The translations under genes and the position numbers were made by a program. A DNA stretch of 64,000 nt from a virus. The notes below the pieces were generated by a model that worked only from the letters and a program-made list of their open reading frames with translations, was not told the origin of the DNA and ran no database searches. The stretch's first letter is position 1, and the number at the start of each line of letters is the position of its first letter. The stretch is from IMG/VR virus record IMGVR_UViG_3300016474_000281, positions 1 through 64,000 of that record, one strand, 5' to 3'. Of this stretch, positions 1 through 64,000 are shown in pieces.

Positions 1-29
1 GGAAACCTTAATGATTCAAAACAACAACT

Positions 30-326
30 ATGTATGTAGTATTCACAAAAGAAAAAAACAAAGATGTTGTAAAAACTGAAAAGCCTAACTACGACGAGGC
101 TGTAGCTCATGTCAATGAGTTTTACAAGTCTCTAGGTTTTAGTTTAAGAGGACATCAACCTTATGATCCAAGTCAAGGCTATGGCCGTTTTACTAGTATT
201 TTAATACTTGAAAAACAAGTAGCTGAGTTTGTTCATGTGGACGGAGCTGAAGCTAAGATATATCTACAAGAGCATCTCAATGAAGTTGTAGGTTGGCACA
301 CTTACAATCACCTTGATAGTTTGTGA
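30..326 (+). CDS. hypothetical protein (98 aa)
   Basis: ATG ORF from track in the plus-strand gene train; followed by hairpin 346-397; no recognisable motif. Confidence 0.6.
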   Translation: MYVVFTKEKNKDVVKTEKPNYDEAVAHVNEFYKSLGFSLRGHQPYDPSQGYGRFTSILILEKQVAEFVHVDGAEAKIYLQEHLNEVVGWHTYNHLDSL

Positions 327-345
327 TAAATTTGCTGATTCAAAA

Positions 346-397
346 CTACAGTAACTGTTATGTTAAACACTTGATATATATGTAACAGTTACTGTAG
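346..397 (+). promoter_or_regulatory. perfect 15-bp inverted repeat with 22-nt AT-rich loop (operator or terminator-like hairpin)
   Basis: ctacagtaactgtta (346-360) and taacagttactgtag (383-397) are exact reverse complements; gttaaacac follows each arm; no T-run after the stem. Confidence 0.5.
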
Positions 398-411
398 TTA
401 AACACATAAGT

Positions 412-1119
412 ATGACAAGAGAAGAACTACTTGAAAGATATAAGGCTGGAGAACGTAAGTTCATAGCTGCAAAACTACATAAGGTTGACTTGAGAAAGGT
501 TAATCTTAGTGGCTGTGACTTTAGTCATTCGGTGTTTATTGAAGCTAAGTTTTGTTCAGCTACGCTGGATAACTGTATTTTCAACTATTGCAACTTGAAC
601 AAAGCTGACTTTAGTGGAGCTATTTTAATAGATTCAAAGCTAAACAACGCTCACTTATGTAAAGCTGTTTTAATTGGAACAGACTTGATAAAATGCGTTT
701 TAGTTAACGGTAACTTGACTGAAGCTAATTTTAGAAATGCTACACTTACAGAAGTTGATTTATCTGAAACCACACTGTATAAAGCTGTATTTAGAGAAGC
801 GACATTAAAAAATGTCAAACTGATTAAGTCTAACTTGATTCTAAGCAACTTGATAAACGTTGATTTTATTAAAGTTGATTTTTCAGAAGCTGATTTAAAA
901 AAAGCTGAAATCAGACAGTCTAACTTTGTAAAACCTATTTTGAATGAAGCTAAATTTATAGAAGCTGACTTAAGTGGAGCTGACTTGATTGACTGTGTTT
1001 TATATGGTTCAGATTTTACTAATTCTGATTTGAGAGGTACAAATTTAACTAGAGCTGATTTAACCAATGCTATACTGCTAGGTGCTAACCTGGATGGTGC
1101 AATTGGTTTAAAACAATAA
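412..1119 (+). CDS. pentapeptide-repeat protein (235 aa)
   Basis: Nearly the whole protein is tandem A(D/N)LxX-type pentapeptides (ADFSGAILIDSKLNNAHLCKAVLIGTDL, ADLSGADLIDCVLYGSDFTNSDLRGTNLTRADLTNAILLGANL). Confidence 0.85.
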   Translation: MTREELLERYKAGERKFIAAKLHKVDLRKVNLSGCDFSHSVFIEAKFCSATLDNCIFNYCNLNKADFSGAILIDSKLNNAHLCKAVLIGTDLIKCVLVNGNLTEANFRNATLTEVDLSETTLYKAVFREATLKNVKLIKSNLILSNLINVDFIKVDFSEADLKKAEIRQSNFVKPILNEAKFIEADLSGADLIDCVLYGSDFTNSDLRGTNLTRADLTNAILLGANLDGAIGLKQ

Positions 1120-1121
1120 CC

Positions 1122-1334
1122 ATGGACAAGCTGAAACAATATGTTGACAACTTAACTAGTGAACAACTGAAAAACTTATATAACTATTTTTTAAACATTA
1201 CAATAACAGATGCGAAAGTACCTGTCAAATTGTTGTTATTGTTTAAAGATTTAGGTATTTCAGGATACGAACATGCACAATCAGTTGAGATTCTAAGAGA
1301 TTTAGTTTTTGCTAAACAAAACAATAACCAATGA
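1122..1334 (+). CDS. hypothetical protein (70 aa)
   Basis: ATG ORF 2 nt after previous stop; its stop overlaps the next ATG (ATGA). Confidence 0.55.
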   Translation: MDKLKQYVDNLTSEQLKNLYNYFLNITITDAKVPVKLLLLFKDLGISGYEHAQSVEILRDLVFAKQNNNQ

Positions 1335-1570
1335 AAACACAAGTTCTTATTTTTTTAAAAGACAATACGGTTTACTATACTTCTGTAAATTTGGAAAATC
1401 CTGTTTATACATCTTTGTTAAATGGCTGTGAACCAGACAGATTTTATAAGTTTTCTGCAGGAAAATTTGCAACTAGTATTGAAGCAAAAGATACAATACA
1501 CTGTAAAGGTGTATATTTTAAAGGTGGTGACATTCAAAAAGTATTGTTAGAACCAATAAACGAGGACTAA
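1331..1570 (+). CDS. hypothetical protein (79 aa)
   Basis: ATGA overlap upstream and TAATG overlap downstream. Confidence 0.6.
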   Translation: MKTQVLIFLKDNTVYYTSVNLENPVYTSLLNGCEPDRFYKFSAGKFATSIEAKDTIHCKGVYFKGGDIQKVLLEPINED

Positions 1571-1770
1571 TGAAACAAAAAGACTTATTTATTAATGCCT
1601 TAACAGGCTTGTTTACATATTGGGGTAGTAATACACCTCCAGAAGTATTTTGGGGTTGTAATGACTTGCTACTTTGGTATGAAAAAGAATACAACGTCTC
1701 GCTAGGAATAAGGTTTGACGAAGAAAAAGATAACTTTCAAGAAGTTATTGAAGTAATAAAAAATTCATAA
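1570..1770 (+). CDS. hypothetical protein (66 aa)
   Basis: ATG shares one base with the preceding TAA. Confidence 0.6.
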   Translation: MKQKDLFINALTGLFTYWGSNTPPEVFWGCNDLLLWYEKEYNVSLGIRFDEEKDNFQEVIEVIKNS

Positions 1771-1857
1771 CCAATGAAAACATATTACACTGAATACCCA
1801 AAAGGACAGTTTAAAGGTGAAGGTCCTTCTGGAGATATATTCTAAAAACAAAGTTTG

Positions 1858-2121
1858 ATGAAAAAGATTATCTACCGAAAAAGTATGGAAGAACCAAACA
1901 CGTGTATAACTCGTGTACATACCAACACTTTAGTAGGTGATACTTACGTGATAACTACTTCATACAGTTGGACAACTCCAGAAGAGTTAGCTACTTGTCA
2001 AGATAGGTACTATGTATCTATTGAAGGTAGGCTGTATGAATATGTAACTTGGGAGCAACTATTAGAAAGGGTTGGGAAGACCTTTACGAAATATGTTAAA
2101 AAACATGGTTTAATTAGGTGA
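1858..2121 (+). CDS. hypothetical protein (87 aa)
   Basis: The track ORF starts at TTG 1855; the first ATG is 1858; followed by terminator 2127-2158. Confidence 0.55.
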   Translation: MKKIIYRKSMEEPNTCITRVHTNTLVGDTYVITTSYSWTTPEELATCQDRYYVSIEGRLYEYVTWEQLLERVGKTFTKYVKKHGLIR

Positions 2122-2126
2122 TTTTT

Positions 2127-2158
2127 GTAGCCCTGCTGTAATGGTGGGGCTACTTTTT
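2127..2158 (+). terminator. rho-independent terminator
   Basis: gtagccc (2127-2133) pairs with gggctac (2147-2153), followed by TTTTT. Confidence 0.75.
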
Positions 2159-2204
2159 CAACAAAACCTACAGCTGAAGAAATGTTGAACTATTACAATA
2201 ATAG

Positions 2205-2396
2205 ATGATGGAAAAGCTAAAACCAATTTGGTTAGTAACGTACCTCACTGTAGAGAAATCTAAAGAGGTAGAGCGTACTGAAGAAGTAACGCCTACATTT
2301 AGACAGAGACACTACACTGAGGAACAAGCAAAACAACATTTGCAGTATCATTCTAAAGATAGGTTGATACTGAGCGTTGAAATAAGAAAGATATGA
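2205..2396 (+). CDS. hypothetical protein (63 aa)
   Basis: ATG ORF; its stop overlaps the next ATG (ATGA). Confidence 0.55.
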   Translation: MMEKLKPIWLVTYLTVEKSKEVERTEEVTPTFRQRHYTEEQAKQHLQYHSKDRLILSVEIRKI

Positions 2397-2887
2397 GAGA
2401 AAATAGAGCATATTTTACAATAAAGTATCTCACTGAAGAAAAAAAGTTTGTCAGATGGGAATTACGTAAAAATTACTCACATGGTACACGTCATGGCTGT
2501 TCTCCAGATCAAGTTACTGAAGAATATAAGATGTTGTATGAAGAAAAGTATAATGAATTAAAAAAGTACAACAAAGGTAAAGACATAGATTTTGGTTGGA
2601 TTTTTATTAAAGTAGTCGGAATTCTTTATAACTACCCTAGAGAGTTCCACAACATTCGTAAAAGACAACTATCTCAACAAGTTGAGCATAGCCGTGAATA
2701 TGTATGGAAAACTACGTATAATGTTTTTTCATTTGAAAACGATCAAATTGTAGAAAAACAACACGTAGAAAACTATCCTATACCTATGGACATGGTTGGA
2801 TTTGACAACGAGCAAGCTAAGAGTTACATACAATCTGTTGTAGCAGATAATACAGAGATTGTATCTGTTGAAGTTATTTGCAAGTAA
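2393..2887 (+). CDS. hypothetical protein (164 aa)
   Basis: ATGA-coupled to the upstream ORF; terminator downstream. Confidence 0.65.
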   Translation: MRENRAYFTIKYLTEEKKFVRWELRKNYSHGTRHGCSPDQVTEEYKMLYEEKYNELKKYNKGKDIDFGWIFIKVVGILYNYPREFHNIRKRQLSQQVEHSREYVWKTTYNVFSFENDQIVEKQHVENYPIPMDMVGFDNEQAKSYIQSVVADNTEIVSVEVICK

Positions 2888-2916
2888 TAGTTTTTTTGCA
2901 TGGCATTTGGATTTGG

Positions 2917-2948
2917 TAGGGGTAGTATCTGAGCTACCCTTACTTTTT
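2917..2948 (+). terminator. rho-independent terminator
   Basis: taggggtag pairs with ctaccctta (one G-T wobble), 8-nt loop, then cTTTTT. Confidence 0.7.
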
Positions 2949-2959
2949 AACTTAGTAAC

Positions 2960-3316
2960 ATGAAAGAATTGTTTAGATTGATGTCAGGTTATAAACACCT
3001 GGTAGGAGATAAAGTATATGTCTTAGCAGAGGGTGTATTGCAAGAAGCATACATCTTTGAACGTGACTCTACGTGTGAAGGAGATAACATAGTTAAGTGC
3101 AAAGCTACATATATTATAGTGTATAATGGCACTAGACTGAGCGGTATTAAAGAGGAGCAAATATATGTAAACATACTAGATGCTATTCAGGAACTCAACT
3201 TGAGTAGAAACCAGCTATCAGATGTGTGTAACATGAGGCTAATAGAGATATTAGCCAGGTTCAAACAGGATGAAAAAACTATCAATAACTATATAAACTA
3301 CATACAACAACTATGA
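2960..3316 (+). CDS. hypothetical protein (118 aa)
   Basis: ATG ORF; ATGA overlap with the next gene. Confidence 0.65.
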   Translation: MKELFRLMSGYKHLVGDKVYVLAEGVLQEAYIFERDSTCEGDNIVKCKATYIIVYNGTRLSGIKEEQIYVNILDAIQELNLSRNQLSDVCNMRLIEILARFKQDEKTINNYINYIQQL

Positions 3317-3588
3317 GCTATGTAATTACTTGTGAAGGAAAAGGTACGTATAACTTGTTCCTAATTGACAGGTCTAAAAACAATACTAAGTGGTGGACTG
3401 TATCGCTAAGTGATGCTTTTAAGTACGAGAAAAAAGAAGCAGCTGAAAAACAAGCTAGCAAGTACTTGTACAAAAACCCTACTGTAGTCAGTTTAGATGA
3501 AGCTGTATTACTTGAGAAACATAATGAAGAACTGGAATCAGAATTAGATCATCCTTTTTCAAGTGAAGGGTTAGGACAATGGAGATAA
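3313..3588 (+). CDS. hypothetical protein (91 aa)
   Basis: ATGA-coupled ORF. Confidence 0.65.
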   Translation: MSYVITCEGKGTYNLFLIDRSKNNTKWWTVSLSDAFKYEKKEAAEKQASKYLYKNPTVVSLDEAVLLEKHNEELESELDHPFSSEGLGQWR

Positions 3589-3746
3589 ATCACATCTGGT
3601 GGTCTGTTGAAATAAAAAATAACAAGATCATCATTCAACCAACACAACAAAGACTAAGACACGGTGCTTTAGGCAGAGTGTTAATAAGTCGTTGTTTATT
3701 TCACATTGCAAAAGCTATACAACATGAAAATGAAGTACACAATTAG
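3579..3746 (+). CDS. possible small protein (55 aa), below the track threshold
   Basis: Hand-translated MEINHIWWSVEIKNNKIIIQPTQQRLRHGALGRVLISRCLFHIAKAIQHENEVHN; its ATG overlaps the previous stop as ATGGAGATAA; fills an otherwise empty gap. Confidence 0.3.
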   Translation: MEINHIWWSVEIKNNKIIIQPTQQRLRHGALGRVLISRCLFHIAKAIQHENEVHN

Positions 3747-3936
3747 TCTATTTGCTGTGCTTGTCATAGCTGTGTTATCTGCTGTAGGTGTAGATGCCGT
3801 AGTAGATACTATCACAGTTCGTGACAAACATACCCCTGAAGTCAAATTTATGTTTTGGCTTATTCTTACCTGTGTTACGTCTATTGCTGTCCTTACAGAC
3901 ATAGATGAGTTATACAAGGACAAAGACAAACAATAA
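3724..3936 (+). CDS. small membrane protein (70 aa, two hydrophobic helices)
   Basis: The track ORF begins at TTG 3706; the first ATG is 3724 (MKMKYTISLFAVLVIAVLSAVG...WLILTCVTSIAVL). Confidence 0.55.
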   Translation: MKMKYTISLFAVLVIAVLSAVGVDAVVDTITVRDKHTPEVKFMFWLILTCVTSIAVLTDIDELYKDKDKQ

Positions 3937-3942
3937 GATAAC

Positions 3943-3970
3943 CCTATAGCCCTTCTATAGGTATTTATTT
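3943..3970 (+). terminator. weak terminator-like hairpin
   Basis: cctatag (3943-3949) pairs with ctatagg (3955-3961), followed by tatttattt. Confidence 0.4.
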
Positions 3971-4053
3971 CACATTATTTAGTGCTAAAGTGGTTACAAG
4001 GTACACTAGGTAGAACCCGATAAAGGCTGTTATATAGAACAGGGGAAACTACT

Positions 4054-4296
4054 ATGTACACAACATTTTATGTCATGGTTACAGTAATAAAACAAAATGA
4101 TAAAAACATACTGCGTCATTACAAAGGTGTTCACAAAGTAAGAAGTTGTCAGTGTTCTAAAGACTGTGACTGTACTTCAGAAAGTTGGGAATACGATTTT
4201 TACACAGTACATAGAATAGGAAAGAAAACCACTAAACACAATACGCTTGAAGAAGCTGAAGTAAGGTGGAATGTTGTAAACAATTTAAATCAATAA
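4054..4296 (+). CDS. hypothetical Cys-rich protein (80 aa)
   Basis: ATG ORF; contains CQCSKDCDC. Confidence 0.55.
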   Translation: MYTTFYVMVTVIKQNDKNILRHYKGVHKVRSCQCSKDCDCTSESWEYDFYTVHRIGKKTTKHNTLEEAEVRWNVVNNLNQ

Positions 4297-4298
4297 CA

Positions 4299-4502
4299 AT
4301 GAAAAAGACTGAAATGGTACTTAAATATATTTCTTCAGAAGAACTACAAGATTGTATTAACGACTATAATCAAGATAAAAGGGCGTTAGCTGTCACAAGT
4401 CTTCGTAGGTTACTTGAGCCTCACATGGGAGTTTTAAGTTTACCTACTGTAGCAAATATTATGAAAGAACTAATTATTGAATCAAATCAACAAAATCAAT
4501 AA
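4299..4502 (+). CDS. hypothetical protein (67 aa)
   Basis: The track ORF is extended upstream; ATG 4299 lies 2 nt after the previous stop. Confidence 0.55.
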   Translation: MKKTEMVLKYISSEELQDCINDYNQDKRALAVTSLRRLLEPHMGVLSLPTVANIMKELIIESNQQNQ

Positions 4503-4504
4503 CA

Positions 4505-4729
4505 ATGAATTTACTGACTATTGGACTTATCGTAATGTGTGTAGGTAACTTTGGTATATCTGCCATATTGTTTTTAGGACAACAAAAGCTATTTAAAGCT
4601 TGTGATGTAAACAATTCTAACATACAAACTGTGAACAGGTTTTGTCAAATCTTAAATGATTTGTACATTAGCATTGTTAAAAACAAAGACAATGACACCA
4701 CTGAAGAGCCTATTCAAGACGGGGAATGA
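4505..4729 (+). CDS. small membrane protein (74 aa)
   Basis: N-terminal hydrophobic helix LLTIGLIVMCVGNFGISAILFL. Confidence 0.55.
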   Translation: MNLLTIGLIVMCVGNFGISAILFLGQQKLFKACDVNNSNIQTVNRFCQILNDLYISIVKNKDNDTTEEPIQDGE

Positions 4730-4742
4730 AACCCAAAAAAAG

Positions 4743-4967
4743 ATGATCATACAGTTTCTCAACCAAGAAGTTGAAAAGAAATGTTTTTTCAAAGTTATAG
4801 AAACTGAAGATGATTATGACATTGAGGTACAGCCACACCCACTATATCCTATGCTTCAACCTGGTGACAGGAGAGAAGATTTAGAAGATAGTGTTATCAA
4901 GTGGCTTGAGTTTTTGAGATTAATTGTTCATGTTCCTGCTAAAAATCAAATCAAATGGGTGCAGTAA
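4743..4967 (+). CDS. hypothetical protein (74 aa; start uncertain, alternatives 4656 and 4692)
   Basis: In-frame ATG 4743 is the first start that does not overlap the upstream gene. Confidence 0.5.
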   Translation: MIIQFLNQEVEKKCFFKVIETEDDYDIEVQPHPLYPMLQPGDRREDLEDSVIKWLEFLRLIVHVPAKNQIKWVQ

Positions 4968-5275
4968 AGACATACATACTAGCGCTTATCTTAGCTGGTA
5001 TGCAGCAACCAGGTGAAGTCATTACGCTTACTTCACATTACGAGTGTTTTAACATTCAGGGGATAGACTGTAAACAAATTGTGACAGTGTTCAACATCGA
5101 GTCTAAGAGGCTAGTGATGATACAAGACAAAGCTGTTACTAAGTTTGAGTATACGGCTAACCCTAAAGTGGTTGATAACAACTACATCTTGACCAGTGGC
5201 AGTAATACATTTATTATTGACCCTGTTAGGGAAGAAATAGTATGGAGAGGGGTAGTCATTAGATATTACCCTTGA
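4955..5275 (+). CDS. hypothetical protein (106 aa)
   Basis: ATG ORF; terminator downstream. Confidence 0.6.
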   Translation: MGAVKTYILALILAGMQQPGEVITLTSHYECFNIQGIDCKQIVTVFNIESKRLVMIQDKAVTKFEYTANPKVVDNNYILTSGSNTFIIDPVREEIVWRGVVIRYYP

Positions 5276-5301
5276 AGAACTGTTTAATGATGTTTTGTTT
5301 A

Positions 5302-5332
5302 GACTGGGGGCGTAATGTTCCCAGTCTTTTTT
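5302..5332 (+). terminator. rho-independent terminator
   Basis: gactggg (5302-5308) pairs with cccagtc (5320-5326), followed by TTTTTT. Confidence 0.8.
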
Positions 5333-5343
5333 AATTTTACAAT
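5332..5343 (+). promoter_or_regulatory. Bacteroidota-type -7 box directly abutting a start codon (TAatTTTa-caat-ATG)
   Basis: Same TAnnTTT(G/A)-CAnn-ATG geometry as at 19367, 29259 and 31011. Confidence 0.35.
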
Positions 5344-5484
5344 ATGCGTATAAAGAGACTTAAACTGACTATTATAACCAACTTCACAGGTAAAGATATG
5401 AGGCGTGAAAACCTCCACTTCTTTACATCTAAGGGTGCAAATGAATCTGATGAAACTTTTAGTTCAATGTTTACATTATGCTGA
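5344..5484 (+). CDS. micro-ORF A1 (46 aa)
   Basis: pep MRIKRLKLTIITNFTGKDMRRENLHFFTSKGANESDETFSSMFTLC; 3p junction is a 7-nt overlap ATGCTGA. Confidence 0.55.
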   Translation: MRIKRLKLTIITNFTGKDMRRENLHFFTSKGANESDETFSSMFTLC

Positions 5485-5618
5485 TAAATACATACAGACT
5501 AAGTGTTATATCTATACTTACAAGTAGAGACGTTAGACATGAATTTCATTATTTCTTTGCTCGTAAGGCAATAAATGATTTTGACAAATTTATTAGTTCA
5601 ACATTTACAATGATATAA
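5478..5618 (+). CDS. micro-ORF A2 (46 aa), clear paralog of A1
   Basis: pep MLINTYRLSVISILTSRDVRHEFHYFFARKAINDFDKFISSTFTMI. Confidence 0.55.
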   Translation: MLINTYRLSVISILTSRDVRHEFHYFFARKAINDFDKFISSTFTMI

Positions 5619-5620
5619 TC

Positions 5621-5764
5621 GTGGAATTAGATACAAAACAAATACTAAATACTAATCCAGCTTATTATAGCAAGCTTGCAGTAAGTATGGAAACTTTGGC
5701 CAAATCTCACGATACATTCAATAATAAATACTACGCAATAGGAACAACTTTCACAATGGTATGA
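5621..5764 (+). CDS. micro-ORF A3 (47 aa, GTG start)
   Basis: pep VELDTKQILNTNPAYYSKLAVSMETLAKSHDTFNNKYYAIGTTFTMV; cgtggaatta resembles the usual tatggaacta junction; 3p junction ATGA. Confidence 0.4.
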   Translation: MELDTKQILNTNPAYYSKLAVSMETLAKSHDTFNNKYYAIGTTFTMV

Positions 5765-5871
5765 ACATAACTAAACCTACATACATGTATATGTTTGAGT
5801 ACAGGTTCAACAGTTTGAACAAGCTGAGATTTAATCACAAGTGGACAAGTGTATTGTTATGTTGTTACTAG
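5761..5871 (+). CDS. micro-ORF A4 (36 aa)
   Basis: pep MNITKPTYMYMFEYRFNSLNKLRFNHKWTSVLLCCY; 13-nt overlap with A5. Confidence 0.45.
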   Translation: MNITKPTYMYMFEYRFNSLNKLRFNHKWTSVLLCCY

Positions 5872-5984
5872 TTAAAGCTTATTCAGAACACGCTATAAAG
5901 AAAGAAGTAGTATTTACAAAGAGTTGGATACTGAAGAATCATTGGACACTTGATAACGTATCAATTATATTCACATGCGTATAG
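5859..5984 (+). CDS. micro-ORF A5 (41 aa)
   Basis: pep MLLLVKAYSEHAIKKEVVFTKSWILKNHWTLDNVSIIFTCV; 10-nt overlap with A6. Confidence 0.45.
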   Translation: MLLLVKAYSEHAIKKEVVFTKSWILKNHWTLDNVSIIFTCV

Positions 5985-6067
5985 TAATAAAAGTTTGTAA
6001 TTCAATATCTATTTGTACAGTAGTGGAGAAATACAAAGACCTATCAATTAGATTCATATGCAAATAA
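5975..6067 (+). CDS. micro-ORF A6 (30 aa)
   Basis: pep MRIVIKVCNSISICTVVEKYKDLSIRFICK; 10-nt overlap with A7. Confidence 0.4.
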   Translation: MRIVIKVCNSISICTVVEKYKDLSIRFICK

Positions 6068-6162
6068 CTACAGGTTTTGCAGCTTACTACGTAGTTAGTT
6101 CTATAACTATTCGTAGTACTTGGCAACCTAGGTGCATGTCAACTACGTTAATATGCGAGTAA
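6058..6162 (+). CDS. micro-ORF A7 (34 aa)
   Basis: pep MQITTGFAAYYVVSSITIRSTWQPRCMSTTLICE; 10-nt overlap with the RadC-like start. Confidence 0.4.
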   Translation: MQITTGFAAYYVVSSITIRSTWQPRCMSTTLICE

Positions 6163-6590
6163 CTAAGTACAAATTAACTTGCAAACCTACTGGTAAGTTG
6201 CAAGATGCAGCTTTTGTAAAGTGTTCTAAAGACGCTTATAACATAGCTAAAAACTTTTACAAAGATGACATATTGATTTATGAAAGTTTCTATGTCATAG
6301 CACTGAATCAAGCTAATGGTGTTATTGGGTATATGTTGATCAGCCAGGGAGGTGTAACTGCTACTTGTGTTGACCCTATACTAATAGCTAAGTTTGTTAT
6401 TGACACGTTAGCTAGAGCTGTTGTGTTGATACATAATCATCCTTCAGGAAACCTTAAACCTAGTACAGCAGATATAAACCTCACTAAGAAAACAAAAGAA
6501 GCGTTAAACTCATTAGATGTTACCGTTGTTGATCACCTTATTTTAACTGAAACTGACTATTACAGTTTTGCAGACGAAGGATTATTTTAA
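6153..6590 (+). CDS. RadC-like JAB/MPN-domain protein (145 aa)
   Basis: HNHPSGNLKPSTAD (JAMM-type HxHPxG...S..D motif) and overall RadC C-terminal-domain layout; the track start GTG 6132 is trimmed to ATG 6153. Confidence 0.8.
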   Translation: MRVTKYKLTCKPTGKLQDAAFVKCSKDAYNIAKNFYKDDILIYESFYVIALNQANGVIGYMLISQGGVTATCVDPILIAKFVIDTLARAVVLIHNHPSGNLKPSTADINLTKKTKEALNSLDVTVVDHLILTETDYYSFADEGLF

Positions 6591-6606
6591 CTAAACATAA
6601 ATAATT

Positions 6607-6759
6607 ATGCAACTACATGACATTGTATTACATGTTTCTACAAATAGACAAGGAACAGTGGTGTATGTAAGTGAAAACATGTGTACCGTAGAGTTCTACG
6701 ATGATGGTCTAGGTGTATTGGAAGATATTTCTACAGATGAACTAAAAAGAATAGGATGA
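6607..6759 (+). CDS. possible small protein (50 aa), below the track threshold
   Basis: Hand-translated MQLHDIVLHVSTNRQGTVVYVSENMCTVEFYDDGLGVLEDISTDELKRIG; its stop overlaps the next ATG (ATGA). Confidence 0.4.
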   Translation: MQLHDIVLHVSTNRQGTVVYVSENMCTVEFYDDGLGVLEDISTDELKRIG

Positions 6760-7160
6760 AACTAACAGAAACTGAAGCAGGACTTTATAAGTGTTTGTTA
6801 AAAAAACACATTAAAGAACCAGTTGAAATAAACTGGTCTCTTGAAAAATCTACTGAGCAGCTACAGAGAGGTACTATAACATCTAACGATTTAGCTTTGT
6901 GTCACATTACTGGAAATAATACAAATGGGTACGAAATTGGCCCATTTAGTATACGTATTATTGATGGCATGAAACTAGATTTAAAAAAGTTAGCTGACAT
7001 AGGCGTTATTAGTGAAGATGCTTATGACCTTTGTTGTGGTTTGTTAAATGAAACAGATGATGACATAACGCTTTCTTTTTTGAGAAACTTCACTAAGCTA
7101 CCTCTGATACCCACTTCAAAAGGTATTCATATAGATATTGTTAAAGACAGTTTTAGTTAA
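6756..7160 (+). CDS. hypothetical protein (134 aa), paralog of the N-terminal half of 7179-7943
   Basis: Shares SFLRNFTKLP and the upstream aaaagaataggatga with the next gene. Confidence 0.65.
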   Translation: MKLTETEAGLYKCLLKKHIKEPVEINWSLEKSTEQLQRGTITSNDLALCHITGNNTNGYEIGPFSIRIIDGMKLDLKKLADIGVISEDAYDLCCGLLNETDDDITLSFLRNFTKLPLIPTSKGIHIDIVKDSFS

Positions 7161-7178
7161 TCGTTAAAAAAGAATAGG

Positions 7179-7943
7179 ATGACAGAGACACAAAAGTTAA
7201 TATTCTTCTTGATACTCAGGAAGTTTTTTACAGGACCTTTATATATTGAATGGTCAGAAGAAGAAGAACCTGCTGGAGTTTTTACTAAACCTGCTGGAGT
7301 TTTTACTAAAAACATACAAAAAGGTTACATACTTTGTTCAGATGATATAGTGATGGAAGTCATGGGTAATCATGTTGAAGGTTTTGAAATTGTTAGCTTT
7401 CCTGAAGATAAAGTGATAGCTGACATAAAGGAACTGTATGATACTAAACTCATTGACGAAAACTTGTATCAGTTGATGGTTGGCATTGTTGTAACGTTAG
7501 ACCATGAAGTGATCATATCTTTTCTTAGAAACTTTACTAAGTTGCCTATCAGAGGGGGTTCAACTATTATAAAGTTTGAAGATATGACTACTGAGATGAA
7601 GATACAACATGACTTATTAAAGTACACAAAAATAGTGTTTAAAAACTTTGAAATAGTACACAAAAGAACTATAGGCAACGTTAAACACTTGAAAGTTGTA
7701 TCTACAAAGCTTCAAGTTGAGATAGCTACGTTGATAGGTAATGAAGATAAAGGATATGTCATTGTACCTGATGTACCTGAAGAATTGTTCAATGATTATA
7801 TTTTTAGAACAACAATGTGTTCAAATGAGCTAAAATCAATAATACGTCAAGATGTGATAGAACATTTGTGTTCAAGTAGAGACAAAGTATATGAACCAAT
7901 CAAGTCATGGCTGAGAAGTCGTTTAAACCTACCTATTGTATGA
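7179..7943 (+). CDS. hypothetical protein (254 aa) with an in-frame 21-bp tandem duplication
   Basis: ISFLRNFTKLP paralog motif; PAGVFTK-PAGVFTK is encoded by an exact repeat. Confidence 0.7.
   Translation: MTETQKLIFFLILRKFFTGPLYIEWSEEEEPAGVFTKPAGVFTKNIQKGYILCSDDIVMEVMGNHVEGFEIVSFPEDKVIADIKELYDTKLIDENLYQLMVGIVVTLDHEVIISFLRNFTKLPIRGGSTIIKFEDMTTEMKIQHDLLKYTKIVFKNFEIVHKRTIGNVKHLKVVSTKLQVEIATLIGNEDKGYVIVPDVPEELFNDYIFRTTMCSNELKSIIRQDVIEHLCSSRDKVYEPIKSWLRSRLNLPIV
7269..7310 (+). repeat. exact 2 x 21-bp tandem direct repeat inside a CDS
   Basis: cctgctggagtttttactaaa occurs at 7269-7289 and 7290-7310. Confidence 0.95.
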
Positions 7944-8527
7944 GCTGGAACAAAGAAACAACTAAAATAAGCATCCATATCTACTTGAACAACTTGTTAG
8001 GTTATCCTTTTAAAGTCAATAGTAGTAAGACTAAAGTAATCAACAAAGATGGTGAAACAGTCTTATACTTGAGAGAAAGTGATAACAAAGCTAGTTATAC
8101 ACTCAGGGTGTCTGAAACGATATTCAAGAAAACAAATGAGAATGGGCATACCATATACGATGCTTTGTATTCATTCTTGAATAAGTTTAAGTTCACTGAC
8201 TTAGAGAAACTGTCTGCAGTTAGTGTTATAGATACCTATTTGCAAGAACGTTTATCTGATATAGTGATTAAGCCTACTAAGTCTAAGTTTCATCCTGATG
8301 ACCTTACAACAGATTTATCTGGTAGGTTGTCTTGTAACACCAAAGAAGAGTTTAGACACGTAGTAGAAATGTTGGAGTCTAGAGGGTATTCTTTCATAGA
8401 GAAAGGTAAAGTGTTTGACAAAAACCTGGTAGATTCAAACTTCTATGGTATTCAGTGGTGTCAGAATGAAAAAGATTTGTTGTATTTCTACACTACAAAA
8501 AGAAACGTATTTAATTCTTATCGTTGA
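7940..8527 (+). CDS. hypothetical protein (195 aa; alternative start 7907)
   Basis: ATG 7940 forms an ATGA overlap with the upstream stop. Confidence 0.6.
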   Translation: MSWNKETTKISIHIYLNNLLGYPFKVNSSKTKVINKDGETVLYLRESDNKASYTLRVSETIFKKTNENGHTIYDALYSFLNKFKFTDLEKLSAVSVIDTYLQERLSDIVIKPTKSKFHPDDLTTDLSGRLSCNTKEEFRHVVEMLESRGYSFIEKGKVFDKNLVDSNFYGIQWCQNEKDLLYFYTTKRNVFNSYR

Positions 8528-8540
8528 TAAACTTTAGAAC

Positions 8541-8759
8541 ATGACTGAAACTATTAAAAAAGTAGTAAAGTCTGCTCGTCACCTGCTACCTCAAATTAGA
8601 GATGGTCAGATGACTGAAGTAGAAGCAAACATTTATGTTAACAGTCTCGATGAAGACCAAATAGCTGATTTAGAGCAGCTTTATTGTAACTACATGCAAG
8701 ATGTTAACTCAGCTAACGAGATGTTAACAAAACCTGTAATCAAATCTATTCACTATTAA
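8541..8759 (+). CDS. hypothetical protein (72 aa)
   Basis: ATG ORF from track. Confidence 0.55.
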   Translation: MTETIKKVVKSARHLLPQIRDGQMTEVEANIYVNSLDEDQIADLEQLYCNYMQDVNSANEMLTKPVIKSIHY

Positions 8760-8771
8760 TTATTTATTTTT

Positions 8772-9554
8772 ATGCAAAACGTTTCATTCACTTCATTTAC
8801 AAATCTCGACAACCTGTTGAAGAATGGTAAGGCAGATAAACCTTATATTCGCCAGGTGTACAAATCAGAAAACACAGCTTACAAGTGGCGTATTGTGTTT
8901 TGTCAGAACAAGAAGTCTGTAGCTCCTCCAGACACTAATCCACTGCTTAGAAAGACACTGAATCTCAAAGAACACTCTATTGTCACAGCTATTATGACAG
9001 CTTCAGAAGAGTTCATTGAGCAACTGGGTATCAGAACTGATGTAAACACTTTCTTCTGTAACCCTAGTAATACGAGTGTTGTAGGTGACTATGTTGTAGA
9101 AGACAAGTTGATTGCAGCTGACACTATCTTTGAAACTGAAACAGTTATCAATGTGGTAGAGTCTTTCAATGTGAATCCTTATCTGAAGCAATCTGACCCG
9201 GTGATTAACCCTTCAAAGGGTACACCTGTATTGGTTCTTGCACCTGATAACGTTATGAGACCATACTACAGACATACTGAAATCATCCCTAAGTCTAACT
9301 GGGAAGGTGATCAAAGCATTGCTCAATACATTCAAAAAGAAGTTGGTGGTGTTGGTGGTAACATATTTACCTCATCTATCATGGCACAAATCCGTAAAGA
9401 CGTTACACAAAACAATGTGGACTACAACACTGTAGAACCATATCAGTCTGTTAGGCAGTCTGAACTGTTTGATGCAGTTGAAGGTGCTAACTTCTTGGAT
9501 GGTGAAGGTATTGAAGAAGATGTGAAAAATATCACCAAAGTATTTGCTCTGTAA
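8772..9554 (+). CDS. hypothetical protein (260 aa)
   Basis: Long ATG ORF; has its own terminator at 9606-9640. Confidence 0.7.
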   Translation: MQNVSFTSFTNLDNLLKNGKADKPYIRQVYKSENTAYKWRIVFCQNKKSVAPPDTNPLLRKTLNLKEHSIVTAIMTASEEFIEQLGIRTDVNTFFCNPSNTSVVGDYVVEDKLIAADTIFETETVINVVESFNVNPYLKQSDPVINPSKGTPVLVLAPDNVMRPYYRHTEIIPKSNWEGDQSIAQYIQKEVGGVGGNIFTSSIMAQIRKDVTQNNVDYNTVEPYQSVRQSELFDAVEGANFLDGEGIEEDVKNITKVFAL

Positions 9555-9605
9555 CAAACTTGGTGTATATTTGTACAGATAATTGGTTTGCTAAATTTGT
9601 TTATA

Positions 9606-9640
9606 GCTGGGGGGAGTATAAAGCTCTCTCCAGCATTTTT
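9606..9640 (+). terminator. rho-independent terminator (stem rich in G-U wobbles)
   Basis: gctggggggagt pairs with gctctctccagc (about 12 bp including wobbles), then aTTTTT. Confidence 0.6.
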
Positions 9641-9650
9641 AACTACCAAC

Positions 9651-10409
9651 ATGAAGAAAAAAGCAACACCCAAAGAGGTTTCACTACCTAGAAGATTAAA
9701 AAACATGCGTATTCAAGTACTAGATACGTACTTGTTTGATGCAATGTTTACTCTTCGCATGTTAAAAACAAAGTACGGGGATGATCTAGATGATATGTTG
9801 TACGACATGCCAGCTTTAGACATACCTGATAACACTGGTGTATCCTTGTTGGATGAAATCAAGATGGTATGGGATGACATCTATCCTATCTATGTTGTAG
9901 ATATTGTACAGCAGATACCAGATGCAGAGAGGGCTAGAGCTATCTTTCAGTATCTACCTACTGCAACTATGTTTGATGAAGGTAGCGAAGAGTTGCATGT
10001 AGCTACAGTTGAAACTAAACAAGTGGAAGAAGATGGTTCTACCAGGGTAATAAACAATGTGTATAGATTGATTAGAAAGAAGACTAGTAAGTTGTTTCCT
10101 AAGCTGCAACCAGGTCAAACTTTAGCTTTCGAGTATTTGTATGCTGTAGAAGTGAGATGTGTAACTACGGATAAAGTGTACAGGTTGCTTGTACCTGAAA
10201 GTGAATCATTTTGTAAGCAAGGTTCTTATGATGCTGCTGCTGCTATAGCTTGGACTGTAAGGCCTCCTATAACTAACCCTAAAGCTCTGGTTAGACAAGG
10301 TGAAAAATTCTTGTGGATTCACAGCTCTGACTCAGTTGTTTTACCTGCTGAACAGTGGAAACATCTTACTAAGAAAGAATACTTTAAGTATCTTGTATTT
10401 CAATCGTAA
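9651..10409 (+). CDS. hypothetical protein (252 aa)
   Basis: The track ORF starts at TTG 9588 inside the terminator; the first ATG is 9651. Confidence 0.7.
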   Translation: MKKKATPKEVSLPRRLKNMRIQVLDTYLFDAMFTLRMLKTKYGDDLDDMLYDMPALDIPDNTGVSLLDEIKMVWDDIYPIYVVDIVQQIPDAERARAIFQYLPTATMFDEGSEELHVATVETKQVEEDGSTRVINNVYRLIRKKTSKLFPKLQPGQTLAFEYLYAVEVRCVTTDKVYRLLVPESESFCKQGSYDAAAAIAWTVRPPITNPKALVRQGEKFLWIHSSDSVVLPAEQWKHLTKKEYFKYLVFQS

Positions 10410-10439
10410 ATTATTTTTTTCATCAATAACGTTATTTTT

Positions 10440-10730
10440 ATGAATGAGAATTTTGTAGTCAACGCTTTACCGCTTAATGCTGGTAACTCTGAAACCAAGC
10501 ACATCGTAGTATGTGAAGATGGTATCAAGGTAGATGCAGATGTATCTATTGATAACCCGATGCCTGGCCCCGATGATGTAGTTACGTTTAGAACTAACTC
10601 TAACGTAGATACTAAAGTGGTGCATCCTACACATGCTACAGCTATCCTACCTAAAGGTGCTGTTGTATCTTGCAATACGCAGGTAGAAAGCAATCCTTTG
10701 GGTAAAGGTATCATTCAAGCTTTTGACTAG
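10440..10730 (+). CDS. hypothetical protein (96 aa)
   Basis: ATG ORF; strong terminator downstream. Confidence 0.6.
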   Translation: MNENFVVNALPLNAGNSETKHIVVCEDGIKVDADVSIDNPMPGPDDVVTFRTNSNVDTKVVHPTHATAILPKGAVVSCNTQVESNPLGKGIIQAFD

Positions 10731-10750
10731 ATTTCACAACTTGTCAGTTT

Positions 10751-10781
10751 AGGGGGGAGGTCTGACTCCCCTCTTTTTTTT
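10751..10781 (+). terminator. rho-independent terminator
   Basis: aggggggag pairs with ctcccctct, 6-nt loop, then TTTTTTTT. Confidence 0.85.
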
Positions 10782-10798
10782 ATCTAAAAATAACACGT

Positions 10799-11755
10799 AT
10801 GCTAAATATAACACCTTACAAAGAAGCTGTAAGAGAAGCAGCTAAGGTAGGTCATTCTTATTTCAGAAATGTGATCAACGCTGCAGGTACAAGGGAACAC
10901 AGCTTGATAAAGAAACCTTCTACTGTAAAAGCCAGGTTCATTACTACTGAAGAATCTATTACACCTGACTATCTTATTGATGAGGGTGTACCTGTAATGC
11001 ACTTTATTGTAAATGATAAGTTGCAAGATAATGGATTTTACCCTTGTAGGACTATTGCTACTTTTAACATGATTGATGCTTGGTGCTTAGACATTGGTAA
11101 AGAGCAACTGCATGATGATGCTTCATGGGGTAGAGGACAAAGACCAGCAGTAAATACTTCAGCTTTGGAGTTCATGTATTTCTGTAACTGGGCTTCGTTG
11201 CAGTTTTTGAAGAATCAAATCTTTGAAACTAACCAACACTTGCTACCTCTGATTGATGGTGAAGCTATGGATAATGATGAAGCTAGAACTTACATCTTTG
11301 AAACAGCTAGCAACGATGAGATTGTAGCTATGGGTAGAAAAGTCAAAGAAGACTATACCTTTGTCATGCCTTACTTGATTATGAAAAAAGGTAATGAAGA
11401 CTGGGGTTGGTTAAACCCTGAGCGTGTAACAGTAGAGGAACTAGGTAAGAAAGCTTTATCTGTTGTTCTACCTACTGAAGACCAATGGAAGCTGATGTTG
11501 GGTGATGCACAAGAACAGGTGTTAGAAGAGATTGCATGGTTTGCAGATAACTCTAACTCTATGACTCATCCTGTAGCGTTGAAGAAACCTAACTGTTATG
11601 GGTTGTATGACCTCTTTGGTAATGTTTGGAAGATGGTACTTGAAAAACAGCTACCTCTTATGAATAAAACTGATTGGGACAAACATTTCTCTGGTAGAAA
11701 ATACTTGGATATTTTTGCATCCTGTGACAATTCAGCTTGGTTCAAACCTTTGTAA
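10799..11755 (+). CDS. FGE-sulfatase (SUMF1/EgtB-like) domain protein (318 aa)
   Basis: The C-terminal AWFADNSNSMTHPVALKKPNCYGLYDLFGNVWKMVLE matches the family signature (ThPVg.k.pN.wGLyDm.GNVwEw). Confidence 0.7.
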   Translation: MLNITPYKEAVREAAKVGHSYFRNVINAAGTREHSLIKKPSTVKARFITTEESITPDYLIDEGVPVMHFIVNDKLQDNGFYPCRTIATFNMIDAWCLDIGKEQLHDDASWGRGQRPAVNTSALEFMYFCNWASLQFLKNQIFETNQHLLPLIDGEAMDNDEARTYIFETASNDEIVAMGRKVKEDYTFVMPYLIMKKGNEDWGWLNPERVTVEELGKKALSVVLPTEDQWKLMLGDAQEQVLEEIAWFADNSNSMTHPVALKKPNCYGLYDLFGNVWKMVLEKQLPLMNKTDWDKHFSGRKYLDIFASCDNSAWFKPL

Positions 11756-11781
11756 TTGATTCATGTTTATAGATTGATTTG

Positions 11782-11813
11782 AGGAGGCTGGGTTAGTACC
11801 TGGTCTCCTTTTT
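11782..11813 (+). terminator. rho-independent terminator
   Basis: aggaggctggg pairs with cctggtctcct (3 G-T wobbles), loop ttagta, then TTTTT. Confidence 0.7.
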
Positions 11814-11824
11814 AATTCATAGCT

Positions 11825-11989
11825 ATGTTATTGAGTATTGAAAGTAAATACGGTATCAACAAAGAGTATTTTAACAACTTACTTGTTGTTGGAATGGGTT
11901 TGTACTCTGAAAAGTCAAGTTCAAAACGTGGCTTTTATTGGTTTGACTTGAAGCGTTTAGATTGTGGAACTACAACTGTTTTAATATGA
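11825..11989 (+). CDS. micro-ORF B1 (54 aa)
   Basis: pep MLLSIESKYGINKEYFNNLLVVGMGLYSEKSSSKRGFYWFDLKRLDCGTTTVLI; 3p junction ATGA. Confidence 0.5.
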   Translation: MLLSIESKYGINKEYFNNLLVVGMGLYSEKSSSKRGFYWFDLKRLDCGTTTVLI

Positions 11990-12252
11990 AACTTCTAAAG
12001 ATAAAGTTTAAAGGTGTTGGATGCAGAGATAATGTAGGTTCGTATTTAGAAAACAGACGTTTACCTTCTTATCTATACTGGTATAATAAAATTAGACAAC
12101 AGCTTTACAATGGTAATAATATGATACTAGAGACTACATATACTAAAGGTGAAACCAGTATTTTAAGTACCACCTATAGGAAACTTTGTGTACCAAACTG
12201 GCTGTTTGACCTTTCTGATTTACAGCTTAGTTTTATACCTATACTAATATGA
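11986..12252 (+). CDS. micro-ORF B2 (88 aa, looks like two fused units)
   Basis: pep MKLLKIKFKGVGCRDNVGSYLENRRLPSYLYWYNKIRQQLYNGNNMILETTYTKGETSILSTTYRKLCVPNWLFDLSDLQLSFIPILI; an internal aataatatgata junction is read in frame; 3p junction ATGA. Confidence 0.55.
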   Translation: MKLLKIKFKGVGCRDNVGSYLENRRLPSYLYWYNKIRQQLYNGNNMILETTYTKGETSILSTTYRKLCVPNWLFDLSDLQLSFIPILI

Positions 12253-12362
12253 TAGTTTCAATTAAATTCATAAAAGAATCAGATTTTACTGGATTAATGT
12301 TTCCTTTTGTAAAAGGTTGTGAAATTGATTCAGCTACTTTAATACTACACGTATGGAACTAG
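12249..12362 (+). CDS. micro-ORF B3 (37 aa)
   Basis: pep MIVSIKFIKESDFTGLMFPFVKGCEIDSATLILHVWN; 3p junction ATGGAACTAG. Confidence 0.5.
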   Translation: MIVSIKFIKESDFTGLMFPFVKGCEIDSATLILHVWN

Positions 12363-12484
12363 CAACTACAACATTAGTGTTTATGAGTTTATTTGGTGAA
12401 AGATATGTGTACAATCCACAATACTTTAGTGAGTTGTACATGAGAAAATTAGATCATGATTCTGTACATCTAACACTACACTGA
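12353..12484 (+). CDS. micro-ORF B4 (43 aa)
   Basis: pep MELATTTLVFMSLFGERYVYNPQYFSELYMRKLDHDSVHLTLH; 3p junction TGATG. Confidence 0.5.
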   Translation: MELATTTLVFMSLFGERYVYNPQYFSELYMRKLDHDSVHLTLH

Positions 12485-12588
12485 TGAAGATAAAAACCAC
12501 AGGAATACACTACAAGAAGTTTTACAAAGAATATTATTGGATCACAAACTCTAGTAAAGTGGGTAGTACATATTTAATTATACATTGA
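12484..12588 (+). CDS. micro-ORF B5 (34 aa)
   Basis: pep MKIKTTGIHYKKFYKEYYWITNSSKVGSTYLIIH; 3p junction TGATG. Confidence 0.5.
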   Translation: MKIKTTGIHYKKFYKEYYWITNSSKVGSTYLIIH

Positions 12589-12695
12589 TGGAAATCAAAA
12601 TAATATTTAAGCAATATCTTAGTGCTAAAGGGTTATTTTTCCCTAGTGTCAAGTATATATCTTCTAACGTAACTACATTATTTTACATAGTATGA
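12588..12695 (+). CDS. micro-ORF B6 (35 aa)
   Basis: pep MEIKIIFKQYLSAKGLFFPSVKYISSNVTTLFYIV; 3p junction ATGA. Confidence 0.5.
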   Translation: MEIKIIFKQYLSAKGLFFPSVKYISSNVTTLFYIV

Positions 12696-12802
12696 AAATC
12701 AAATGGTATCTTATGACTAGAATAGATATTAAAGTACATTCTACATACAGCAGTCTTACCCTAATGAATGATTCTTTAAGTACTGTAATGTTACTGATAT
12801 GA
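12692..12802 (+). CDS. micro-ORF B7 (36 aa), paralog of B12
   Basis: pep MKIKWYLMTRIDIKVHSTYSSLTLMNDSLSTVMLLI; 3p junction ATGA. Confidence 0.55.
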   Translation: MKIKWYLMTRIDIKVHSTYSSLTLMNDSLSTVMLLI

Positions 12803-12936
12803 AAGTAACTTTAAGACTAGTAGGAAGTTGTTATCTAAACAAAAAGTTTTACGTATGGTATTCAATAAAGCATTATGTTATGTGGAATACTATGAACAAA
12901 CAAATACACTGTTCAAATACATTTATGTTAATATGA
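12799..12936 (+). CDS. micro-ORF B8 (45 aa), paralog of B13
   Basis: pep MKVTLRLVGSCYLNKKFYVWYSIKHYVMWNTMNKQIHCSNTFMLI; 3p junction ATGA. Confidence 0.55.
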   Translation: MKVTLRLVGSCYLNKKFYVWYSIKHYVMWNTMNKQIHCSNTFMLI

Positions 12937-12962
12937 AAGTAGCTTTATTAGATGTGAGATGA
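12933..12962 (+). pseudogene. micro-ORF B9, 9-aa stump of a unit
   Basis: pep MKVALLDVR; normal ATGA junctions on both sides but the body is deleted. Confidence 0.4.
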
Positions 12963-13063
12963 AAATAAAAATTTCAGCAATACACGATAACAAGTTTTAT
13001 TATGAACATTCTTGGTTTATAGAAGGTTACAAAGGGTTTAGTGTACATTTAATTACAAACTGA
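12959..13063 (+). CDS. micro-ORF B10 (34 aa)
   Basis: pep MKIKISAIHDNKFYYEHSWFIEGYKGFSVHLITN; 3p junction TGATG. Confidence 0.5.
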   Translation: MKIKISAIHDNKFYYEHSWFIEGYKGFSVHLITN

Positions 13064-13179
13064 TGGAGTTAAAACTAACAGCAAAACACTATCATGTATC
13101 TGAAGATACGTGGAAGCTAGTAGATGTGTATTTTGGTTTAAAAAGTAAGTACATAGGCACTGAAATTTTACTAATATGA
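13063..13179 (+). CDS. micro-ORF B11 (38 aa)
   Basis: pep MELKLTAKHYHVSEDTWKLVDVYFGLKSKYIGTEILLI; 3p junction ATGA. Confidence 0.5.
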   Translation: MELKLTAKHYHVSEDTWKLVDVYFGLKSKYIGTEILLI

Positions 13180-13292
13180 AGATTACCTGGAAACTTATGA
13201 CCAGATTTGGTACTAAAGTACATTCTACATATAGCAATGTCAAGTTAATAGATGATAACATGAGTACTGCAATCTTATTGATATGGAAATAA
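13176..13292 (+). CDS. micro-ORF B12 (38 aa), paralog of B7
   Basis: pep MKITWKLMTRFGTKVHSTYSNVKLIDDNMSTAILLIWK; 3p junction ATGGAAATAA. Confidence 0.55.
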   Translation: MKITWKLMTRFGTKVHSTYSNVKLIDDNMSTAILLIWK

Positions 13293-13426
13293 CTTTAAAG
13301 ATAACTGGAGGTTGCTGTACAAACAAGAAGTACATTTTACTTCATTCAGCAAAATATTACGCTACTTGGCTTGGTAGAAAAGATAAACAGTTAGCTGATT
13401 GTTCATATATATTTACAATGATATGA
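13283..13426 (+). CDS. micro-ORF B13 (47 aa), paralog of B8
   Basis: pep MEITLKITGGCCTNKKYILLHSAKYYATWLGRKDKQLADCSYIFTMI; 3p junction ATGA. Confidence 0.55.
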   Translation: MEITLKITGGCCTNKKYILLHSAKYYATWLGRKDKQLADCSYIFTMI

Positions 13427-13584
13427 GACTACATAGAGAATACGGTTTTGAAGACATGGACATAGAGATACTTGTGTATGGAGGTTACTTTCATAACACT
13501 AAGCTTGGCATAGATCCGTATAAAATACTCAATGATTTTCGTAGACAGTATGAAACTCGTTCAACAATACTTACTTTAGTATGA
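13423..13584 (+). CDS. micro-ORF B14 (53 aa)
   Basis: pep MRLHREYGFEDMDIEILVYGGYFHNTKLGIDPYKILNDFRRQYETRSTILTLV; track ORF 13399-13584 trimmed to the ATG; 3p junction ATGA. Confidence 0.55.
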   Translation: MRLHREYGFEDMDIEILVYGGYFHNTKLGIDPYKILNDFRRQYETRSTILTLV

Positions 13585-13733
13585 GATTAGATAGATTATT
13601 AGGTGAAACTGATATCATCACTGCCAAAGGTAGTTATTTTAACATGCACTTCAGCAATGAAGCTAACTTAAGTTGGAGGTGTACACTTAGGCTTGCTTAT
13701 TTACTCAAATCTATAATGTTTACAATGATATGA
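13581..13733 (+). CDS. micro-ORF B15 (50 aa)
   Basis: pep MRLDRLLGETDIITAKGSYFNMHFSNEANLSWRCTLRLAYLLKSIMFTMI; 3p junction ATGA. Confidence 0.55.
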   Translation: MRLDRLLGETDIITAKGSYFNMHFSNEANLSWRCTLRLAYLLKSIMFTMI

Positions 13734-13882
13734 ATCTAAATGATTTTTTTGGTATATCTGGAGCTGGACATATTTCAAAAATGATTCAGATGAAAAGGTT
13801 TCCAACACTAATGATGCATCTTGAACTCAAGAACAGAATAGTAAAAGATTTAGGAGCTATAACTATACTAAAATGGAACTAA
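13730..13882 (+). CDS. micro-ORF B16 (50 aa)
   Basis: pep MNLNDFFGISGAGHISKMIQMKRFPTLMMHLELKNRIVKDLGAITILKWN; 3p junction ATGGAACTAA. Confidence 0.55.
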   Translation: MNLNDFFGISGAGHISKMIQMKRFPTLMMHLELKNRIVKDLGAITILKWN

Positions 13883-14016
13883 AAGTATTACGTAAGTCAG
13901 GAGCTGGATATTACTCAGAGCCTTTCAAAAAAGTTACTGAAATTGTATTTAAGAGTTATACTCCATACAGGTATAACGTAGCAAAAAATATAAGCATAAT
14001 AACTATACTGAGATGA
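13873..14016 (+). CDS. micro-ORF B17 (47 aa), tandem twin of B18
   Basis: pep MELKVLRKSGAGYYSEPFKKVTEIVFKSYTPYRYNVAKNISIITILR; 3p junction ATGA. Confidence 0.6.
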   Translation: MELKVLRKSGAGYYSEPFKKVTEIVFKSYTPYRYNVAKNISIITILR

Positions 14017-14162
14017 ACTTAAAAGTGTCACGTAAGTCAGGAGGTGGATACTTTACACAACCTTTTTTAGTAAGAAATGACATTGTGTTAATGAGTTATG
14101 TTTCATACAAGTTTAACGCAACAAAAGATACAAGCTTAATAACTATATTGATATGGAAGTAA
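14013..14162 (+). CDS. micro-ORF B18 (49 aa), tandem twin of B17
   Basis: pep MNLKVSRKSGGGYFTQPFLVRNDIVLMSYVSYKFNATKDTSLITILIWK; 3p junction ATGGAAGTAA. Confidence 0.6.
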   Translation: MNLKVSRKSGGGYFTQPFLVRNDIVLMSYVSYKFNATKDTSLITILIWK

Positions 14163-14278
14163 GAGTTAATAAAGTAGGTGGTGCTTACTACAGTTTAAAA
14201 GATAAACAAACTGATGTGTATTACTGCAGACATTTTCATTCAACACAAACTAATGGAACTAAATTAGTACTGCAATGA
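14153..14278 (+). CDS. micro-ORF B19 (41 aa)
   Basis: pep MEVRVNKVGGAYYSLKDKQTDVYYCRHFHSTQTNGTKLVLQ; 3p junction ATGA. Confidence 0.55.
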   Translation: MEVRVNKVGGAYYSLKDKQTDVYYCRHFHSTQTNGTKLVLQ

Positions 14279-14430
14279 AGGTAGTATCTAAGACATTTGT
14301 AAGTGGTCATTTTAACGAGCAGCTTAAAGATTTAGTTGGGAAGAATATTTTTATTCTCAGGTTCTTACCTTCAAAAGTAGATGGAGATATTATTAACTGT
14401 GTTACTAGTGTAAATTTTATTTCAATATGA
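14275..14430 (+). CDS. micro-ORF B20 (51 aa)
   Basis: pep MKVVSKTFVSGHFNEQLKDLVGKNIFILRFLPSKVDGDIINCVTSVNFISI; 3p junction ATGA. Confidence 0.55.
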   Translation: MKVVSKTFVSGHFNEQLKDLVGKNIFILRFLPSKVDGDIINCVTSVNFISI

Positions 14431-14537
14431 AATTAAAAAGACTTCCTATAACAAGTTACACTCACATAAGAATGGAACCCATATATTTTAGACAATTTAC
14501 TTCTAGCTTAGGAGGTGTTACAACAGTAGTGATATGA
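14427..14537 (+). CDS. micro-ORF B21 (36 aa)
   Basis: pep MKLKRLPITSYTHIRMEPIYFRQFTSSLGGVTTVVI; 3p junction ATGA. Confidence 0.5.
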   Translation: MKLKRLPITSYTHIRMEPIYFRQFTSSLGGVTTVVI

Positions 14538-14674
14538 GACTGTACGCATTAAATGTAGTTGGTTGTTATTGGAACAATAAAGGCGATAGTTTCACAATGT
14601 TAAAAAAAAAGCACTACCTTATTTATGTTTACGCAGGTAGCATAGTTGATTCAACAATATTAATATGCAATTAG
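14534..14674 (+). CDS. micro-ORF B22 (46 aa)
   Basis: pep MRLYALNVVGCYWNNKGDSFTMLKKKHYLIYVYAGSIVDSTILICN; 3p junction ATGCAATTAG. Confidence 0.55.
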   Translation: MRLYALNVVGCYWNNKGDSFTMLKKKHYLIYVYAGSIVDSTILICN

Positions 14675-14811
14675 ATCAGGTTGTATTACTTGGAGGAGAT
14701 GCTTGTGATAAATTTAGACATTTTGTTTCAAATTCAATATTGTCTGGATACTATCAAGACCCTGACTATAAACATAAACTTGACTCAATAATCTTAATGT
14801 TATGGAAATAA
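14665..14811 (+). CDS. micro-ORF B23 (48 aa)
   Basis: pep MQLDQVVLLGGDACDKFRHFVSNSILSGYYQDPDYKHKLDSIILMLWK; 3p junction ATGGAAATAA. Confidence 0.55.
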   Translation: MQLDQVVLLGGDACDKFRHFVSNSILSGYYQDPDYKHKLDSIILMLWK

Positions 14812-14957
14812 ATATAGTTAAAATGCTAGGTGGAGCTATATACAACGATAATACTCTTTTGTCAGATTCAAAGAGGAATACACATTCATCTTGGGATTTC
14901 ATATCTTTTGACACAGCTTATGATATACAGTCAACAATCTTGATGTTATGGAGTTAA
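14802..14957 (+). CDS. micro-ORF B24 (51 aa)
   Basis: pep MEINIVKMLGGAIYNDNTLLSDSKRNTHSSWDFISFDTAYDIQSTILMLWS; 3p junction ATGGAGTTAA. Confidence 0.55.
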   Translation: MEINIVKMLGGAIYNDNTLLSDSKRNTHSSWDFISFDTAYDIQSTILMLWS

Positions 14958-15091
14958 ATAGAATAGTGATTGTAGGTGGTAATATGTTTACCGAAAACAG
15001 TCTATATCAGTTTACTAAAGCTTTTCAATTCTATTCGTTACAAGTGAAACTTACTCCTCGTAGTTCAACAACATTCATACTATGGAAATAG
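14948..15091 (+). CDS. micro-ORF B25 (47 aa)
   Basis: pep MELNRIVIVGGNMFTENSLYQFTKAFQFYSLQVKLTPRSSTTFILWK; 3p junction ATGGAAATAG. Confidence 0.55.
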   Translation: MELNRIVIVGGNMFTENSLYQFTKAFQFYSLQVKLTPRSSTTFILWK

Positions 15092-15240
15092 ATAAAATCA
15101 TGATGACAGGTGGAGATATATATGAACGTTTTCCTTACATGTTTATTAAAATATATCCATTTTACTCAGTATTGTTTAATACAAACAAAACTGATTCAAC
15201 AACATTTATACTATGGGGCTGTTTAGAAAAATACAAATAA
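15082..15240 (+). CDS. micro-ORF B26 (52 aa)
   Basis: pep MEIDKIMMTGGDIYERFPYMFIKIYPFYSVLFNTNKTDSTTFILWGCLEKYK; 28-nt overlap with B27. Confidence 0.55.
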   Translation: MEIDKIMMTGGDIYERFPYMFIKIYPFYSVLFNTNKTDSTTFILWGCLEKYK

Positions 15241-15344
15241 GTGGTGGTTGTTTTAGAAATCATTTGTTTGGTTATGAACCTTTATGCGGGTGGGAATACA
15301 AAAGAATTGACCAAGATGAATCTATTATATTTTGTTTAACCTAA
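15213..15344 (+). CDS. micro-ORF B27 (43 aa), twin of B28
   Basis: pep MGLFRKIQISGGCFRNHLFGYEPLCGWEYKRIDQDESIIFCLT; 10-nt gap before B28. Confidence 0.55.
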   Translation: MGLFRKIQISGGCFRNHLFGYEPLCGWEYKRIDQDESIIFCLT

Positions 15345-15354
15345 TAAAACTATT

Positions 15355-15486
15355 ATGAATCTTTTTAAAAGAATAATCTATGGAGGTGGGCGTGGTAGTC
15401 ATTCAAAAAGTATAAACCTGGTTTTACATTTGTATAACTTCAATAAGGTTAAACCAGATGAATCAATTATAACTGTTTGTTTATGA
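15355..15486 (+). CDS. micro-ORF B28 (43 aa), twin of B27
   Basis: pep MNLFKRIIYGGGRGSHSKSINLVLHLYNFNKVKPDESIITVCL; 3p junction ATGA. Confidence 0.55.
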   Translation: MNLFKRIIYGGGRGSHSKSINLVLHLYNFNKVKPDESIITVCL

Positions 15487-15611
15487 AGATAGCAATGATG
15501 AAGAGAGGTTTATCTTTCTTTAATACAAGAACAAATCCAGCTTTTCATCCCTGGACTTACTCAGCTAAAATGACAAATGTACTTATTGGAACAAAACTTA
15601 TCTTGATATGA
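15483..15611 (+). CDS. micro-ORF B29 (42 aa)
   Basis: pep MKIAMMKRGLSFFNTRTNPAFHPWTYSAKMTNVLIGTKLILI; 3p junction ATGA. Confidence 0.5.
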   Translation: MKIAMMKRGLSFFNTRTNPAFHPWTYSAKMTNVLIGTKLILI

Positions 15612-15757
15612 AACTAAAAAGTAGAATAATTGGAGAAGGTTACGGCATGTCTAAAAGAGAAATAAGAGATAACAAAGGAAACTCTTATTACCACGCGATG
15701 AAGTTTAAAGATGGTTCTAAAGCAGCTTCAGTAAACATTATACTAACATGGAACTAG
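15608..15757 (+). CDS. micro-ORF B30 (49 aa)
   Basis: pep MKLKSRIIGEGYGMSKREIRDNKGNSYYHAMKFKDGSKAASVNIILTWN; 3p junction ATGGAACTAG. Confidence 0.55.
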   Translation: MKLKSRIIGEGYGMSKREIRDNKGNSYYHAMKFKDGSKAASVNIILTWN

Positions 15758-15888
15758 ATACAATAAGTAAAGGTTACAGTTTTAAATCACCTTTAGCAAA
15801 CATCACCTACATGACCTTAGTTAAAGATACTAAGGTCAAGTTTAGTACGTTGGCAACAAGTAGTATGTTGCTAATATTGACACGATGA
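15748..15888 (+). CDS. micro-ORF B31 (46 aa)
   Basis: pep MELDTISKGYSFKSPLANITYMTLVKDTKVKFSTLATSSMLLILTR; 3p junction ATGA. Confidence 0.55.
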   Translation: MELDTISKGYSFKSPLANITYMTLVKDTKVKFSTLATSSMLLILTR

Positions 15889-16019
15889 GAATTGGAAACA
15901 ACTTATTTGGAGGTAGTTATTATATGCCTAAGAATATAAAGATAGTTGCAGATTATCACGGTGTATTAAGACATACAGCTTCATCCCTTAGAAGTACAAC
16001 ACTTATCTTATGGAACTAA
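15885..16019 (+). CDS. micro-ORF B32 (44 aa)
   Basis: pep MRIGNNLFGGSYYMPKNIKIVADYHGVLRHTASSLRSTTLILWN; 3p junction ATGGAACTAA. Confidence 0.55.
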   Translation: MRIGNNLFGGSYYMPKNIKIVADYHGVLRHTASSLRSTTLILWN

Positions 16020-16156
16020 AAACAGATACGTTTGGTAGTTGCTATTTTACAGATGGACAGTGGCACAAAGACTTTATGTTAGACGCTAACTTTATCTCTA
16101 TTAGTGAAAGTGTTCAGACTCAAAGTAAAAGCGCAATACTAGTACTATGGAATTAA
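16010..16156 (+). CDS. micro-ORF B33 (48 aa)
   Basis: pep MELKTDTFGSCYFTDGQWHKDFMLDANFISISESVQTQSKSAILVLWN; 3p junction ATGGAATTAA. Confidence 0.6.
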   Translation: MELKTDTFGSCYFTDGQWHKDFMLDANFISISESVQTQSKSAILVLWN

Positions 16157-16305
16157 AGTTTGACATATCAGGAGGTAGTCACGCTACTACAGACTTAGTT
16201 AGTGTTCAAAAGAAATCTGTGTTTGACACAGACTTTAAAATTTTTAAAGCTAGGGAACTTCATGGACACAATCACATAAGTACAAATTTGATAGTATGGA
16301 ACTGA
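16147..16305 (+). CDS. micro-ORF B34 (52 aa)
   Basis: pep MELKFDISGGSHATTDLVSVQKKSVFDTDFKIFKARELHGHNHISTNLIVWN; 3p junction ATGGAACTGA. Confidence 0.6.
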   Translation: MELKFDISGGSHATTDLVSVQKKSVFDTDFKIFKARELHGHNHISTNLIVWN

Positions 16306-16445
16306 GAACTAACACACTAGGTAATTGCTACTGTACAAATAAGAATCACTATAAAGTGCCAATGGATAACACGACAAATTACGCTCCTATCAGAACATTC
16401 TTGATACTTAAAAATAGAGGTATAACACTAATACTATGGAACTAA
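16296..16445 (+). CDS. micro-ORF B35 (49 aa)
   Basis: pep MELRTNTLGNCYCTNKNHYKVPMDNTTNYAPIRTFLILKNRGITLILWN; 3p junction ATGGAACTAA. Confidence 0.6.
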   Translation: MELRTNTLGNCYCTNKNHYKVPMDNTTNYAPIRTFLILKNRGITLILWN

Positions 16446-16585
16446 CTGTTGATATATTTGGTAGTAGCTATGATATAGACTCACTTGAACATACAGTGTT
16501 TATAACAGAATTTAGTGTACTTATGCCTATATCAAGATGTTATGAAGTTAAAAATACAGGTGCAATCTTACTGTTATGGAACTAA
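16436..16585 (+). CDS. micro-ORF B36 (49 aa)
   Basis: pep MELTVDIFGSSYDIDSLEHTVFITEFSVLMPISRCYEVKNTGAILLLWN; 3p junction ATGGAACTAA. Confidence 0.6.
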   Translation: MELTVDIFGSSYDIDSLEHTVFITEFSVLMPISRCYEVKNTGAILLLWN

Positions 16586-16722
16586 AGTCTGATATATCAG
16601 GTGCTTCTTATGGAGGATCCTACTTTGTAGATAGGACAAGAATACAACTTAAACGATATGAATTTATATCTGCTGGAATTTGGAAAGGAAAAACTATATC
16701 AACACTATTTGTATGCAGTTAA
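16576..16722 (+). CDS. micro-ORF B37 (48 aa)
   Basis: pep MELKSDISGASYGGSYFVDRTRIQLKRYEFISAGIWKGKTISTLFVCS; 3p junction ATGCAGTTAA. Confidence 0.6.
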   Translation: MELKSDISGASYGGSYFVDRTRIQLKRYEFISAGIWKGKTISTLFVCS

Positions 16723-16856
16723 GAGTTAACTTCTTAGGAATATGCTACTCCAAATGTGAAGTAAGAGATAGAGATATTAAGTCACAACGTTGGGAGTTTG
16801 TAGAAATTAAATCTTGGAATCAAAAAAACATGTCAACGTTAATGTTATGTATTTAG
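16713..16856 (+). CDS. micro-ORF B38 (47 aa)
   Basis: pep MQLRVNFLGICYSKCEVRDRDIKSQRWEFVEIKSWNQKNMSTLMLCI; 3p junction ATGTATTTAG. Confidence 0.55.
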   Translation: MQLRVNFLGICYSKCEVRDRDIKSQRWEFVEIKSWNQKNMSTLMLCI

Positions 16857-16987
16857 ATTTTAAAATGATTGGAGCTGGGTATGAAACACATAACCAATGG
16901 TACAGGATTCAATCTGCTTTAATGGCATTTGGAATACACCGTGGATTTAACGATTTAGACGTAGGATTAAAAACAATACTAATATGA
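16847..16987 (+). CDS. micro-ORF B39 (46 aa)
   Basis: pep MYLDFKMIGAGYETHNQWYRIQSALMAFGIHRGFNDLDVGLKTILI; 3p junction ATGA. Confidence 0.55.
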   Translation: MYLDFKMIGAGYETHNQWYRIQSALMAFGIHRGFNDLDVGLKTILI

Positions 16988-17124
16988 AAATAGCATCAGA
17001 TTTAGCTGGAGGTTCTATATATAACACTAAAAGTATACTTAAAAGTGTATTTGTGCAACCAGCATTATACAGACAAAGAGAAAAAACCGATTCAACTAGA
17101 AGTAGTATAACTATACTAATATGA
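16984..17124 (+). CDS. micro-ORF B40 (46 aa)
   Basis: pep MKIASDLAGGSIYNTKSILKSVFVQPALYRQREKTDSTRSSITILI; 3p junction ATGA. Confidence 0.6.
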   Translation: MKIASDLAGGSIYNTKSILKSVFVQPALYRQREKTDSTRSSITILI

Positions 17125-17267
17125 AACTAAAAATAAATTATAGAGGCATTTCAATATTTCAAAAAGATACATATCTTGAATCTGCTAAGTCACAAAAAGG
17201 ACTGGCACAACAATATGTAAGCTTTTTTGTAAATAAAGTATTAAGTACAACAACATTACTAATATGA
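17121..17267 (+). CDS. micro-ORF B41 (48 aa)
   Basis: pep MKLKINYRGISIFQKDTYLESAKSQKGLAQQYVSFFVNKVLSTTTLLI; 3p junction ATGA. Confidence 0.55.
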   Translation: MKLKINYRGISIFQKDTYLESAKSQKGLAQQYVSFFVNKVLSTTTLLI

Positions 17268-17413
17268 AGTTACAATCAGATATTGTTGGTGGATCGTATG
17301 TACAGAATGAAGATTGTTTTAAACTTCATCTTATAGGTGTAGAGTATTCTGATACGTATACTTTTCTCAGCTATGTAGATAACAATGTAGGTTTAATATC
17401 ATTACTAGTATGA
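17264..17413 (+). CDS. micro-ORF B42 (49 aa)
   Basis: pep MKLQSDIVGGSYVQNEDCFKLHLIGVEYSDTYTFLSYVDNNVGLISLLV; 3p junction ATGA. Confidence 0.6.
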   Translation: MKLQSDIVGGSYVQNEDCFKLHLIGVEYSDTYTFLSYVDNNVGLISLLV

Positions 17414-17553
17414 AATTAAGATTAAATGGAACATTAACTTCTCCTTATATGGGAGCAAGCTGTTATACTGGAATCAATCATAAGAGACATAGTTCTTTAA
17501 AGCTGTGGGCACGTCTACCCAGGACTTGTGGAGCTTCAATTGTGTTGATATGA
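17410..17553 (+). CDS. micro-ORF B43 (47 aa)
   Basis: pep MKLRLNGTLTSPYMGASCYTGINHKRHSSLKLWARLPRTCGASIVLI; 3p junction ATGA. Confidence 0.55.
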   Translation: MKLRLNGTLTSPYMGASCYTGINHKRHSSLKLWARLPRTCGASIVLI

Positions 17554-17681
17554 AGTTGATAGAAAACTTAAACATATATCACTGTTCTTTAGACAAAGAA
17601 AGACAACTATGCCAATTCAAGTATAAACACCATTATGCTGTCATAAATGAATACATAAGTTGTTTAAACATACTGATATGA
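17550..17681 (+). CDS. micro-ORF B44 (43 aa)
   Basis: pep MKLIENLNIYHCSLDKERQLCQFKYKHHYAVINEYISCLNILI; 3p junction ATGA. Confidence 0.55.
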   Translation: MKLIENLNIYHCSLDKERQLCQFKYKHHYAVINEYISCLNILI

Positions 17682-17806
17682 AACTGAGTTATGAATGTTT
17701 TAAGAGAAGAGGCATATACTTTAAAGGATACTTGACATCACCTAAACATACTATTTTCATTCAAGTCAAGTATTGGGACGTAGGTATGTTAAACATATTG
17801 TCATAA
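17678..17806 (+). CDS. micro-ORF B45 (42 aa)
   Basis: pep MKLSYECFKRRGIYFKGYLTSPKHTIFIQVKYWDVGMLNILS; the 3p junction is ATAA because the next unit has lost its ATG. Confidence 0.5.
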   Translation: MKLSYECFKRRGIYFKGYLTSPKHTIFIQVKYWDVGMLNILS

Positions 17807-17928
17807 GATTGCATTACTTTATATTGTTTAGAGGATCAAGTTACAGTTCTATAAAAAAAGGTGTATTTGTAAATACGTCTCTTCGTAACAGAAACAAAAC
17901 TAAATCAATAATTACAGCACTTCTATGA
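17803..17928 (+). pseudogene. micro-ORF B46: intact 41-codon unit whose start codon is ATA (TTG two codons later)
   Basis: pep (I)RLHYFILFRGSSYSSIKKGVFVNTSLRNRNKTKSIITALL; tcATAAgat sits where other units have tcATGAaa; 3p junction ATGA. Confidence 0.4.
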
Positions 17929-18068
17929 ACATAATGTGTAAAATAAGAATGACTGGAGGAGACTATTCAACAGGACACTTTGATAGATTTATATATCAGA
18001 ATAAGTGTTACGAACATTACTTGGATCGTAGGTTTATTGAAACAGCTTTACAGCTTATTGTTATATGA
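17925..18068 (+). CDS. micro-ORF B47 (47 aa)
   Basis: pep MNIMCKIRMTGGDYSTGHFDRFIYQNKCYEHYLDRRFIETALQLIVI; 3p junction ATGA. Confidence 0.55.
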   Translation: MNIMCKIRMTGGDYSTGHFDRFIYQNKCYEHYLDRRFIETALQLIVI

Positions 18069-18112
18069 AACTTAATTCGTTATACACTATGAGACTTAAT
18101 CCGTTGTACACT
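18065..18112 (+). repeat. 2 x 24-bp tandem repeat (21/24 identical)
   Basis: atgaaacttaattcgttatacact (18065-18088) and atgagacttaatccgttgtacact (18089-18112). Confidence 0.9.
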
Positions 18113-18208
18113 ACAATTGTTTGTATAGGTATGCATAGGACATTAGCTTATTACCAGCCAATTACAAGATTAAGTTATGAAGATTCAATTATACTTGTAA
18201 CAATATGA
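18065..18208 (+). CDS. micro-ORF B48 (47 aa) with an internal 24-bp tandem duplication of its own start region
   Basis: pep MKLNSLYTMRLNPLYTTIVCIGMHRTLAYYQPITRLSYEDSIILVTI; 3p junction ATGA. Confidence 0.55.
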   Translation: MKLNSLYTMRLNPLYTTIVCIGMHRTLAYYQPITRLSYEDSIILVTI

Positions 18209-18351
18209 ATCTATCCTGGAACGATAACAACTGGCCTTTTACTATAATGGTTAGAGGAGGTAACTTTAAGCGATGTGCACACATGTACACTACTGGTATA
18301 TATGTAACTTACTCTTCAAAACATTACTCAGCTATACTAGTGACAACATGA
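18205..18351 (+). CDS. micro-ORF B49 (48 aa)
   Basis: pep MNLSWNDNNWPFTIMVRGGNFKRCAHMYTTGIYVTYSSKHYSAILVTT; 3p junction ATGA. Confidence 0.55.
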   Translation: MNLSWNDNNWPFTIMVRGGNFKRCAHMYTTGIYVTYSSKHYSAILVTT

Positions 18352-18485
18352 TACTAAATACATTTGTACAATTGAGAGGTACTTGTAACTGCCTGAGAAG
18401 AAAGACAAAAGATGGAGCTATTAGGAGAGGTGTATGGTTTAGCGCGCAAGTAAAATCTCACGGTTTACTACTGGTTTTAATTTAA
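18348..18485 (+). CDS. micro-ORF B50 (45 aa)
   Basis: pep MILNTFVQLRGTCNCLRRKTKDGAIRRGVWFSAQVKSHGLLLVLI; track ORF 18273-18485 trimmed to the ATG; 11-nt gap follows. Confidence 0.55.
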   Translation: MILNTFVQLRGTCNCLRRKTKDGAIRRGVWFSAQVKSHGLLLVLI

Positions 18486-18496
18486 ACAAACATAAG

Positions 18497-18643
18497 ATGA
18501 AATTAACTCAAGACAGTTTGTTGTTGCTATCTAAAGGTGGCCACTACTTAGGTAAGGAAAGTATTTTGGATCATGAAATATGTTATCTTTCATTCTTTCG
18601 TACAAAATACATTCACAAATCAATAACAACTATTTTAATATGA
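18497..18643 (+). CDS. micro-ORF B51 (48 aa)
   Basis: pep MKLTQDSLLLLSKGGHYLGKESILDHEICYLSFFRTKYIHKSITTILI; 3p junction ATGA. Confidence 0.6.
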   Translation: MKLTQDSLLLLSKGGHYLGKESILDHEICYLSFFRTKYIHKSITTILI

Positions 18644-18783
18644 AACTAGTGGAAAGTAGGAAGATAGGAATTTGTTTTAGATCCCGTCCTTTTGTAGCAG
18701 ATAGTGTGTCTGTATTTACAGGGTTTAACAACTTTACATTTCTTTTAGAAAATACATTAGGAACTTATTTAATACTGATATGA
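18640..18783 (+). CDS. micro-ORF B52 (47 aa)
   Basis: pep MKLVESRKIGICFRSRPFVADSVSVFTGFNNFTFLLENTLGTYLILI; track ORF 18580-18783 trimmed to the ATG; 3p junction ATGA. Confidence 0.55.
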   Translation: MKLVESRKIGICFRSRPFVADSVSVFTGFNNFTFLLENTLGTYLILI

Positions 18784-18908
18784 ATTTACACAGGTATCGT
18801 ATAGCTGGAATATCGTATAGACAGAAGTATAACATAGGGTTTATACCTTTTTTTGATAGCCTTAACAAAAGAGATGTTGATGAATCAATAACATTTATAC
18901 TGATATGA
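18780..18908 (+). CDS. micro-ORF B53 (42 aa)
   Basis: pep MNLHRYRIAGISYRQKYNIGFIPFFDSLNKRDVDESITFILI; 3p junction ATGA. Confidence 0.55.
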   Translation: MNLHRYRIAGISYRQKYNIGFIPFFDSLNKRDVDESITFILI

Positions 18909-19048
18909 ATTTAACTATAAAACTGAAACATTATCCGTTTTATCTTAAACAAGATAAGATGTATCAAGCTGATGTGGCTTCTGAAAAGTTAATTTTTAAA
19001 GTGACAGCACAGCATCATTCATACAGTGTGAAAGTGATTCTTGCTTAA
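18905..19048 (+). CDS. micro-ORF B54 (47 aa)
   Basis: pep MNLTIKLKHYPFYLKQDKMYQADVASEKLIFKVTAQHHSYSVKVILA; 16-nt gap follows. Confidence 0.5.
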   Translation: MNLTIKLKHYPFYLKQDKMYQADVASEKLIFKVTAQHHSYSVKVILA

Positions 19049-19064
19049 CACAAACAATACAGTT

Positions 19065-19202
19065 ATGCCGTTGTTGTTTCAAAGAATAGGGTTATCCTAC
19101 ATGAGTTTAAACCACTATGAAATAATTACTAATATGAAGTTGCGAGCTGTTGTTTGTAAAGCAGGTAACTTTAGCTCAAAAATGATATTGACATGGAACT
19201 AG
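19065..19202 (+). CDS. micro-ORF B55 (45 aa, two short units fused in frame)
   Basis: pep MPLLFQRIGLSYMSLNHYEIITNMKLRAVVCKAGNFSSKMILTWN; an internal attactaatatgaag junction is read through; 3p junction ATGGAACTAG. Confidence 0.45.
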   Translation: MPLLFQRIGLSYMSLNHYEIITNMKLRAVVCKAGNFSSKMILTWN

Positions 19203-19336
19203 CTATAGACTTTATAGGAGCTACACATTCTCAAAGTGAATTTCATGTAAAGATTTACATGAACCCCGTACAGTTTTACAGTTTTTTTATATTTGAAAAA
19301 GATGAACTTAGGTCTGCAATATTTAATTTGATGTAA
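19193..19336 (+). CDS. micro-ORF B56 (47 aa), last unit of array B
   Basis: pep MELAIDFIGATHSQSEFHVKIYMNPVQFYSFFIFEKDELRSAIFNLM. Confidence 0.5.
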   Translation: MELAIDFIGATHSQSEFHVKIYMNPVQFYSFFIFEKDELRSAIFNLM

Positions 19337-19343
19337 AAGTTTA

Positions 19344-19374
19344 TTTGCAACATTGACTTAAATAGTTATCTTTG
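19344..19374 (+). promoter_or_regulatory. Bacteroidota-type promoter (TTTG-N19-TAtcTTTG) 4 nt upstream of an ATG
   Basis: TTTG at 19344-19347 and TATCTTTG at 19367-19374 with a 19-nt spacer; ATG at 19379 implies a leaderless or near-leaderless mRNA. Confidence 0.5.
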
Positions 19375-19378
19375 CAGC

Positions 19379-19618
19379 ATGAGTAGTGTAGAAACAGCTA
19401 TAGTAGCTATCATCGAACAAAGAGCTAAGAAAGGGTTGGAGACCTATGGTGTAACCCTGGATAGAACTGATTATCCTGTTGAACAAGGTATATCAGATGC
19501 TATTGAAGAAGCACTTGACCTAGCTATATACTTACAGAAATGTAAGCAAGAAATAGCTAAATTGAGAAGTTACATTCAAGAACTAGAAGTAAAGATTAAA
19601 ACGTATGAGCAACATTAA
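19379..19618 (+). CDS. hypothetical helical protein (79 aa)
   Basis: ATG ORF; EEALDLAIYL is faintly reminiscent of all-alpha NTP-pyrophosphohydrolase folds (weak). Confidence 0.6.
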   Translation: MSSVETAIVAIIEQRAKKGLETYGVTLDRTDYPVEQGISDAIEEALDLAIYLQKCKQEIAKLRSYIQELEVKIKTYEQH

Positions 19619-19802
19619 ACTGTGGGAGATAGCTGTATTCTTGTTACCTGTAGCTTTGGTATATACTCCATTGCGTAAACAGTTTATAGCTGCATCAAAG
19701 TGGTTGAGAGATACTACTATAAAGAACGTGAAACATTTGAAGTTGGTGTTACCTGTGGCTTTGATAGCTTTAGTGTACATCATATACAAAGATAGAAAAT
19801 AA
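19605..19802 (+). CDS. small membrane protein (65 aa, two hydrophobic helices)
   Basis: WEIAVFLLPVALVY and LVLPVALIALVYII; 14-nt overlap with the upstream gene. Confidence 0.5.
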   Translation: MSNIKLWEIAVFLLPVALVYTPLRKQFIAASKWLRDTTIKNVKHLKLVLPVALIALVYIIYKDRK

Positions 19803-19833
19803 CATATTTTTAGGTCATTACGGTTTTTCTTGT

Positions 19834-19907
19834 AACAGAGTAGCTTAAATGGTAGAGCACAAGACTCATAATCTTGATGGATGCAGGTTCAAATCCTGTC
19901 TTTGTTA
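19834..19907 (+). tRNA. tRNA with anticodon CAT (elongator Met or lysidine-dependent Ile2); no encoded CCA
   Basis: Hand-folded cloverleaf: acceptor aacagag/ctttgtt, D-arm gctt-aaatggta-gagc, anticodon arm caaga-ctCATaa-tcttg, T-arm gcagg-ttcaaat-cctgt. The anticodon stem lacks the three G-C pairs of initiator tRNA. Ends are +/- 2 nt. Confidence 0.75.
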
Positions 19908-19919
19908 CTAATTTAAACT

Positions 19920-20309
19920 ATGAACAACAACATTCACAAATTAGCACAACATTACCTTAATACAGCTATATCACTGTCTAACCTATCTAAGGTAGAAACT
20001 TTGCAAGTAGGTGCAGTGATAGTAGATACACAGGGTAACATAGTTGGAGTTGGATACAATTCAGCTCCTTTCTACTTAGAAGACCCACAAGATTTATATG
20101 AGACTACAGTTCATGCTGAAGAGATGGCTTTATTATCTAGAAGTGATCAACCTCACTTGTTAGTATGTACTCATGCACCTTGTTTATCTTGTGCAAGTAA
20201 GATGTTCTTAGCTGGAGTGAAAGAAGTGTGGTACAAGAACCCTTACAAAAACGATAAAGGACTACAATACTTAGAAAGATTAGGTATAAAAACGAAACAA
20301 TATGAATGA
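19920..20309 (+). CDS. dCMP/cytidine deaminase, zinc-binding (129 aa)
   Basis: VHAEEMAL (HAE zinc/catalytic motif) and PCLSCA (PCxxC). Confidence 0.85.
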   Translation: MNNNIHKLAQHYLNTAISLSNLSKVETLQVGAVIVDTQGNIVGVGYNSAPFYLEDPQDLYETTVHAEEMALLSRSDQPHLLVCTHAPCLSCASKMFLAGVKEVWYKNPYKNDKGLQYLERLGIKTKQYE

Positions 20310-21030
20310 TAGTAATGAGGTAGTGAACAAGAACAAGGTAGAGTTATTAGACTTTGCAGGATCAGACTTACATATAGCTGTAACTGCCTGGGCTTCTACT
20401 CATCTTGACTTAGGCTTAGTAAGTTCAGACAACATCAAGGAAAGGATACCTATGATGATTGATGCTATACTGAGTACAGTTTCAAGGAAAAGAACACCTG
20501 AAGAACTAATCAGGTTTTTAGGTTTGAACCAACACAGTTCTCCATTTAGGTCTAGTTGGTTTATGTTTGGTTTCCGTGAAGATGTAGCTACCCACATTCA
20601 TTTGTTAAAACATGTAGTGCTTATCTCGAATACTAATTCAGAATCAGCTAGGTACAAAGAAGTTAAAGACAAGATGTATCTACCTGAAGACTGGTTAGAC
20701 ACTGAAGTAGGTGAGTATTGGTATGACTTGTTGGAACTATACACTCAGATGGGGTTTGACTACTACCATAGATGTGTCAAAGAACTGATAGCTGCAGGGC
20801 ATGATAAAGCTAGAGTTAAAGAGACAGCCAGGTATTTCTTAACGATGAACTCACAAAGAGATGTTGTTAGAACACTTACTTTAGATGGGTTGATACAGTT
20901 GTATTACAAGAGAGGTCCTAAGAGCAAGTCACAAAAAGAAGTACAAAAGATAGTAGAAGACATGTTAAACGAGGTTAAAAATATTCCTGGAGAACCTTTT
21001 AAATATAGTCTTGAAGCATTTAATCTATGA
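20302..21030 (+). CDS. thyX: flavin-dependent thymidylate synthase ThyX-like, divergent (242 aa)
   Basis: NSESARY resembles the ThyX S-x-x-S-x-R-Y signature; the C-terminal RYFLTMNSQRDVVRTLTLDGLIQLYYKR....SQKEVQ parallels the ThyX helix; adjacent to dCMP deaminase. Confidence 0.6.
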   Translation: MNDSNEVVNKNKVELLDFAGSDLHIAVTAWASTHLDLGLVSSDNIKERIPMMIDAILSTVSRKRTPEELIRFLGLNQHSSPFRSSWFMFGFREDVATHIHLLKHVVLISNTNSESARYKEVKDKMYLPEDWLDTEVGEYWYDLLELYTQMGFDYYHRCVKELIAAGHDKARVKETARYFLTMNSQRDVVRTLTLDGLIQLYYKRGPKSKSQKEVQKIVEDMLNEVKNIPGEPFKYSLEAFNL

Positions 21031-21350
21031 GTGAAGAATATCTTAACGCTTTACAAGAGTGTAAGGATCATACTGTATTAGTTGAAGCTGCAATACGATT
21101 AGAGTCGTTGATAGATAGAACTGGATATAACTCTATGCAGGAATACTATAAAGAACAATTGAACATCTTGAATAAAAGAATTAAAGAACTTACCACTACT
21201 AACTATAAAGTAGGAGACAGGTTGTTTGACACTAAGTACAAACGTTATGTGAAAGTTATAGCTTGTGAAGGTAACGTATATACAGTGCAAAATGATAGAA
21301 AAAATATACAAGTTATCGAAGGTAAGTACTTGACAAAGCGAGGTAGTTAA
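21027..21350 (+). CDS. hypothetical protein (107 aa)
   Basis: ATGA-coupled ORF. Confidence 0.6.
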   Translation: MSEEYLNALQECKDHTVLVEAAIRLESLIDRTGYNSMQEYYKEQLNILNKRIKELTTTNYKVGDRLFDTKYKRYVKVIACEGNVYTVQNDRKNIQVIEGKYLTKRGS

Positions 21351-21384
21351 CTTATCTTTGTATTGCTTAGTTTCTTAACCTGTT

Positions 21385-21414
21385 GAGGGCTTCTGTAACA
21401 AGAAGCTCTTTTTT
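21385..21414 (+). terminator. rho-independent terminator
   Basis: gagggcttct pairs with agaagctctt (with wobbles), loop gtaaca, then TTTTTT. Confidence 0.7.
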
Positions 21415-21418
21415 GTCT

Positions 21419-21601
21419 ATGCTAGATACAGAACAAAAGTTGTGGAGGTTGTTTCACTTGCAACTATGCCACTATGGATTTGAACTACTGCCATATACAG
21501 ATGGCTTAATGTGGTTGTTATGTTTTGTATCTTTTATAGTTACAACTCCTCTCATGTTGTGGTACGTGCTAGAAGCATTTGTACACATGTTAACTCCCTG
21601 A
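21419..21601 (+). CDS. small membrane protein (60 aa) leading into array C
   Basis: Track ORF (TTG 21383) trimmed to ATG 21419, downstream of the terminator; hydrophobic LMWLLCFVSFIVTTPLMLWYVL; stop followed by ATG of C1 (TGATATG). Confidence 0.45.
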   Translation: MLDTEQKLWRLFHLQLCHYGFELLPYTDGLMWLLCFVSFIVTTPLMLWYVLEAFVHMLTP

Positions 21602-21602
21602 T

Positions 21603-21749
21603 ATGAAATTCACATTTAAAATGGCTGGTATAGCTGCGGTAACTGAAGTTTATTTTGTAAAAAATTATCACAACAAAGTACTTTTTACAACGGCTATACC
21701 TTGTAAAGTAAGAACTAGAAGTTGTGGTAATAAATTATTACTAGCGTGA
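21603..21749 (+). CDS. micro-ORF C1 (48 aa), twin of C2
   Basis: pep MKFTFKMAGIAAVTEVYFVKNYHNKVLFTTAIPCKVRTRSCGNKLLLA; the 3p junction is GTGA because the next start is GTG. Confidence 0.5.
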   Translation: MKFTFKMAGIAAVTEVYFVKNYHNKVLFTTAIPCKVRTRSCGNKLLLA

Positions 21750-21901
21750 AAATAACGTTAAAGATTAAATTAACTGGGGCAGGTGCTTTAACTGCAGTTT
21801 ATTACATAAAGAGTTATCAAAGTATAATAGTTTTTGAATCTGCTCTAAGCAATAATGTAAAATGTTCTTATTGGAGTAGTAAATTCTTACTAATATGCTA
21901 A
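21746..21901 (+). CDS. micro-ORF C2 (51 aa, GTG start)
   Basis: pep VKITLKIKLTGAGALTAVYYIKSYQSIIVFESALSNNVKCSYWSSKFLLIC; 7-nt overlap with C3. Confidence 0.4.
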   Translation: MKITLKIKLTGAGALTAVYYIKSYQSIIVFESALSNNVKCSYWSSKFLLIC

Positions 21902-22011
21902 TGATTTTCAATGCTGCTGCTTTAACTAATCATACTAAACTAGCTAATTACTTTCGTTTAAAAGCTAAACATGGAGGTAAGCTGGGTAGTTGTAAATTTA
22001 TACTAATATGA
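21895..22011 (+). CDS. micro-ORF C3 (38 aa)
   Basis: pep MLMIFNAAALTNHTKLANYFRLKAKHGGKLGSCKFILI; 3p junction ATGA. Confidence 0.5.
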   Translation: MLMIFNAAALTNHTKLANYFRLKAKHGGKLGSCKFILI

Positions 22012-22157
22012 ACATACCTATAAAAATGTCAGGTGCATCTTACATTAGTAATAAGATCACAACAAATTTAGAAAGGTCAAAACAAAGAGTATTAACAAAA
22101 AGCACCTTTCTACATGTTCACACAAGTAATGTTGGCAGTTTATTTTTATTGACATGA
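22008..22157 (+). CDS. micro-ORF C4 (49 aa), twin of C5
   Basis: pep MNIPIKMSGASYISNKITTNLERSKQRVLTKSTFLHVHTSNVGSLFLLT; 3p junction ATGA. Confidence 0.55.
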   Translation: MNIPIKMSGASYISNKITTNLERSKQRVLTKSTFLHVHTSNVGSLFLLT

Positions 22158-22300
22158 ACATACTCGTACACGTATTAGGTGCATCTCATATCAGCTACAG
22201 GTCTACCTTAGATACAGAAAGGTTAGGGTCAGGTAGACAAGGGTTTTGCGGTTTACATACTCGTGCAAATAATTGTAGTTTAATACTTATTTTGACATGA
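22154..22300 (+). CDS. micro-ORF C5 (48 aa), twin of C4
   Basis: pep MNILVHVLGASHISYRSTLDTERLGSGRQGFCGLHTRANNCSLILILT; 3p junction ATGA. Confidence 0.55.
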   Translation: MNILVHVLGASHISYRSTLDTERLGSGRQGFCGLHTRANNCSLILILT

Positions 22301-22461
22301 AACTAAAACTAAATGTCACAAGTATATCTTGTTGCAGTTGCATAGGTGCAGCTAAAAACTATAAACGTGTAACATGTTTTTTATCTAGCAAGGTTTCTTC
22401 ACCTGTATTAGTACAAAATGGTTTAATTCACGGTAGTATATTTGTATTAGCATGGAACTAA
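22297..22461 (+). CDS. micro-ORF C6 (54 aa)
   Basis: pep MKLKLNVTSISCCSCIGAAKNYKRVTCFLSSKVSSPVLVQNGLIHGSIFVLAWN; 3p junction ATGGAACTAA. Confidence 0.55.
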   Translation: MKLKLNVTSISCCSCIGAAKNYKRVTCFLSSKVSSPVLVQNGLIHGSIFVLAWN

Positions 22462-22622
22462 TGAGAATAGGGTATAGTGGTAATGTTGTTTTCCCCTGGG
22501 GAGGTAGTTGTCTATCAACTTTAAAGATAGGTTTTTCACAATACCCTATATCTAAAAGTAGCGGATATGCTATGCACGTGTTTAAAACACCACTGATAAG
22601 TACTTACTTAGTATTGATATGA
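22452..22622 (+). CDS. micro-ORF C7 (56 aa)
   Basis: pep MELMRIGYSGNVVFPWGGSCLSTLKIGFSQYPISKSSGYAMHVFKTPLISTYLVLI; 3p junction ATGA. Confidence 0.55.
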   Translation: MELMRIGYSGNVVFPWGGSCLSTLKIGFSQYPISKSSGYAMHVFKTPLISTYLVLI

Positions 22623-22753
22623 ACATATATACAATTGGTTTATATAAAGGTATGGTCTTTAAGAATACGCACAAAGACACTTTAAAGTGCTACCTACCTA
22701 GAGACATACTGTTTAAAACAACAGATTTAACATCATATTTTTTAATCACTTAA
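22619..22753 (+). CDS. micro-ORF C8 (44 aa), last unit of array C
   Basis: pep MNIYTIGLYKGMVFKNTHKDTLKCYLPRDILFKTTDLTSYFLIT. Confidence 0.5.
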   Translation: MNIYTIGLYKGMVFKNTHKDTLKCYLPRDILFKTTDLTSYFLIT

Positions 22754-22765
22754 ACAATCATTCAC

Positions 22766-23080
22766 ATGCAAACTGAGGTATTAGATTTGTTGAAACAGAA
22801 GTTACAGGAAATAGACCCTGGTAAATCTGTACATGTACGTTGTAACAACAAGTTAGTGTATGAATCTTTTTTAAAAGGTTTGTTATCTAATTCAAAAGAT
22901 TGGTTGAAAGAACGTAATGTTAGAGCTACACAAGCTGAAGACAAGAAGTACTACATTGAGATTGAGTTCTTGAGCAACCAAGAAGCTGTGACCATAGCCA
23001 AAGGGTTTATGGTTAAGTTGAAAGAATACATTGACATGAAGTTGTTAGAAATCGTTTACAGAGATTTAAATCCACAATGA
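22766..23080 (+). CDS. hypothetical protein (104 aa)
   Basis: ATG ORF; ATGA overlap with the next gene. Confidence 0.6.
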   Translation: MQTEVLDLLKQKLQEIDPGKSVHVRCNNKLVYESFLKGLLSNSKDWLKERNVRATQAEDKKYYIEIEFLSNQEAVTIAKGFMVKLKEYIDMKLLEIVYRDLNPQ

Positions 23081-23586
23081 TGTATAGCTTATTGATGTTG
23101 TTCTGTATAGACACTATACCAACGGATTTAGGTACGTACTTACCTGAAGTAAATATCTACGCTGATCATCAACAAAGAGTAGAAACATTAGCTAGGTTGG
23201 TGTATTCTGAATCAGGTAATCAAAGTTTGATAGCTAAAAAAGCTGTAGCCAACGTAGTATTAAATCGCATGGAGTACTTTGATTTGTCTTTAGAACAAGT
23301 TATCTTTAAGCGCAATCAGTTTAACGGTGTAGGTACTAAGTGGTTTAGAGCTAAGTTTGACAAAGATAGCTACGAAGCTGCCCTATCTGTTTTATCTGGT
23401 GAAAGAATAATACAACCAGACATACTTTACTTTGCTAACGAGAAAAGAGCCACTAACAAGACTTGGATCAAGTTTATAAGTAAGTATAAAGCTTTTCAGT
23501 TAGAAGACCACGTATTTTACTATGACATACTTGCAAGGACTTTATACAGCAAAACAGGTAGCTTTAGACGTAGAGTGCTTCCCTAA
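23077..23586 (+). CDS. SleB/CwlJ-family cell-wall hydrolase (169 aa), candidate endolysin
   Basis: LARLVYSESGNQSLIAKKAVANVVLNRME...VIFKRNQFNGV matches the Hydrolase_2 core (E-x-x-G-E...AV..VvlNR...V..q..QF). Confidence 0.75.
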   Translation: MMYSLLMLFCIDTIPTDLGTYLPEVNIYADHQQRVETLARLVYSESGNQSLIAKKAVANVVLNRMEYFDLSLEQVIFKRNQFNGVGTKWFRAKFDKDSYEAALSVLSGERIIQPDILYFANEKRATNKTWIKFISKYKAFQLEDHVFYYDILARTLYSKTGSFRRRVLP

Positions 23587-25360
23587 CTTTTTCTGTGTAT
23601 CCATATCTGATTTAAAAGATAACTTAGTAACGTTCATCTTTGATAAGAAACAAGATGATAGACCTGAGCTTATCAAGTTTCTAAACCACTGTGACAAGGG
23701 TATAGAAGTAATTACTTTTAACGGTAAGCACTATGACTGCCCTATACTTAACTTTGTCAGGTTGAATCCTACTTGTACTACTGAAGAGATAAAAGAGTTC
23801 TCTGACATAGTTATCAATGTAGAAGCTTGGTGGAAAGAGTATCACAACAAGAAATACAAGTATCACCATAAGTGGGTAGATATTGATTTGTTCTTGTATT
23901 GGTCACAGATGCTTAGGAGAGCTAAGAAGATAAGTCTTAAAGGTCTAGCTATCCAGTTGCGTTATCCTGTGGTACAAGAGTTGCCTATTAAACATGATGC
24001 TTTAGTTACAGATGACAACAGAGACATGTTGTTAGAGTACAACAGCGTACATGACATAGGTATTATGAAGTACTTGATGGAGAAAACATTTAACTGGCAA
24101 GGTAAGAAGTCATCGTTTCCAGAGATGATAGCTTTACGTAAGACAGCTATGGAACAGTATAAGTTTGATAAGAACTGTATGTCCTGGGATGCTGTAAAGC
24201 TAGGTTTGAATGTAGCTTTATCTTTGAACACAACTGAGATAGGTGAACCTAGACACTTCACTAAGTTTGGAGAAGTGGTCAGTGATAAGATAAAGTTTTA
24301 CACGCCACAGCTTACTAAGTTATTGTCAGAAGTAAAGGAGTGGCCTTCAGATAAGAAGTTGCACTTGCACTTAAACTATCTAGGTGCAGCCTTACATATG
24401 AAGCAGGGTGGTATCCATACATCTAATAACCCTTGTACGGTTAAAGAGAAAGAAGGTTATATCTTTCATTCTCTAGATGTTAGTGGCTACTACCCTGCAC
24501 TAGGTGAAACACTTAAAGTAAAGCTACATGAACAACTAGGTATTATTAGAAGGCAGAGATTAGAGTTGAAACATAAAGGTTTAGGTAAGACACCTGAAGC
24601 TAACTTGTTAAAGCTATCTGCTAACTCATTAGTAGGTAATTTCCAACAAGAGAAAGGTGAAATATATGACCCTGTATCATTCTTTACCATATCTATCAAT
24701 GGACAGTTGTTCTTACTCATGCTTATGGAGTGGGTATCTCATCTAGGGGTAGAGTTAGTAATGGCTAATACAGATGGTTTTGAAGTGTTTGTACCAGAAC
24801 ACAACTACGATAAGTTTATGTCTATGTGTAAAGCATGGGAAGAATATACTGGTTTTGAACTGGAGCATTTCAGATACAAAGCTATCTATATGCAGCATGT
24901 AAATTCTTATCTAGGTGTATTTGATGATGGTACTTACAAGGAGAAAGGCTGGTTTGTAACTGATCCAGACTTAGGCAACAAAGTAGATTTTTTAGCTGTA
25001 CCTAAAGCTGTCAACAACTACTTGTTACATAACATACCTGTTGAAGAAACTTTATCTAAGTGTAGCATATATGACTTTTGTGGTGCGCAAAAGCTAGATA
25101 AGACATATACAGCTTACTTAGGTGGAGACAAACTACCACAAAGGTTAAACGTGTATTATGTTAGCACTAAAGGTAACTACTTGATGAAAGGTAGGAGTGG
25201 TAAGAAAGCATGGATTGCAGACCTCACCAAAGTTAAAGTAGAAGTGTTTAACAAGTACCATGAAGGGCCTTACAATATTGACATGACATTTTACAAGAAC
25301 AAAGCAGATAAGATGCTTCAAGAACTGGGTGTTAAGTCTGTACAAACTACATTGTTTTGA
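23522..25360 (+). CDS. family-B DNA polymerase (612 aa)
   Basis: ExoI ALDVE, ExoII NGKHYDCPIL, motif A LDVSGYYPA (DxxSLYP-like), motif B KLSANSLVG (KxxxNSxxG), motif C ANTDG (DTD-like); 65-nt overlap with the upstream gene. Confidence 0.8.
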   Translation: MTYLQGLYTAKQVALDVECFPNFFCVSISDLKDNLVTFIFDKKQDDRPELIKFLNHCDKGIEVITFNGKHYDCPILNFVRLNPTCTTEEIKEFSDIVINVEAWWKEYHNKKYKYHHKWVDIDLFLYWSQMLRRAKKISLKGLAIQLRYPVVQELPIKHDALVTDDNRDMLLEYNSVHDIGIMKYLMEKTFNWQGKKSSFPEMIALRKTAMEQYKFDKNCMSWDAVKLGLNVALSLNTTEIGEPRHFTKFGEVVSDKIKFYTPQLTKLLSEVKEWPSDKKLHLHLNYLGAALHMKQGGIHTSNNPCTVKEKEGYIFHSLDVSGYYPALGETLKVKLHEQLGIIRRQRLELKHKGLGKTPEANLLKLSANSLVGNFQQEKGEIYDPVSFFTISINGQLFLLMLMEWVSHLGVELVMANTDGFEVFVPEHNYDKFMSMCKAWEEYTGFELEHFRYKAIYMQHVNSYLGVFDDGTYKEKGWFVTDPDLGNKVDFLAVPKAVNNYLLHNIPVEETLSKCSIYDFCGAQKLDKTYTAYLGGDKLPQRLNVYYVSTKGNYLMKGRSGKKAWIADLTKVKVEVFNKYHEGPYNIDMTFYKNKADKMLQELGVKSVQTTLF

Positions 25361-25653
25361 GCTACTTAGTGATGAGTGTATTAGCTATGCACAAAGCAGA
25401 TGAGGATAAACCTATTTTCTGGGTTATACGTGAAGATAAAGCTCTGGAGAAAATGTTGTTTAAAGGTGAGTTAGACATCGAATACTTATACTTCAACAAC
25501 ATCATAGGTATGTTATACAAAGGAGACTTTTTAACCTATGAACCTACACCTGAAGAAAAAAGGTTTGGTATATTTGATAGAGCTTTACCAGTACCAGGGT
25601 TTGACATGGAAGACAATATATTTATGTTTAGTATTGATAATGTAAAAAACTAA
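25357..25653 (+). CDS. hypothetical protein (98 aa)
   Basis: Overlap-coupled ORF. Confidence 0.6.
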   Translation: MSYLVMSVLAMHKADEDKPIFWVIREDKALEKMLFKGELDIEYLYFNNIIGMLYKGDFLTYEPTPEEKRFGIFDRALPVPGFDMEDNIFMFSIDNVKN

Positions 25654-25657
25654 GCGT

Positions 25658-26887
25658 ATGTCACAAAAGTTTGAAAGGAACTTTAAAGCATTGAGTAACT
25701 TACAAGACACTGTACCAGGGTTGGTGAAACAACATCAGTCATTGATACTACAGTGGGAGACAGGTGTAGGTAAGACACTACCTGCACTACGTACGGCTGA
25801 AAAACTAGGTGGTAAGTGGTTGTGGGTTATGTCAATGAATATACAAGGAGCTAACGTGAAAGCTGAAATGATGAAGTTCAAGATTAGAGCTAACATCAAG
25901 TTCATTCACTATGCTTCACTACATAAAGAAACTAGTTCTTACACAGGTATTATCTTAGATGAAGTGCATAAGCTTACTGAGAACTATGCTACTCACTTCA
26001 AAAAGATTAACACTAAGTATGTATTAGGTCTATCTGCTTCTATACCAGATGATAGAAAGTTGTTGCTACAAGACTTGTTGAAGCCAGCATGGTCTAAGGT
26101 AACTATGGCTAGAGCTATGCAGCTAGGTATCTTACCTCCTATACAGATTATTGGTGTGGAGTTAGATATCAACTTAGACCCTAACAGGTATAACGTACCT
26201 ATGAAAAGGTTTAAGAAAGTAGAAGATCATCCTTATGAACTTAACCAGATGTCATTCAGTGACTACATGATGTCTAGCTACATACAACATAACTTTATGG
26301 TTACTGGTTGTACGTTGAAACAGAGGTTGCAAGTCATTGAAAGGGAAATGGAGTTTTGGAAAGAGCTACAAAGAAAAGATTGGGAAAAAAAATACGAATG
26401 GACTGTAGAAACTAGGTCTTTACCGCTAGGTTCAGAAAGAAAGCGTGTCTTAGCTGAGTTCAAAAGTAGGTTTATGCCTATCATAGAAGAGCGGTTGAAG
26501 AATAAGAACTTTAGATACGTAGTGTTCAATGAGAACATAGACCAGGTAGAATCTAATGAAGGGGTTAAGATACATTCACAGCAGAAGAGTGCAGATAATG
26601 AACAAGCCATCAAAGACTTCAATGAAGGTAAGACTAATGTGTTGCAAGTAGTTAAGATGCTGAATGAGGGTATCAACTTAGTGAACATTGATGCTGTAGT
26701 AATTCTAGCTCTCAACAGTACTTCTGTTCAAAACATACAACGTAGAGGTAGATCAGTCAGAGGTGATAATCCACTAGTCATAGTGTTGTATGTCAAAGAC
26801 ACTAAAGATGAGCTTAACTTCAAAGAGTTCACCAAAGATTACAAAGAGTTTACCACGATAAGACCTATTATTGATTTCACAAAATAA
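25658..26887 (+). CDS. SF2 (DEAD/DEAH-box, SNF2-like) helicase (409 aa)
   Basis: Walker A ETGVGKT, Walker B/DEVH ILDEVHKL, motif VI QRRGRSVR. Confidence 0.85.
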   Translation: MSQKFERNFKALSNLQDTVPGLVKQHQSLILQWETGVGKTLPALRTAEKLGGKWLWVMSMNIQGANVKAEMMKFKIRANIKFIHYASLHKETSSYTGIILDEVHKLTENYATHFKKINTKYVLGLSASIPDDRKLLLQDLLKPAWSKVTMARAMQLGILPPIQIIGVELDINLDPNRYNVPMKRFKKVEDHPYELNQMSFSDYMMSSYIQHNFMVTGCTLKQRLQVIEREMEFWKELQRKDWEKKYEWTVETRSLPLGSERKRVLAEFKSRFMPIIEERLKNKNFRYVVFNENIDQVESNEGVKIHSQQKSADNEQAIKDFNEGKTNVLQVVKMLNEGINLVNIDAVVILALNSTSVQNIQRRGRSVRGDNPLVIVLYVKDTKDELNFKEFTKDYKEFTTIRPIIDFTK

Positions 26888-26892
26888 AATGT

Positions 26893-27384
26893 ATGTTGCC
26901 AATTAACGAAGAGATTAGAACTAGAGCAGATGAGCTTGAACTAGATGTTGAAGCGGTGTATTTGTTTTGTTTCGCACTACAGCATAACTTAGTAGGTTAT
27001 CTGATAGAGAAACAACTGATTACTAAGCAGAATGAACATGACTACAGGATTAACTTTACAGAGATTAGTGGAGATGGTGAAATTGTATTGCGTTACCCGT
27101 TGTACAAACAATCTGTAGATGCTACTTCTTTTCAAAGTTTCTTTGATAAGTTGAAGAGTACAGGTATGGAGCTCAACGGTTATCCTTTCAATGCACAGAA
27201 GTATTCAGTATTTACAAGAGATGAAGCGACGGTAGAGAACTACAACAAGTTGAAGATGATGGTTGAAAACTTTGATGAAGACAAGATGGTAAGGGTAGTA
27301 CAACACTACTACAGTACTGTAGAACAATGTAAGAATTTACGTAACTTTTTATCTACAGATGCTTACACTCAATACGAACTATGA
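26893..27384 (+). CDS. hypothetical protein (163 aa)
   Basis: ATG ORF; ATGA overlap downstream. Confidence 0.65.
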   Translation: MLPINEEIRTRADELELDVEAVYLFCFALQHNLVGYLIEKQLITKQNEHDYRINFTEISGDGEIVLRYPLYKQSVDATSFQSFFDKLKSTGMELNGYPFNAQKYSVFTRDEATVENYNKLKMMVENFDEDKMVRVVQHYYSTVEQCKNLRNFLSTDAYTQYEL

Positions 27385-28454
27385 ACCTATTAAAGCTAGT
27401 TAAGAAAGCTGTTGATGGTAACGTATTAGGTGCTAGGACAGGACTTACCTCAATGAACATGAACGCTGGTGGTATTCACCCTGGCATGTATATAGGTGTA
27501 GCATCAGAGCAGAAAGTAGGTAAATCTACATTTGTGTTAGAGTACTTTGTAACATCTTTGTTAGAACTTAATCCAGATGTGGAGTTTGAGTTCAACATAC
27601 TTAGTACTGAGATGCCTAGAGTAATGTTAGAAGCTAAGATGGTTAGTAGGTATATCTTTAAGAAATACAACATAGCCCTTAGCACTAACTATATCTTAGG
27701 TAGGAAACTTAATCCTGATGGTAGTAGAGTGAAGTTGAGTCAAGAACATTACGACCTCATTCAAAAAGTTATTAAGGATTATATACAGCCTATATCTGGT
27801 GAGTTTGACGAGAATGGTAAGTTGTTGTATCCTGGTAGAATCAATTGGTTAAACAAAGAGAATCCTACTGGTGTTAAAAGGCAGATTGTAACGTATGCTG
27901 AAAACAACGGTGAGATAATCAAACAACCAATACAGATAACTATGGATGATGGTACGTTGAAAGGTGTAGATAAAATGATTGGTTACAAACCAAACAAGCC
28001 TAACAAAATAGTCATCAACATAGTTGACCATGTGAGACAACTGCCTAAAGAAAGAAACTTTGATATGAAGAAGAATGTAGACAAGATGAGTGAGTACTTA
28101 GTTGAGATAAGTAACGTATTCAGCTTTGTCAATGTAGCAGTCATACACCTTAATCGTTGGGCTTCACAAGATGCAGTAAAGTTTTACGGTGATAAGTTAA
28201 TACCTACTTCAGATGCTATCAAAGACACTGGTAACATAGGTGAAGACGTATCTTTACTTATTACTATGATGGATCCTTCAGACCCTGCTTATAAGTTAAA
28301 CAGACATTTAGGTTATGACTTTGTAAGTTGGAATACAGAAAATACTAATGCAAGGTATAGGTCAGCTCATATTGTAGAAAACAGATATGGGCCAACAGCT
28401 AACATGAAGTTAGGTTTTAATGGTCAAGCTAATCATTTTTTTGAAATTAAATAA
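27381..28454 (+). CDS. DnaB-family / RecA-fold replicative helicase-like ATPase (357 aa)
   Basis: Walker A GVASEQKVGKST, Walker B-like IVINIVDHVRQL; lies inside the replication module. Confidence 0.6.
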   Translation: MNLLKLVKKAVDGNVLGARTGLTSMNMNAGGIHPGMYIGVASEQKVGKSTFVLEYFVTSLLELNPDVEFEFNILSTEMPRVMLEAKMVSRYIFKKYNIALSTNYILGRKLNPDGSRVKLSQEHYDLIQKVIKDYIQPISGEFDENGKLLYPGRINWLNKENPTGVKRQIVTYAENNGEIIKQPIQITMDDGTLKGVDKMIGYKPNKPNKIVINIVDHVRQLPKERNFDMKKNVDKMSEYLVEISNVFSFVNVAVIHLNRWASQDAVKFYGDKLIPTSDAIKDTGNIGEDVSLLITMMDPSDPAYKLNRHLGYDFVSWNTENTNARYRSAHIVENRYGPTANMKLGFNGQANHFFEIK

Positions 28455-28461
28455 TTAACCA

Positions 28462-29229
28462 ATGGTATCTTTTTGTGTTGCTGGTTATCCAGCTGCAGGT
28501 AAATCTACTTCTATCTTCCCTAATGAACAGTTGAACATTAAAGGTTTAGACCCTTTGAAAACGATGTACATCAACTGTGCAGGTGAAGGTAAACGTATCT
28601 TGTATCCTAAGTGGCGTGAAGTATTTAAAGCTGGTACAAGTATTAAAGAGGGAGGTAGGTATTATGCTTCACGTAACCCTAAGCAAATATCTGAACTGAT
28701 TAAGTATGTAGCTAAGGAACGTAAAGATGTTAACTTTATTGTTATTGACGACGCTAACTTGGTCATGGGTATGCAAGTACTCAGTGCCACAAAGAAGATG
28801 GAACGAGATGATTGGGCTACTCTAGCTACAAACACCTGGTCTATGTTCAACGTGATCAATGAGATTTCTTCTAATCCAGAACTTAACAGGTCAGATTTGT
28901 TTATCATCTACACTATGCACTTGCATACTAAGGAGACATACAATGACTCACTAGGTCAAGTTTCTTTGTCTTCCACTAAACATGTACTAGCTACATCAGG
29001 TCAGATGATTAACAACAACGTACCACTTGCATCTATCTGGGACATTATTATTGTAGCTAACTGTAGAGTAAATATGACTACTGGTCAACCAGAGTATTTC
29101 TTTGAGACCAGACCTATTGATAATACTCCAGCTAGAGCACCTATTGGTATGTTTGGCACATCACAATTTACCAATGACTTAGGTGCAGTAGTAGATGCTA
29201 TTTGTGCTTACGATGGTATTACTCTGTAA
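28462..29229 (+). CDS. P-loop ATPase (255 aa)
   Basis: Walker A GYPAAGKST and Walker B FIVIDDAN. Confidence 0.65.
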   Translation: MVSFCVAGYPAAGKSTSIFPNEQLNIKGLDPLKTMYINCAGEGKRILYPKWREVFKAGTSIKEGGRYYASRNPKQISELIKYVAKERKDVNFIVIDDANLVMGMQVLSATKKMERDDWATLATNTWSMFNVINEISSNPELNRSDLFIIYTMHLHTKETYNDSLGQVSLSSTKHVLATSGQMINNNVPLASIWDIIIVANCRVNMTTGQPEYFFETRPIDNTPARAPIGMFGTSQFTNDLGAVVDAICAYDGITL

Positions 29230-29258
29230 TTTATTATTCATCATATTATATAATTCTT

Positions 29259-29266
29259 TAAATTTG
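29259..29266 (+). promoter_or_regulatory. -7 box TAaaTTTG, 4 nt upstream of the ATG
   Basis: taaatttg-cact-ATG has the same geometry as 19367-19381. Confidence 0.4.
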
Positions 29267-29270
29267 CACT

Positions 29271-29954
29271 ATGTATAGTTACGGTAATTTTTCAGAGTCT
29301 GATGGCTCAAAAGGTAGCAAGTTCAAACCAGGAGTAAATGATTGCTTTCTGAAGAAGTTTGAATTGGTAACTGTTCAATCTGACAACTACAATGGTAAAG
29401 CATTGGATTTGGAGTTTGAGATCAACGGTGAAATTCTACCTACTCGTAAGTTTCCTATTGTAAAAGAAAAGGTTGCAGCTTTAGTCAAGCTCAATCCTGA
29501 CTGGTACTTCAAGTATGTCAACAAGGAGAAAGTATTGCTTACAGTAGATGAAGTGTATGCACGTGATGTAGATAAGCTTTCTAGCTGGATCCGTCATGTA
29601 GTATCCGCTTACATTGGTGTTGAAGTTTACAACAACGCTATATCTGAATGGCTTAGCTCTATGCAAGGTACAGAGATAACGTTTGAAATGTTTGTATCAT
29701 TGAACAAAAGCTTGTTGCCACCTCATTTTAAATCTATTCCAGCTAAGGTAGTGTTGGGGTATTACAAAAATAGTACCTACCTTACTGTACCTAGAGCTGT
29801 ATCTGATGGCAACTTCTTTTCAACAGAGTTGTTTAATGATAGGACACTGGTCAGCCCTGACAGCAAGAACTTCAAATCCGTCAAGTTTGGTGATAAGATT
29901 GAACAAGAACCAAACACAGTAGATACTGTAGGTGATGACATAGCACCATTTTAA
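29271..29954 (+). CDS. putative ssDNA-binding protein (227 aa)
   Basis: The acidic C-terminal tip VGDDIAPF resembles the bacterial SSB DDDIPF tail; position is between ATPase and primase; the OB fold is not verifiable by eye. Confidence 0.5.
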   Translation: MYSYGNFSESDGSKGSKFKPGVNDCFLKKFELVTVQSDNYNGKALDLEFEINGEILPTRKFPIVKEKVAALVKLNPDWYFKYVNKEKVLLTVDEVYARDVDKLSSWIRHVVSAYIGVEVYNNAISEWLSSMQGTEITFEMFVSLNKSLLPPHFKSIPAKVVLGYYKNSTYLTVPRAVSDGNFFSTELFNDRTLVSPDSKNFKSVKFGDKIEQEPNTVDTVGDDIAPF

Positions 29955-29973
29955 CTTTTCATAGCTATACGAG

Positions 29974-30005
29974 AGGGGTAGCAATAACGCTATCCCTTTC
30001 TTTTT
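29974..30005 (+). terminator. rho-independent terminator
   Basis: aggggtagc pairs with gctatccct (one wobble), loop aataac, then ttcTTTTT. Confidence 0.75.
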
Positions 30006-30016
30006 AACCCTGTAGT

Positions 30017-31006
30017 ATGTATGGCATTGTTAGAGAAGACAGAGGTGATCTGTTACAACAGATAGACCACTTAAAAGCATGGCGTATGGTGTTAGGTTTT
30101 CATGTAGAACCTTACCAACTTATTACGTCACCTTTTAGAGCAGATGCTAACCCTTCTTGTTACTTGTCTGAGTACAAAGGTGTATTGTTGTTTACTGACT
30201 GGGCTTTTACAGAATACAACAAGTACACAGTGATACATGCTATAGCTCATTTGTCTGGCAGTAGTTTCAGAGAAGCTTACTGGCAGCTATATGAATGGCA
30301 CTGGTATGGTAAAGCTATACAAGTAGGTAGTATCACCTGTACTAGTGTAACACGTAAAGTCAATAGGTTGAATGGTAAAGATATATTCTTTGAACCATTT
30401 TACATTGACGGTAAACCAGCATATACTACAGCGGATAGAGACTATTGGTCTAAGCGTAATATAACCTATCCAGAGTTATTTAACGGTAATCAGGGTTGCT
30501 ATTCAGTGCGTTATCTACTTGTCAATGGTTATAGTAAACCACCAAAGACATATCCTTGTTATGCGCTGACATTTAACAACAGTGACCATTTCAAAGTGTA
30601 TTGTCCTTTGAACAGTAAAGAAGAGAGGTTTCCAATGAGTACAGCTACCAAAGATGATTATTGGAAATGGGGTCATGGTACTAGTGAATGTGTTATAACT
30701 AAATCTTTCAAAGATGGTGTATTGATACATAAACTTACAGGACTTGACACCTATGCTTTTCAATCTGAATCTATGTTACCTACAAATCTAGAAGTGCTAT
30801 CTCACTATGATAAAAGAGTTATAGTGTATGATAATGATGCTGCAGGTATTACAGGGTCTAACAAAGTCAAAGCTATGTTTGATACTAGCTTTACTGGTAA
30901 CAACAAACAAGTATGGTATCCAGAAGCACTAGGTAAAGACACTGATGACATGGTAGTTAAAGGTTATGGAAATTTAGCTAAGTCTCTTATTATGTTATCT
31001 AAATAA
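30017..31006 (+). CDS. DNA primase, DnaG-like Toprim domain (329 aa)
   Basis: VIVYDNDAAG...GKDTDDMV (Toprim acidic motifs); N-terminal SPFRADANPSC resembles a degenerate primase zinc-finger region. Confidence 0.7.
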   Translation: MYGIVREDRGDLLQQIDHLKAWRMVLGFHVEPYQLITSPFRADANPSCYLSEYKGVLLFTDWAFTEYNKYTVIHAIAHLSGSSFREAYWQLYEWHWYGKAIQVGSITCTSVTRKVNRLNGKDIFFEPFYIDGKPAYTTADRDYWSKRNITYPELFNGNQGCYSVRYLLVNGYSKPPKTYPCYALTFNNSDHFKVYCPLNSKEERFPMSTATKDDYWKWGHGTSECVITKSFKDGVLIHKLTGLDTYAFQSESMLPTNLEVLSHYDKRVIVYDNDAAGITGSNKVKAMFDTSFTGNNKQVWYPEALGKDTDDMVVKGYGNLAKSLIMLSK

Positions 31007-31010
31007 TTAC

Positions 31011-31018
31011 TACTTTTA
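31011..31018 (+). promoter_or_regulatory. -7-like box TActTTTa, 4 nt upstream of the ATG
   Basis: tactttta-catt-ATG has the same geometry as 19367 and 29259. Confidence 0.3.
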
Positions 31019-31022
31019 CATT

Positions 31023-31466
31023 ATGAAGACAACTCAAGGTAAGAGAAACAGACTCAATGGACACAACTTTGAAAGACTTATACGTAAGCTGTGGATAGCT
31101 GCAGGTTGGGTACATGCTTTAACTTCAAGGTCAGAGAGTAAAAATGCAGATGACCAGGGGTTAGACTTAGTACATACTGCGCCATTTGGTGTACAGTGTA
31201 AGTATGCTAAGGTTAGACCAAACTACATAGAGGTACTTTCTAACATGCCAGCTGTCTTTAAAAACATATTGTTTCACAAACAGCCTAAAGGTAAAACCTA
31301 TGTCATTATGGAAGAAGCTACCTTTTGGTTTATCTTAGAAAACTATGCTACAAAAATCGAAGGAGAAGGCAAAACAAATCTTGCAGTATTACCAAGTAGA
31401 AGCAGTAAGTCAGTCACTAATAAAAGCAACACTGTGGCCAAGTCTAAAGGAAAAGAAAAACAGTAA
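31023..31466 (+). CDS. putative PD-(D/E)XK-fold nuclease, Holliday-junction-resolvase-like (147 aa)
   Basis: GHNFERLIRKLWIAAGW...DDQGLDLVHTAPFGVQCKY resembles the Hjc/RecU-type G..FE...(D)...(E/Q)xK layout. Confidence 0.45.
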   Translation: MKTTQGKRNRLNGHNFERLIRKLWIAAGWVHALTSRSESKNADDQGLDLVHTAPFGVQCKYAKVRPNYIEVLSNMPAVFKNILFHKQPKGKTYVIMEEATFWFILENYATKIEGEGKTNLAVLPSRSSKSVTNKSNTVAKSKGKEKQ

Positions 31467-31470
31467 TGCT

Positions 31471-32292
31471 ATGTTAGCTGGTAGTTTGTTTGACTGCTTA
31501 GTTACCACACCTGAGTTAGAAAAAGAGTTGTTTATACAGTGGACACAGTCTGTACCTATCCCTAAAGGTAAAGTGAAAGAGGTGGTAGAAGCTTTCCATA
31601 AAGCATTACCTGAAGCTACATTGTTGATGGAACATACTGAAGAATTGTTCTCTATCTTAGGATCCATGCAGTATCAAACTAACTGGAGTAGAGAGGTAAG
31701 ACTTAATTCAGTCATTGTTAAATCACATGGTCAAGCTTATCTAGACCACTTGTTCTTGTTGGGAGATAAGAAACTAGTTGATGCACCTACCAGGATTAAG
31801 GTAGGAGGTTATGCTAATGACCTTAGAGCTATGTACTACGAGTTGATCAGCAAAGCACAAACTCAAGTACCTTTGTATTTCACTTATGAAGGTATAGCTT
31901 GTAAAGGTCTGGTAGATATTCTCATTGAAGAAGAAGATGCAGTATCTTTTTATGACCTCAAGTTTACAGAGTTGTCATTAGATGATTACTACACTGAGAT
32001 TAGAAGGAGAAGGTCTGACCTGCAACTATCTTTTTACGGGTATGGTATTGAACAACTGTATGGCAAACCAGCTACAGGTAGTTTGTTAGTTTATTCTGCT
32101 GTAGATAGAGCTGCTTCAGTAATAACTTTATCTAATGTAGATATGGCTATTGCTAGATATGGTGCTATCAAAGACACAGGTAAGATTCACATTAACAACA
32201 CAACAATAGAGAATAGAATACGTATCAAAGGATGGGAAGATTTCTTTTATCCTAACAAGTTAGAAGGTACTGTTGACTCTATCTGGAACTAA
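31471..32292 (+). CDS. RecB/Cas4-family PD-(D/E)XK exonuclease-like protein (273 aa)
   Basis: GLVDIL...FYDLKFT (D...DxK) followed by QLSFY (QxxxY); track start 31345 trimmed to ATG 31471, just after the upstream stop. Confidence 0.5.
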   Translation: MLAGSLFDCLVTTPELEKELFIQWTQSVPIPKGKVKEVVEAFHKALPEATLLMEHTEELFSILGSMQYQTNWSREVRLNSVIVKSHGQAYLDHLFLLGDKKLVDAPTRIKVGGYANDLRAMYYELISKAQTQVPLYFTYEGIACKGLVDILIEEEDAVSFYDLKFTELSLDDYYTEIRRRRSDLQLSFYGYGIEQLYGKPATGSLLVYSAVDRAASVITLSNVDMAIARYGAIKDTGKIHINNTTIENRIRIKGWEDFFYPNKLEGTVDSIWN

Positions 32293-32317
32293 TTTATTCA
32301 TTCACAATTATATCATT

Positions 32318-33088
32318 ATGACTTTAGAAAAATTGTTTGAGTACAAAGCAGTAAAAAGCAACAACAACTTTGTAACACTGCCTGATCCTGAACAAGTACT
32401 TGCTCCAGCTCTGGAGATACTTGAACCACATGTCAGCAAGTTCAATGTTTATGTACAAGATGCTTCTAGACAAGCTGTAGAAGCTGACAACACTACTGAG
32501 TACAAGATTGCTGACAGAGTACTTGTTGAAGCTGTACTGAATCCAGACACTTATCAACATGGTGTAGATAAGTTTAGTACTGTAATTGGTTTCTTGTGGG
32601 CACTTGACGTTAAGACTCCAGCAGCTAAGGTGTATCTTGGTTTTGAAAACAGTGCTTGTCTGAACTTGAGTGTATTCAATGCTATTGACATTGTAGAAAA
32701 ACCATTTGCAGCCAATGACTTTAACGCTATCTATGATTCAGTTCGTAACTTTTTGAATAGAGCTGAAGATCGTAGAGAAACTTTGGTAGAAGCTGTAGAG
32801 TACATGAACTATGAGATACTTGAAGAAGATGAGTTTAACAAAGTACTGGGTGAAGTAGTTGTTAAAGCACATCTTACCCAGAGTATGTCTTCCAATGCTT
32901 CACAAATGGTTGATCATCTGATTAAGCCTAAAGGACGTTACTACAAGTCAGACAAGAAGTTTACTCGTTGGGATATGTACAATGCTTTGACGTTTACTAT
33001 GCCTAAGTTTGATGCTTCTACTAGTTCACCTGTAAATATCAAGACTGCAGACAAAGTACTATCTGCTTACCAGTTCTTCAAAGGATGA
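32318..33088 (+). CDS. hypothetical protein (256 aa)
   Basis: The track ORF starts at TTG 32273; the first ATG is 32318. Confidence 0.65.
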   Translation: MTLEKLFEYKAVKSNNNFVTLPDPEQVLAPALEILEPHVSKFNVYVQDASRQAVEADNTTEYKIADRVLVEAVLNPDTYQHGVDKFSTVIGFLWALDVKTPAAKVYLGFENSACLNLSVFNAIDIVEKPFAANDFNAIYDSVRNFLNRAEDRRETLVEAVEYMNYEILEEDEFNKVLGEVVVKAHLTQSMSSNASQMVDHLIKPKGRYYKSDKKFTRWDMYNALTFTMPKFDASTSSPVNIKTADKVLSAYQFFKG

Positions 33089-33693
33089 TTGACATAACGA
33101 CAAAAAACCCTTATCAGAATCGTACTGGAGCTTATCTAGCTCAACCTCTCATATCTAAATTACACTATGACACTAGAGTGGTAGTATGTAAGTTTAGATT
33201 GATGTGGGGTTTGTATGATATGGATTATGTGTTAGCTAAACGGTTAAAGACATATCCAGACCATAAGAAGCTTTTTGTCTTGTTAAACCTATCTGGAGAT
33301 ACGAAGAAAGCTATGAAGACTATTAGGAATGATGCTTATTTTTACGATGCTTACCCTGTAGATTTGAAAAACAAACACAAGGTAATGGTAGTATTTAAGC
33401 TCCCTAAAGTCATACATAAAGCTTTCAATAAGTTTATGGAAGGTAAGTTTTCAGAGATGTACCCACACAATATGTTATATGAGTTTGGTATATACAACGA
33501 TTCTCGTGTACATACGGTACTTACTAGAAACTACAACGACAAAGAGTACTTAGATATTTATCTGAAAAGGATGCTAGATACGTTTGGTGTAACTAAAGAT
33601 GCTGTAGTAGATGAAGAACTGGACAACCATTTCATTAGTCCTACTGTTGAAGCATTTAATGTTAACCATACTGGATTACCTAGAAGTGCTTAG
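33085..33693 (+). CDS. hypothetical protein (202 aa)
   Basis: ATGA-coupled ORF. Confidence 0.65.
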   Translation: MIDITTKNPYQNRTGAYLAQPLISKLHYDTRVVVCKFRLMWGLYDMDYVLAKRLKTYPDHKKLFVLLNLSGDTKKAMKTIRNDAYFYDAYPVDLKNKHKVMVVFKLPKVIHKAFNKFMEGKFSEMYPHNMLYEFGIYNDSRVHTVLTRNYNDKEYLDIYLKRMLDTFGVTKDAVVDEELDNHFISPTVEAFNVNHTGLPRSA

Positions 33694-33718
33694 TGTAATT
33701 ATTATTGTTCAACCAAAG

Positions 33719-33747
33719 GGGAGGGGGTCATACCTCTCCCTTCTTTT
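33719..33747 (+). terminator. rho-independent terminator
   Basis: gggagggg pairs with cctctccc (one wobble), loop gtcata, then ttcTTTT. Confidence 0.75.
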
Positions 33748-33754
33748 AACTTTG
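33747..33754 (+). promoter_or_regulatory. -7 box TAacTTTG, 3 nt upstream of the ATG
   Basis: taactttg-ttt-ATG at 33758. Confidence 0.35.
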
Positions 33755-33757
33755 TTT

Positions 33758-34009
33758 ATGGAAACTTGGTTTAGAGTAGATTCAGCACTTGAAAGTATTG
33801 AACCTATTGAAGTAGAAAGAACTACTGAAATGTTGTTGTTTTTACCTAATGGGGATAAACTTTGGAAAGCCTCTAGTTATGTTAGGTATTTCCCTACACG
33901 TGAAGATGCTAAGCTGTATATCATACATAAGCTACAAAACTTGATTGATGAAGCATATAGTAGGATGCAGTTCTATAATGACAAACTACAAAACGCTAAT
34001 AAGCTATGA
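33758..34009 (+). CDS. hypothetical protein (83 aa)
   Basis: Track ORF 33611 runs through the terminator; trimmed to ATG 33758. Confidence 0.55.
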   Translation: METWFRVDSALESIEPIEVERTTEMLLFLPNGDKLWKASSYVRYFPTREDAKLYIIHKLQNLIDEAYSRMQFYNDKLQNANKL

Positions 34010-34329
34010 AGTTAGATGGAGTTGATGGTGTAATATCTACTAATGCAAATAGAGTAGAAGTTATTACAGATGAAGGTAGGGCTTATACTAACTGGAAAGC
34101 ATCTAACATTGTACAGTTGTATTTGCAAGATGAAGGACGTACTTTGAAGATATTTATCAGTCAAAATAGAGAGATACCTACACATGTAGATTTTTATCGT
34201 TACGTAGAAACCAACTACGACAGAGTAGAAATGGATAACAGAGGAAGATGTTTTATTAACAAGAATGAAGGTATACGTACTTTAACCTTAGAAGAAGTAT
34301 ATCAAGAGTTTACTAAAACTAACTTATGA
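34006..34329 (+). CDS. hypothetical protein (107 aa)
   Basis: ATGA-coupled ORF. Confidence 0.6.
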   Translation: MKLDGVDGVISTNANRVEVITDEGRAYTNWKASNIVQLYLQDEGRTLKIFISQNREIPTHVDFYRYVETNYDRVEMDNRGRCFINKNEGIRTLTLEEVYQEFTKTNL

Positions 34330-34748
34330 TCAGCATTGTAGACAACTGGTTGAAAAATTTTGAAGTGGATTTGAATAGGAATCCAGCAGTGATAGAGCTG
34401 TATGAAAAACTTATTCAAGAAGAACTAGCTGAGTTGAAAGCTGAAACAGAACCAGGTGAATCTGAACTGAAAGAATGTGCAGACTTGTTATGGGTTACGC
34501 TAGGTCTGTTGCTAGCTAAAGGTTACACTTCAGAGCAACTAAGTCAAGCACTTAACCTGGTGGCAGTAAGTAATTTCTCAAAGCTTAGCACTGAACAAGA
34601 AGCTAAAGCATTTGTAGAAGCTAACCCTGGTACTAGCTACAAAGTAAATGAGTTTGGTAGATGTATTATTTTGAACGCTAACGGTAAAATTCAAAAAGGT
34701 CCTAACTATGAACAAGCTAAACTCTCGTCTCTCTTTAGGGTGGGTTAG
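34326..34748 (+). CDS. MazG-like all-alpha NTP pyrophosphohydrolase (140 aa)
   Basis: LIQEELAELKAE....ELKECADLLWVTLGL contains the EExxE...ExxD metal-binding helices. Confidence 0.6.
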   Translation: MISIVDNWLKNFEVDLNRNPAVIELYEKLIQEELAELKAETEPGESELKECADLLWVTLGLLLAKGYTSEQLSQALNLVAVSNFSKLSTEQEAKAFVEANPGTSYKVNEFGRCIILNANGKIQKGPNYEQAKLSSLFRVG

Positions 34749-34977
34749 ACCTGCTTTACTGATTGTTATGTTAGCTGCTGCACTGGTAGTATTAGACCCT
34801 GTACGCACTAAGGTTGTTACTAAGACAGTGACAGCTAGTTGTCCTATTGATATGAACTTGTTAGTAGATCAGATTGTTCAACAAAGTCCAGACGTGAGTA
34901 GAGAAGAAGCTAGGGCTTATGTAGAACATGAACTAGCTAACTTTAGTCGCAGACTGGTTCAAAATCAAAACAAATGA
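34708..34977 (+). CDS. membrane-anchored small protein (89 aa)
   Basis: N-terminal helix RPALLIVMLAAALVVL; 41-nt overlap upstream. Confidence 0.5.
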   Translation: MNKLNSRLSLGWVRPALLIVMLAAALVVLDPVRTKVVTKTVTASCPIDMNLLVDQIVQQSPDVSREEARAYVEHELANFSRRLVQNQNK

Positions 34978-35690
34978 TGGAATCTTTCTTCAGCTCCATT
35001 GTACCCATATTAGTTGTATCTGGCTTAGGTCTAGGTATATACTTTATTGCCAGGTCAAAGAATGATGGTACTGGCTTAGTCAAAGAGTTTAAAGCTAAAA
35101 AAGTTATCTTCTTAGAAGTGATACTTGCTGGTATGAACTTGATAGAAGCTATGGTAGCAGCTGAAATCAGTGAGACACAAGGTGTTAACTATGCTACTAG
35201 ACTAGGTATGCACTTGTTTTTAGCTCTACTCAGTATCGTGGTAGGTACTACTTACTTTAGTCAGTTGAGAGATATGGCTATAGCTATCAAAGAAGTGAAG
35301 AGACCTACTGTCATAATCAAGGAGACAGTAGAAGTACTCTTTGCATCCGTGTTGCTGTTTGTACCTCCTTTTGCTAACACTATGTTTATTGTATTGGGTA
35401 GAGGTAAAGCAAACGAGTTAGAAGCTTTTATGGGTAACATGGGTCACTTGCATGTTTTTCAAGCAATGTTTTCTGTAAAAGACCCTGTTAGTTTCGTAAG
35501 TTCTATTATCTTTGTACTTCATGTTATAGGTATCATCTACTTAGGTTTGTATGGTCTTGAACTAGCTAAAGACCAGTTAGAAACAGAACCAGAAGATGAA
35601 CCAGAACAAGAGATAACTGTTAAACCTATTAACAAACCTGGAGACTTGTTTAACAAAGACAATTTAGGAGATAGGTTTAAACCAAGATAA
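34974..35690 (+). CDS. polytopic membrane protein (238 aa)
   Basis: About 5-6 hydrophobic segments and an acidic C-terminal tail EPEDEPEQE; last plus-strand gene before the strand switch. Confidence 0.65.
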   Translation: MMESFFSSIVPILVVSGLGLGIYFIARSKNDGTGLVKEFKAKKVIFLEVILAGMNLIEAMVAAEISETQGVNYATRLGMHLFLALLSIVVGTTYFSQLRDMAIAIKEVKRPTVIIKETVEVLFASVLLFVPPFANTMFIVLGRGKANELEAFMGNMGHLHVFQAMFSVKDPVSFVSSIIFVLHVIGIIYLGLYGLELAKDQLETEPEDEPEQEITVKPINKPGDLFNKDNLGDRFKPR

Positions 35691-35720
35691 TTGTATTTTA
35701 GTCATACTGGGATTCTCTTC

Positions 35721-35757
35721 AGGAGGGGTAGTTACTAGCTATCCCTCCTTTTTTTTT
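35721..35757 (+). terminator. strong terminator at the convergent strand switch
   Basis: aggaggggtag pairs with ctatccctcct (11 bp, one wobble), loop ttactag, then a T9 run; the stop of the minus-strand 1337-aa gene lies inside the T-run. Confidence 0.85.
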
Positions 35758-38700
35758 ACCTGGTCGCAGCTTGATCTGTTTCTAGTATATCTAAGAACTT
35801 ACGTAGCTGATAAGCACCTTGAATCAGACCAGTAGTATAGTGCAACTTACCTGTCTTATCTCTAGCATCTTCTCTACCAGAAAGTACATCAATGGTTTCA
35901 TCTACAGTGTTGACCAATAAGTTCTTCACATGATTCAACAAGCCTGTGATAGGTATAGGGTTAGATACAAGCTTGATGTATTCAGCAGGGTCATAGGTAA
36001 AAGATACTTCAGTCTTAGTTCTGTTAATTACCTTATACATCTGGTGTGTAAGCCACATCTCTGACCATAGTGGTTCACCGTCATCATCCCAGTCTGCACC
36101 TAACATAGCTATAGCACCTACTAACAACAACATTACTTCAATCTCACCTAGTGCTGCTCTAACCTGTCCTTGCCTCATAGCTATAAATGATTCATAGGTA
36201 GGGAACTTAGCTAACATGCCTGGGTAGTTTTCATACTTCTTCTTGAACATAGCATAGTGTTTTTGCATAAGTTCATCGTTAAGTACTAACTTACCGCCTA
36301 TCATTCTAGCTATGCTGTTGTATGTCAGTAAGTTCTTACCTACAAAACCTATTGTTCTAGCTAGTGTCCTAAAGAAATACACTACTGTATTAGCGTTATC
36401 TTCAAACTCATTGTTAGCCCATACAGCTCTATACCTACCTTCTTCAGATACATCTAGTACATCGTTAAACCTCAATGCACCAAACCTTTCTTTTAAGATA
36501 GAAGGCATCCATGATTTAAACTGCATGATGATCTTACCTGCTAATGTAGTCTGCCAATAAGCTATATCTTCTTGTGATAGTGTACCTGTAACTCTTTTTT
36601 GACCAGCTCTCACAGCTTGTTGAAACTGCATGATAGCTCTCTTGCTCTGTTCTTCATCTAAACCTTCAATAGACCAAACATTGTTATCAGACAATACCAT
36701 GCTGTCATATACATTTTTAGTTCCAGCAGGTAGGTTTACTAACAACCTTACATTACCGTCTTTGTCAAAGCCATAAGATTGAGCCATAGCTACAGTGATG
36801 TGGTTATCTAACCTCTCTTGACCATAAGACCACGGAGCCATGAGTAAACGTTGATCTAAGTATCTGTTAAGGTTGCTGCTATACAACGGATTACCTAGAA
36901 CACTCTTGATACCACCTTCACGCTGTCTCATAATATCAGTTAACATATCTTCATTGTGTACACCAAAGAAGAAAGCTATAGAGTGGTATTTCTTATGGTC
37001 TTTAACCATTAAGTTAGTTGCTTTGTTCCACTTCTTTGTATCCCATATCTGTCCTTTTACTGCTTCTAACCTAGCGTTGACCTGACCAGCTACATAAGAT
37101 GATGCAGCAGGGATGATACCTAGACCTAGTGACCTCAGTGAAAAATAAGACAACAGCTTTTCAACTACATACTTAGTGCTAGGACTCACGTTGCCTTGTG
37201 TCTTGATACCATACAGGTGATAATCTTTTATAGCATCAAATACAGTAGCTGTCATAGATGCAGAACCACTCTTCTCTTTAGTAGCTGCATTGTGCATGAA
37301 GTCAAATACTTTTCTACCCCAACCTCCTTCTTCATACTTAACCATTTTTATCATGTCTTGTAAAGCTAGTACTTCAGCTTCTATCTTTGACATGTGCTTG
37401 TGGTTAGATACAGTTTTAGCCATCAACCTGAATGAAGCAGATATATCTTTGCTCAACTGTGCTGTATCTATGTTACCGTCACTATCTCTGAATGGTTGGG
37501 TGAAGTATAGAGGTATCTTTTTATCTTCCATTTCTTCATACTCCATAGAACCAAACATCTGACTATCTTGTTTGACTTCTAAACTCTCCTTCACATCTTT
37601 CAACAAGGTAGGAAAAGCTCTGTCTCTACCTAGTTTCTCAATCATAGAAGCTCTCACCATAGGGTAAAACAAAGAACTGTGTATCATGTCATATCCTACC
37701 TCACTTCTCCATTTAGCTACAGTGTCGTGTAAGAACTGATAATAGTTTAACAGAGGTGCATTATCTTTGATAAACCTATACTCTTGTGATTCATTAGCTA
37801 TGATTACTGCTGGCTTTATCTCTAACCAGTAGTTCTTTTTAAACCATGCTTTTCTATGTAGTGGCTGACCTAAGTTGTTTAACGACAAGTCATTGTTTTC
37901 TTTCCATGTAGCTATAGAGTTTTTGATAAGTCTCTCTCTGGTAGCTGTATCTTCTACTTTCTTGTATCTCTCTGTATATACTTCAGTGATTTCTTTCAAC
38001 GTAGCTGCATACCATTCAGGGTAGGTTTGTCCTTTAGCGTTTTTACCTGACCTTCTCTGGTAGTTGTTTAAGAAGAAAGATACATCTTCTCTAGACCTAG
38101 CTTCATTGATTTGTTGTCTAAATGACTGACTCACCCTACCATAGAACAATGCTTTGTCTTTATCTACCAGATAGTTAAACACTTGTTCCATGGTCTCACC
38201 TCTAGACCTAGCCCATTCTAATAACGGTTTCTCTACTTTAGCTAGAGCTTCATCAAAGTCTCTTAGTTCTTTCCTTTGCTCATTATACCCTTGCTGAAAC
38301 AAGTCTTGTGCATGTCTAAGTATAGGGTTTTGTGATTCAGTAGTAGTGCTTGCAAGTAACGTTAGTAAGTCATCTTCACTGAGTCTTATCTCGCCACCTT
38401 CCATGTTTATCTTGCCATATCTACTTTCTATGTTAGCTAACAACTTGTTGATGTAGTTCTCCCACAGTATAGCAGCTGTCTTAGCTAGTTCTTCTTCATG
38501 TATGTCTAATCTTATGTTGGTCTCACTAGCACTATCTGTTAAAGCTCTTTTAAAGTCTATGACAGCTTTGATGTAGGTATGACTTTCTTTGAGCTTAGCA
38601 AAGTCCATTTTGTTTATCTCATCTTCAGTTAAGGTGCTAGCTAGCTTCACTGCATCTTTCACCAAGTAGGTAGCATCCATGTTGTTGGTGAAAGCATCTA

Positions 38701-39769
38701 TAGCGTCGTAGATAGATTGTAACCTCTGCTCCAACTGTGGTCTATCCATTCTACTAGACTTAGACATAGCTTCTTTGAGGTTTTGTATTTCCTCGTATCT
38801 AGTCTTTAAAAAAGCATTGATTGCGGCATTGTCATAGTTAGCTGTACCTACTGTTTTAAACGCAGTAGATAGTGCTTTATCTTCTCTGCTTACACCTATG
38901 ATGTTGTTTAACCCTGATATTTTGTTCTTGTCATCGTACTTATACCCCATCAGTAGAGGAACCATCTTAGTGTATCTTACATTGGTAGTGCCATAGTATT
39001 CCAACAACACATCTTTGTAAGTATTCATCTGTATCTCCCATCCCATTCTAGTGCTGTAAGGTACATAGTCTGTTGTACTTAGCTGTATAGCACCATCAGC
39101 ATTACGAGTTACTGAACCCCCTTTAGGACTCATTGTTTTAAAGTCATATATAGCTGTACTACCATCTGAAAATACAGCTACTAAATCCATAGTACCTCCA
39201 ATGCTTCTACGTGGATCAACTACTACATTCTCAGTGAGCAACCTAGCTGTCTTAGTGCTGTCTATACTGTTTTGCATATCTTTCACTTCAGACAAGATAG
39301 CTTTTACACTAGATACTAATGAAGCTAGTTGGCTATCTGTAAGTGCATATTCACCTTGACCAAACATGTTTATCAAAGCTTCAGCATCCATCTTACCTGT
39401 AGCTTGTACCTGGTCTATCATGGTCTGCATAGCTTTATGCACCTGAGTACCATACTCCATCTGTTTGGTGTTATCAGCTTTCCTGTCACCAAATATCTTT
39501 CTGTAGTATCTAGCTACTGCATCTGTAACTCGATTACCTAGATATATCTCAGTATAGCCTCCTTGTCCATCTAGCACTGTATAACGCTTTTGGTCATCTC
39601 CTACCTTACTAGCATCTACAGTTTGTTGTTTTAACTTTACTGCTTGTGAAGTAAATTCCAAAGCATTGACTACAGCTTCTTGTGATTTTTCACCACCTGT
39701 AAGACTTATGAACAACTTATTCTTTACCGCCTCACGTAGCTCCATGAAGGTAGGTGTTTTACAACTCAT
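35756..39769 (-). CDS. large virion-associated protein (1337 aa), function unknown
   Basis: Uninterrupted 4-kb ORF; track start TTG 39778 trimmed to ATG 39769, which forms an ATGA overlap with the upstream stop; N-terminus MSCKTP. Confidence 0.8.
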   Translation of the reverse strand: MSCKTPTFMELREAVKNKLFISLTGGEKSQEAVVNALEFTSQAVKLKQQTVDASKVGDDQKRYTVLDGQGGYTEIYLGNRVTDAVARYYRKIFGDRKADNTKQMEYGTQVHKAMQTMIDQVQATGKMDAEALINMFGQGEYALTDSQLASLVSSVKAILSEVKDMQNSIDSTKTARLLTENVVVDPRRSIGGTMDLVAVFSDGSTAIYDFKTMSPKGGSVTRNADGAIQLSTTDYVPYSTRMGWEIQMNTYKDVLLEYYGTTNVRYTKMVPLLMGYKYDDKNKISGLNNIIGVSREDKALSTAFKTVGTANYDNAAINAFLKTRYEEIQNLKEAMSKSSRMDRPQLEQRLQSIYDAIDAFTNNMDATYLVKDAVKLASTLTEDEINKMDFAKLKESHTYIKAVIDFKRALTDSASETNIRLDIHEEELAKTAAILWENYINKLLANIESRYGKINMEGGEIRLSEDDLLTLLASTTTESQNPILRHAQDLFQQGYNEQRKELRDFDEALAKVEKPLLEWARSRGETMEQVFNYLVDKDKALFYGRVSQSFRQQINEARSREDVSFFLNNYQRRSGKNAKGQTYPEWYAATLKEITEVYTERYKKVEDTATRERLIKNSIATWKENNDLSLNNLGQPLHRKAWFKKNYWLEIKPAVIIANESQEYRFIKDNAPLLNYYQFLHDTVAKWRSEVGYDMIHSSLFYPMVRASMIEKLGRDRAFPTLLKDVKESLEVKQDSQMFGSMEYEEMEDKKIPLYFTQPFRDSDGNIDTAQLSKDISASFRLMAKTVSNHKHMSKIEAEVLALQDMIKMVKYEEGGWGRKVFDFMHNAATKEKSGSASMTATVFDAIKDYHLYGIKTQGNVSPSTKYVVEKLLSYFSLRSLGLGIIPAASSYVAGQVNARLEAVKGQIWDTKKWNKATNLMVKDHKKYHSIAFFFGVHNEDMLTDIMRQREGGIKSVLGNPLYSSNLNRYLDQRLLMAPWSYGQERLDNHITVAMAQSYGFDKDGNVRLLVNLPAGTKNVYDSMVLSDNNVWSIEGLDEEQSKRAIMQFQQAVRAGQKRVTGTLSQEDIAYWQTTLAGKIIMQFKSWMPSILKERFGALRFNDVLDVSEEGRYRAVWANNEFEDNANTVVYFFRTLARTIGFVGKNLLTYNSIARMIGGKLVLNDELMQKHYAMFKKKYENYPGMLAKFPTYESFIAMRQGQVRAALGEIEVMLLLVGAIAMLGADWDDDGEPLWSEMWLTHQMYKVINRTKTEVSFTYDPAEYIKLVSNPIPITGLLNHVKNLLVNTVDETIDVLSGREDARDKTGKLHYTTGLIQGAYQLRKFLDILETDQAATR

Positions 39770-40152
39770 ATAGCACAATCTAGTTCTAGTACTCCTTTGT
39801 CAAAGAGACTGGTTAAATAATCGGTTTCTTCAGCAGTGAATCCAGCAGGTAGTTTCTTGTTTGAACTTTGCCATATATCTACTGCAGCTTGTCTATCTTT
39901 CTCCATACGTTCTACATAGCTTTCTACCACTACTGTATCTTCTTCTCTATCCGTTATGCTGTCAAAAGCTTCTGGTATAGGTTTAAGATAACCGTCTTCT
40001 ATGTTGAACAAAGTTATACCTGACTGCCTATGTAAAGCATTTAAGTAAAACCCTATGTTCTTAGACACCTTCATGTTAGCGTCTATAGCTTTGTTGGTAT
40101 ATAAGTAAGATAGAGCGTTATCTAAAGGGTTGTTAAATGGCTTGCAACTCAT
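39766..40152 (-). CDS. hypothetical protein (128 aa)
   Basis: ATGA-coupled on both sides; N-terminus MSCKPF. Confidence 0.65.
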   Translation of the reverse strand: MSCKPFNNPLDNALSYLYTNKAIDANMKVSKNIGFYLNALHRQSGITLFNIEDGYLKPIPEAFDSITDREEDTVVVESYVERMEKDRQAAVDIWQSSNKKLPAGFTAEETDYLTSLFDKGVLELDCAI

Positions 40153-40640
40153 AGCTTATCTTTAAGTTCATTATCATATAGTCTTAGTTGTACAGGGTCA
40201 GTACCAAAGAGGTCTAATCTGTTCTTCATGTCGTGGTATTCCTCTAGTTCATGTATCTGTATAGCTATGTATTTCTGTGCTATGTTAAAAGACTTCATAC
40301 ACATAGCTTTCAAAGCCGCCTTAGCTAAGTCTTCACATTCTTGTGTCACTTCATATTCATGTTGTAAGGTAGTACGTATGACACCATCTAACCCTTCAAA
40401 TGATTTGTCAGGTACAATGATGTCTCTAGTCTCAGGTTGTATGTCTAAAGCTAACAAGTATTCTCTAGCTATGTCAGCATGTTCTAGTTCTTCTTGTGCA
40501 AACTTGTGCCACAACTTAGCTGCATTGAAATAACCAATGTCTTGTAGGTGTACTGACATCTTTAAGTACAGCCTGGAACTAGATTCTTCGTGGTTTATAC
40601 GAGTGTTGAATAGTTCTAATAAATCTTTATCTAACATCAT
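40149..40640 (-). CDS. ferritin-like (non-heme ferritin/Ftn-type) protein (163 aa)
   Basis: FNTRINHEESSSRLYLKMS, AQEELEHA (ExxH) and LQHEYEVTQECE fit the ferroxidase-centre ligand pattern of bacterial ferritins. Confidence 0.8.
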   Translation of the reverse strand: MMLDKDLLELFNTRINHEESSSRLYLKMSVHLQDIGYFNAAKLWHKFAQEELEHADIAREYLLALDIQPETRDIIVPDKSFEGLDGVIRTTLQHEYEVTQECEDLAKAALKAMCMKSFNIAQKYIAIQIHELEEYHDMKNRLDLFGTDPVQLRLYDNELKDKL

Positions 40641-40664
40641 GTTGTTATGTTTTTACAAAGTTAA

Positions 40665-43600
40665 TCAAAGTTTAGGACAATTATTTTTAACGTTAGTCCA
40701 GTTTTTACCTGAGCTAGTTTGTACATATTGTTTGAACTGTTGTATGTCTGAGTTAGAACCTAAGATGTGTATTTGTTCTGAAGTTTTTACAGCATAGTTT
40801 TTACCAAATTCAAACTCTTCACCTCCTGGGCCAGCATCTTCAACTTGTTCAAAAATCAAAGAGTCACCTTTAAAAGTATTTAAGTAATCTAACGCATTTT
40901 GTCCATCTCCTCTAGTGCTACCAGCAAATCTTAAAGTATCAACACGATCTGGATTTACAGCGTTAATTATAACAGATATAGTATTGGAAGTAGACGGTTT
41001 ATGAAACTGTTTAGAATAATCAGTAGAAGAAGCTTTCATATATTCTATAGTTTTTTGAACTATAATATCTATTTCATCATCACTAATTTTATATGTTTCT
41101 TGAATTATGTTTAGTTTTTCTTCAAACAATTTTACATTTGTTTTAAGATCTGACGCTAAAGACTTTAAATCTACACTATTAAATATAGTAGCTACTTGTT
41201 TATTTTCGCCAAACCAGTAACCATACTGATTTGATTTGTTAGTTGTTTTCTTAGAACCCTTATCTAGTGCAAATTTTTCTTTTTTAAACCAAGTACCAAC
41301 TGTACCGTGATAAACAATATCTTTAACCTTACTATCAGGAAATACAGTATCTAAGTATTGAGAATATTGTTCTTGTGTACCTATACTAGATAACTCTGGA
41401 GTTTGTTCAAACACAAACTCTACACCAGGTTTGATAGGTTGTGTTGTATTTAAATCCTGTCTTGTTAAATCTGACTCTACAGTTGTTGTCTGTCTGCTAG
41501 GAAACAATAATCCAGTAATGTCATTAACTGTTAAGTTTTCAGGTAATTGGTTTAAATCTTTTTGTGGCAATATTTTTTGAAACACATCTTCATTCTCATC
41601 ATAATAATCTTCGTCAATAAGTACTACTCTACTTGTAATTAAACTTCTAGGATATTTTTTAGCTGCTTCTTTAAGTGCTGCTACTTTAAAGTTAATTACT
41701 GCTTGAGAAATATATTCTTTTTCTTTAATGTTTGTTTTAGGTTTATTACTTTCATATTCTTCTTTTGTAATTTCAATCCACGTGTCACCTTGACTTTTTG
41801 AATATTCTTTATTAAAATATCTTATATACCTTATTCCATTTGCATAGTATCCAAATATCCCTGAGCCATCTGAATCTTCTACTTCAGATACTACTAACTG
41901 TTTAATGCTCTGAATATCTGTAGTATTATTTCTTGTTTTAATCGGTTTTTTACCTTTTATTATCTCAAACTCAAATTGACTTGCGTTCAATCCTTTAATT
42001 GTTTTTTTACCATTACTTATATCGTATAATCTAAGTTCACCTCCTAAATAAGTATTTATGATTTTAAAACTACTGTCTCCGTCGTATGTAGCATTAGCTC
42101 CAATAAAATTTATTTTTTCTTCAACTTCAGGTTCAATTAGTTTACCATACTTATCATCTAATATTTTATTAAATTGATTTATTATTTGTTTTACTTCATA
42201 CGGGACATTTTCTCCGTAACGTATTCTAAAATTATTTTTAGTTAAAGCAATTACAGATTCGTTGTAAGTATAAGTTGTTCTGTAACTATCAATTGTATCT
42301 GCAAGATTTGGTTCTATTGTACTTAAATTTCTCAAAGGAACGGATTTAGTTAAAGCTATTCCTGTTGTGATGTTATTCTTATCTGTAAAAGCTTTTTCTA
42401 AACCATTTAGTTGCCCAAACGAAGAAGTATGATTATCTGTTTTAGATGCCATTATAATATCTTCTGATTTAGGATAAGCTACAATATAAATAAAAGTTCC
42501 TTGTTTTATTCTTTTTGAAACAACTTCAATACCTTGACCTACGTTTCCTTTAGGAGCTGTAGAAAAAGATAACTCTATCTTTGTTCCAGCTTTTTCATAG
42601 TCATTTAAAATACTGAGTAAACTTTGAACCCATGATAATGTATCTCTTGCAGAATCATAATAAGCATCTTTAATATGATAAAATTCATGTCCTCTTGAAT
42701 ATACTTCTTCAGGATCATATTGAATATCATTTTCTTTTTTCCATCGTTCTATAATTTCTCTTGACTGTTCATACTCTTTGTTTTTTACTATAAAATCCCT
42801 TATAATCTTTATAGAAGCAATTTCTTTTTTTTCTTTATCTGAACTGTCAAACCAAGAAGATATTTTTTTCACAATACCTTCTTCAGATTTATTTTCAAAC
42901 TTTTCTAATTTTTTCAACTTTGCATTTAGCCACTGAGGAGTTATGTTTTCTAGTTTTACATCAGTATCTAGAGAAGCCAAGCTTTTAATTTCATTATTAA
43001 CTTCTTCTAGTGTGTCATATTTATTTCCTAGTGGAGTTGAATATTCTATTTTATAATTAGGAAGAATAATCTTATTGTTACCGTAACCCATAATTTCAGC
43101 CAGATCATTAAGCGTGGTTGTTATAGGTAATTCATCTATTCTTATTTCATCTTGTAATAAAAGACGTTTTACAAAATCAGATATCTGCTTCCAAAGTTCT
43201 TTTAATTTAGAAATAAGAGTAGCGTTTTGTTTAGTATCAAGTTTATCAGCAGCCATAAGACCAAGAAGTTCTACAATAGCTTCTTCTTGTTGTTCTTCTA
43301 ACGTGTAATTTTTTTGTACGTATTTATCTGTGCGACGGTCATAGACTTGTTTGTTTATATATTTAGACTTAACTTCATTTAATACGTCTTTACCGACACC
43401 GTATTCAAGCTCCTTTAGTAAATTATCGTATAATTTTGTATTTGTTTTTTTAATAGCTTTAATAATAGGATGAGCTAATATTTCATGAAAAGGTGTGTCA
43501 GGTGTCATATGTGCTATATTAAGCACCGATGTCATACCTTTGTTGTATCCTTTCCAATCAACATTTGGATTATTTTCAAATTCTACTTCACCTCCTATTC

Positions 43601-43997
43601 TATTAGCAATTTTATAAGATAAATCTTTTAAAGCTGCAATAGACCTGTGTCTGTCAGTAGAAAAAGGAACTAACACTTTAAACAAAGTACTAACAAGTGG
43701 TTCACCGTTGTTATCTGTATTAGGTAACTTATCAGCTTTCCAATTACCAAATGAATCTACAAAACTAGCTGTATATGCTTTACTCCATGCAGCTAAAGCT
43801 ATTTCTTCATTGCTGTTATCTTTAAAGTATTCTGTATCAAGTATTGATGACACATACTTATCTGTTGTAACAACTTGTTTAAATGCAGGATTTACAAGTT
43901 TAGACTTCAACGTGTCATACAACATACTAGGTTTACCGTTAGGTGCTAGTACTTCAATTATGTTGTTGGTGTTATCTCTTTTTATCTGACAAGCCAT
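40665..43997 (-). CDS. large virion protein (1110 aa) with an HEILAH metallopeptidase-like motif
   Basis: Uninterrupted ORF; track start GTG 44015 trimmed to ATG 43997 (MACQIK); HEILAH is encoded at 43470-43487. Confidence 0.8.
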   Translation of the reverse strand: MACQIKRDNTNNIIEVLAPNGKPSMLYDTLKSKLVNPAFKQVVTTDKYVSSILDTEYFKDNSNEEIALAAWSKAYTASFVDSFGNWKADKLPNTDNNGEPLVSTLFKVLVPFSTDRHRSIAALKDLSYKIANRIGGEVEFENNPNVDWKGYNKGMTSVLNIAHMTPDTPFHEILAHPIIKAIKKTNTKLYDNLLKELEYGVGKDVLNEVKSKYINKQVYDRRTDKYVQKNYTLEEQQEEAIVELLGLMAADKLDTKQNATLISKLKELWKQISDFVKRLLLQDEIRIDELPITTTLNDLAEIMGYGNNKIILPNYKIEYSTPLGNKYDTLEEVNNEIKSLASLDTDVKLENITPQWLNAKLKKLEKFENKSEEGIVKKISSWFDSSDKEKKEIASIKIIRDFIVKNKEYEQSREIIERWKKENDIQYDPEEVYSRGHEFYHIKDAYYDSARDTLSWVQSLLSILNDYEKAGTKIELSFSTAPKGNVGQGIEVVSKRIKQGTFIYIVAYPKSEDIIMASKTDNHTSSFGQLNGLEKAFTDKNNITTGIALTKSVPLRNLSTIEPNLADTIDSYRTTYTYNESVIALTKNNFRIRYGENVPYEVKQIINQFNKILDDKYGKLIEPEVEEKINFIGANATYDGDSSFKIINTYLGGELRLYDISNGKKTIKGLNASQFEFEIIKGKKPIKTRNNTTDIQSIKQLVVSEVEDSDGSGIFGYYANGIRYIRYFNKEYSKSQGDTWIEITKEEYESNKPKTNIKEKEYISQAVINFKVAALKEAAKKYPRSLITSRVVLIDEDYYDENEDVFQKILPQKDLNQLPENLTVNDITGLLFPSRQTTTVESDLTRQDLNTTQPIKPGVEFVFEQTPELSSIGTQEQYSQYLDTVFPDSKVKDIVYHGTVGTWFKKEKFALDKGSKKTTNKSNQYGYWFGENKQVATIFNSVDLKSLASDLKTNVKLFEEKLNIIQETYKISDDEIDIIVQKTIEYMKASSTDYSKQFHKPSTSNTISVIINAVNPDRVDTLRFAGSTRGDGQNALDYLNTFKGDSLIFEQVEDAGPGGEEFEFGKNYAVKTSEQIHILGSNSDIQQFKQYVQTSSGKNWTNVKNNCPKL

Positions 43998-44008
43998 AAT
44001 TAGTTTAT

Positions 44009-47000
44009 TTAACACTGAGTTTTTAATTCGTTAGGTATGTCTGTTAAAGAAAAAGTTGTTCGTGATCCATCAGTTCTTAGTTGCTCAACTACTTCAGCTA
44101 ATGCTGTAACGTGTGTTCCTTGACCTCTATTTGCTAACTTACCGGCATATAACAATGTAGCACCGTCTAATTTACCTTGATTAATTTGAGTAAGTATCCA
44201 TTCTCTTTGTTGTGAGTTTATTTGCATTCCGGTGTCATTATTAAAACCAAACTCTTCTAAAAGTCTTTGTTTTAAATATTGATATGTTTGAGGAGCTTTT
44301 TCTTTTAGTTTAGCTAGTCCAGTACCTAACCCATCTTTAGGAAATACTACATTTTTTCCAATAGCTTTTATTTTAGAAATATCGCCATCTATTACAATTT
44401 TATTTTTAGCTAAATCTTTATCAGTCATAAAAGCAGACTCTGCATTAGAAGGAGCAAGTTTAGTAGCAATACCCATAGCATTAGGATTATTTCTAATCTG
44501 AGCTTGCCCTCCTGTACCAGTTCTTTGAGTATTATCTCCAAAAACATATATTTTATTTAAATTAGTTTTCACATCAGCATTTGTGTATCTGTCAACAATT
44601 TCTAAATTTGTAGTAATCCAATTCTTATAAGCCGCCACCGCATCAGCAATTGAATCTACTTTAACAGTATTACCGTAACCAGCTTCACTAAAAGGATTGC
44701 CAAAATGTTCATTTGGATTAGCTGCTGTAGTTCTCATAACATTTACACCTTCAGCTGTATAAACAGGTCTTGATTCTAAATCTCCTTTCCATTCTCTAGA
44801 CAAATCTATTGTAGGTTTTGATACAGATAACATTGTTTTCTCTGAAACTTTCTTAAACATATCAGGTTTAACTTGATTCATAGTTGCTGGAGTATTCCAA
44901 CGCATAACATAAGGATTAGATAACCTGTCTATAGTCAATGCACCATACTTGTTTTGACCTCTGCTGTATCTAACTCCATTATACACATTGTTAACACCAT
45001 ACTTTACCAGGTTAAACTGTTTAGCTTTATTTCTAAATGCTTCTGGATAATAAGAAGGTACAGCATTGGCATATTCAGCTATCTCATTCACCCCTATATT
45101 CATATCGTAAAACCCTACCTCTTTAGCAAAATCATTGAACACTTTGTAATCTATAGCTTCAGATACAGTGAATGGAGAGAAGCCAAACAAAGACTTTACA
45201 TAAGCGTTGTACATGATAAACTTACGTTGTTCTTCTACACTCAAGTCTTGAAAGTTATCGTACATATCTTTTAAATACAACTCATGTCCACCTCTATTTT
45301 TAAGGTATGTTATAGTAACGTTTTTATCTGTAACAGGGTCTTTAGCTACTTCTTTAACTGTCTGCAACTGTTGTAAGAAAGTATTACCATACAATATGTC
45401 TCCAGGTAGATTAGCCCTGTTAATCAACTCATCTATCCAGTTTGTCTGCATAATGTTTTCAAAGCTATACACAGGATACTTAGCTAACACTTTCTTTACA
45501 AAGAAGTGAGATTTAAAACCATTCACTAAGTCCTTCATAACTTTAAGCTTACCACTACCATAGATGCGTTCACTTACCGCTGGTACAATATCTTTATACA
45601 ACAACTTAGCATCTCCCTTATATGTAAAATACAAACTAGTCAAGTTTTTGTACAGCTCCCACTGCTTGTAAAACATATTCATAAAACCATCTTCTACACT
45701 TTGCTGTATCATACTACTTTGTTGCAACTCTAATATACGTTGGTTTTGGTCTTCTACAGCAGAAGCGTTTTGTGCTGGCTTAGTATCTGGTGTATTAGCT
45801 ACCCCTACCCTTAGTTGTTCATCAGCTAGTTTCTCAGTATGTATGTAAGCAGCTAACACTTGAATAGCATCTGCTTGATTAGTAAATGATTTAGCTACTT
45901 GTTCAGCAGTAACTGTGAGTTCACCTACCTTTGACAACTCATCTCTTATACGATCAGCTACAGCTTTACCAAAAGCATGTTCTAATATCAAGTCTTCTCG
46001 TTTACCTTTTAATACACCTTGTAAGTTCTTAGCTTTAACCGTAGTAGATTCAAACAAATCTTTAGCTAACAAATACCTACTCACTAAAGGAGAAGCTACA
46101 GCGTTAACCATCAACTCTGAACTTACACCTCTACGTATAGCTAACATCAAAGGGCCAATAGTGTTCTTCTGTATGTTTAACATTACAGCATACGGGTTCT
46201 TTACACCATCTACTTGAGAAGTAAGTACAGTACTCACCGACTCTGTAATGTGTCTATAATCACTGTCATACATGCTGTAATAGTTACTTCTATCTCCTTC
46301 AAAAGGTATCTTATTAACTAATACACCTTTATCTGTCAATACTCTTGATGTAGCTGTCCAACCATCTATTACAGATACAGGATACTGCTTAGCGTTGTTA
46401 GCTACCAGACCTACGTTGATCTTAGATTGAGCCATGTTTACAGCGTTGGGTAACTGCTTAGCTATACTTCCAACATCACTGAACTGAAGTGCAATAGTAA
46501 CTGATTCAAGGTCGTTCTTGTCATACTTAACTTTCTTAGCATCTAGTACTTGTTTGAATAAATCTTTACTCAACCATGCTTCATTCACTGGTGCCATCAA
46601 CGTATGAAAGTTCTCAGGTAGTAACAACAACTCTATCTCCGCACCTAACAACCTGTTATATACACTTTCAGCTGACTTACCAGACCTATCTATTTCTGGC
46701 ATATACACTTGTTGCTTATCAATGTCGAAGTCAGAAGAACTGATAGGTACAATCTCACTAGGTAGCACTATGTAGTTTTGCATAGTAGGTAGAGCAAACT
46801 CTTTAACAGCATATACACCGTTGAATGACAGTTGCTGGTTAGGGATACGTAGTGACTTTACTATTATCTTGTTGCTACCTTTATTGTATTTCTGTATAGC
46901 CTTAGCTATGTTTGTCTCACCTGTCATAGCTAACAACTTATCAATCATGCTTACAGGTAGAGGTATAATGACTTCAGCAGGTTTCACTACTCCATTCTCT

Positions 47001-50000
47001 ATACGGTAGTTTTGCAACCTGTTAGACCTTTGACCAGGTACATCATCTTGTCCATAACCATACACGCTAAATTGAGCCATCATCTCACCTGGTCTCTTAG
47101 TACGTACAGCTTCATTAGATACTAAACTAAACAATACTGGTTCAAGCCTGTTGAAGCTAGCTAACAAGTCTATAGGTGTATCTTTATCTAGCAAGTCTAC
47201 TGCAGCTAATAAGTTAGGCTGTGACAACTGTGCTTTGATAGATTCTTTCACCCTATCTAAGTTGTTTATGTTGCCTTGCTCATCTATGCCTAACTGTTTC
47301 TTTACATTGTCATAGTGCTTGTCTAACACTGCTTTTAACGCATCTCTGTAATTAGCTATAGCGGTATATATCTTACTTGCAGCTTTCTTTTGGTCTTCAC
47401 TCAACTCATTCCAGGTATCTCTATTGCCAAAGTCTGCAGGTAAATCTTTAGGTATGCCTTCATTGTTATACAAGTTAGACATCATAATAGTTACAGACTG
47501 AGTAGCGTTCTTTATCTTACCTTTTTCTTCATTAGACATAGCTACTTGTTCTTTGAGGTAGTCTGCCCTAAGGTAAGAGAATGTATTGTCTTCAACAGAG
47601 TACTGTTCTACGTCAATGTTTTCTATGTTAGCAGGTACAGCTTTCTTAGTAGCACTATCTAAAGGCAGTATGTCTGTACCATTCTTTAACATGTATTCGT
47701 GCAACTGCTTTAACTTACCTGTACCTAACGCCATACTAGGTGTTATCAGGTGAAATGAAGTCTTCCTAATACCGTTAACAGTTACTTCTTGATGTGTAAC
47801 TGGACCAGAATAGATAGGTTTCAACATAGTGAATGGAGCTAGAAGTTTCTTTCTCTTCTTGTCCATATCTTTAAATGCACCTGGTCTAGTGTTAGCACTA
47901 TCTTCTTGATCCATCAACTTAACAGGTTGATACCCTACTTTATTGACAGCACTCACTTTACCATCAGCACTTAGATATACTAACGGGTCTAACGTGTTTT
48001 GATTAAGTATAGCTAGTTCAAGCTGAAAAGTGTTCTCTAGCTGCTGAGACCATTGACCTAACCTTGTCTTGTACTCTCTATAAAAAAACATGTTGGTATA
48101 GGTAGCACCATCAGCTTCTTCATAATCTTTGAAAGCAATTATCCATTCTTCAGCTCTCTGTTCAGCTATTGTCTCTGGTAACTTGTCGTAGTTGATTAGA
48201 CCATCTTTAAACACTTGCTTCATCTGTGCTAACTCTTCTTGAGTTAAAGATGTACGTGGTCCAACTAATGTTTTCTCTTTGATGATACCTTGAGACTTGA
48301 GTTGTGGATCACCATACGTATAAGTTACACCGTCAATAGTATAAGTGTCTTTCTTATTGCTTTCAACAACTATCCTGTTAGTGTCTTTGTCATTTACTAA
48401 AGGAACTCCAGATGAAGATAAACTTTGAATACGCTTAAACAAGTTAGCCATGTTAGGATATTCACCAGCATAACCAGAGAATACTCTTAAATCTTCATGG
48501 TAGTGGATGATGTATTTCCTAGCTACCTGTCTCATAGCAGGTTCTACCTTACCTTTCAAACTGTCATATATCTCTTTAGATAAGTATATAGGCACTCCAT
48601 CTATGGTAGGTATAGTACCAGAAGCATCTGCATATACATCTTTCAAGTATTGCAAGAAATCATCTTCCAACTGTTTGACATAACCTTCTAATGCTGACTT
48701 GTATTTATCTGCTAGCTGTCTAGGTGTAAGGGTAACATCTTTGCTTAAATCTTTTATATTTAAGAAAGAAAACAACTTGAGCTGATCACCTCCCATCTTC
48801 TTAAATACCTTGTAGTCTTTTCTGTTTGACCATACTCTAAGTTCATCATACAACAAGTTAGCTAGGTAGTTTACAGGGTTTACATTCTCTAAGTAGTCTT
48901 GTTTGCTTTCAAAGCTACCTGCAAAGATAGAACCTCTATCACCATGCTTTATACCAAAATACTTTACTTCTGTACCTGTAACTGTTAAAGCAGAACGTAT
49001 AAGCATAGGTATCATGTCTGGTGCTAACAAGTTCTTAGCATCTACACCATCTGTATAAGTCATCCCTGTGAACAAGTTGATGTTAAACCTGTCACCTAAT
49101 AACCATTGTTTTAACAATACAGAGTTTGTTCTCCAGTTACCTTCACTGTCTTGATAGAAGTTAAAACTATCTTGTACGTAGAAAGGAAGTAGCTTCTCTA
49201 AATATGCTATACGTTGTGATACTATATCTCCTTCTTCATCTACTGGTAGGTTCACTACATAGTTTATAGCGTTTTCAATTTGTTTCTGATAAGTGGTCTT
49301 AGTGAATGGAAACACCCTGTCATTGTTATGGTTTAATATAACTCCTTGCTCATTAGGTGCATATCTGTTAGCTACAGTTAATACTTTACGCAAGCTACCT
49401 AGTATAGCATAGTCTCTACCTTTAGGGTCTAACATCAGCTTTCTGTCAAACACATTGGCAAAAGATAAGTTAGTACCAGATACATTTTGTACTGTTTGTA
49501 AGAAATCCGTTGTAACAGTAACCATGTCTGTTATAACTCTTTTAACAGTGTTGTTGGAACCAGGCAGTACAGTGTTTAATATCTCACTGGTGAGTGTTAT
49601 ACCTGTCAATGCTTTAAAGTTAGCTATGAGGTTTGGATTTTGTAAAGCATCTAACAAGTCACTATTAGATTTATATGCAGATAACAACCGCATCTTCATA
49701 TCTCTAATCTGTGTCTCAAACCTGGTATTCTCATCTAAAGGTTGTACTTGCAAATTATCTTCAGACCATACCCCTTTATACATCTCATAGTACACGTTGT
49801 TGAGACTAGCTAAGAACTGGTTGCGCAACTTAACTTTAGCTTCACTAGCAGGTACTCCAGCTACTGTGCCTAACCTCTCTAACAATACTTTTACCCAGGG
49901 TTTCTCATTGATGTTGGCTCTCAATACAGCTTCTACGTTGTTCCAGTTTTGAGGTGTATCTTTAAGCATCTTGTACAACGTATATATAATATCGTTGAAT

Positions 50001-51184
50001 GGTACTAGCTTAGGTAGCTTGTAATGCTTTGTAGGGGTATCACTGATGATAGATACAGCTAACAACTTTACAGCTCTAGTCACATGGTCTAGTGGATCAC
50101 TCTCCCATGAAGCTTTCATAAAGGCATAGTCATTACCTACACTGTCTTCATCACCTTCATCTTTTTTAGTATCTGGATCAGCATCATCCCCTTCTTCTAA
50201 CTTAACACTGTCTTTATTTAAGCTTATATTTAATGTGCTTAACCTGGCATTGAGGTCATCTAACAGTTTAGATTCAGGTCTAACCATCAACTTATCATTG
50301 ACTACTTTTAACATGTCCGCATCTAAAGCGTGAAGTACTCTAGTGTCTTTGTTAGGGTCTTTTTCTAAAGCATCATATACATTTAATATAGCTCTGCCTA
50401 AGTAGCGTGTAGGTTCAACATCATCAAATGAACCTTTATCTGCTATATCGTTGAACAAGTTAGACATCATGTCAGCTACAATAGCTTCAACAAGTTCATT
50501 CTTCTGGTCAGTGGTAAGCTCTAACACTAATGTATCACCATTAAGCCCATCTGCTTTGTAGTTGAGTTGTATTCTAGCTTCAGCACCTTTGACACTATAA
50601 GACTTTACAGGTGCAGCTCTAAACCCTCCTTCACGTATAGTTCTGTATATACCTTCAATGTCTTTTAACCCTAACATCTTACGTATAAAAGCTAACATAC
50701 GTTGAAAGAAGTTTTGTACAGGCTTAGGTACTACATAGTTACCATCAGCTAACTGATACATCATAAATTCATCTGCTAACAATTCTTCAATCAACGTATC
50801 TGTATCTGCTTCTGGGTATAGTTTCTTCTTGTTCTTTAGTGATTCTTTAAACCCTTGTCTCCCTTTATATTCCTGTAACAATGCTTTACGTTGTTCATCA
50901 GTAAGCATCATTCTAAATACTCTATGGAAAGCTTCGTGGTATTCATCACCTTGTACAAACATATCTGACAGTAGTATCTTACCATCTTCTTGAAACCTAC
51001 CTACAGCTTGGTTGTTAATAAGTCCATGTACTAGTTCAATGTCAGACTCTTCCATGTCTAACAAGTTAAGTACATTTTGTTTAGCTTGATTGATGCTACC
51101 TAGCTGCACTCTACCTTGTGCAATAGCTTCTAACATCTCATTCTTAGAATAAGTCTTATCTCTGTACGTATATTGACAAGCCAT
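44009..51184 (-). CDS. giant multidomain virion protein (2391 aa); candidate crAss-type virion RNA polymerase
   Basis: DFDID Asp triad encoded at 46718-46732; N-terminal zincin motif HEAFH at 50924-50938; C-terminal HFGNPF...AYKNWI (DUF4326-like). The size and context match the crAss-like virion RNAP genes. CDS confidence is high, but function confidence is about 0.5. Confidence 0.8.
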   Translation of the reverse strand: MACQYTYRDKTYSKNEMLEAIAQGRVQLGSINQAKQNVLNLLDMEESDIELVHGLINNQAVGRFQEDGKILLSDMFVQGDEYHEAFHRVFRMMLTDEQRKALLQEYKGRQGFKESLKNKKKLYPEADTDTLIEELLADEFMMYQLADGNYVVPKPVQNFFQRMLAFIRKMLGLKDIEGIYRTIREGGFRAAPVKSYSVKGAEARIQLNYKADGLNGDTLVLELTTDQKNELVEAIVADMMSNLFNDIADKGSFDDVEPTRYLGRAILNVYDALEKDPNKDTRVLHALDADMLKVVNDKLMVRPESKLLDDLNARLSTLNISLNKDSVKLEEGDDADPDTKKDEGDEDSVGNDYAFMKASWESDPLDHVTRAVKLLAVSIISDTPTKHYKLPKLVPFNDIIYTLYKMLKDTPQNWNNVEAVLRANINEKPWVKVLLERLGTVAGVPASEAKVKLRNQFLASLNNVYYEMYKGVWSEDNLQVQPLDENTRFETQIRDMKMRLLSAYKSNSDLLDALQNPNLIANFKALTGITLTSEILNTVLPGSNNTVKRVITDMVTVTTDFLQTVQNVSGTNLSFANVFDRKLMLDPKGRDYAILGSLRKVLTVANRYAPNEQGVILNHNNDRVFPFTKTTYQKQIENAINYVVNLPVDEEGDIVSQRIAYLEKLLPFYVQDSFNFYQDSEGNWRTNSVLLKQWLLGDRFNINLFTGMTYTDGVDAKNLLAPDMIPMLIRSALTVTGTEVKYFGIKHGDRGSIFAGSFESKQDYLENVNPVNYLANLLYDELRVWSNRKDYKVFKKMGGDQLKLFSFLNIKDLSKDVTLTPRQLADKYKSALEGYVKQLEDDFLQYLKDVYADASGTIPTIDGVPIYLSKEIYDSLKGKVEPAMRQVARKYIIHYHEDLRVFSGYAGEYPNMANLFKRIQSLSSSGVPLVNDKDTNRIVVESNKKDTYTIDGVTYTYGDPQLKSQGIIKEKTLVGPRTSLTQEELAQMKQVFKDGLINYDKLPETIAEQRAEEWIIAFKDYEEADGATYTNMFFYREYKTRLGQWSQQLENTFQLELAILNQNTLDPLVYLSADGKVSAVNKVGYQPVKLMDQEDSANTRPGAFKDMDKKRKKLLAPFTMLKPIYSGPVTHQEVTVNGIRKTSFHLITPSMALGTGKLKQLHEYMLKNGTDILPLDSATKKAVPANIENIDVEQYSVEDNTFSYLRADYLKEQVAMSNEEKGKIKNATQSVTIMMSNLYNNEGIPKDLPADFGNRDTWNELSEDQKKAASKIYTAIANYRDALKAVLDKHYDNVKKQLGIDEQGNINNLDRVKESIKAQLSQPNLLAAVDLLDKDTPIDLLASFNRLEPVLFSLVSNEAVRTKRPGEMMAQFSVYGYGQDDVPGQRSNRLQNYRIENGVVKPAEVIIPLPVSMIDKLLAMTGETNIAKAIQKYNKGSNKIIVKSLRIPNQQLSFNGVYAVKEFALPTMQNYIVLPSEIVPISSSDFDIDKQQVYMPEIDRSGKSAESVYNRLLGAEIELLLLPENFHTLMAPVNEAWLSKDLFKQVLDAKKVKYDKNDLESVTIALQFSDVGSIAKQLPNAVNMAQSKINVGLVANNAKQYPVSVIDGWTATSRVLTDKGVLVNKIPFEGDRSNYYSMYDSDYRHITESVSTVLTSQVDGVKNPYAVMLNIQKNTIGPLMLAIRRGVSSELMVNAVASPLVSRYLLAKDLFESTTVKAKNLQGVLKGKREDLILEHAFGKAVADRIRDELSKVGELTVTAEQVAKSFTNQADAIQVLAAYIHTEKLADEQLRVGVANTPDTKPAQNASAVEDQNQRILELQQSSMIQQSVEDGFMNMFYKQWELYKNLTSLYFTYKGDAKLLYKDIVPAVSERIYGSGKLKVMKDLVNGFKSHFFVKKVLAKYPVYSFENIMQTNWIDELINRANLPGDILYGNTFLQQLQTVKEVAKDPVTDKNVTITYLKNRGGHELYLKDMYDNFQDLSVEEQRKFIMYNAYVKSLFGFSPFTVSEAIDYKVFNDFAKEVGFYDMNIGVNEIAEYANAVPSYYPEAFRNKAKQFNLVKYGVNNVYNGVRYSRGQNKYGALTIDRLSNPYVMRWNTPATMNQVKPDMFKKVSEKTMLSVSKPTIDLSREWKGDLESRPVYTAEGVNVMRTTAANPNEHFGNPFSEAGYGNTVKVDSIADAVAAYKNWITTNLEIVDRYTNADVKTNLNKIYVFGDNTQRTGTGGQAQIRNNPNAMGIATKLAPSNAESAFMTDKDLAKNKIVIDGDISKIKAIGKNVVFPKDGLGTGLAKLKEKAPQTYQYLKQRLLEEFGFNNDTGMQINSQQREWILTQINQGKLDGATLLYAGKLANRGQGTHVTALAEVVEQLRTDGSRTTFSLTDIPNELKTQC

Positions 51185-54100
51185 TTATTTACAGTTTGTT
51201 TTGTTTATAATACCTCTACTTACAGCTGCTTCTAATATTGATTCTGCATCTCGTCTTAAATCTGCTTTCTTACTAGTTTTAAACTTCACTAAGTCAGCTA
51301 TTGCATTTACTTTTGTAATGTAAGGATTGTTATACATTGACGTATCTCCTTTCAAAGCTTTCCTAAAATCTTTCCTGTTATTATAACCTAAAGGCAACAA
51401 CTTAGCGTAGTCTGGTTTCATTGAAGTAGGTATCTCTGTTACATACATGTTTAAAAGTACAGCCATAGTTCCTTGTGCTGCTTTCTCTATGTTTAACAAA
51501 TCACTAGACTTCTTGATGTTTAACGCTTCTCTAACTTCTGGAGCTATACTTGTAATACGTATCTGAGTAACTCCTACAGAAGGATTCTTATCTATACCAA
51601 AACTCTGTAAGTCTAATTGCACAATGTCTGTCAGATAGCCTAACCTACCTCTTACCCTACCATATTCACCAAAGCTACTCTCTCTACCAAAAACACCATA
51701 AGCTAACTTAGCTATGTTATCGTATGTAGCTGAAGTTACTGTAGGATACAGCTTAAGCAGTTGTGGTTTCACATTAAACAAGTTGTCTAAGAATTGTTGG
51801 CCATGAGGTGTAGTTTGATCTACTTCATAACCTTTAACATCTTTCTGTAAAAACACTCCTACTTTATTATAGTTTGGTCTAGCTATGGCAGATATTAACA
51901 TCTGACCCCATATACTCTTAACCTTACCCTGTAACACATCTTCAATGTTATCCTGGTGTACTCTACCATGAATGTTGTGTTCTAAAACTAGTTTACCATC
52001 ACCAGACTTTTTGATGATACCAGCATGTGAAGTATATACGTCTATACCTTCCCTATATGCTTGTTCAGTAAACATAGAACCTTCATAGAACAAACTTACT
52101 ACATCTCCTTCCCTGAATGAGTTGATATCAATTTCAGATCTAGTAGCATTGATTTGATTCTTTACTGAAGCTGTTATACCTGCTTTGCTTAAACCTTCTT
52201 TCTTAACATAGTTTTTAAAAGCATTATATACAAATGTACCACCACCACTTCTAACCATATTACCTGAAGCTGTCCAGGCATGTCCAAATAAACCTATCTC
52301 ATTGTATCTGTTACCACCTACAGTAGAAGCTATCTGGTTGTTAATAAATTGCTGACACCCTTCAAACTTAACATTACTAAATGTACTGGGTAAGAAACTA
52401 GCTTCTACAATGTTTACAGTATTAGGTACAGCTCTTAACGTACCATGAGGTGCTCTGATCTGACCTGTGTTGTAGTACAGCGTTAAAGCTAATCCAGATA
52501 AAGTAAGAAACTTTACAATGTCTTTAACTAGCTTACGTAGCTTTTCTCCTAATGTTTTACGTACTTTACCATCATTTTGTAAAGCAGTTCTAACTTCTTG
52601 TTCAACTAAAGCTTGTACTTCTTCTTCTTTAACGTTGTTTTCTTCTGCTATCTCTTTCTTTAACTCATCGTCGATACTATCTGCTACAGCATTGGTTATT
52701 ACTGTATCATTAGTTTGTTGTACAGCTTGTTCTACTGTTGCAGTAGTAACTTCTTCATCTGGATCAACACCTGATGTGTTAAGGTTGTTACTTTCAAGTA
52801 CTTCTTCTTTTTGCTCTGTAGTTAAAGTATCTATGTTGTCTATAGTGACACTGTTAGGTTCTTCATCTTGTTCTTCAGTTAATTTAACAGATACACCTTT
52901 AGACCTTAACGCTGCTATAGCTCCTTGACCTTTATTTGTATTTTTAGCTGGAGCTGGTTGTGTTACGGGTGCAACTGGTTCAAGTGGTGCTGTTTGTATA
53001 TTTGGTGTTGCAGGTGCAGCTTGTTGTTTTACAGTTTCAGTTTCCTCTGGTGTTACTGTTGTTGTAGCTTCAGGTGCAGTTGCAGTTTCAGGTGCAAATG
53101 TTTGAGTTAATGTTTCAAAGATAGAACCTTTCTTTTCAGCAGCAGGTTCAGGTTTTGTTTCTTCCTCTACCTGTGTTTGCACCCCTGTCTTAGCTAATCC
53201 TTTATTTATCTTAGCCTTAGCTGCCTCCCAGTTTACACTAGCTCCAGCTTCTGCTAACATCTCTTCAATGACATTAGCTTCTTGCATGAAAGGTATAAAC
53301 TTACTGTTAGATAGCTTATTGTTTAACTTGTTCTGAAACTCACTAAACGACTTACTCTGGTTCATCAAGTTAATAAACTCTTGTATAGCAGCTAGCTTAT
53401 CTACACTAGCTGCTGGAGCAGTTGTTGGAGCAGGTGCAGAAGGTTTAGGTTGATAAGGTTGTTTTACCTTTATTTCTTGTTTAAACAATTCAGTGTTAAC
53501 TACCGCACCACTATCATCAAACTCTAAATGTCTTTGTGCAAACCTGGGTAAACCGTATTTATCTAACACTTCTCTGCTAGGGGACTGTACAAAAGACCTG
53601 TCTAACACAGCTTTAACATAGCTATGTCCTACGTTGATAGACTTTAGTTTTTTACTACCATCCTTGTTAGTTATAACTTCCAACTTATAATGTGTACCAG
53701 ACCTGTTCTGCAACAAGTTGTAGTTAGCATTGAATCTCTTTGTTCTTAGAAAATCAATCAGAGGAGCTAAAGCTGCATAGTCACCTTTCTGATATGCTTC
53801 CATGATAGATAGCGTAGTCATAGTTTGGTTTCCAAAATGCAACACCCCCTTAGTAACATAGATGTCATATTTTTTAGGAGGTCTTTTAAAGTCTGTACCC
53901 CAGTTCATAATCATGCTCATAAGTGATACAGAACCAGACTTCATGTTTAACACTGGAACATCTTTAAGGTCTACATCTTTACTACCTATACGTGTTGAAC
54001 CCTCTAACCCATCCTCGTATATGTCTTCTAATTTAGATACTTTACTTATATATCCACCTAGCTTGCTAATCAGATATAGAGCTACCTCAATCTCACTATC

Positions 54101-57100
54101 TGTAAGGGTTTGTGTTTGTAAAGGTATCATTGAGCCATCATTCAGTTCTATGTACACTCTACCTGACTGTAACCCACTTAGTTTTTCATCTGAGAACGAG
54201 CTATCACCTATACCTTTAAAGTTAGCTTTTACTACACCAAACTTACCTTCAGCAGGATTACCTGCTTTATTTAAAGTTAAACCTAGTGATTCAAGCGTAG
54301 GAAAAGCCATAGTGTTACCTGCATCATCTACAGCTTTAACAGCTATACCTCTACTTACTCTAACTACTTTCAACACATCTCTAGCATCTACACCTAATGC
54401 TTTTTGTTCAACTGCTTTATCTCTTACTCCTTTGATGAAAGCTTCGTACTTCAACTTGTTATATACTATAGCTAGAGGTAGTAACGCACCGTACACCTCT
54501 TGCTTAGTCTCTAATCCTTCTAGTGATATGTCATACCCTTTCTCAACCATCTTAGCTTTCAATGCAGCTAACTTGTCTTTGTTGATAGGGTCTGTAGAGG
54601 TTATGTCTTTGCTCTTTAAGTCAATAGTCTTTTGTGAACTATCTAACAAGTGGTTTATGAAGTTAGACAGTAAAGCTCTATTGGCTACTTTAACCGTATC
54701 ACCAAACTTAACTTCTGGAGTCATCAAAGAGTTTATCAAAGGTAAACCTTCATGGATCATCACTTTGTTATCTCTATCTAGTATGACTATATATACAGCA
54801 CCTTCACGTCTATCTTGTGGTGTACCACTAATAGCTTCTCTTAACTGACTAGCTGTATCTGCATCTGTTATATCACTGAAGTCAGTATCGTTAAATGCTG
54901 GTACATAAGGTAGTACTTTAAACTCATCTCCTTGCAATGTATCTAACCATCTAAAGAATGCTTTTTGAAACTCACTAGGATTGACTACAGGTAACTTATA
55001 CCCTTCTTCAGCATCTAATAATTGGTCTTTACCATTACTGTCTTGTTCTAAGTTACGACCAGAGCTAGTTGCTAAAGCTAATGTCTTATTAGTTGTTTCA
55101 TCTAAATCTACTTTAGGGAAACCTTCTTCATCACTTAGTGGATCCCAGGGAGGTCTAACTTGCCCACCTGATAGCTTACGTAGCTTCTTATACACTCTGT
55201 TGTATAGGTTTTGTAAGGCTTCTCTTTGTTGCTCTACTATAGCTACCCGTTGCTTTAACTTATCTAGATTGTTATATCTAGGTTGTGTATATTCTTTTAA
55301 TTTCTGTTCTGCATATTGACTAAAAAATATAGGAGACGTTACATCTAGAGGTAGATAAGGTGCTACATCTTTGACAAAGCTATCTAGTACAGATTCATAC
55401 TCTGTTCCAGCAGCAACATTGTACAAGTATTTAAATACATCGTTGATGTCACCAGAGGCTAAAGCTTCAGCTAGACCAGCCCACTTATCTAGTATCTCTG
55501 TAGGTACATCTTTCTTAGTTACACCACTAGCTTCAATCTCATTAAGCAACAAATCAATTAAAGTCTTAGTGTTCTCTAAATCTATCTTTAACTGATTAAA
55601 CTCTTCTACATCATTTGTTATGTTGCCTATCTGTTCATTTAACTTCAACAGTATCTCATCTATCAACCCTTGTTCAAAGATGTCAATGATGCCTTGTAGT
55701 TCAGTAGGAGCTAGTTTAGTTTCTTCTAACACAACAGCATCTTGCAGTACAGCTTCAAAGAAAGCTCTGTCATACAGTTGCATGAACCCTTCTTTAGGTT
55801 TAGCTAGCTCTACTAACTTATCTCTGTTTTGTAAAAAGTATAACTGAGTATTCTGTAAAGCATTGACTTGTGCTGTCAACATGTTTACTTCAGCTTCTAA
55901 GTTAGTTACTAAAGCTGTGTTAGTACGTATAGTTATCTCTAACTGATTCTTTAACTCCCTTAGCTTATCTGCTTCTTTTTGAAATGCTTTACGTACAGTC
56001 TTTTTCTTAGTGAACTTAGCTAGTACTTCTTCTAGTTTTTGCTTAGCTGTCTCTAATACTTTCTTAGTGGAATCTAAGTTTCTTTGTGCCTCACCTAATG
56101 TTCTTTTTAGTTCTTCAGACCTACTACCAAAAGCTGTTAACATAGCTTCTACCATAGTGTCTTGCTCAATCTTAGCTAAGTCATCATCTATCTTCTGCTT
56201 AGCTATCTTGTATTCAGCTTTAGTAAGTACAGTAAGATTGCTGAACTGCTTTATCTTAAACAACTGCAACCAGTCACTAGGTTTGTTCTTAAACCTTAAC
56301 CCACTAGTTCTATTTGTTATTACAAATCCATCTGGTTCTTGTATAATCTCATAGATATTGCCTTTCTTGTTCTGTACATAAAAAGGTTCTAATACTATAG
56401 GTAGTCCAGTCTCAGGGTCTCTAATTACATTATACCCTTTGCTTAACAACACATTGGCTATGATGTTATATACAGCTACCCTATCTCCTTCAGGTAACTC
56501 TATGCCATCAAACCTTATCTTAGAACCTGCTTTAACCAGTTGTCTAGCTTGTCTATCTGCTTCCCATCTCTCTTTCAACCTGGTAGCTGTAGCATTGTCT
56601 AACAACCTAGTTTTTAGTTCTGTAGTAGTAGCATTTAACAAAGCTAAGTCAGTCATCTTAGCTTCATAGTTCACTACCCCAGACTTTATATCTGCTATTT
56701 GTGCATCTCTTTCTTTTAGTAGATCATCTTTTTGTTCCTTAGTAAGTTCTTCTCCAGCAGCTCCTTTGACTTTATTATTGTATATGTTCTTAGCTTGTTC
56801 AATCTTTTTAGTGGCAGCCTCTGTCTCTTGAGTTAGTTTCTCAGCTATCTCTTCTAGGTTAGACATGTATAACATACTATCTACAGCTCTCATGTTAGAC
56901 TGCAACATGAACTTTTCAAAGTCTAACTTTTCTTCAGGTGCTACTTCAATACCGTATCTAGTGTTTACATTGTAAGTACGAGCTGCTTGATATATGTTTT
57001 CAAACTTCTTAGCTCTACCCCTCATGTCTTCAACCAGCTTTTTCTTAGCATCTGGTTTTAGTTTGACACCAGTAGATAGTTCATATCTCTCCTCTAAAGA

Positions 57101-58813
57101 ATCAGCTACATCTTCTATATGTGCATCTAACATTTCAAATCCAGCAGGGTTACTAGCAAACCTACTGAAGTAAGCTATATCTCTATTTAACCTCACTAAC
57201 TCTAAAGCTGAAGCATTGCTGATAGACTTTAAACCACTTGTTAGTGATTCTGGTATTAACGTATTTATGATTTGCTTAGATTCTTCTGGTGACAGTTTTA
57301 TGTCTTGTGTGAACAACACATTTAAGTCAGCCATAGCTTTAGTTACATCACCTTCATATTTCTCAATGAGGTCATCAAAGTAATTACCTATAGCAAACTT
57401 GTATGTCTCATCTTGTAACTTAGTAGCATCTAACTTACCTTCTACAGATAAGTTCTTCAACTGGTCTTTACCTAGTTTGAGGTTGCTAAAGTTACGGGTC
57501 ATAACATCAATCAACCCTTCTTGTTTCTCTTTAGCTGTGTAACCTAACATAGTCTTTAACTTACCCATAGGCGTGTCAGCTATTGTAGTAGCTTCTCTAC
57601 CCATAAGTAAAGCTTTTTGGTCTCTCACATCTGCAATACCACTGATACCACCTACAGCTCCACCTAACAAACCACCTAAGAATACAGACTTACCAAACTC
57701 TATGTCTGGATCATCACCAAACAAGCTTTCAAAGTTTTCAGCATATCTTTGTAATGACCTGGCAAAGTCTCCTTCAGCTTGTTGAAATGTAGTTTGTAAA
57801 CCTTCTTCAATAAAACCTTCAGCTATAGTTCCTGCTGCAAACTTTACCAAACCTTGCTGTATTGGTTTAAAGGCAGGAGTACCACCTTTCAAAGCTGTAG
57901 ATAGTTGTTTGCCTACACTAGGTAATCTGTTAAACCCATTGAATACATATTTCTCTAACAACGTGTTACTCACAGTAAGTAACGCCATGTTCAACCCCAT
58001 CACTTTGTTAGCTATGATACTAGCTTCTTCTGGTGTCTTACCTTCCTGTATCATAGTCTCATAGGTGTCCATAGCTTCAGCTGAACTCTCTAAGACAGTG
58101 TTTACAGTTACAGCTAAACCAGAATCAATGTTTCTAGCTAACTTACCAAAGTCCATACCTCTGCCAGTAGAACCTAGTGTCTTTACTAAGAACTTACCTA
58201 GCTGGTTAGTATCACCTGTAAGCTGTACAAACTTTGAACCATCTACAGCTAAATCACCTAACTTACCTGCCTTAGCTATACCTCTTGCTGCAGCACCTCC
58301 TACACCTAATGTCTTTATCCAAGCTCCAGGTATCATAAAAGATAATAAGGTACCTACAGCATCTGCACCTTCTGAAGCAAAGAAGTATGGATTAAATATC
58401 TGACCCCACAACCCTTTCTCTTGTACACTAGGAGGTACATATACTTCAGTAAACCTACCTAGTGCAAACTCTTGTAAAGCGTTGAAGTTTTCTAACCACA
58501 AGTTATCCATAGCTGTAGTAGAACCCATTGCTGAACCTATAGCACCATAGATGTTACCAGGTGCTTTCAATGTTTCAAACACTACATTCTCTACTATGTT
58601 ACCTACACCTTTGAGTATAAGCTCACCAGTAGATTGAGATAAAGCTCTAGATTCTTCTAACCCTCTAATGCCACCTGCAACAGAAGCTATGGGATCAGCT
58701 CTCTTAAAAGCTTTAGTGTCATACTCAATACCACTAGGTGCTTGTATCTTAGGTGAACCCCCAACTAAAGATTGCATAGTCTTAGGGTCAATCAAATCTC
58801 TAAACTTAGCCAT
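51185..58813 (-). CDS. giant virion/ejection protein (2542 aa) with a C-terminal TM segment, CHAP/NlpC-P60-like peptidase and SLT lytic transglycosylase
   Basis: FGRESSFGEYG...GVTQIR (SLT, about 51400-51720); C..HAGIIKKSGDGKLVLEHN (Cys/His peptidase, about 51950-52360); TM FLTLSGLALTLYY; Pro/Ala/Thr/Glu-rich linker; long coiled-coil stretches. Confidence 0.85.
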   Translation of the reverse strand: MAKFRDLIDPKTMQSLVGGSPKIQAPSGIEYDTKAFKRADPIASVAGGIRGLEESRALSQSTGELILKGVGNIVENVVFETLKAPGNIYGAIGSAMGSTTAMDNLWLENFNALQEFALGRFTEVYVPPSVQEKGLWGQIFNPYFFASEGADAVGTLLSFMIPGAWIKTLGVGGAAARGIAKAGKLGDLAVDGSKFVQLTGDTNQLGKFLVKTLGSTGRGMDFGKLARNIDSGLAVTVNTVLESSAEAMDTYETMIQEGKTPEEASIIANKVMGLNMALLTVSNTLLEKYVFNGFNRLPSVGKQLSTALKGGTPAFKPIQQGLVKFAAGTIAEGFIEEGLQTTFQQAEGDFARSLQRYAENFESLFGDDPDIEFGKSVFLGGLLGGAVGGISGIADVRDQKALLMGREATTIADTPMGKLKTMLGYTAKEKQEGLIDVMTRNFSNLKLGKDQLKNLSVEGKLDATKLQDETYKFAIGNYFDDLIEKYEGDVTKAMADLNVLFTQDIKLSPEESKQIINTLIPESLTSGLKSISNASALELVRLNRDIAYFSRFASNPAGFEMLDAHIEDVADSLEERYELSTGVKLKPDAKKKLVEDMRGRAKKFENIYQAARTYNVNTRYGIEVAPEEKLDFEKFMLQSNMRAVDSMLYMSNLEEIAEKLTQETEAATKKIEQAKNIYNNKVKGAAGEELTKEQKDDLLKERDAQIADIKSGVVNYEAKMTDLALLNATTTELKTRLLDNATATRLKERWEADRQARQLVKAGSKIRFDGIELPEGDRVAVYNIIANVLLSKGYNVIRDPETGLPIVLEPFYVQNKKGNIYEIIQEPDGFVITNRTSGLRFKNKPSDWLQLFKIKQFSNLTVLTKAEYKIAKQKIDDDLAKIEQDTMVEAMLTAFGSRSEELKRTLGEAQRNLDSTKKVLETAKQKLEEVLAKFTKKKTVRKAFQKEADKLRELKNQLEITIRTNTALVTNLEAEVNMLTAQVNALQNTQLYFLQNRDKLVELAKPKEGFMQLYDRAFFEAVLQDAVVLEETKLAPTELQGIIDIFEQGLIDEILLKLNEQIGNITNDVEEFNQLKIDLENTKTLIDLLLNEIEASGVTKKDVPTEILDKWAGLAEALASGDINDVFKYLYNVAAGTEYESVLDSFVKDVAPYLPLDVTSPIFFSQYAEQKLKEYTQPRYNNLDKLKQRVAIVEQQREALQNLYNRVYKKLRKLSGGQVRPPWDPLSDEEGFPKVDLDETTNKTLALATSSGRNLEQDSNGKDQLLDAEEGYKLPVVNPSEFQKAFFRWLDTLQGDEFKVLPYVPAFNDTDFSDITDADTASQLREAISGTPQDRREGAVYIVILDRDNKVMIHEGLPLINSLMTPEVKFGDTVKVANRALLSNFINHLLDSSQKTIDLKSKDITSTDPINKDKLAALKAKMVEKGYDISLEGLETKQEVYGALLPLAIVYNKLKYEAFIKGVRDKAVEQKALGVDARDVLKVVRVSRGIAVKAVDDAGNTMAFPTLESLGLTLNKAGNPAEGKFGVVKANFKGIGDSSFSDEKLSGLQSGRVYIELNDGSMIPLQTQTLTDSEIEVALYLISKLGGYISKVSKLEDIYEDGLEGSTRIGSKDVDLKDVPVLNMKSGSVSLMSMIMNWGTDFKRPPKKYDIYVTKGVLHFGNQTMTTLSIMEAYQKGDYAALAPLIDFLRTKRFNANYNLLQNRSGTHYKLEVITNKDGSKKLKSINVGHSYVKAVLDRSFVQSPSREVLDKYGLPRFAQRHLEFDDSGAVVNTELFKQEIKVKQPYQPKPSAPAPTTAPAASVDKLAAIQEFINLMNQSKSFSEFQNKLNNKLSNSKFIPFMQEANVIEEMLAEAGASVNWEAAKAKINKGLAKTGVQTQVEEETKPEPAAEKKGSIFETLTQTFAPETATAPEATTTVTPEETETVKQQAAPATPNIQTAPLEPVAPVTQPAPAKNTNKGQGAIAALRSKGVSVKLTEEQDEEPNSVTIDNIDTLTTEQKEEVLESNNLNTSGVDPDEEVTTATVEQAVQQTNDTVITNAVADSIDDELKKEIAEENNVKEEEVQALVEQEVRTALQNDGKVRKTLGEKLRKLVKDIVKFLTLSGLALTLYYNTGQIRAPHGTLRAVPNTVNIVEASFLPSTFSNVKFEGCQQFINNQIASTVGGNRYNEIGLFGHAWTASGNMVRSGGGTFVYNAFKNYVKKEGLSKAGITASVKNQINATRSEIDINSFREGDVVSLFYEGSMFTEQAYREGIDVYTSHAGIIKKSGDGKLVLEHNIHGRVHQDNIEDVLQGKVKSIWGQMLISAIARPNYNKVGVFLQKDVKGYEVDQTTPHGQQFLDNLFNVKPQLLKLYPTVTSATYDNIAKLAYGVFGRESSFGEYGRVRGRLGYLTDIVQLDLQSFGIDKNPSVGVTQIRITSIAPEVREALNIKKSSDLLNIEKAAQGTMAVLLNMYVTEIPTSMKPDYAKLLPLGYNNRKDFRKALKGDTSMYNNPYITKVNAIADLVKFKTSKKADLRRDAESILEAAVSRGIINKTNCK

Positions 58814-61530
58814 TATTCTTCAGGTTCGTTATCTACATCATAAGTATCATCCATAAAACCACTGCCCATTACAGCTTGTAGGAAAGCTTGTTGCTTATCT
58901 CCATACTGTCTAGTCAGTTTGGTCATCCTACCTAACTCCATTAAAGTGTTTTGATCACCACTCTGCAACATAGCTTTCATATTTAGTATAGCAGATACAG
59001 CTGCGTCATGGCTTACCTCTCCACTGCCTAAACCTTGTGATAATACACCTCTCATATCTGTACCTGTAAGAGGTCTGCCAGAAGCTAAGGTTTCTTCAGC
59101 TTGAGCTGTCAAAGGTAACACGTAAGACTTACCTACATTAGTAACATTTAGGTATGGTGTTATGTAACTATCTTTTACACGTACTGGAGGCAACTGATAT
59201 ACACCAGGTTCATTGTACGTATTAGCTTTACGTCTTATAGTGTTTGCATCAAATCCAGTGCTAGGTTGATTATCCATGTCAAACAACTGAGACATAGACC
59301 TGTAAAACACTTCTTCATTCTTAGGTGTCATCCTCTCATAGTCAAAAGCTACAGCAGCTTGAGTTACTACATAGTTGCGCACCCACTCTTTATTCTTTAA
59401 CCCTTCAACAGGTACAGTGACAGGTACAGGTTGTGAGAACCCACCTTTTACAGGTTCTTGTACATATAAGGTAAGCATCTGTTGGTTAGTACCATTACCT
59501 GACATATTTGTTATGACAGCATCACTGAGTTTTAAATCTTGTCTGAACTTACCTTTAACTGTTAGCAACTTCCTCTGTTCTTTATCCAACATAGACATAT
59601 CTATGACTGTGCCTATGTTTTGACCTATAGCTTCAGTTAGTTGTTTGTTGCTCTTAGACATCTCATCATGGTCAACACCATACGTATATACTGAACCCAA
59701 TACTTTCTTGTGTAATGTTGGATTTTCTAACTTTATTTTGTTCAAATATCTATCTAACTCCTTTAGTGTAGCAGGGTCTTTTTTAGCCAACAAGTCTTTT
59801 ACTTGAGATACTGTTGTTCTTATACTTCGTGTTTCAGGTTCAGTAGGCCATAAAGGACTTGTCACAGAAGGAACATTTACATAAAGCATAGTACTAAAGT
59901 CTGCTAACAGCCTATCATCTTTCAACACCTCATCAGCTACCCTCTCCACTATGTCCACATTAGCTTTATACATAGACCAAGAGTTAGTCAATACATCGTA
60001 CTGATTATCCAACTTAACTCTACCTGCATCTCCTTCAGCTAAAAACCTATTAGCCATATCACTGTATGACATTTTCTTATTACTAACCCCACTATTCTGT
60101 AACGATTGTTCAAAGCCTCTTTTAAACAACTGCTTTTGTTGCTCAGTCATATTAGCCATACTAGTCACTCCAGCATTAGCTAGACCTTTACTTACAGCAG
60201 AACTAAACTCACCTACTACCACACCATACCTTTGTCCAGTAGCATCAAATACTTGACTCAAACCACCTAAACCTTGCTTAGCTACCTCTACAGCATTTTT
60301 GTAGTTTGTTTTAGACTTGTTCATCATATCTATAGGACTAGGTAGATTTAGCTGAGCTGTATCTTTGACAGTAAGCAATGGCATCTGTGAAGGAGGTTGA
60401 AACTCCATCATCAAGTTGCGCATAGCGTTCATCTGTCTTCTTTGTAAAGCTAACCTATCCCATTCTAACTTGCCTGTCTGTTTAGTGTAAGCATACTTAT
60501 CTAACATTGCATCTTGCATGTCTTGCTGTATCCTCAACTTATAAACACTGGTAGCATCTAAGTCACCATAGTTTATCTTTGACATGTTATCTACTTCAGA
60601 CCTCAAGTCAGCTAAAGCATCATTAGTCTTATCTCCTATAACTCCATCTGCTTTTACACCTAACTTACGTTGTGCAGATACTATATCTTTGTAGTTACCA
60701 CTGTTTAAGTCTTTCTCTATCTGACTTAACATGTCTGAAGCTGTCTTTATCCTGTCTTTTTGTTCTTGTTGAAAAGCACCTAGTACAGCTTGTTGTCCTT
60801 CAGCTCCAGCCATACCTGCTCTATATTGTGCTTGTATGTTTATAGCATAGTCTATACGTGGGTCTTTCATAAAGGCAGACATAGCTTTACTCAGTTCTGC
60901 TTTAGATACTTGTTCAGTTGTACCTACCCAGTAAAACATTTCACCTCTACGTTCAATGCCTGTTCTAGTATCTGCTTTCCAATCTTTTAAAAAGTCATCT
61001 GTCTCTTTTAACACATTAACTTCTTTCATCATGTTAGGTGCAGATATAGTCTTTCTACCACCTGTCAATGGATCATAACCAGAACCTTCTTCTGCAGCTT
61101 GTCTTACTAGGTTAGTATATACATATTTATATGCAGGGTCAGTATTGTCTTTAGTGAACTCTTTAACTTCTTCCAATGCTTTTTGATAGTCTTGGTAAAA
61201 CCCTTGTACACTGCCAAATACACCAGTAGGTTTCCACATAGAACTTAGTACACCTTTAGCATCTCTTAGACCTTTCATGGCTTCACTAACTCTACCTGTA
61301 GCAAAACCTTCAGATACACCTTTCACAAGGTCATCTACTTCTTTTAAAGCAGCTTGTACTAATGGTTTATCAGCTTCCACATATTGAGGTGAAAGCTCCC
61401 TCATCTGTTCATACATATCTTTCTCCTGCTGCATACCTTGTATTTGAGCTTGCATCTGCTCAAATGGTAATTGCAACTTAGGTAACTCAAATGTTACTGG
61501 AGAAAGTCTTGTGCCTAACGCTATAGCCAT
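58813..61530 (-). CDS. large virion-associated protein (905 aa), function unknown
   Basis: Uninterrupted ORF; its TAA shares one base with the downstream ATG. Confidence 0.8.
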   Translation of the reverse strand: MAIALGTRLSPVTFELPKLQLPFEQMQAQIQGMQQEKDMYEQMRELSPQYVEADKPLVQAALKEVDDLVKGVSEGFATGRVSEAMKGLRDAKGVLSSMWKPTGVFGSVQGFYQDYQKALEEVKEFTKDNTDPAYKYVYTNLVRQAAEEGSGYDPLTGGRKTISAPNMMKEVNVLKETDDFLKDWKADTRTGIERRGEMFYWVGTTEQVSKAELSKAMSAFMKDPRIDYAINIQAQYRAGMAGAEGQQAVLGAFQQEQKDRIKTASDMLSQIEKDLNSGNYKDIVSAQRKLGVKADGVIGDKTNDALADLRSEVDNMSKINYGDLDATSVYKLRIQQDMQDAMLDKYAYTKQTGKLEWDRLALQRRQMNAMRNLMMEFQPPSQMPLLTVKDTAQLNLPSPIDMMNKSKTNYKNAVEVAKQGLGGLSQVFDATGQRYGVVVGEFSSAVSKGLANAGVTSMANMTEQQKQLFKRGFEQSLQNSGVSNKKMSYSDMANRFLAEGDAGRVKLDNQYDVLTNSWSMYKANVDIVERVADEVLKDDRLLADFSTMLYVNVPSVTSPLWPTEPETRSIRTTVSQVKDLLAKKDPATLKELDRYLNKIKLENPTLHKKVLGSVYTYGVDHDEMSKSNKQLTEAIGQNIGTVIDMSMLDKEQRKLLTVKGKFRQDLKLSDAVITNMSGNGTNQQMLTLYVQEPVKGGFSQPVPVTVPVEGLKNKEWVRNYVVTQAAVAFDYERMTPKNEEVFYRSMSQLFDMDNQPSTGFDANTIRRKANTYNEPGVYQLPPVRVKDSYITPYLNVTNVGKSYVLPLTAQAEETLASGRPLTGTDMRGVLSQGLGSGEVSHDAAVSAILNMKAMLQSGDQNTLMELGRMTKLTRQYGDKQQAFLQAVMGSGFMDDTYDVDNEPEE

Positions 61531-61533
61531 CTC

Positions 61534-62799
61534 TTATAGTTTTAAAGAATTTAACCAACCACCTTTTTTGTTTTGAGGTAGCTTAGCTAATCTCTCATTG
61601 ATTTCTTTCACCTTAGCTTCATAGCCAGGTACAGTAGGATTGTTTAACACATATAGGTCATCTACACTGAGTTTAACTCCACCAGATACAGCTTTGTTGA
61701 TGATGTCTTTAGCACTGGCAAACTTAAAGTCTTTAGAGCCTAGTGTAGCTGCTAATAAGTCTTGTTGTGCTAAGTTAGCTCTATAGTTAGTTATCTCTTG
61801 ACCAGCTTGACCTACAGAACCTAACATGTCACCAACAAAACTCTGTAGCTGTGCCTTACTAGCTGTAGTCATAGCTCTAGCTTGTTCTCTAGCACCTCTT
61901 TGTTCTGAACCTAAACTCTGTAGTCCAGCAGCTCTAGCTTGTCTGTAAGCATTTTCTTGTTGTTGACCAGATAGCATAGCTTCTTGCAACCTACCCATAA
62001 CTTCACTTTGAGTGTTTTGTAACAGAGATTGACGTACAGCTTCATTCTGTATTCCAGATACACTACCTCTAGCTCTAGCTTGTTCTTGCTGTAGTTTTTG
62101 TGTTACTGGAGTTATGTCAAACTGCATCTGTTCTAGCTCTCTTCTAGCTTGTGCTTCGTAAGGATTTAGTATAGGTGAATATCTCTCATAACCACTAGCT
62201 GCCATCAAACCTTTACCTAGTGTTTCAATACCTTTACCTATAGCTAGAGGAGTCATCACATTAGATAAGAACCCAGTCTTACTTTCTTTAACTGCTTTAG
62301 ACTTGTCTATGCTTTGATTGACTAGTGTAGTTAGTCGGTTAGCATCACCTAAGGTAGTAGTCAAAGGTTTACCTAGTGTAAGGGGTTTATCTGTAACAGG
62401 TAGAGGAGCCGTAGCTAATGTGTTGTCTGTAGGTAGCACAGATGTTACTTGCCCTACTGTAGGATTAGTCAACCCTGTAGGTAATAACGTAGTACGTGTA
62501 GGTGATAAGTTAATGTTAAACTGTTTATTAAACGGATCACCTAATACCCCTGCATTAACATAGTTAGGTAAGTTACCTCCCATAGCTTTTAACAACCTTC
62601 TATTCTGTTGCAATGTATCTACAGCAGCTTCTTTAATCCTAGTAACTTCTTGCATCTTTACCAACTCTTCAATCTCAGCTAGAAAAGAACGCTTAGACAA
62701 AGGGTTAGTATCTCTGTCTTTGTACTTGTCACTAATCTTCTTAGAAGCTTGTGCAAATGTCTTACCCGTGTATCTTTGACTTATGTGTTTAGTTTTCAT
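61534..62799 (-). CDS. hypothetical virion-module protein (421 aa)
   Basis: ATG ORF; Gln/Ala-rich helical C-terminal half. Confidence 0.75.
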   Translation of the reverse strand: MKTKHISQRYTGKTFAQASKKISDKYKDRDTNPLSKRSFLAEIEELVKMQEVTRIKEAAVDTLQQNRRLLKAMGGNLPNYVNAGVLGDPFNKQFNINLSPTRTTLLPTGLTNPTVGQVTSVLPTDNTLATAPLPVTDKPLTLGKPLTTTLGDANRLTTLVNQSIDKSKAVKESKTGFLSNVMTPLAIGKGIETLGKGLMAASGYERYSPILNPYEAQARRELEQMQFDITPVTQKLQQEQARARGSVSGIQNEAVRQSLLQNTQSEVMGRLQEAMLSGQQQENAYRQARAAGLQSLGSEQRGAREQARAMTTASKAQLQSFVGDMLGSVGQAGQEITNYRANLAQQDLLAATLGSKDFKFASAKDIINKAVSGGVKLSVDDLYVLNNPTVPGYEAKVKEINERLAKLPQNKKGGWLNSLKL

Positions 62800-63425
62800 A
62801 TTACTAACTTGTCGCTAAATATATATGTGTCATTCTTACGCTGATACCTGGTTTCATTACCTTCTACTTCAGCTATTGCTTTTTTGGAAGGTGTACCTTT
62901 TTGTGATACTAGTATGCCACCATTAGCATGTGACCTACCTTTATAAAAAGACAAATCATCTTTACCTGTCAACATACCACCATACTCCATTTTAGACTTT
63001 ATCTTACGCTCTTGCTCTAACATCTGCTTAGTAGGTTTTTTACCAGAACCTCTGTTAGCTCTGATGTTATCCCACAAACCAGGTCTGGAGTAACTACCAT
63101 CTTTACGCTTTATCAAACCACCTTTTTGCATCATAGGTGTAGAAGAATACATCTTGTTAAATGAACTCTTATTAGCTTGCTGTTGCGCTAACATATCTAA
63201 CACTGTACCACCAACTCCAGATACAGCACTACCTATAATACCACCTATGCCAGGTATCATAGAAGCTAAACCACCTACACCTTTAACTATGTTTGAAGCA
63301 GTATTTAATGAACTACCATTTGCATATTTAGGTAGTTTCTTTTTTAATTTACCACCTTTACTGTATGTTTTTAACCTGTCCTTATACTTTAAAGGAGGAG
63401 GCCCTACAACAAGTCTAGTTTTCAT
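62796..63425 (-). CDS. basic glycine-rich protein (209 aa)
   Basis: GVGGLASMIPGIGGIIGSAVSGVGG segment; ATGA-coupled. Confidence 0.65.
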   Translation of the reverse strand: MKTRLVVGPPPLKYKDRLKTYSKGGKLKKKLPKYANGSSLNTASNIVKGVGGLASMIPGIGGIIGSAVSGVGGTVLDMLAQQQANKSSFNKMYSSTPMMQKGGLIKRKDGSYSRPGLWDNIRANRGSGKKPTKQMLEQERKIKSKMEYGGMLTGKDDLSFYKGRSHANGGILVSQKGTPSKKAIAEVEGNETRYQRKNDTYIFSDKLVI

Positions 63426-63748
63426 TTCATTTTAGTTTTATATGTACCCATCAAAGGTAAATATCCACCTTCTTCCCATTTACCTAATCTCTTATGCCAA
63501 TACAATGGTGAGAACTTATCTGTAGCTTTAGCTGAGTTTTTACCACCCATCCTGTTCCAAAAGTTCTTTCTTCTTTTTTCACTTCCATGTTGACTAAAGT
63601 CTTTCATAGAACTGTCACCACCATGTACTACTTTGTACTTATCACCTTTCTTAGCTAGTACCATCCACTTCTTACCTGGTCTAGTACTCTTTTTCTTTTG
63701 TCCTACTTTAGTAAAACCTTTGTTCTTGTATCTATCTGGAATAGCCAT
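63422..63748 (-). CDS. small basic protein (108 aa)
   Basis: Lys/Arg-rich; ATGA-coupled to the downstream gene. Confidence 0.6.
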   Translation of the reverse strand: MAIPDRYKNKGFTKVGQKKKSTRPGKKWMVLAKKGDKYKVVHGGDSSMKDFSQHGSEKRRKNFWNRMGGKNSAKATDKFSPLYWHKRLGKWEEGGYLPLMGTYKTKMK

Positions 63749-63750
63749 AG

Positions 63751-63918
63751 TTATTTGTTTTTAGCCATCTTTCTGAAATTTACTGCGAGCCTATACCTAC
63801 GTGAACCTGGAGGACATGAAGGCCCACCAAAGTTCTTACCAGTACAAACTCCTTCTGTACCTCTTCTTTTTATTGAAGCTGTAGCTTTTTGTATCCAATT
63901 TTTCTTACTATCTTTCAT
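63751..63918 (-). CDS. possible small basic protein (55 aa), below the track threshold
   Basis: Hand-translated MKDSKKNWIQKATASIKRRGTEGVCTGKNFGGPSCPPGSRRYRLAVNFRKMAKNK; its stop is 2 nt from the next start. Confidence 0.4.
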   Translation of the reverse strand: MKDSKKNWIQKATASIKRRGTEGVCTGKNFGGPSCPPGSRRYRLAVNFRKMAKNK

Positions 63919-64000
63919 AGTTAACTGGTTGTGTTACAGTTAATAAATAACTTATATTACCTTGTTTGTGGCAAGTTAGTATAATCTGTGATATAAAGCA

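Follow-up and report, generated by a model that had tools for sequence, protein, structure and literature searches.

Positions 5344-6162 of the window, the 64,000-nt stretch of phage DNA analysed here, are tiled on the plus strand by seven short open reading frames (ORFs) of 30-47 aa, referred to as array A, and comparison with a diverged relative indicates that these units are real genes under purifying selection. The whole model, in which real micro-genes are chained, their cassettes are duplicated and turned over, and ribosomes are handed over by reinitiation to the RadC-like gene that follows, is considered probable. All coordinates and frames were verified (Table 1). An earlier sequence-only reading had described the same seven-ORF chain, and its account proved exact to the base, as did the shift of frame by -1 at each junction: the start coordinates modulo 3 run 1, 0, 2, 1, 0, 2, 1 and 0, the last being that of RadC.

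Table 1. Positions of array A, the neighbouring elements and the two related arrays in the window
Feature	Position	Strand	Description
Intrinsic-terminator-like element	5301-5337	+	GC-rich hairpin and T-run from terminator scan, 7 nt before A1 start
A1	5344-5484	+	46 aa, MRIKRLKL...SSMFTLC; paralogue of A2
A2	5478-5618	+	46 aa; 7-nt overlap with A1 (ATGCTGA)
A3	5621-5764	+	47 aa; GTG start 2 nt past A2 stop; (M)ELDTKQ...GTTFTMV
A4	5761-5871	+	36 aa; ATGA overlap with A3
A5	5841-5984	+	47 aa with GTG 5841 as start (sharing 31 nt with A4) or 41 aa with the internal ATG 5859
A6	5975-6067	+	30 aa; 10-nt overlap with A5
A7	6058-6162	+	34 aa; 10-nt overlaps at both ends; tail STTLICE
RadC-like JAB-domain gene	6153-6590	+	145 aa; ATG 10 nt inside A7; HNHPSG metal-binding motif
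Array B	11825-19336	+	chain of about 55 micro-ORFs (34-53 aa); holds most of the family
Array C	21603-22753	+	8 more chained units of the same family; newly found

The junction overlaps, in order from A1/A2 to A7/RadC, are 7, -2, 4, 31, 10, 10 and 10 nt. Two features of this series tell against the model: overlaps of 7-31 nt have been less thoroughly studied than those of 1 or 4 nt, and A2 and A3 do not overlap but leave a gap. None of 2000 first-order Markov sequences of the same length and composition, in which ORFs of at least 30 aa were chained, matched the observed 7 units and 819 nt; the best chain reached at most 5 units and 652 nt, and on the reverse complement of array A it consists of a single unit. 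The paralogy claimed for A1 and A2 is borne out by a gap-free alignment over all 46 residues (37% identity, pairwise E=3e-10), and the hydrophobic tails FTLC, FTMI, FTMV and IFTCV were likewise confirmed. A7 is bracketed by paralogous junction repeats at 6039-6070 and 6134-6165. Within A5 lies a palindrome, TTGATA-ACG-TATCAA (5950-5964), and no second copy of TTGATA-N3-TATCAA was found elsewhere in the window.

The decisive comparison is with L011, a diverged syntenic relative (RadC 64% identical) and the sole diverged relative that covers array A. There A1/2, A3, A4, A5 and A6 are kept open, giving five units as against seven here. In the annotated frame, which contains zero stops in both genomes, pS is 0.43 and pN 0.18, hence a pN/pS of 0.42 (Fisher p=2e-8), on small counts of about 54 synonymous and 90 non-synonymous differences; the five alternative frames give pN/pS values of 0.58-1.23 and 14-49 stops. 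Per-unit dN/dS values lie between 0.21 and 0.43, compared with 0.24 for RadC and 0.43-0.60 for two small neighbour genes. L011 has a single A1/A2-like unit (50 aa), which shares 54% identity with A1, is set off from it by an in-frame indel of 12 nt and has a dN/dS of 0.36; A2 is without a separate counterpart. Orthologues of equal length exist for A3 (ATG start, 62% identity, dN/dS 0.30), A4 (75%, 0.21) and A6 (57%, 0.43); that of A5 has an ATG at the GTG position (74%, 0.31) and shares with it a 47-nt block that is nearly invariant. A7 is missing. All indels between the two genomes amount to the 12 nt in frame, 134 nt (the whole of unit A2), 95 nt (the whole of A7) and 1 nt in the sole non-overlapping junction. 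Open frames in L011, a synonymous excess specific to the annotated frame, indels confined to units or to the reading frame, and the replacement of GTG by ATG starts together argue that the array A ORFs are real.

These data also bear on two claims of the sequence-only reading. It had named frame-breaking indels in a related genome as the observation that would turn the region into unconstrained spacer; none occurs inside the units in L011, and the spacer reading was not borne out. Its proposal that A3-A7 are an older or decaying copy finds no support, since A3-A6 retain 57-75% amino acid identity with dN/dS values like that of RadC, which argues against decay, and the GTG starts, of which the reading had named one as a sign of degeneracy, are ATG in L011.

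That the region is instead non-coding spacer or a DNA-level repeat, such as iterons, a promoter array or a recombination hotspot, with accidental ORFs, is very improbable. Such a reading would fit the conservation of the junctions as DNA, a composition like that of translated AT-rich DNA, and the fact that database searches match the family only in this phage species, apart from the diverged array A orthologues in L011. It does not fit the frame-specific synonymous excess, the intact ORFs of L011, indels that keep to units or frame, or a chain longer than random sequence ever gives. Moreover, the conserved tail Ser of array B, which holds most of the family, switches between TCN and AGY codons or gives way to Gly, and sigma-70-like sites show no enrichment. 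Scarcely credible, too, are the ideas that the region encodes a series of small structured RNAs or that programmed -1 frameshifting, repeated at the junctions, yields one long protein. In their favour, the units are of regular length (about 95-145 nt) and the two frames stay open together over 15-30 nt at each junction; however, Rfam yields nothing but a tRNA-Met in the whole window, and the folding of the array A region is unremarkable (z=-1.5, terminator hairpin included). Most junctions carry an ATG (a few GTG or TTG) together with an overlapping or close stop, signals that would be superfluous in a fusion protein, and no common slippery heptamer was seen on reading the junction sequences. 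Recoding of TGA to Trp was considered separately and rejected, since the standard code leaves ORFs of 905-2542 codons intact.

Units are gained and lost as wholes, according to sequence comparison among relatives. Strain L010, whose flanking genes are 95% identical, nevertheless has units extra, missing and replaced, and in L014 a different micro-ORF chain with ATGA overlap follows the same upstream gene and hairpin. Copies of the unit are highly diverged, at 15-30% identity.

Upstream of A1, the terminator noted by the sequence-only reading was recovered by the scan as a hairpin at 5301-5327 (12 pairs, 6 of them GC, with a 3-nt loop) and a T-run. It is a putative intrinsic terminator that would close the upstream operon. 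The element is 100% identical in L011, and L014 and L015 have a hairpin and T-run with another stem sequence in the same position after the orf106 homologue. The accompanying '-7-like box' is weak: TAATTTTA (5332-5339) misses the TAnnTTTG consensus and its counterpart in L011 reads TAATTCTA. Between the hairpin and the A1 ATG (5328-5344) there is no exact TAnnTTTG, and no Bacteroidota-type promoter (this -7 box with TTTG at about -33) precedes A1; the full pattern occurs in the window only at 9543-9599, 19344-19374 and 44580. A strong terminator-like hairpin 7 nt 5′ of A1, with no canonical host-type promoter behind it, counts against the array model as regards transcription.

At its other end the chain meets a conventional enzyme gene. 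The RadC-like product matches PF04002 (E=4.1e-35; 120.8 bits against a gathering cutoff of 22.1), carries the H-x-H-P-x-G metal motif as HNHPSG, is assigned to PHROG 10276 and has 1422 homologues at E<=1e-20. Comparison with L011 and with homologues 144-148 aa long confirms its start, and the sequence-only reading was right that this start is embedded in the chain, an arrangement kept in L011. There the stop of A6 overlaps the RadC ATG by 10 nt, whereas the preceding unit here is A7; the same 10-nt overlap in both genomes despite a different preceding ORF supports coupling by termination-reinitiation. The junction DNA before RadC is a paralogue of the unit junctions. By contrast, the suggestion that RadC itself begins like a unit N-terminus did not hold, as its K-Y-K-L aligns with the N-terminal strand of ordinary, array-free RadC homologues. 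Translational coupling of RadC to the array A chain is something we infer from the geometry and its conservation. Experiments in other prokaryotes found short overlaps to be tightly coupled and coupling to be lost at a spacing of about 20 nt (PMC10666635). Overlapping starts and stops are usual throughout this genome (17 of 38 adjacent pairs of conventional genes overlap, 9 of them by ATGA), and the overlap at RadC may therefore have no regulatory role of its own. The -1 frame step, too, is common between conventional genes here. A Shine-Dalgarno (SD)-like motif precedes none of 39 conventional genes of this genome. The block to which array A belongs, which also contains a pentapeptide-repeat protein and an FGE-like protein, is an early or replicative one; RadC domains occur in conflict-related proteins of mobile elements (PMC5512222).

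The same junction invites another reading, which we regard as improbable: the chain would be a series of upstream ORFs whose peptides are incidental, covering the mRNA with ribosomes against Rho or RNases and metering or delaying their delivery to RadC. It would explain why the chain terminates exactly at the RadC start in two genomes and why this link is retained while unit number changes from seven to five; SD sites are absent, and every reinitiation step would attenuate ribosome flow. However, the amino acid sequences are conserved (the in-frame pN/pS of 0.42), the tail Ser is retained through both codon classes, arrays B and C are followed by unrelated genes or by a gap, and none of 9 other RadC loci needs a leader of this type.

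The claim that the family is dispersed in the genome was extended from two arrays to three, A, B and C. Array B is preceded by a hairpin (11781-11810), has the consensus M-[EK]-L-x(4-5)-G-x-x-Y ... S/G-x-x-h-h-h-h and uses overlaps of 1, 4 and 10 nt, rarely -2, -5, -11, 13 or 28. Array C, also with a hairpin upstream (21385-21410), reaches 13.5 bits with a hidden Markov model built from array B (B-HMM), and 5 of its 7 scored units (C3-C7) reach the level of the best 2.4% of control ORFs. Signs of coding are seen at the level of the family as well. A T at codon position 2 recurs at -1, -4, -7 and -10 upstream of unit ATGs, a periodicity absent before conventional genes. Orthologues of array B units in strain L010 give a pN/pS of 0.35 (p=4e-5), compared with 0.04-0.10 in flanking genes.

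Whether array A belongs to this family was judged from several lines of comparison, with a divided outcome. The architecture agrees, array A being a chain of plus-strand ORFs of 30-55 codons with overlaps of 1 modulo 3, and so does the tail type of array B (a small residue, Ser or Gly, and after it 4-6 residues that are mainly hydrophobic), with matching tails in A1 (SSMFTLC), A2 (SSTFTMI), A3 (GTTFTMV), A5 (VSIIFTCV) and A7 (STTLICE) and looser ones in A4 (SVLLCCY) and A6 (LSIRFICK); B11 and B13 end in FTMI. The end of A2 carries the junction 13-mer TTTACAATGATAT, also present at the ends of B11 and B13. The 13-mer TTYACAATGRTAT has perfect matches only at the ends of A2, A3, B11 and B13, and with one mismatch allowed it gives 6 matches against 0.87 expected, a number reached by 0 of 100 shuffles. 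On the other side, no A unit has in register the Gly at about residue 9-12 that usually has Tyr or His two residues on (GGxY), a Gly that is invariant in 27 canonical B units, and profile matches fall short of significance. Searching stop-to-stop segments of the whole window with the B-HMM gave E values of 0.55-7.6 for six of the seven A units (A2 was unlisted), and a second search of ATG-to-stop ORFs gave 0.4-8.6 bits, led by A1 (8.6) and A3 (6.5); six of the seven ranked in the top 1.6-4.9% of 123 control ORFs, and as a group the A units rank above the controls (Mann-Whitney p=1.7e-4). With hhalign, groups of A units matched the B profile at best with E=0.013 (A3), which is not significant, and with probabilities <2%. 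Array A at least shares junctions and architecture with the array B family; membership in that family is weakly supported. Taken together, the three arrays would form a lineage-specific family of about 70 micro-genes, to which about 9.5 kb of the roughly 66-kb phage genome is given over.

The micro-gene family is without detectable relatives outside this phage lineage in the databases searched. A nucleotide search with positions 4900-6700 against 50,697 phage genomes returned zero matches, and single units gave nothing at E<0.1 in PHROGs, Pfam and PADLOC; a PDB profile search was empty at E<=10. Profile searches of 1.84 billion representative proteins and of a 5.8-billion-cluster collection recovered same-species variants only, and when 10 B units joined end to end were compared with the phage genomes by tblastn, the sole match (E=0.1) was spurious. 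A degenerate junction pattern, insensitive in that it has one match in the window itself, produced 99 single and evidently random matches in IMG/VR and no arrays, and no relatives emerged from scans of IMG/VR and JGI metagenomes in which the DNA polymerase, orf106 and the FGE-like protein served as queries. The DNA polymerase is 28% identical to crAss-like polymerases, and the phage is a distant crAss-like one.

Several candidate functions were tried and rejected. Beta-propeller blades (Kelch/WD40) were considered because of an hhhh-GG ... LW[NK] pattern; neither 20+20 B units nor the full set of 7 A units, when concatenated, matched a Pfam repeat family at E<=10, and the 'WN' tails owe their Trp to ATGG standing in place of ATGA at the junction. 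An array of RiPP precursors lacks modification-enzyme logic and a conserved core/leader split, silent gene-conversion cassettes would make superfluous the ATG and stop that most units carry, and C-terminal degron or clamp-binding tails were dismissed because the terminal residues are not conserved.

AlphaFold2 returned low-confidence, unusable models from paralogue alignments of 54 sequences and of a curated 27 (pLDDT 57 and 56). An obligate oligomer would likewise lack a confident monomer fold, and it has been considered that each unit supplies one piece of a 'split' repeat protein assembled co-translationally from one mRNA in fixed order and equal amounts, each piece comprising an N-terminal amphipathic strand, a Gly turn and a C-terminal hydrophobic strand. 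The conserved termini and variable middle of all B units and a beta-prone, hydrophobic composition would suit this reading. We nonetheless hold it to be unlikely, for unit number and identity differ between strains that are 95% identical, which is hard to fit, and the lack of any Pfam repeat or PDB profile match also speaks against it.

Returning to the chained micro-genes, array A would be a polycistronic block of seven translated micro-genes here and five in L011. Tandem copying of a single cassette, the stop of each copy overlapping the start of the following one (ATGA type), probably gave rise to the units, and the -1 step at every junction would follow from the inheritance of such overlaps by duplication and from later indels in frame. 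The conserved junctions probably serve as recombination sites, which would allow units to be gained, lost or swapped without breakage of the chain. Ribosomes most likely move from cistron to cistron by termination-reinitiation, and the final hand-over would start the RadC-like gene, so that RadC output would be tied to translation of the chain. It is conceivable, if rather doubtful, that the units encode small early proteins, mostly basic and prone to beta structure, which are directed at the host in takeover or anti-defence, each with its own specificity. More speculative is the joint reading of a heritable library of about 70 micro-proteins, delivered by serial hand-over from a few mRNAs and diversified cassette by cassette through recombination at the conserved junctions, acting as specific binders or decoys against host systems or as ordered subunits of a structure assembled during translation, with array A as the detached sub-library tied to RadC, an enzyme that would process nucleic acids; as part of this reading, such a library would be a new kind of viral gene organisation.

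Phage annotation routinely discards micro-proteins of <50 residues, while about 1/7 of this genome consists of them and the comparative evidence indicates that selection maintains them. For array A, an apparent 0.8-kb 'spacer' before RadC becomes five to seven conserved genes, and the link between their translation and RadC expression is testable. If serial termination-reinitiation is true, the chain would be its longest natural example and a handy system in which to measure reinitiation efficiency under SD-independent (Bacteroidota-type) translation. Cassette turnover between near-identical strains is as expected at an interface of host-virus conflict, which makes the arrays a candidate source of small effectors of a new class, directed against the host.

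Among known systems, viral multigene families offer one parallel. Amplification of the poxvirus K3L gene exemplifies the 'genomic accordion', and a segmental amplification of tifA in T4 was reportedly found by Srikant et al. in 2022. The arrays share with such accordions the tandem paralogues in an early host-interaction region, a copy number that varies among close relatives and an amino acid evolution faster than that of core genes; unlike them, the copies here are old, diverged, individually under purifying selection and of micro-protein size. Gene pairs linked by ATGA or TGATG termination-reinitiation (Huber et al. 2019, PMC6728339; 2023, PMC10666635) are similar in that co-directional cistrons overlap by 4 nt or another length of 1 modulo 3, lack an independent ribosome-binding motif and step by -1 through the geometry itself. 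However, the known cases join two or a handful of normal-sized genes, whereas here about 70 paralogous cistrons of <=50 codons, up to 55 of them in one chain, are found, plus an enzyme gene, with a coupling that is putative. Zeta-group crAss-like phages, from the related virus assemblage, likewise have regions made up only of short ORFs without recognizable proteins, whose predicted products differ even among otherwise similar genomes (Yutin et al. 2021, PMC7886860); compared by description, those ORFs are of mixed polarity with no family or chaining described, in contrast to the one-stranded, chained and paralogous units reported here. Finally, like upstream ORFs and leader peptides, array A ends with a short ORF on the RadC start codon, an arrangement kept in L011, but it differs from them in comprising five to seven conserved ORFs constrained at the amino acid level, in belonging to a type of unit that also forms two arrays not ending on an enzyme gene, and in preceding a RadC gene where other RadC genes have no such leader.

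The seven ORFs of array A, a chain of tiny genes running into a RadC-like gene, lie exactly at the coordinates proposed by the sequence-only reading and cover 5344-6162 without a break (see the table). The stepping frame described there was likewise recovered, with the starts of A1-A7 and RadC giving 1,0,2,1,0,2,1,0 modulo 3 and successive junction overlaps of 7, -2, 4, 31, 10, 10, and 10 nt. A1 and A2, already read as paralogs, align end to end with 37% identity and no gaps. Such a chain does not arise by chance: the observed 7 units spanning 819 nt exceed anything in 2000 first-order Markov sequences, where chains went no further than 5 units and 652 nt. Read in antisense, the region yields one ORF.

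Features of the crAss-like phage window and their coordinates
Feature	Position	Strand	Size	Remark
Early block	1-35.7 kb	+		replication and nucleotide metabolism (polymerase, two helicases, Toprim protein, dCMP deaminase, ThyX); pentapeptide-repeat protein, RadC-like JAB protein, FGE/SUMF1-like protein
Pentapeptide-repeat protein	412-1119			early block; Pfam E=1.4e-57
A1	5344-5484	+	46 aa	ATG
A2	5478-5618	+	46 aa	ATG
A3	5621-5764	+	47 aa	GTG
A4	5761-5871	+	36 aa	ATG
A5	5841-5984	+	47 aa	GTG (ATG at 5859)
A6	5975-6067	+	30 aa	ATG
A7	6058-6162	+	34 aa	ATG
RadC-like gene	6153 (start)	+		ATG; next after A7
Array B	11825-19336	+	~55 chained units	nearly all ATGA or 10-nt overlaps
Array C	21603-22753	+	8 chained micro-ORFs	same family
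GC-rich hairpins with T-run	2127-2153, 2915-2944, 5301-5327, 9606-9634, 10751-10774, 11781-11810, 21385-21410, 29971-30000, 33717-33742, 35721-35749	+
Five very large genes	35756-61530	-	1340, 1116, 2391, 2542, 905 aa

A contig from ENA is 100% identical to the window and hence uninformative for a coding test; the informative comparison is the Logan contig L011, a diverged syntenic relative in which gene order is kept, with RadC 64% and the upstream 106-aa gene 88% identical. Between these two genes L011 holds an open chain of five units against seven in the window, namely a single-copy A1/A2-like unit of 50 aa followed by A3, A4, A5, and A6. A4 is of equal length in both genomes, while A3 and A5 have ATG in L011 where the window has GTG (5841 for A5). 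Nucleotide alignment revealed exactly four indels across the array: 12 nt in frame within A1, 134 nt corresponding to the whole unit A2, 95 nt corresponding to the whole unit A7, and 1 nt at A2/A3, the sole non-overlapping junction. Summed over the five orthologous units, the annotated frames gave pS 0.43, pN 0.18, and pN/pS 0.42 (Fisher p=2e-8) with zero stops, and the five alternative frames pN/pS of 0.58-1.23 with 14-49 stops. Per unit, dN/dS was 0.21-0.43 versus 0.24 for RadC, and the neighboring 50-aa and 134-aa genes showed 0.43 and 0.60, respectively. An unconstrained spacer with frame-breaking indels, the outcome that the sequence-only reading named as refuting it, was looked for in L011 and not found, and the chain consists of genes; the suggestion that A3-A7 are decaying is contradicted by the same open units, their pN/pS, and the unit-wise or in-frame indels. 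Inside A5, a 47-nt block (5919-5965) carries a single substitution relative to L011, synonymous divergence elsewhere being ~0.4, and includes a perfect palindrome, TTGATA-ACG-TATCAA (5950-5964), unique in the window; this block may be under extra nucleotide-level constraint, e.g., as an operator or hairpin.

The unit content of the arrays turns over rapidly between lineages. In the near strain L010, whose flanking genes are 95% identical, the head of array B (L010 2385-3400) contains at least four whole units missing from the window, the window has units missing from L010, further on L010 units are replaced, and two 'orthologous' positions share only 23% and 49% identity. The window ORF 11962-12252 (96 aa) fuses fragments from two units, the result of whole-unit deletion. 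In a third lineage, L014, the upstream gene of array A (81% identical) and a hairpin are followed by a pair of different micro-ORFs joined through an ATGA overlap, and in the more distant L015/L016 (upstream gene 64%) the hairpin is present and neither chain nor RadC was found. A7 sits between paralogous junction sequences (5956-5983, 6039-6066, and the one preceding RadC), and A1 and A2 resemble the single A1/A2 unit of L011 to about the same degree. The two observations agree with unequal recombination at conserved junctions, which would gain or remove whole units and thereby automatically preserve the chain and its -1 frame step.

RadC and the ORF before it overlap by 10 nt at the RadC ATG in both genomes, that ORF being A7 in the window and A6 in L011; the junction (ATATGCrrGTrA) is paralogous to those of A5/A6 and A6/A7. 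Since Shine-Dalgarno-like motifs are missing (0/39 conventional plus-strand genes), termination-reinitiation would be the obvious route for the RadC start. Experiments elsewhere showed that short overlaps couple tightly and that ~20 nt spacing loses coupling almost completely (PMC10666635). Ordinary genes in the window also overlap often (17/38 adjacent pairs, 9 by ATGA). At nine other RadC loci examined, no ORF terminates on the start of RadC, and a lineage-specific coupling of chain to RadC appears plausible. The RadC N-terminus MRVTKYKL, previously taken as unit-like, lines up with the N-terminal strand found in ordinary RadC proteins.

Besides array A, the window contains two further arrays. 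Array B starts directly after the hairpin at 11781-11810, at 11825 and not 12249; array C, with GTGA, ATGA, 7-nt, and 10-nt overlaps, stops 12 nt short of the gene at 22766, and the array B motif G-A-S-Y/H occurs in several of its units. Ahead of each array B start, T is found repeatedly at -1, -4, -7, and -10, the second codon positions of the ORF before it, where T specifies a hydrophobic residue; conventional genes have an aperiodic A-rich leader instead. The small residue opening the array B tails is Ser, through both TCN and AGY codons, or Gly, a pattern explained only by selection on the amino acid. Tails in 'WN' and 'WK' are by-products of junction sequence: where the next unit begins ATGG (Met-Glu) rather than ATGA (Met-Lys/Asn), TGG-AAY is read in the upstream frame, which then terminates on the TAA/TGA formed by the next Leu codon. 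Orthologues in L010 gave pN/pS 0.35 (p=4e-5) versus 0.04-0.10 for flanking genes: array B units are under constraint, yet their proteins change faster.

The proposal that A units belong to the array B family stands in part. Size, strand, chaining, M-x-[ILV] starts, and the Ser/Gly-plus-hydrophobic tail are common to both, and the junction 13-mer TTYACAATGRTAT has perfect matches nowhere but at the ends of A2, A3, B11, and B13 (the latter two array B units); its observed count is attained in 0/100 shuffles. Against an HMM of B units only, A units scored 0.4-8.6 bits, placing 6/7 within the top 1.6-4.9% relative to 123 control ORFs (group p=1.7e-4); the invariant Gly/GGxY motif of array B is not shared by A units, and hhalign against array B gave no significant match. 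These comparisons point to a common origin of cassette format and junctions, the A units being either very diverged or a separate subfamily.

Each array has a strong upstream hairpin with a T-run, immediately before A and B and ~190 nt before C; that of array A, already noted as a terminator, was confirmed as a terminator-like hairpin of 12 pairs. The T-run of such hairpins is often followed by AAC or AAT, and the next ATG lies ~15-25 nt downstream of those checked (2915, 5301, 9606, 10751, 11781, and 29971). There are 20 hairpins in 1-20 kb versus 6.8 expected from shuffles. Terminators, attenuators, and phage-specific signals are all possible roles for these elements. On the plus strand of the early block, the complete Bacteroidota-type promoter pattern TTTG-N17-23-TAnnTTTG occurs only at 9543-9599 and at 19344-19374, the latter directly following array B before the gene at 19379; across the whole window its count is not above chance.

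The window is phage-like (35% GC), and its DNA polymerase is closest to those of crAss-like phages (28% identity). A Bacteroidota-type host fits the missing Shine-Dalgarno motifs and the sources of RadC homologues (Hymenobacteraceae, Cytophagales, and Phocaeicola). Apart from one domain (phrog_2072), the five large minus-strand genes have no PHROG match, which would fit a highly divergent virion module of crAss-like type. One tRNA-Met gene (CAT) is located at 19834-19908, between array B and the dCMP deaminase/ThyX genes. ORFs 1089-1334 and 4260-4502 (~70-80 aa) look paralogous by eye, ending ..ITM.K......L.SE.L......NQ, and the latter sits in a 426-nt segment (4063-4489) missing from L011. 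A 254-aa gene contains a perfect 21-nt tandem repeat (7267-7310, 2.1 copies) encoding PAGVFTK twice. Pentapeptide-repeat proteins are known DNA mimics.

The micro-ORF family has no match in Pfam, PHROGs, PADLOC, or PDB and was not found in 50,697 phage genomes; among 1.84 billion representative proteins, hits are limited to variants from the same species. The micro-proteins are mostly basic (median pI 9.4), rich in Ile, Leu, Ser, Thr, Tyr, and Phe and poor in Glu, Asp, Ala, and Pro, and their AlphaFold2 models are of low confidence. Pentapeptide-repeat, RadC, and FGE-like proteins are neighbors typical of conflict systems (PMC5512222). Early-block context, conflict-type neighbors, relaxed constraint, and cassette turnover tentatively suggest a host-directed battery of micro-proteins; rival readings are a ladder serving translation only, a split heteromeric assembly, non-coding DNA, and RNAs or a frameshift fusion.

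Taken together, array A alone is a modest, conserved satellite of the three-array system, of value as cross-genome evidence that the micro-ORF format is coding and as a tie between this format and a conventional gene, RadC. The ingredients are each already known, i.e., overlapping coupled cistrons, small early phage genes, and tandem paralogue expansion. No account was found of a phage carrying chained micro-cistrons of one family by the dozen, and the nearest published remark concerns the unexplained short-ORF regions of Zeta-group crAss-like phages (PMC7886860).

Follow-up and report, generated by a model that had tools for sequence, protein, structure and literature searches.

What occupies a long stretch of phage DNA in which an ordinary gene track finds almost nothing? 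The window analyzed here, 64,000 nt of the IMG/VR record IMGVR_UViG_3300016474_000281, comes from a distant crAss-like gut phage with a genome of about 100 kb. A first-pass annotation, made from the sequence alone, had read the apparently empty stretch (array B, Table 1) as 56 consecutive plus-strand micro-ORFs, and had pointed to two smaller arrays (A and C). Here we address whether these ORFs are real genes, whether they form one family, and what they might do.

Tiling of the arrays and their surroundings

Our chaining of ORFs recovered 55–56 units in array B. When ATG-initiated ORFs of 20 aa or more are chained across 11756–19378, the best chain includes 54 of them and takes up 95.7% of the plus strand, compared with 23.5% on the minus strand. 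The final count adds ORF 15213–15344, which overlaps the adjoining unit by 28 nt, and an ATG-less remnant at 17807–17924. The units have a median length of 47 aa (interquartile range, 43–48) and recur with a regular period of about 140 nt. Nearly all of them are initiated by ATG and overlap the previous stop codon, with 27 overlaps of four nt (ATGA), 17 of ten nt (ATGGAAnTAA type), and 3 of one nt (TAATG), all of them involving a -1 frame step. The representative unit in Table 1 lies within a run of ten-nt overlaps (16010–16856). The gaps are mostly short, as described earlier, but the previous tally of only three (10, 11, and 16 nt) was slightly too neat: there are six of 11–33 nt and one of 118 nt at the unit without an ATG.

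Such a series of open frames had been considered not to be a product of chance, and this was confirmed by controls. The longest unbroken run of -1-coupled micro-ORFs contains 18 members in the window and up to 24 in related strains, whereas 120 unrelated IMG/VR loci (240 strand scans) and four other Crassvirales loci each gave a maximum of 3. Orthologous versions of array B were found in L003, L014, L015, and L017, with 45–65 units and a unit identity of 70–99%; in these four strains the tiling covers 93–98% of the plus strand versus 21–26% of the minus strand, and only about 3 of 257 units are broken across the five loci. The arrangement of the units thus supports a predicted polycistronic, translationally coupled expression.

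Stop-codon recoding in Crassvirales likewise leaves short ORFs in series under the standard code, and the long one-strand runs of short ORFs in Bohxovirus PV686213 (GenBank) may be an example. Here, in contrast, the reading frame changes from one ORF to the next, and each ORF has an ATG of its own. A gene with recoded stops split into micro-ORFs was rejected, with recoding of TGA, TAG, or TAA giving a maximum of 126–140 codons; no suppressor tRNA was found in the window.

Arrays A and C are both present, with 7 and 8 units, respectively. Together with array B they comprise about 70 units; the combined span of about 9.5 kb makes up 14.8% of the window, in agreement with the roughly 15% estimated before. 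The last unit of array A overlaps the start of a RadC-like gene (6153–6590) by 10 nt. Array C is preceded by a hydrophobic 60-aa ORF (21419–21601), its second unit starts with GTG in the window and with ATG in other strains, and the region is kept with 8–9 ORFs (the preceding ORF counted) in L003, L014, and L015. Both arrays continue directly into downstream genes, array A into RadC and array C into the DNA polymerase operon. The same-strand neighbors of the arrays include genes coding for RadC, a pentapeptide-repeat protein, dCMP deaminase, ThyX, DNA polymerase, and a helicase, and array B is immediately preceded by an FGE-like gene.

The terminator and the promoter-like element that had been placed before and after array B were also found. 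A strong terminator-like hairpin stands 8–16 nt ahead of each array. The hairpin of array B is kept in four strains, and belongs either to the FGE-like gene, as its intrinsic terminator, or to the array, as a leader element. No promoter was recognized for arrays A and B, while a TAnnTTTG motif (21353–21360) is located upstream of the array C hairpin. High expression is therefore not assured, given the hairpins and the lack of a recognized promoter for A and B. The promoter-like element after array B, identical in five strains, appears to be the end of the array B transcription unit, although patterns of this type are no commoner in the window than by chance.

Table 1. Positions of the arrays, selected units, and flanking signals in the window
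Feature	Position	Strand	Description
Hairpin ahead of array A	5301..5327	+	12 bp with T-run, ~16 nt before first array A ATG
Array A	5344..6162	+	7 micro-ORFs, architecture as array B
Hairpin ahead of array B	11781..11810	+	13 bp, G+C-rich, with T-run, ~14 nt before first array B ATG
Array B	11825..19336	+	55–56 head-to-tail micro-ORFs, 34–88 aa (ORF lists and chaining)
Chimeric unit	11986..12252	+	88 aa; N-terminal part of one unit fused to a distal unit
Segmental duplication	12484..13426	+	Four-unit block; copies 12484–12936 and 12959–13426
Youngest tandem duplicate in window	13873..14162	+	Units 16 and 17
Representative unit	16010..16156	+	MELKTDTFGSCYF...SAILVLWN; top leave-one-out HMM score, 34.8 bits
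Degenerate unit	17807..17924	+	ATA start, frame open, family-like (…FRGSSYSS…SIITALL)
Promoter-like element	19344..19374	+	Bacteroidota type, TTTG-N23-TAtcTTTG, ahead of 79-aa gene after array B
Hairpin ahead of array C	21385..21410	+	10 bp with T-run, 8 nt before the ORF leading into array C
Array C	21603..22753	+	8 micro-ORFs

Coding status and selection

Four lines of evidence, namely ORF maintenance, codon-position bias, dN/dS below that of a neutral control, and amino-acid-level conservation, support the units as protein-coding genes and not RNAs or DNA repeats. Between two strains, 28.5 ORF-killing substitutions were expected alongside the 381 observed, and none was found (P = 4e-13). 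The differences were distributed over the three codon positions as 106:78:143 and 179:164:247 in two comparisons. The neutrality check on orthologues, which bears on the coding character claimed by the first-pass annotation, was also favorable: dN/dS was 0.38–0.53 in 10 of 10 strain pairs, compared with 0.69 ± 0.08 in a neutral simulation avoiding only stops, and the observed 0.38 was reached in none of 300 runs. Off-frame controls gave 0.71 and 0.86. Constraint is present in the variable core too (dN/dS 0.40). In addition, the conserved Ser at position -7 is encoded 20 times by AGY and 18 times by TCN, and GGA and GGT occur at about the same frequency among the codons of the conserved Gly. 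The constraint on the unit peptides amounts to moderate purifying selection. The non-synonymous divergence of the units is about 5–10 times that of flanking genes, and their first-codon-position G+C (0.33, versus 0.43–0.44 in ordinary genes of the phage) is atypical for established proteins; both observations count against the explanation preferred below.

No Rfam or tRNA matches were found in the arrays, and Tandem Repeats Finder reported a single 2-copy repeat only. Excess RNA structure was absent, with an average folding z of -0.04 for the units and +0.29 for the junctions, whereas ordinary genes (-0.46) are more structured than either.

Architecture and history of the family

The units had been said to share one architecture, and a leave-one-out HMM supports the view that they form one divergent family: of 68 units, 56 outscored 96 or more of their 100 composition-matched shuffles. 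The N-terminus is anchored on a conserved Gly and alternates between hydrophobic and polar residues with strand-like periodicity (M-x-[LIV]-x-h-x-h-x-G-x-x-[YF]), the central stretch of ~25 residues is particular to each unit, and the C-terminus consists of [S/G] followed by six hydrophobic residues. The peptides are enriched in I, S, T, Y, M, C, and W and depleted in D, E, A, and P, with a median pI of 9.3. Thus, of the core described as rich in Y/F/W/K/N/C, the enrichment of Y, W, and C stands, but that of K and N does not. Sequence periodicity and composition suggest that the units are beta-prone, a weaker statement than the one made earlier. AlphaFold2 gave no confident fold (pLDDT 58–60, inconsistent secondary structure), and an autonomous fold is therefore not supported.

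No unit matched Pfam, PHROGs, NCBIfam, or PDB sequences, and among 1.84 billion representative proteins relatives occurred only in the phage's own clade. These searches support the earlier suggestion that the units belong to no described family, and indicate that they are found in one phage lineage only.

Several features of array B record how the family has grown. The two parents of the chimeric unit are separate in L003, with four further units between them. The duplicated four-unit block contains the paralogue pairs 5/9, 7/11, and 8/12, and the tandem duplicates 16 and 17 share 77% DNA identity (pS 0.26, pN 0.28). Young paralogue pairs have a dN/dS of about 1.0–1.6, and the degenerate unit is missing from L003. 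Taken together, the comparison supports a family expansion by tandem and segmental duplication followed by fast divergence, and shows arrays that grow and shrink by unequal recombination at conserved junctions. The units are collinear with their orthologues across strains, and most have no BLAST-detectable paralogue, suggesting an old, stably inherited set. Young duplicates thus diverge fast, and each unit is afterwards retained in collinear order under moderate purifying selection across strains. This modifies the earlier idea of a library diversified by duplication: coding, the polycistronic arrangement, duplication with divergence, and the lack of a described match are retained, but a freshly churning library is not.

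Possible roles of the arrays

We give about an even chance to the arrays being polycistronic cassettes of a lineage-specific family of basic micro-proteins of about 47 aa that acts as a host-directed binder repertoire; the micro-proteins themselves are probably host-directed. The stop/start overlaps are of a kind that permits termination-reinitiation, so that one mRNA could yield dozens of peptides in comparable amounts. The units have a scaffold in common, in which an amphipathic N-terminus resembling a beta-strand closes with Gly-x-x-Tyr/Phe, the middle is unit-specific, and six hydrophobics follow a small residue at the very C-terminal end. The N-terminal strand and the all-hydrophobic C-terminal strand might provide a shared element for docking or assembly, and the middle peculiar to each peptide would make the set a repertoire of small binders. 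Candidate targets are Bacteroidota host components, for example defense systems or takeover targets. The peptides may be produced together with replication and early genes, although "early" is suggested solely by strand and neighborhood, and expression could be gated by read-through of the hairpin just ahead of each array. In the crAss-like phage phi14:2, the RNA polymerase gp66, which is packaged in the virion, transcribes the early-class genes (bioRxiv 10.1101/2020.03.07.982082). The replication module would presumably count among these genes.

Small early or replication-strand ORFs are also numerous in SPO1 gp37-gp60, the T4/T7/N4 early genes, and anti-CRISPR loci, where stop/start overlaps are similarly frequent and anti-restriction-type neighbors occur (here RadC and the pentapeptide-repeat protein). 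However, those clusters consist of unrelated genes, usually fewer than 25, without preceding terminator-like hairpins, while the arrays here are one scaffold-sharing paralogous family. Neither an Aca-type regulator nor a known Acr family was found here. A likeness in organization is offered by the ASFV MGF100/110/360/505 families and the poxvirus "gene accordions", which are arrays of divergent paralogues in variable regions, with strain-variable copy number, growing by unequal recombination followed by divergence and with a presumed role in host interaction. The arrays here share these traits, but their units are ten times smaller (~47 aa) and stop/start-overlapped in a prokaryotic polycistron, about 70 of them in a ~100 kb genome with a bacterial host, without sequence relationship.

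There is a small chance that translation itself, and not the peptides, is what matters. The arrays would then be ribosome-filled transcribed spacers or leaders that protect the transcript against Rho or RNases, time or attenuate the expression of downstream genes, or absorb host ribosomes and initiation factors. The hairpins immediately upstream of each array, the continuation of arrays A and C into RadC and the DNA polymerase operon, the weak peptide constraint with atypical first-position G+C, the lack of an AlphaFold2 fold, and junctions slightly less structured than shuffles all fit such a role. However, dN/dS lies below the stop-avoidance null, the constraint reaches the unit-specific core, Ser and Gly are kept across codon families, and the family signature is position-specific in 56 of 68 units. 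Moreover, the gene after array B has its own promoter-like element, so array B is not needed as its leader.

A slim chance remains for units that are not independent binders of host proteins and instead pair through their N- and C-terminal strands, possibly between neighbors from one mRNA, into a hetero-oligomeric beta-structure, or collectively coat nucleic acid. Six all-hydrophobic C-terminal residues could not be buried in a 47-aa monomer, the N-terminus resembles an amphipathic strand, the pI is high, coupled translation would supply units in comparable amounts, and low monomer confidence would fit folding on assembly. A range of 45–65 units among near-identical strains is nevertheless hard to square with a defined assembly, and no structural homologue was found.

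Precursor peptides with a conserved leader can form large families, for example the prochlorosins, and these and the double-glycine-leader bacteriocins resemble the units in comprising dozens of short peptides with a conserved Gly-Gly/Ala/Ser N-terminus and a hypervariable middle. That the units are RiPP or class II bacteriocin-type precursors, perhaps modified by the adjoining FGE-sulfatase-like enzyme and released at lysis, is nonetheless improbable. In its favor, the Gly near position 9 precedes a G, A, or S and has hydrophobics at -2 and -4 from it; the peptides, of about 47 aa, are cationic and vary in the middle; many units have Cys after the Gly; and the FGE-like gene is immediately upstream of array B. 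However, the would-be leader has just 9–10 aa, with E-L one position out of register with LSxxELxxIxGG; the leader and bacteriocin models of Pfam and NCBIfam gave no match; and no C39-peptidase ABC transporter, LanM, radical-SAM enzyme, or cyclodehydratase, nor any other processing or export gene, was found among the neighboring genes scanned. Between the FGE-like gene and array B there is a terminator-like hairpin, arrays A and C have no enzyme neighbor, the C-terminus is conserved as much as the N-terminus, and known RiPP precursor families are not tiled by -1 overlaps.

Equally improbable is a by-product of recombination, in which mostly functionless tandem copies are slowly purged as a gene nursery or junk. 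Variable copy number, chimeric units, young paralogues at dN/dS of about 1, atypical first-position G+C, the unit without an ATG, and the absence of homologues elsewhere agree with it, but the scarcity of broken units, the lack of ORF-killing substitutions, and the collinear orthologues under purifying selection in every strain pair do not. Stable carriage of 9.5 kb of junk would also be unlikely in a lytic phage whose genome, of about 100 kb, is limited by the capsid.

Long early-region intergenic stretches of phi14:2, transcribed above most genes, have been termed lncRNAs (bioRxiv 10.1101/2020.03.07.982082); like the arrays, they are apparent gene deserts amid early-strand genes of a crAss-like phage. 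Small ORF annotations in these regions of phi14:2 were withdrawn in 2020. Although this parallel and the regular unit period could suggest structured small RNAs, a similar lncRNA, or a DNA repeat (protein-binding sites or CRISPR-like) with incidental ORFs, such a reading is very improbable in view of the missing Rfam, tRNA, and repeat matches, the unremarkable folding, the amino-acid-level conservation, the codon-position bias, and the ORFs maintained across strains. The phi14:2 regions lack strand-specific tiling and have background ORF coverage (0.34 versus 0.33 on the two strands), so they differ in kind from the desert here, 96% of which is covered by conserved ORFs. The arrays represent a further form of viral multigene family, made up of micro-genes, which is unusual for a phage.

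Carrier phage and gene neighbourhood

By its sequence, the window belongs to a distant crAss-like phage, since its closest DNA polymerases among GenBank phages were those of Crassvirales, at 27-29% identity only, and blastn and megablast searches against 50,697 phage records gave no DNA-level match. Further Crassvirales features were a protein with the crassvirus cargo domain (crAss_CARG1) and giant ORFs of 1116, 1340, 2391 and 2542 aa, both on the minus strand, and the promoter-like element TTTG...TAnnTTTG, which is of Bacteroidota type and would fit a Bacteroidota host. The giant ORFs presumably code for the crAss-type virion RNA polymerase and cargo proteins. Downstream of this block, two proteins (421 and 905 aa) had no PHROG match, which makes the degree of the phage's divergence visible. 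The plus strand from 1 to 35.7 kb codes for a pentapeptide-repeat protein, a RadC-like JAB protein, an FGE-sulfatase-like protein, dCMP deaminase, ThyX, DNA polymerase and helicases. The features discussed here are listed in the table.

Features of the window in order of position
Feature	Position	Strand	Remarks
Pentapeptide-repeat protein, 235 aa	412-1119	+	Pfam Pentapeptide, E = 1e-57
G-rich hairpin with T-run preceding array A	5301-5327	+	
Array A	5344-6162	+	
RadC-like JAB-domain gene	6153-6590	+	ATG overlaps the stop of array A's final unit by 10 nt (ATGCGAGTAA)
G-rich hairpin with T-run	9606-9634	+	
G-rich hairpin with T-run	10751-10774	+	
FGE-sulfatase-domain protein	10799-11755	+	Immediately upstream of array B; kept in all related strains
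G-rich hairpin with T-run preceding array B	11781-11810	+	Conserved in four strains
Array B	11825-19336	+	
Promoter-like element TTTG...TAnnTTTG	19344-19374		
tRNA, CAT anticodon	19834-19908	+	Just downstream of array B; sole tRNA of the window
G-rich hairpin with T-run preceding array C	21385-21410	+	
Very hydrophobic 60-aa ORF (…LMWLLCFVSFIVTTPLMLWYVLEAF…)	21419-21601	+	Between hairpin and array C; conserved in other strains
Array C	21603-22753	+	
Giant-ORF block (1340, 1116, 2391, 2542 aa)	35756-58813	-	

The pentapeptide-repeat gene is located at the beginning of the early-strand genes. Its product, whose fold type is that of Qnr/MfpA-like DNA mimics, could counteract gyrase or restriction. 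Because of the overlap at the end of array A, translation of the RadC-like gene may be coupled to that array. The anticodon stem of the tRNA (CAAGA/TCTTG) does not contain the three G-C pairs that initiator tRNAs have, and the molecule may serve as elongator tRNA for Met or be of the lysidine type that reads Ile(AUA); the ATA codon is very common within the arrays. The 60-aa ORF upstream of array C, which may code for a small membrane protein, is outside the array family.

Tiling of the arrays and expression signals

When ATG-initiated ORFs with overlaps of no more than 12 nt were chained, array B gave 54 ORFs in one chain, and two further units were found, one at 15213-15344 and the other, a remnant that lacks an ATG, at 17807-17924. 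In this interval the chain fills 95.7% of the plus strand, compared with 23.5% on the minus strand. These results agree with the first-pass annotation, which had described a head-to-tail array of micro-ORFs in this interval and had counted 71 units when arrays A and C were included; the ORF layout of the latter two showed the same build. At 47 of the 53 junctions in array B, stop and start overlap by 4 nt (n = 27), 10 nt (n = 17) or 1 nt (n = 3), each a -1 frame step. Junctions in four other strains overlap in like manner. Array B also has six gaps of 11-33 nt. Thus, as in a coupled polycistronic operon, the stop codon overlaps or abuts the next start (ATGA, TAATG and similar). The longest unbroken run of -1-coupled micro-ORFs had 18 members in the window and reached 24 in related strains, whereas no run exceeded 3 on either strand of 120 unrelated IMG/VR loci or in four other Crassvirales loci. 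A polyprotein made by serial -1 frameshifting is excluded by inference, as the units keep their own ATG and the junctions have no slippery heptamers. Large genes with recoded stop codons were also rejected, as no long ORF appeared under any single stop reassignment, and the tRNA scan of the window found no suppressor tRNA.

Each array starts 8-16 nt past one of the strongest terminator-like hairpins of the region. All five strong G-rich hairpins end 8-24 nt before the next ATG, the distance being 8-16 nt except at the FGE-like gene. This leaves too little room for a conventional promoter, suggesting that terminator and promoter may overlap there or that the hairpins may act as attenuators. A TAnnTTTG motif was found upstream of the array C hairpin, while arrays A and B had no clean promoter match. 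Within array B the motif occurred at background frequency only, so the units have no promoters of their own. With a hairpin before each array and no per-unit promoters, the arrays are probably read as single transcripts with entry controlled at the hairpin.

Selection, family signature and strain variation

We are highly confident that the units are translated genes under selection. In relatives the ORFs are kept, substitution depends on codon position, and dN/dS is below that of a neutral control. The comparison with the related strain L003 comprised 35 equal-length orthologue pairs with 381 substitutions. Between the window and L003, about 28.5 additional ORF-killing changes were expected under neutrality and none was seen (P = 4e-13). 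Differences at codon positions 1, 2 and 3 were distributed as 106:78:143, and dN/dS was 0.39 in frame versus 0.71 and 0.86 in the other two frames. A neutral simulation that combined the observed mutation spectrum with simple avoidance of stops gave a dN/dS of 0.69 +/- 0.08 against an observed 0.38 (bootstrap 95% interval 0.27-0.56), a value reached in 0 of 300 simulations. Across all ten strain pairs dN/dS was 0.38-0.53, so the neutral pattern that the first-pass annotation had held to speak against its reading was not seen. By region, dN/dS was 0.29 in the N-terminus, 0.40 in the unit-specific core and 0.55 in the C-terminus, where synonymous change was also depressed, as expected from the overlap with the initiation region of the next unit. 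Constraint was much stronger in the flanking genes (pN 0-0.016).

The mean column identity among units was only 16-17%, and most units had no BLAST-detectable paralogue. When each unit was scored against an HMM built from the remaining units, 56 of 68 outscored at least 96 of 100 composition-matched shuffles. The units thus share the common architecture proposed earlier, with a signature that is genuine by this test though highly degenerate. The N-terminus reads M-[KEN]-[LI] and then alternates between polar and hydrophobic positions until it reaches a Gly, which Tyr or Phe follows three residues later, and the C-terminus consists of Ser or Gly and then six hydrophobic residues. In the arrays, G+C at codon positions 1/2/3 was 0.33/0.33/0.26, compared with 0.43/0.31/0.33 in the larger genes of the phage.

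A profile search located a unit orthologue on a Logan contig, and exact-protein look-ups gave four related strains with matching synteny (FGE-like gene, array B, a 79-aa gene, dCMP deaminase, ThyX, array C). Their flanks were 96-97% identical to the window, and the array was a mosaic of 70-99% identity in which units are gained and lost and orthologues are largely collinear. Array B contained 65 units in L003, 56 in L014, 45 in L015 and 37 in L017 (partial), tiled over 93-98% on the plus strand only. Chimeric units mark unequal recombination; one lies at 11986-12252 of the window, and another is a fused unit that L015 has in array C. Tandem paralogues with a shared signature, which number from 45 to 65 in array B of close strains, are typical of a viral tandem multigene family of the ASFV MGF or gene-accordion type; together with the paralogue pairs and chimeric units, they uphold the earlier proposal of diversification by duplication. 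At L003 5742-6066, three recent 36-aa duplicates (MRLKWY…, MRVKWY…, MKIKWY…) stand in place of one unit in the window. The substitution spectrum was ordinary (transition/transversion 2.3) without adenine bias, so that no diversity-generating retroelement is involved, and no reverse transcriptase was found among the scanned genes. In several samples the assembly breaks off within array B or at its edge; contig L001 ends at window position 19009, L005 begins about 510 nt ahead of the gene for the 79-aa protein, and many contigs do not reach 3 kb. These breaks would fit strain-level heterogeneity or repeat-induced graph tangles.

As the first-pass annotation had suspected, no described family accounts for the units. 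No match came from Pfam, PHROGs, NCBIfam or PDB sequences. HMMER, run exhaustively over 1.84 billion representative proteins, gave 15 matches, of which 14 were units of the same phage clade and one (P0010) was a false positive, an unrelated internal-repeat protein. A word-indexed profile search likewise returned this phage clade only. No relatives were found in scans of IMG/VR with the FGE-like protein, ThyX and one unit, of JGI metagenomes with ThyX, or of GTDB genomes with the DNA polymerase. A triple-junction DNA pattern matched at least 120 IMG/VR loci by chance, none with an array. Runs did not exceed 3 in the 'lncRNA' regions of the crAss-like phage phi14:2, the first 50 kb of Bohxovirus PV686213 or two contigs with about 50% ThyX identity. 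Abundant 'lncRNA' has been reported in the early region of phi14:2 (bioRxiv 10.1101/2020.03.07.982082). In the reported region (NC_021806, 2905-4601), where ORF annotations were withdrawn in 2020, ORF coverage was at background on both strands, and ORF translations at about 4434-4561 resemble a tRNA T-arm (…GGSNPPDS…). In Bohxovirus PV686213.1, GenBank lists dozens of short 'hypothetical protein' CDSs with gaps between them (2383-49905, minus strand), which looks like a stop-codon-recoded late region annotated under the standard code. The full-text literature search gave no description of such arrays. Among known kinds, the tandem multigene families that large DNA viruses carry and the early small-gene clusters of lytic phages come closest; the arrays differ from both in that their units are very small, strictly -1-tiled and numerous, and belong to a single family.

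Functional readings and significance

Together, the arrays make up a lineage-specific family of about 70 micro-genes with coupled translation, which is maintained under moderate constraint and varies in copy number. The units would be expressed alongside the replication and early genes and would serve as a repertoire of small host-directed binders; taken whole, from the gene family to this role, we consider the reading about evenly balanced between right and wrong. A more specific version, tentative and rather unlikely, takes the roughly 70 co-expressed micro-proteins to come from one coupled mRNA and to share one minimal beta-scaffold, which may make the arrays a phage weapon or organising principle of a new sort. 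They would form either a 'shotgun' counter-defence library, every member recognising a different host target or variant, or a combinatorial hetero-polymer whose members co-assemble via the conserved terminal strands. In both forms the library would be renewed through unequal recombination at the conserved -1 junctions.

It is unlikely that the units are translated without any function of the peptide. Conservation among units operates on the amino acid, since conserved Ser is encoded by AGY (20 times) as well as TCN (18 times), and the codons GGA and GGT share the conserved Gly about evenly. Decidedly unlikely is self-assembly, or coating of nucleic acid, by the units.

The peptides have a median pI of 9.3. 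Asp, Glu, Ala and Pro are scarce in them, and Ile, Ser, Thr, Tyr, Cys and Trp are enriched. Their all-hydrophobic C-terminal stretch suggests docking onto something else. As to the beta-rich structure anticipated for the units, of two AlphaFold2 runs, on paralogue alignments of 38 and 65 sequences, one gave a beta-hairpin with a short helix (pLDDT 58) and the other no regular structure (pLDDT 60), so that an autonomous fold is not supported by the models.

That the units are RiPP- or bacteriocin-like precursors is very unlikely. Double-glycine leaders of such peptides are about 15-30 aa long and carry LSxxELxxIxGG. The units do have a Gly at about position 9, but the resulting leader would be of 9-10 aa and out of register with this motif, and Pfam and NCBIfam gave no match at E <= 0.1. 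Among the scanned neighbours, a search for a C39-peptidase transporter or modification enzyme yielded the FGE-sulfatase-like protein only, which a strong hairpin with a T-run separates from array B.

Just as improbable is that the arrays are largely functionless duplication debris.

In the least diverged paralogue pairs (pS 0.19-0.36) dN/dS was about 1.0-1.6, and the two youngest copies at L003 5742-6066 had pN > pS (dN/dS about 1.6). The close-paralogue comparison proposed earlier thus indicates that duplicates change rapidly at first and are conserved afterwards.

A non-coding RNA or DNA element, which the first-pass annotation had named as the alternative to coding units, is extremely improbable given ORF maintenance and amino-acid-level conservation: ARAGORN and Rfam covariance models found no tRNA, sRNA, riboswitch or other match over the arrays, folding z-scores were near zero (units mean -0.04, junction-centred windows +0.29, ordinary genes -0.46), and a CRISPR-like or repeat-spacer array does not agree with the single 2-copy repeat (140 nt, 77% identity) from Tandem Repeats Finder or with the degenerate, codon-wise conservation of the junctions.

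CrAss-like phages are among the most abundant gut viruses, and for most of their early genes there is no explanation. In this phage, whose genome measures roughly 100 kb, about one tenth of the sequence goes to some 70 very small genes. Standard gene callers miss part of the units (about 30-35 of 55-65 are listed in public annotations), and minimum-length filters would hide all of them. In practice, the arrays break metagenomic assemblies and offer a strain-resolving marker for the phage. Translation initiation in Bacteroidota proceeds without Shine-Dalgarno pairing, and the locus is an unusually clean system for the reach of termination-reinitiation coupling across dozens of cistrons. It is also informative on the birth, divergence and onset of selection in micro-proteins. 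If the peptides are functional effectors, they would represent a compact natural binder library on a 47-residue scaffold, and the locus would provide a new model of diversification in phage counter-defence, by duplication and junction recombination instead of retroelements.
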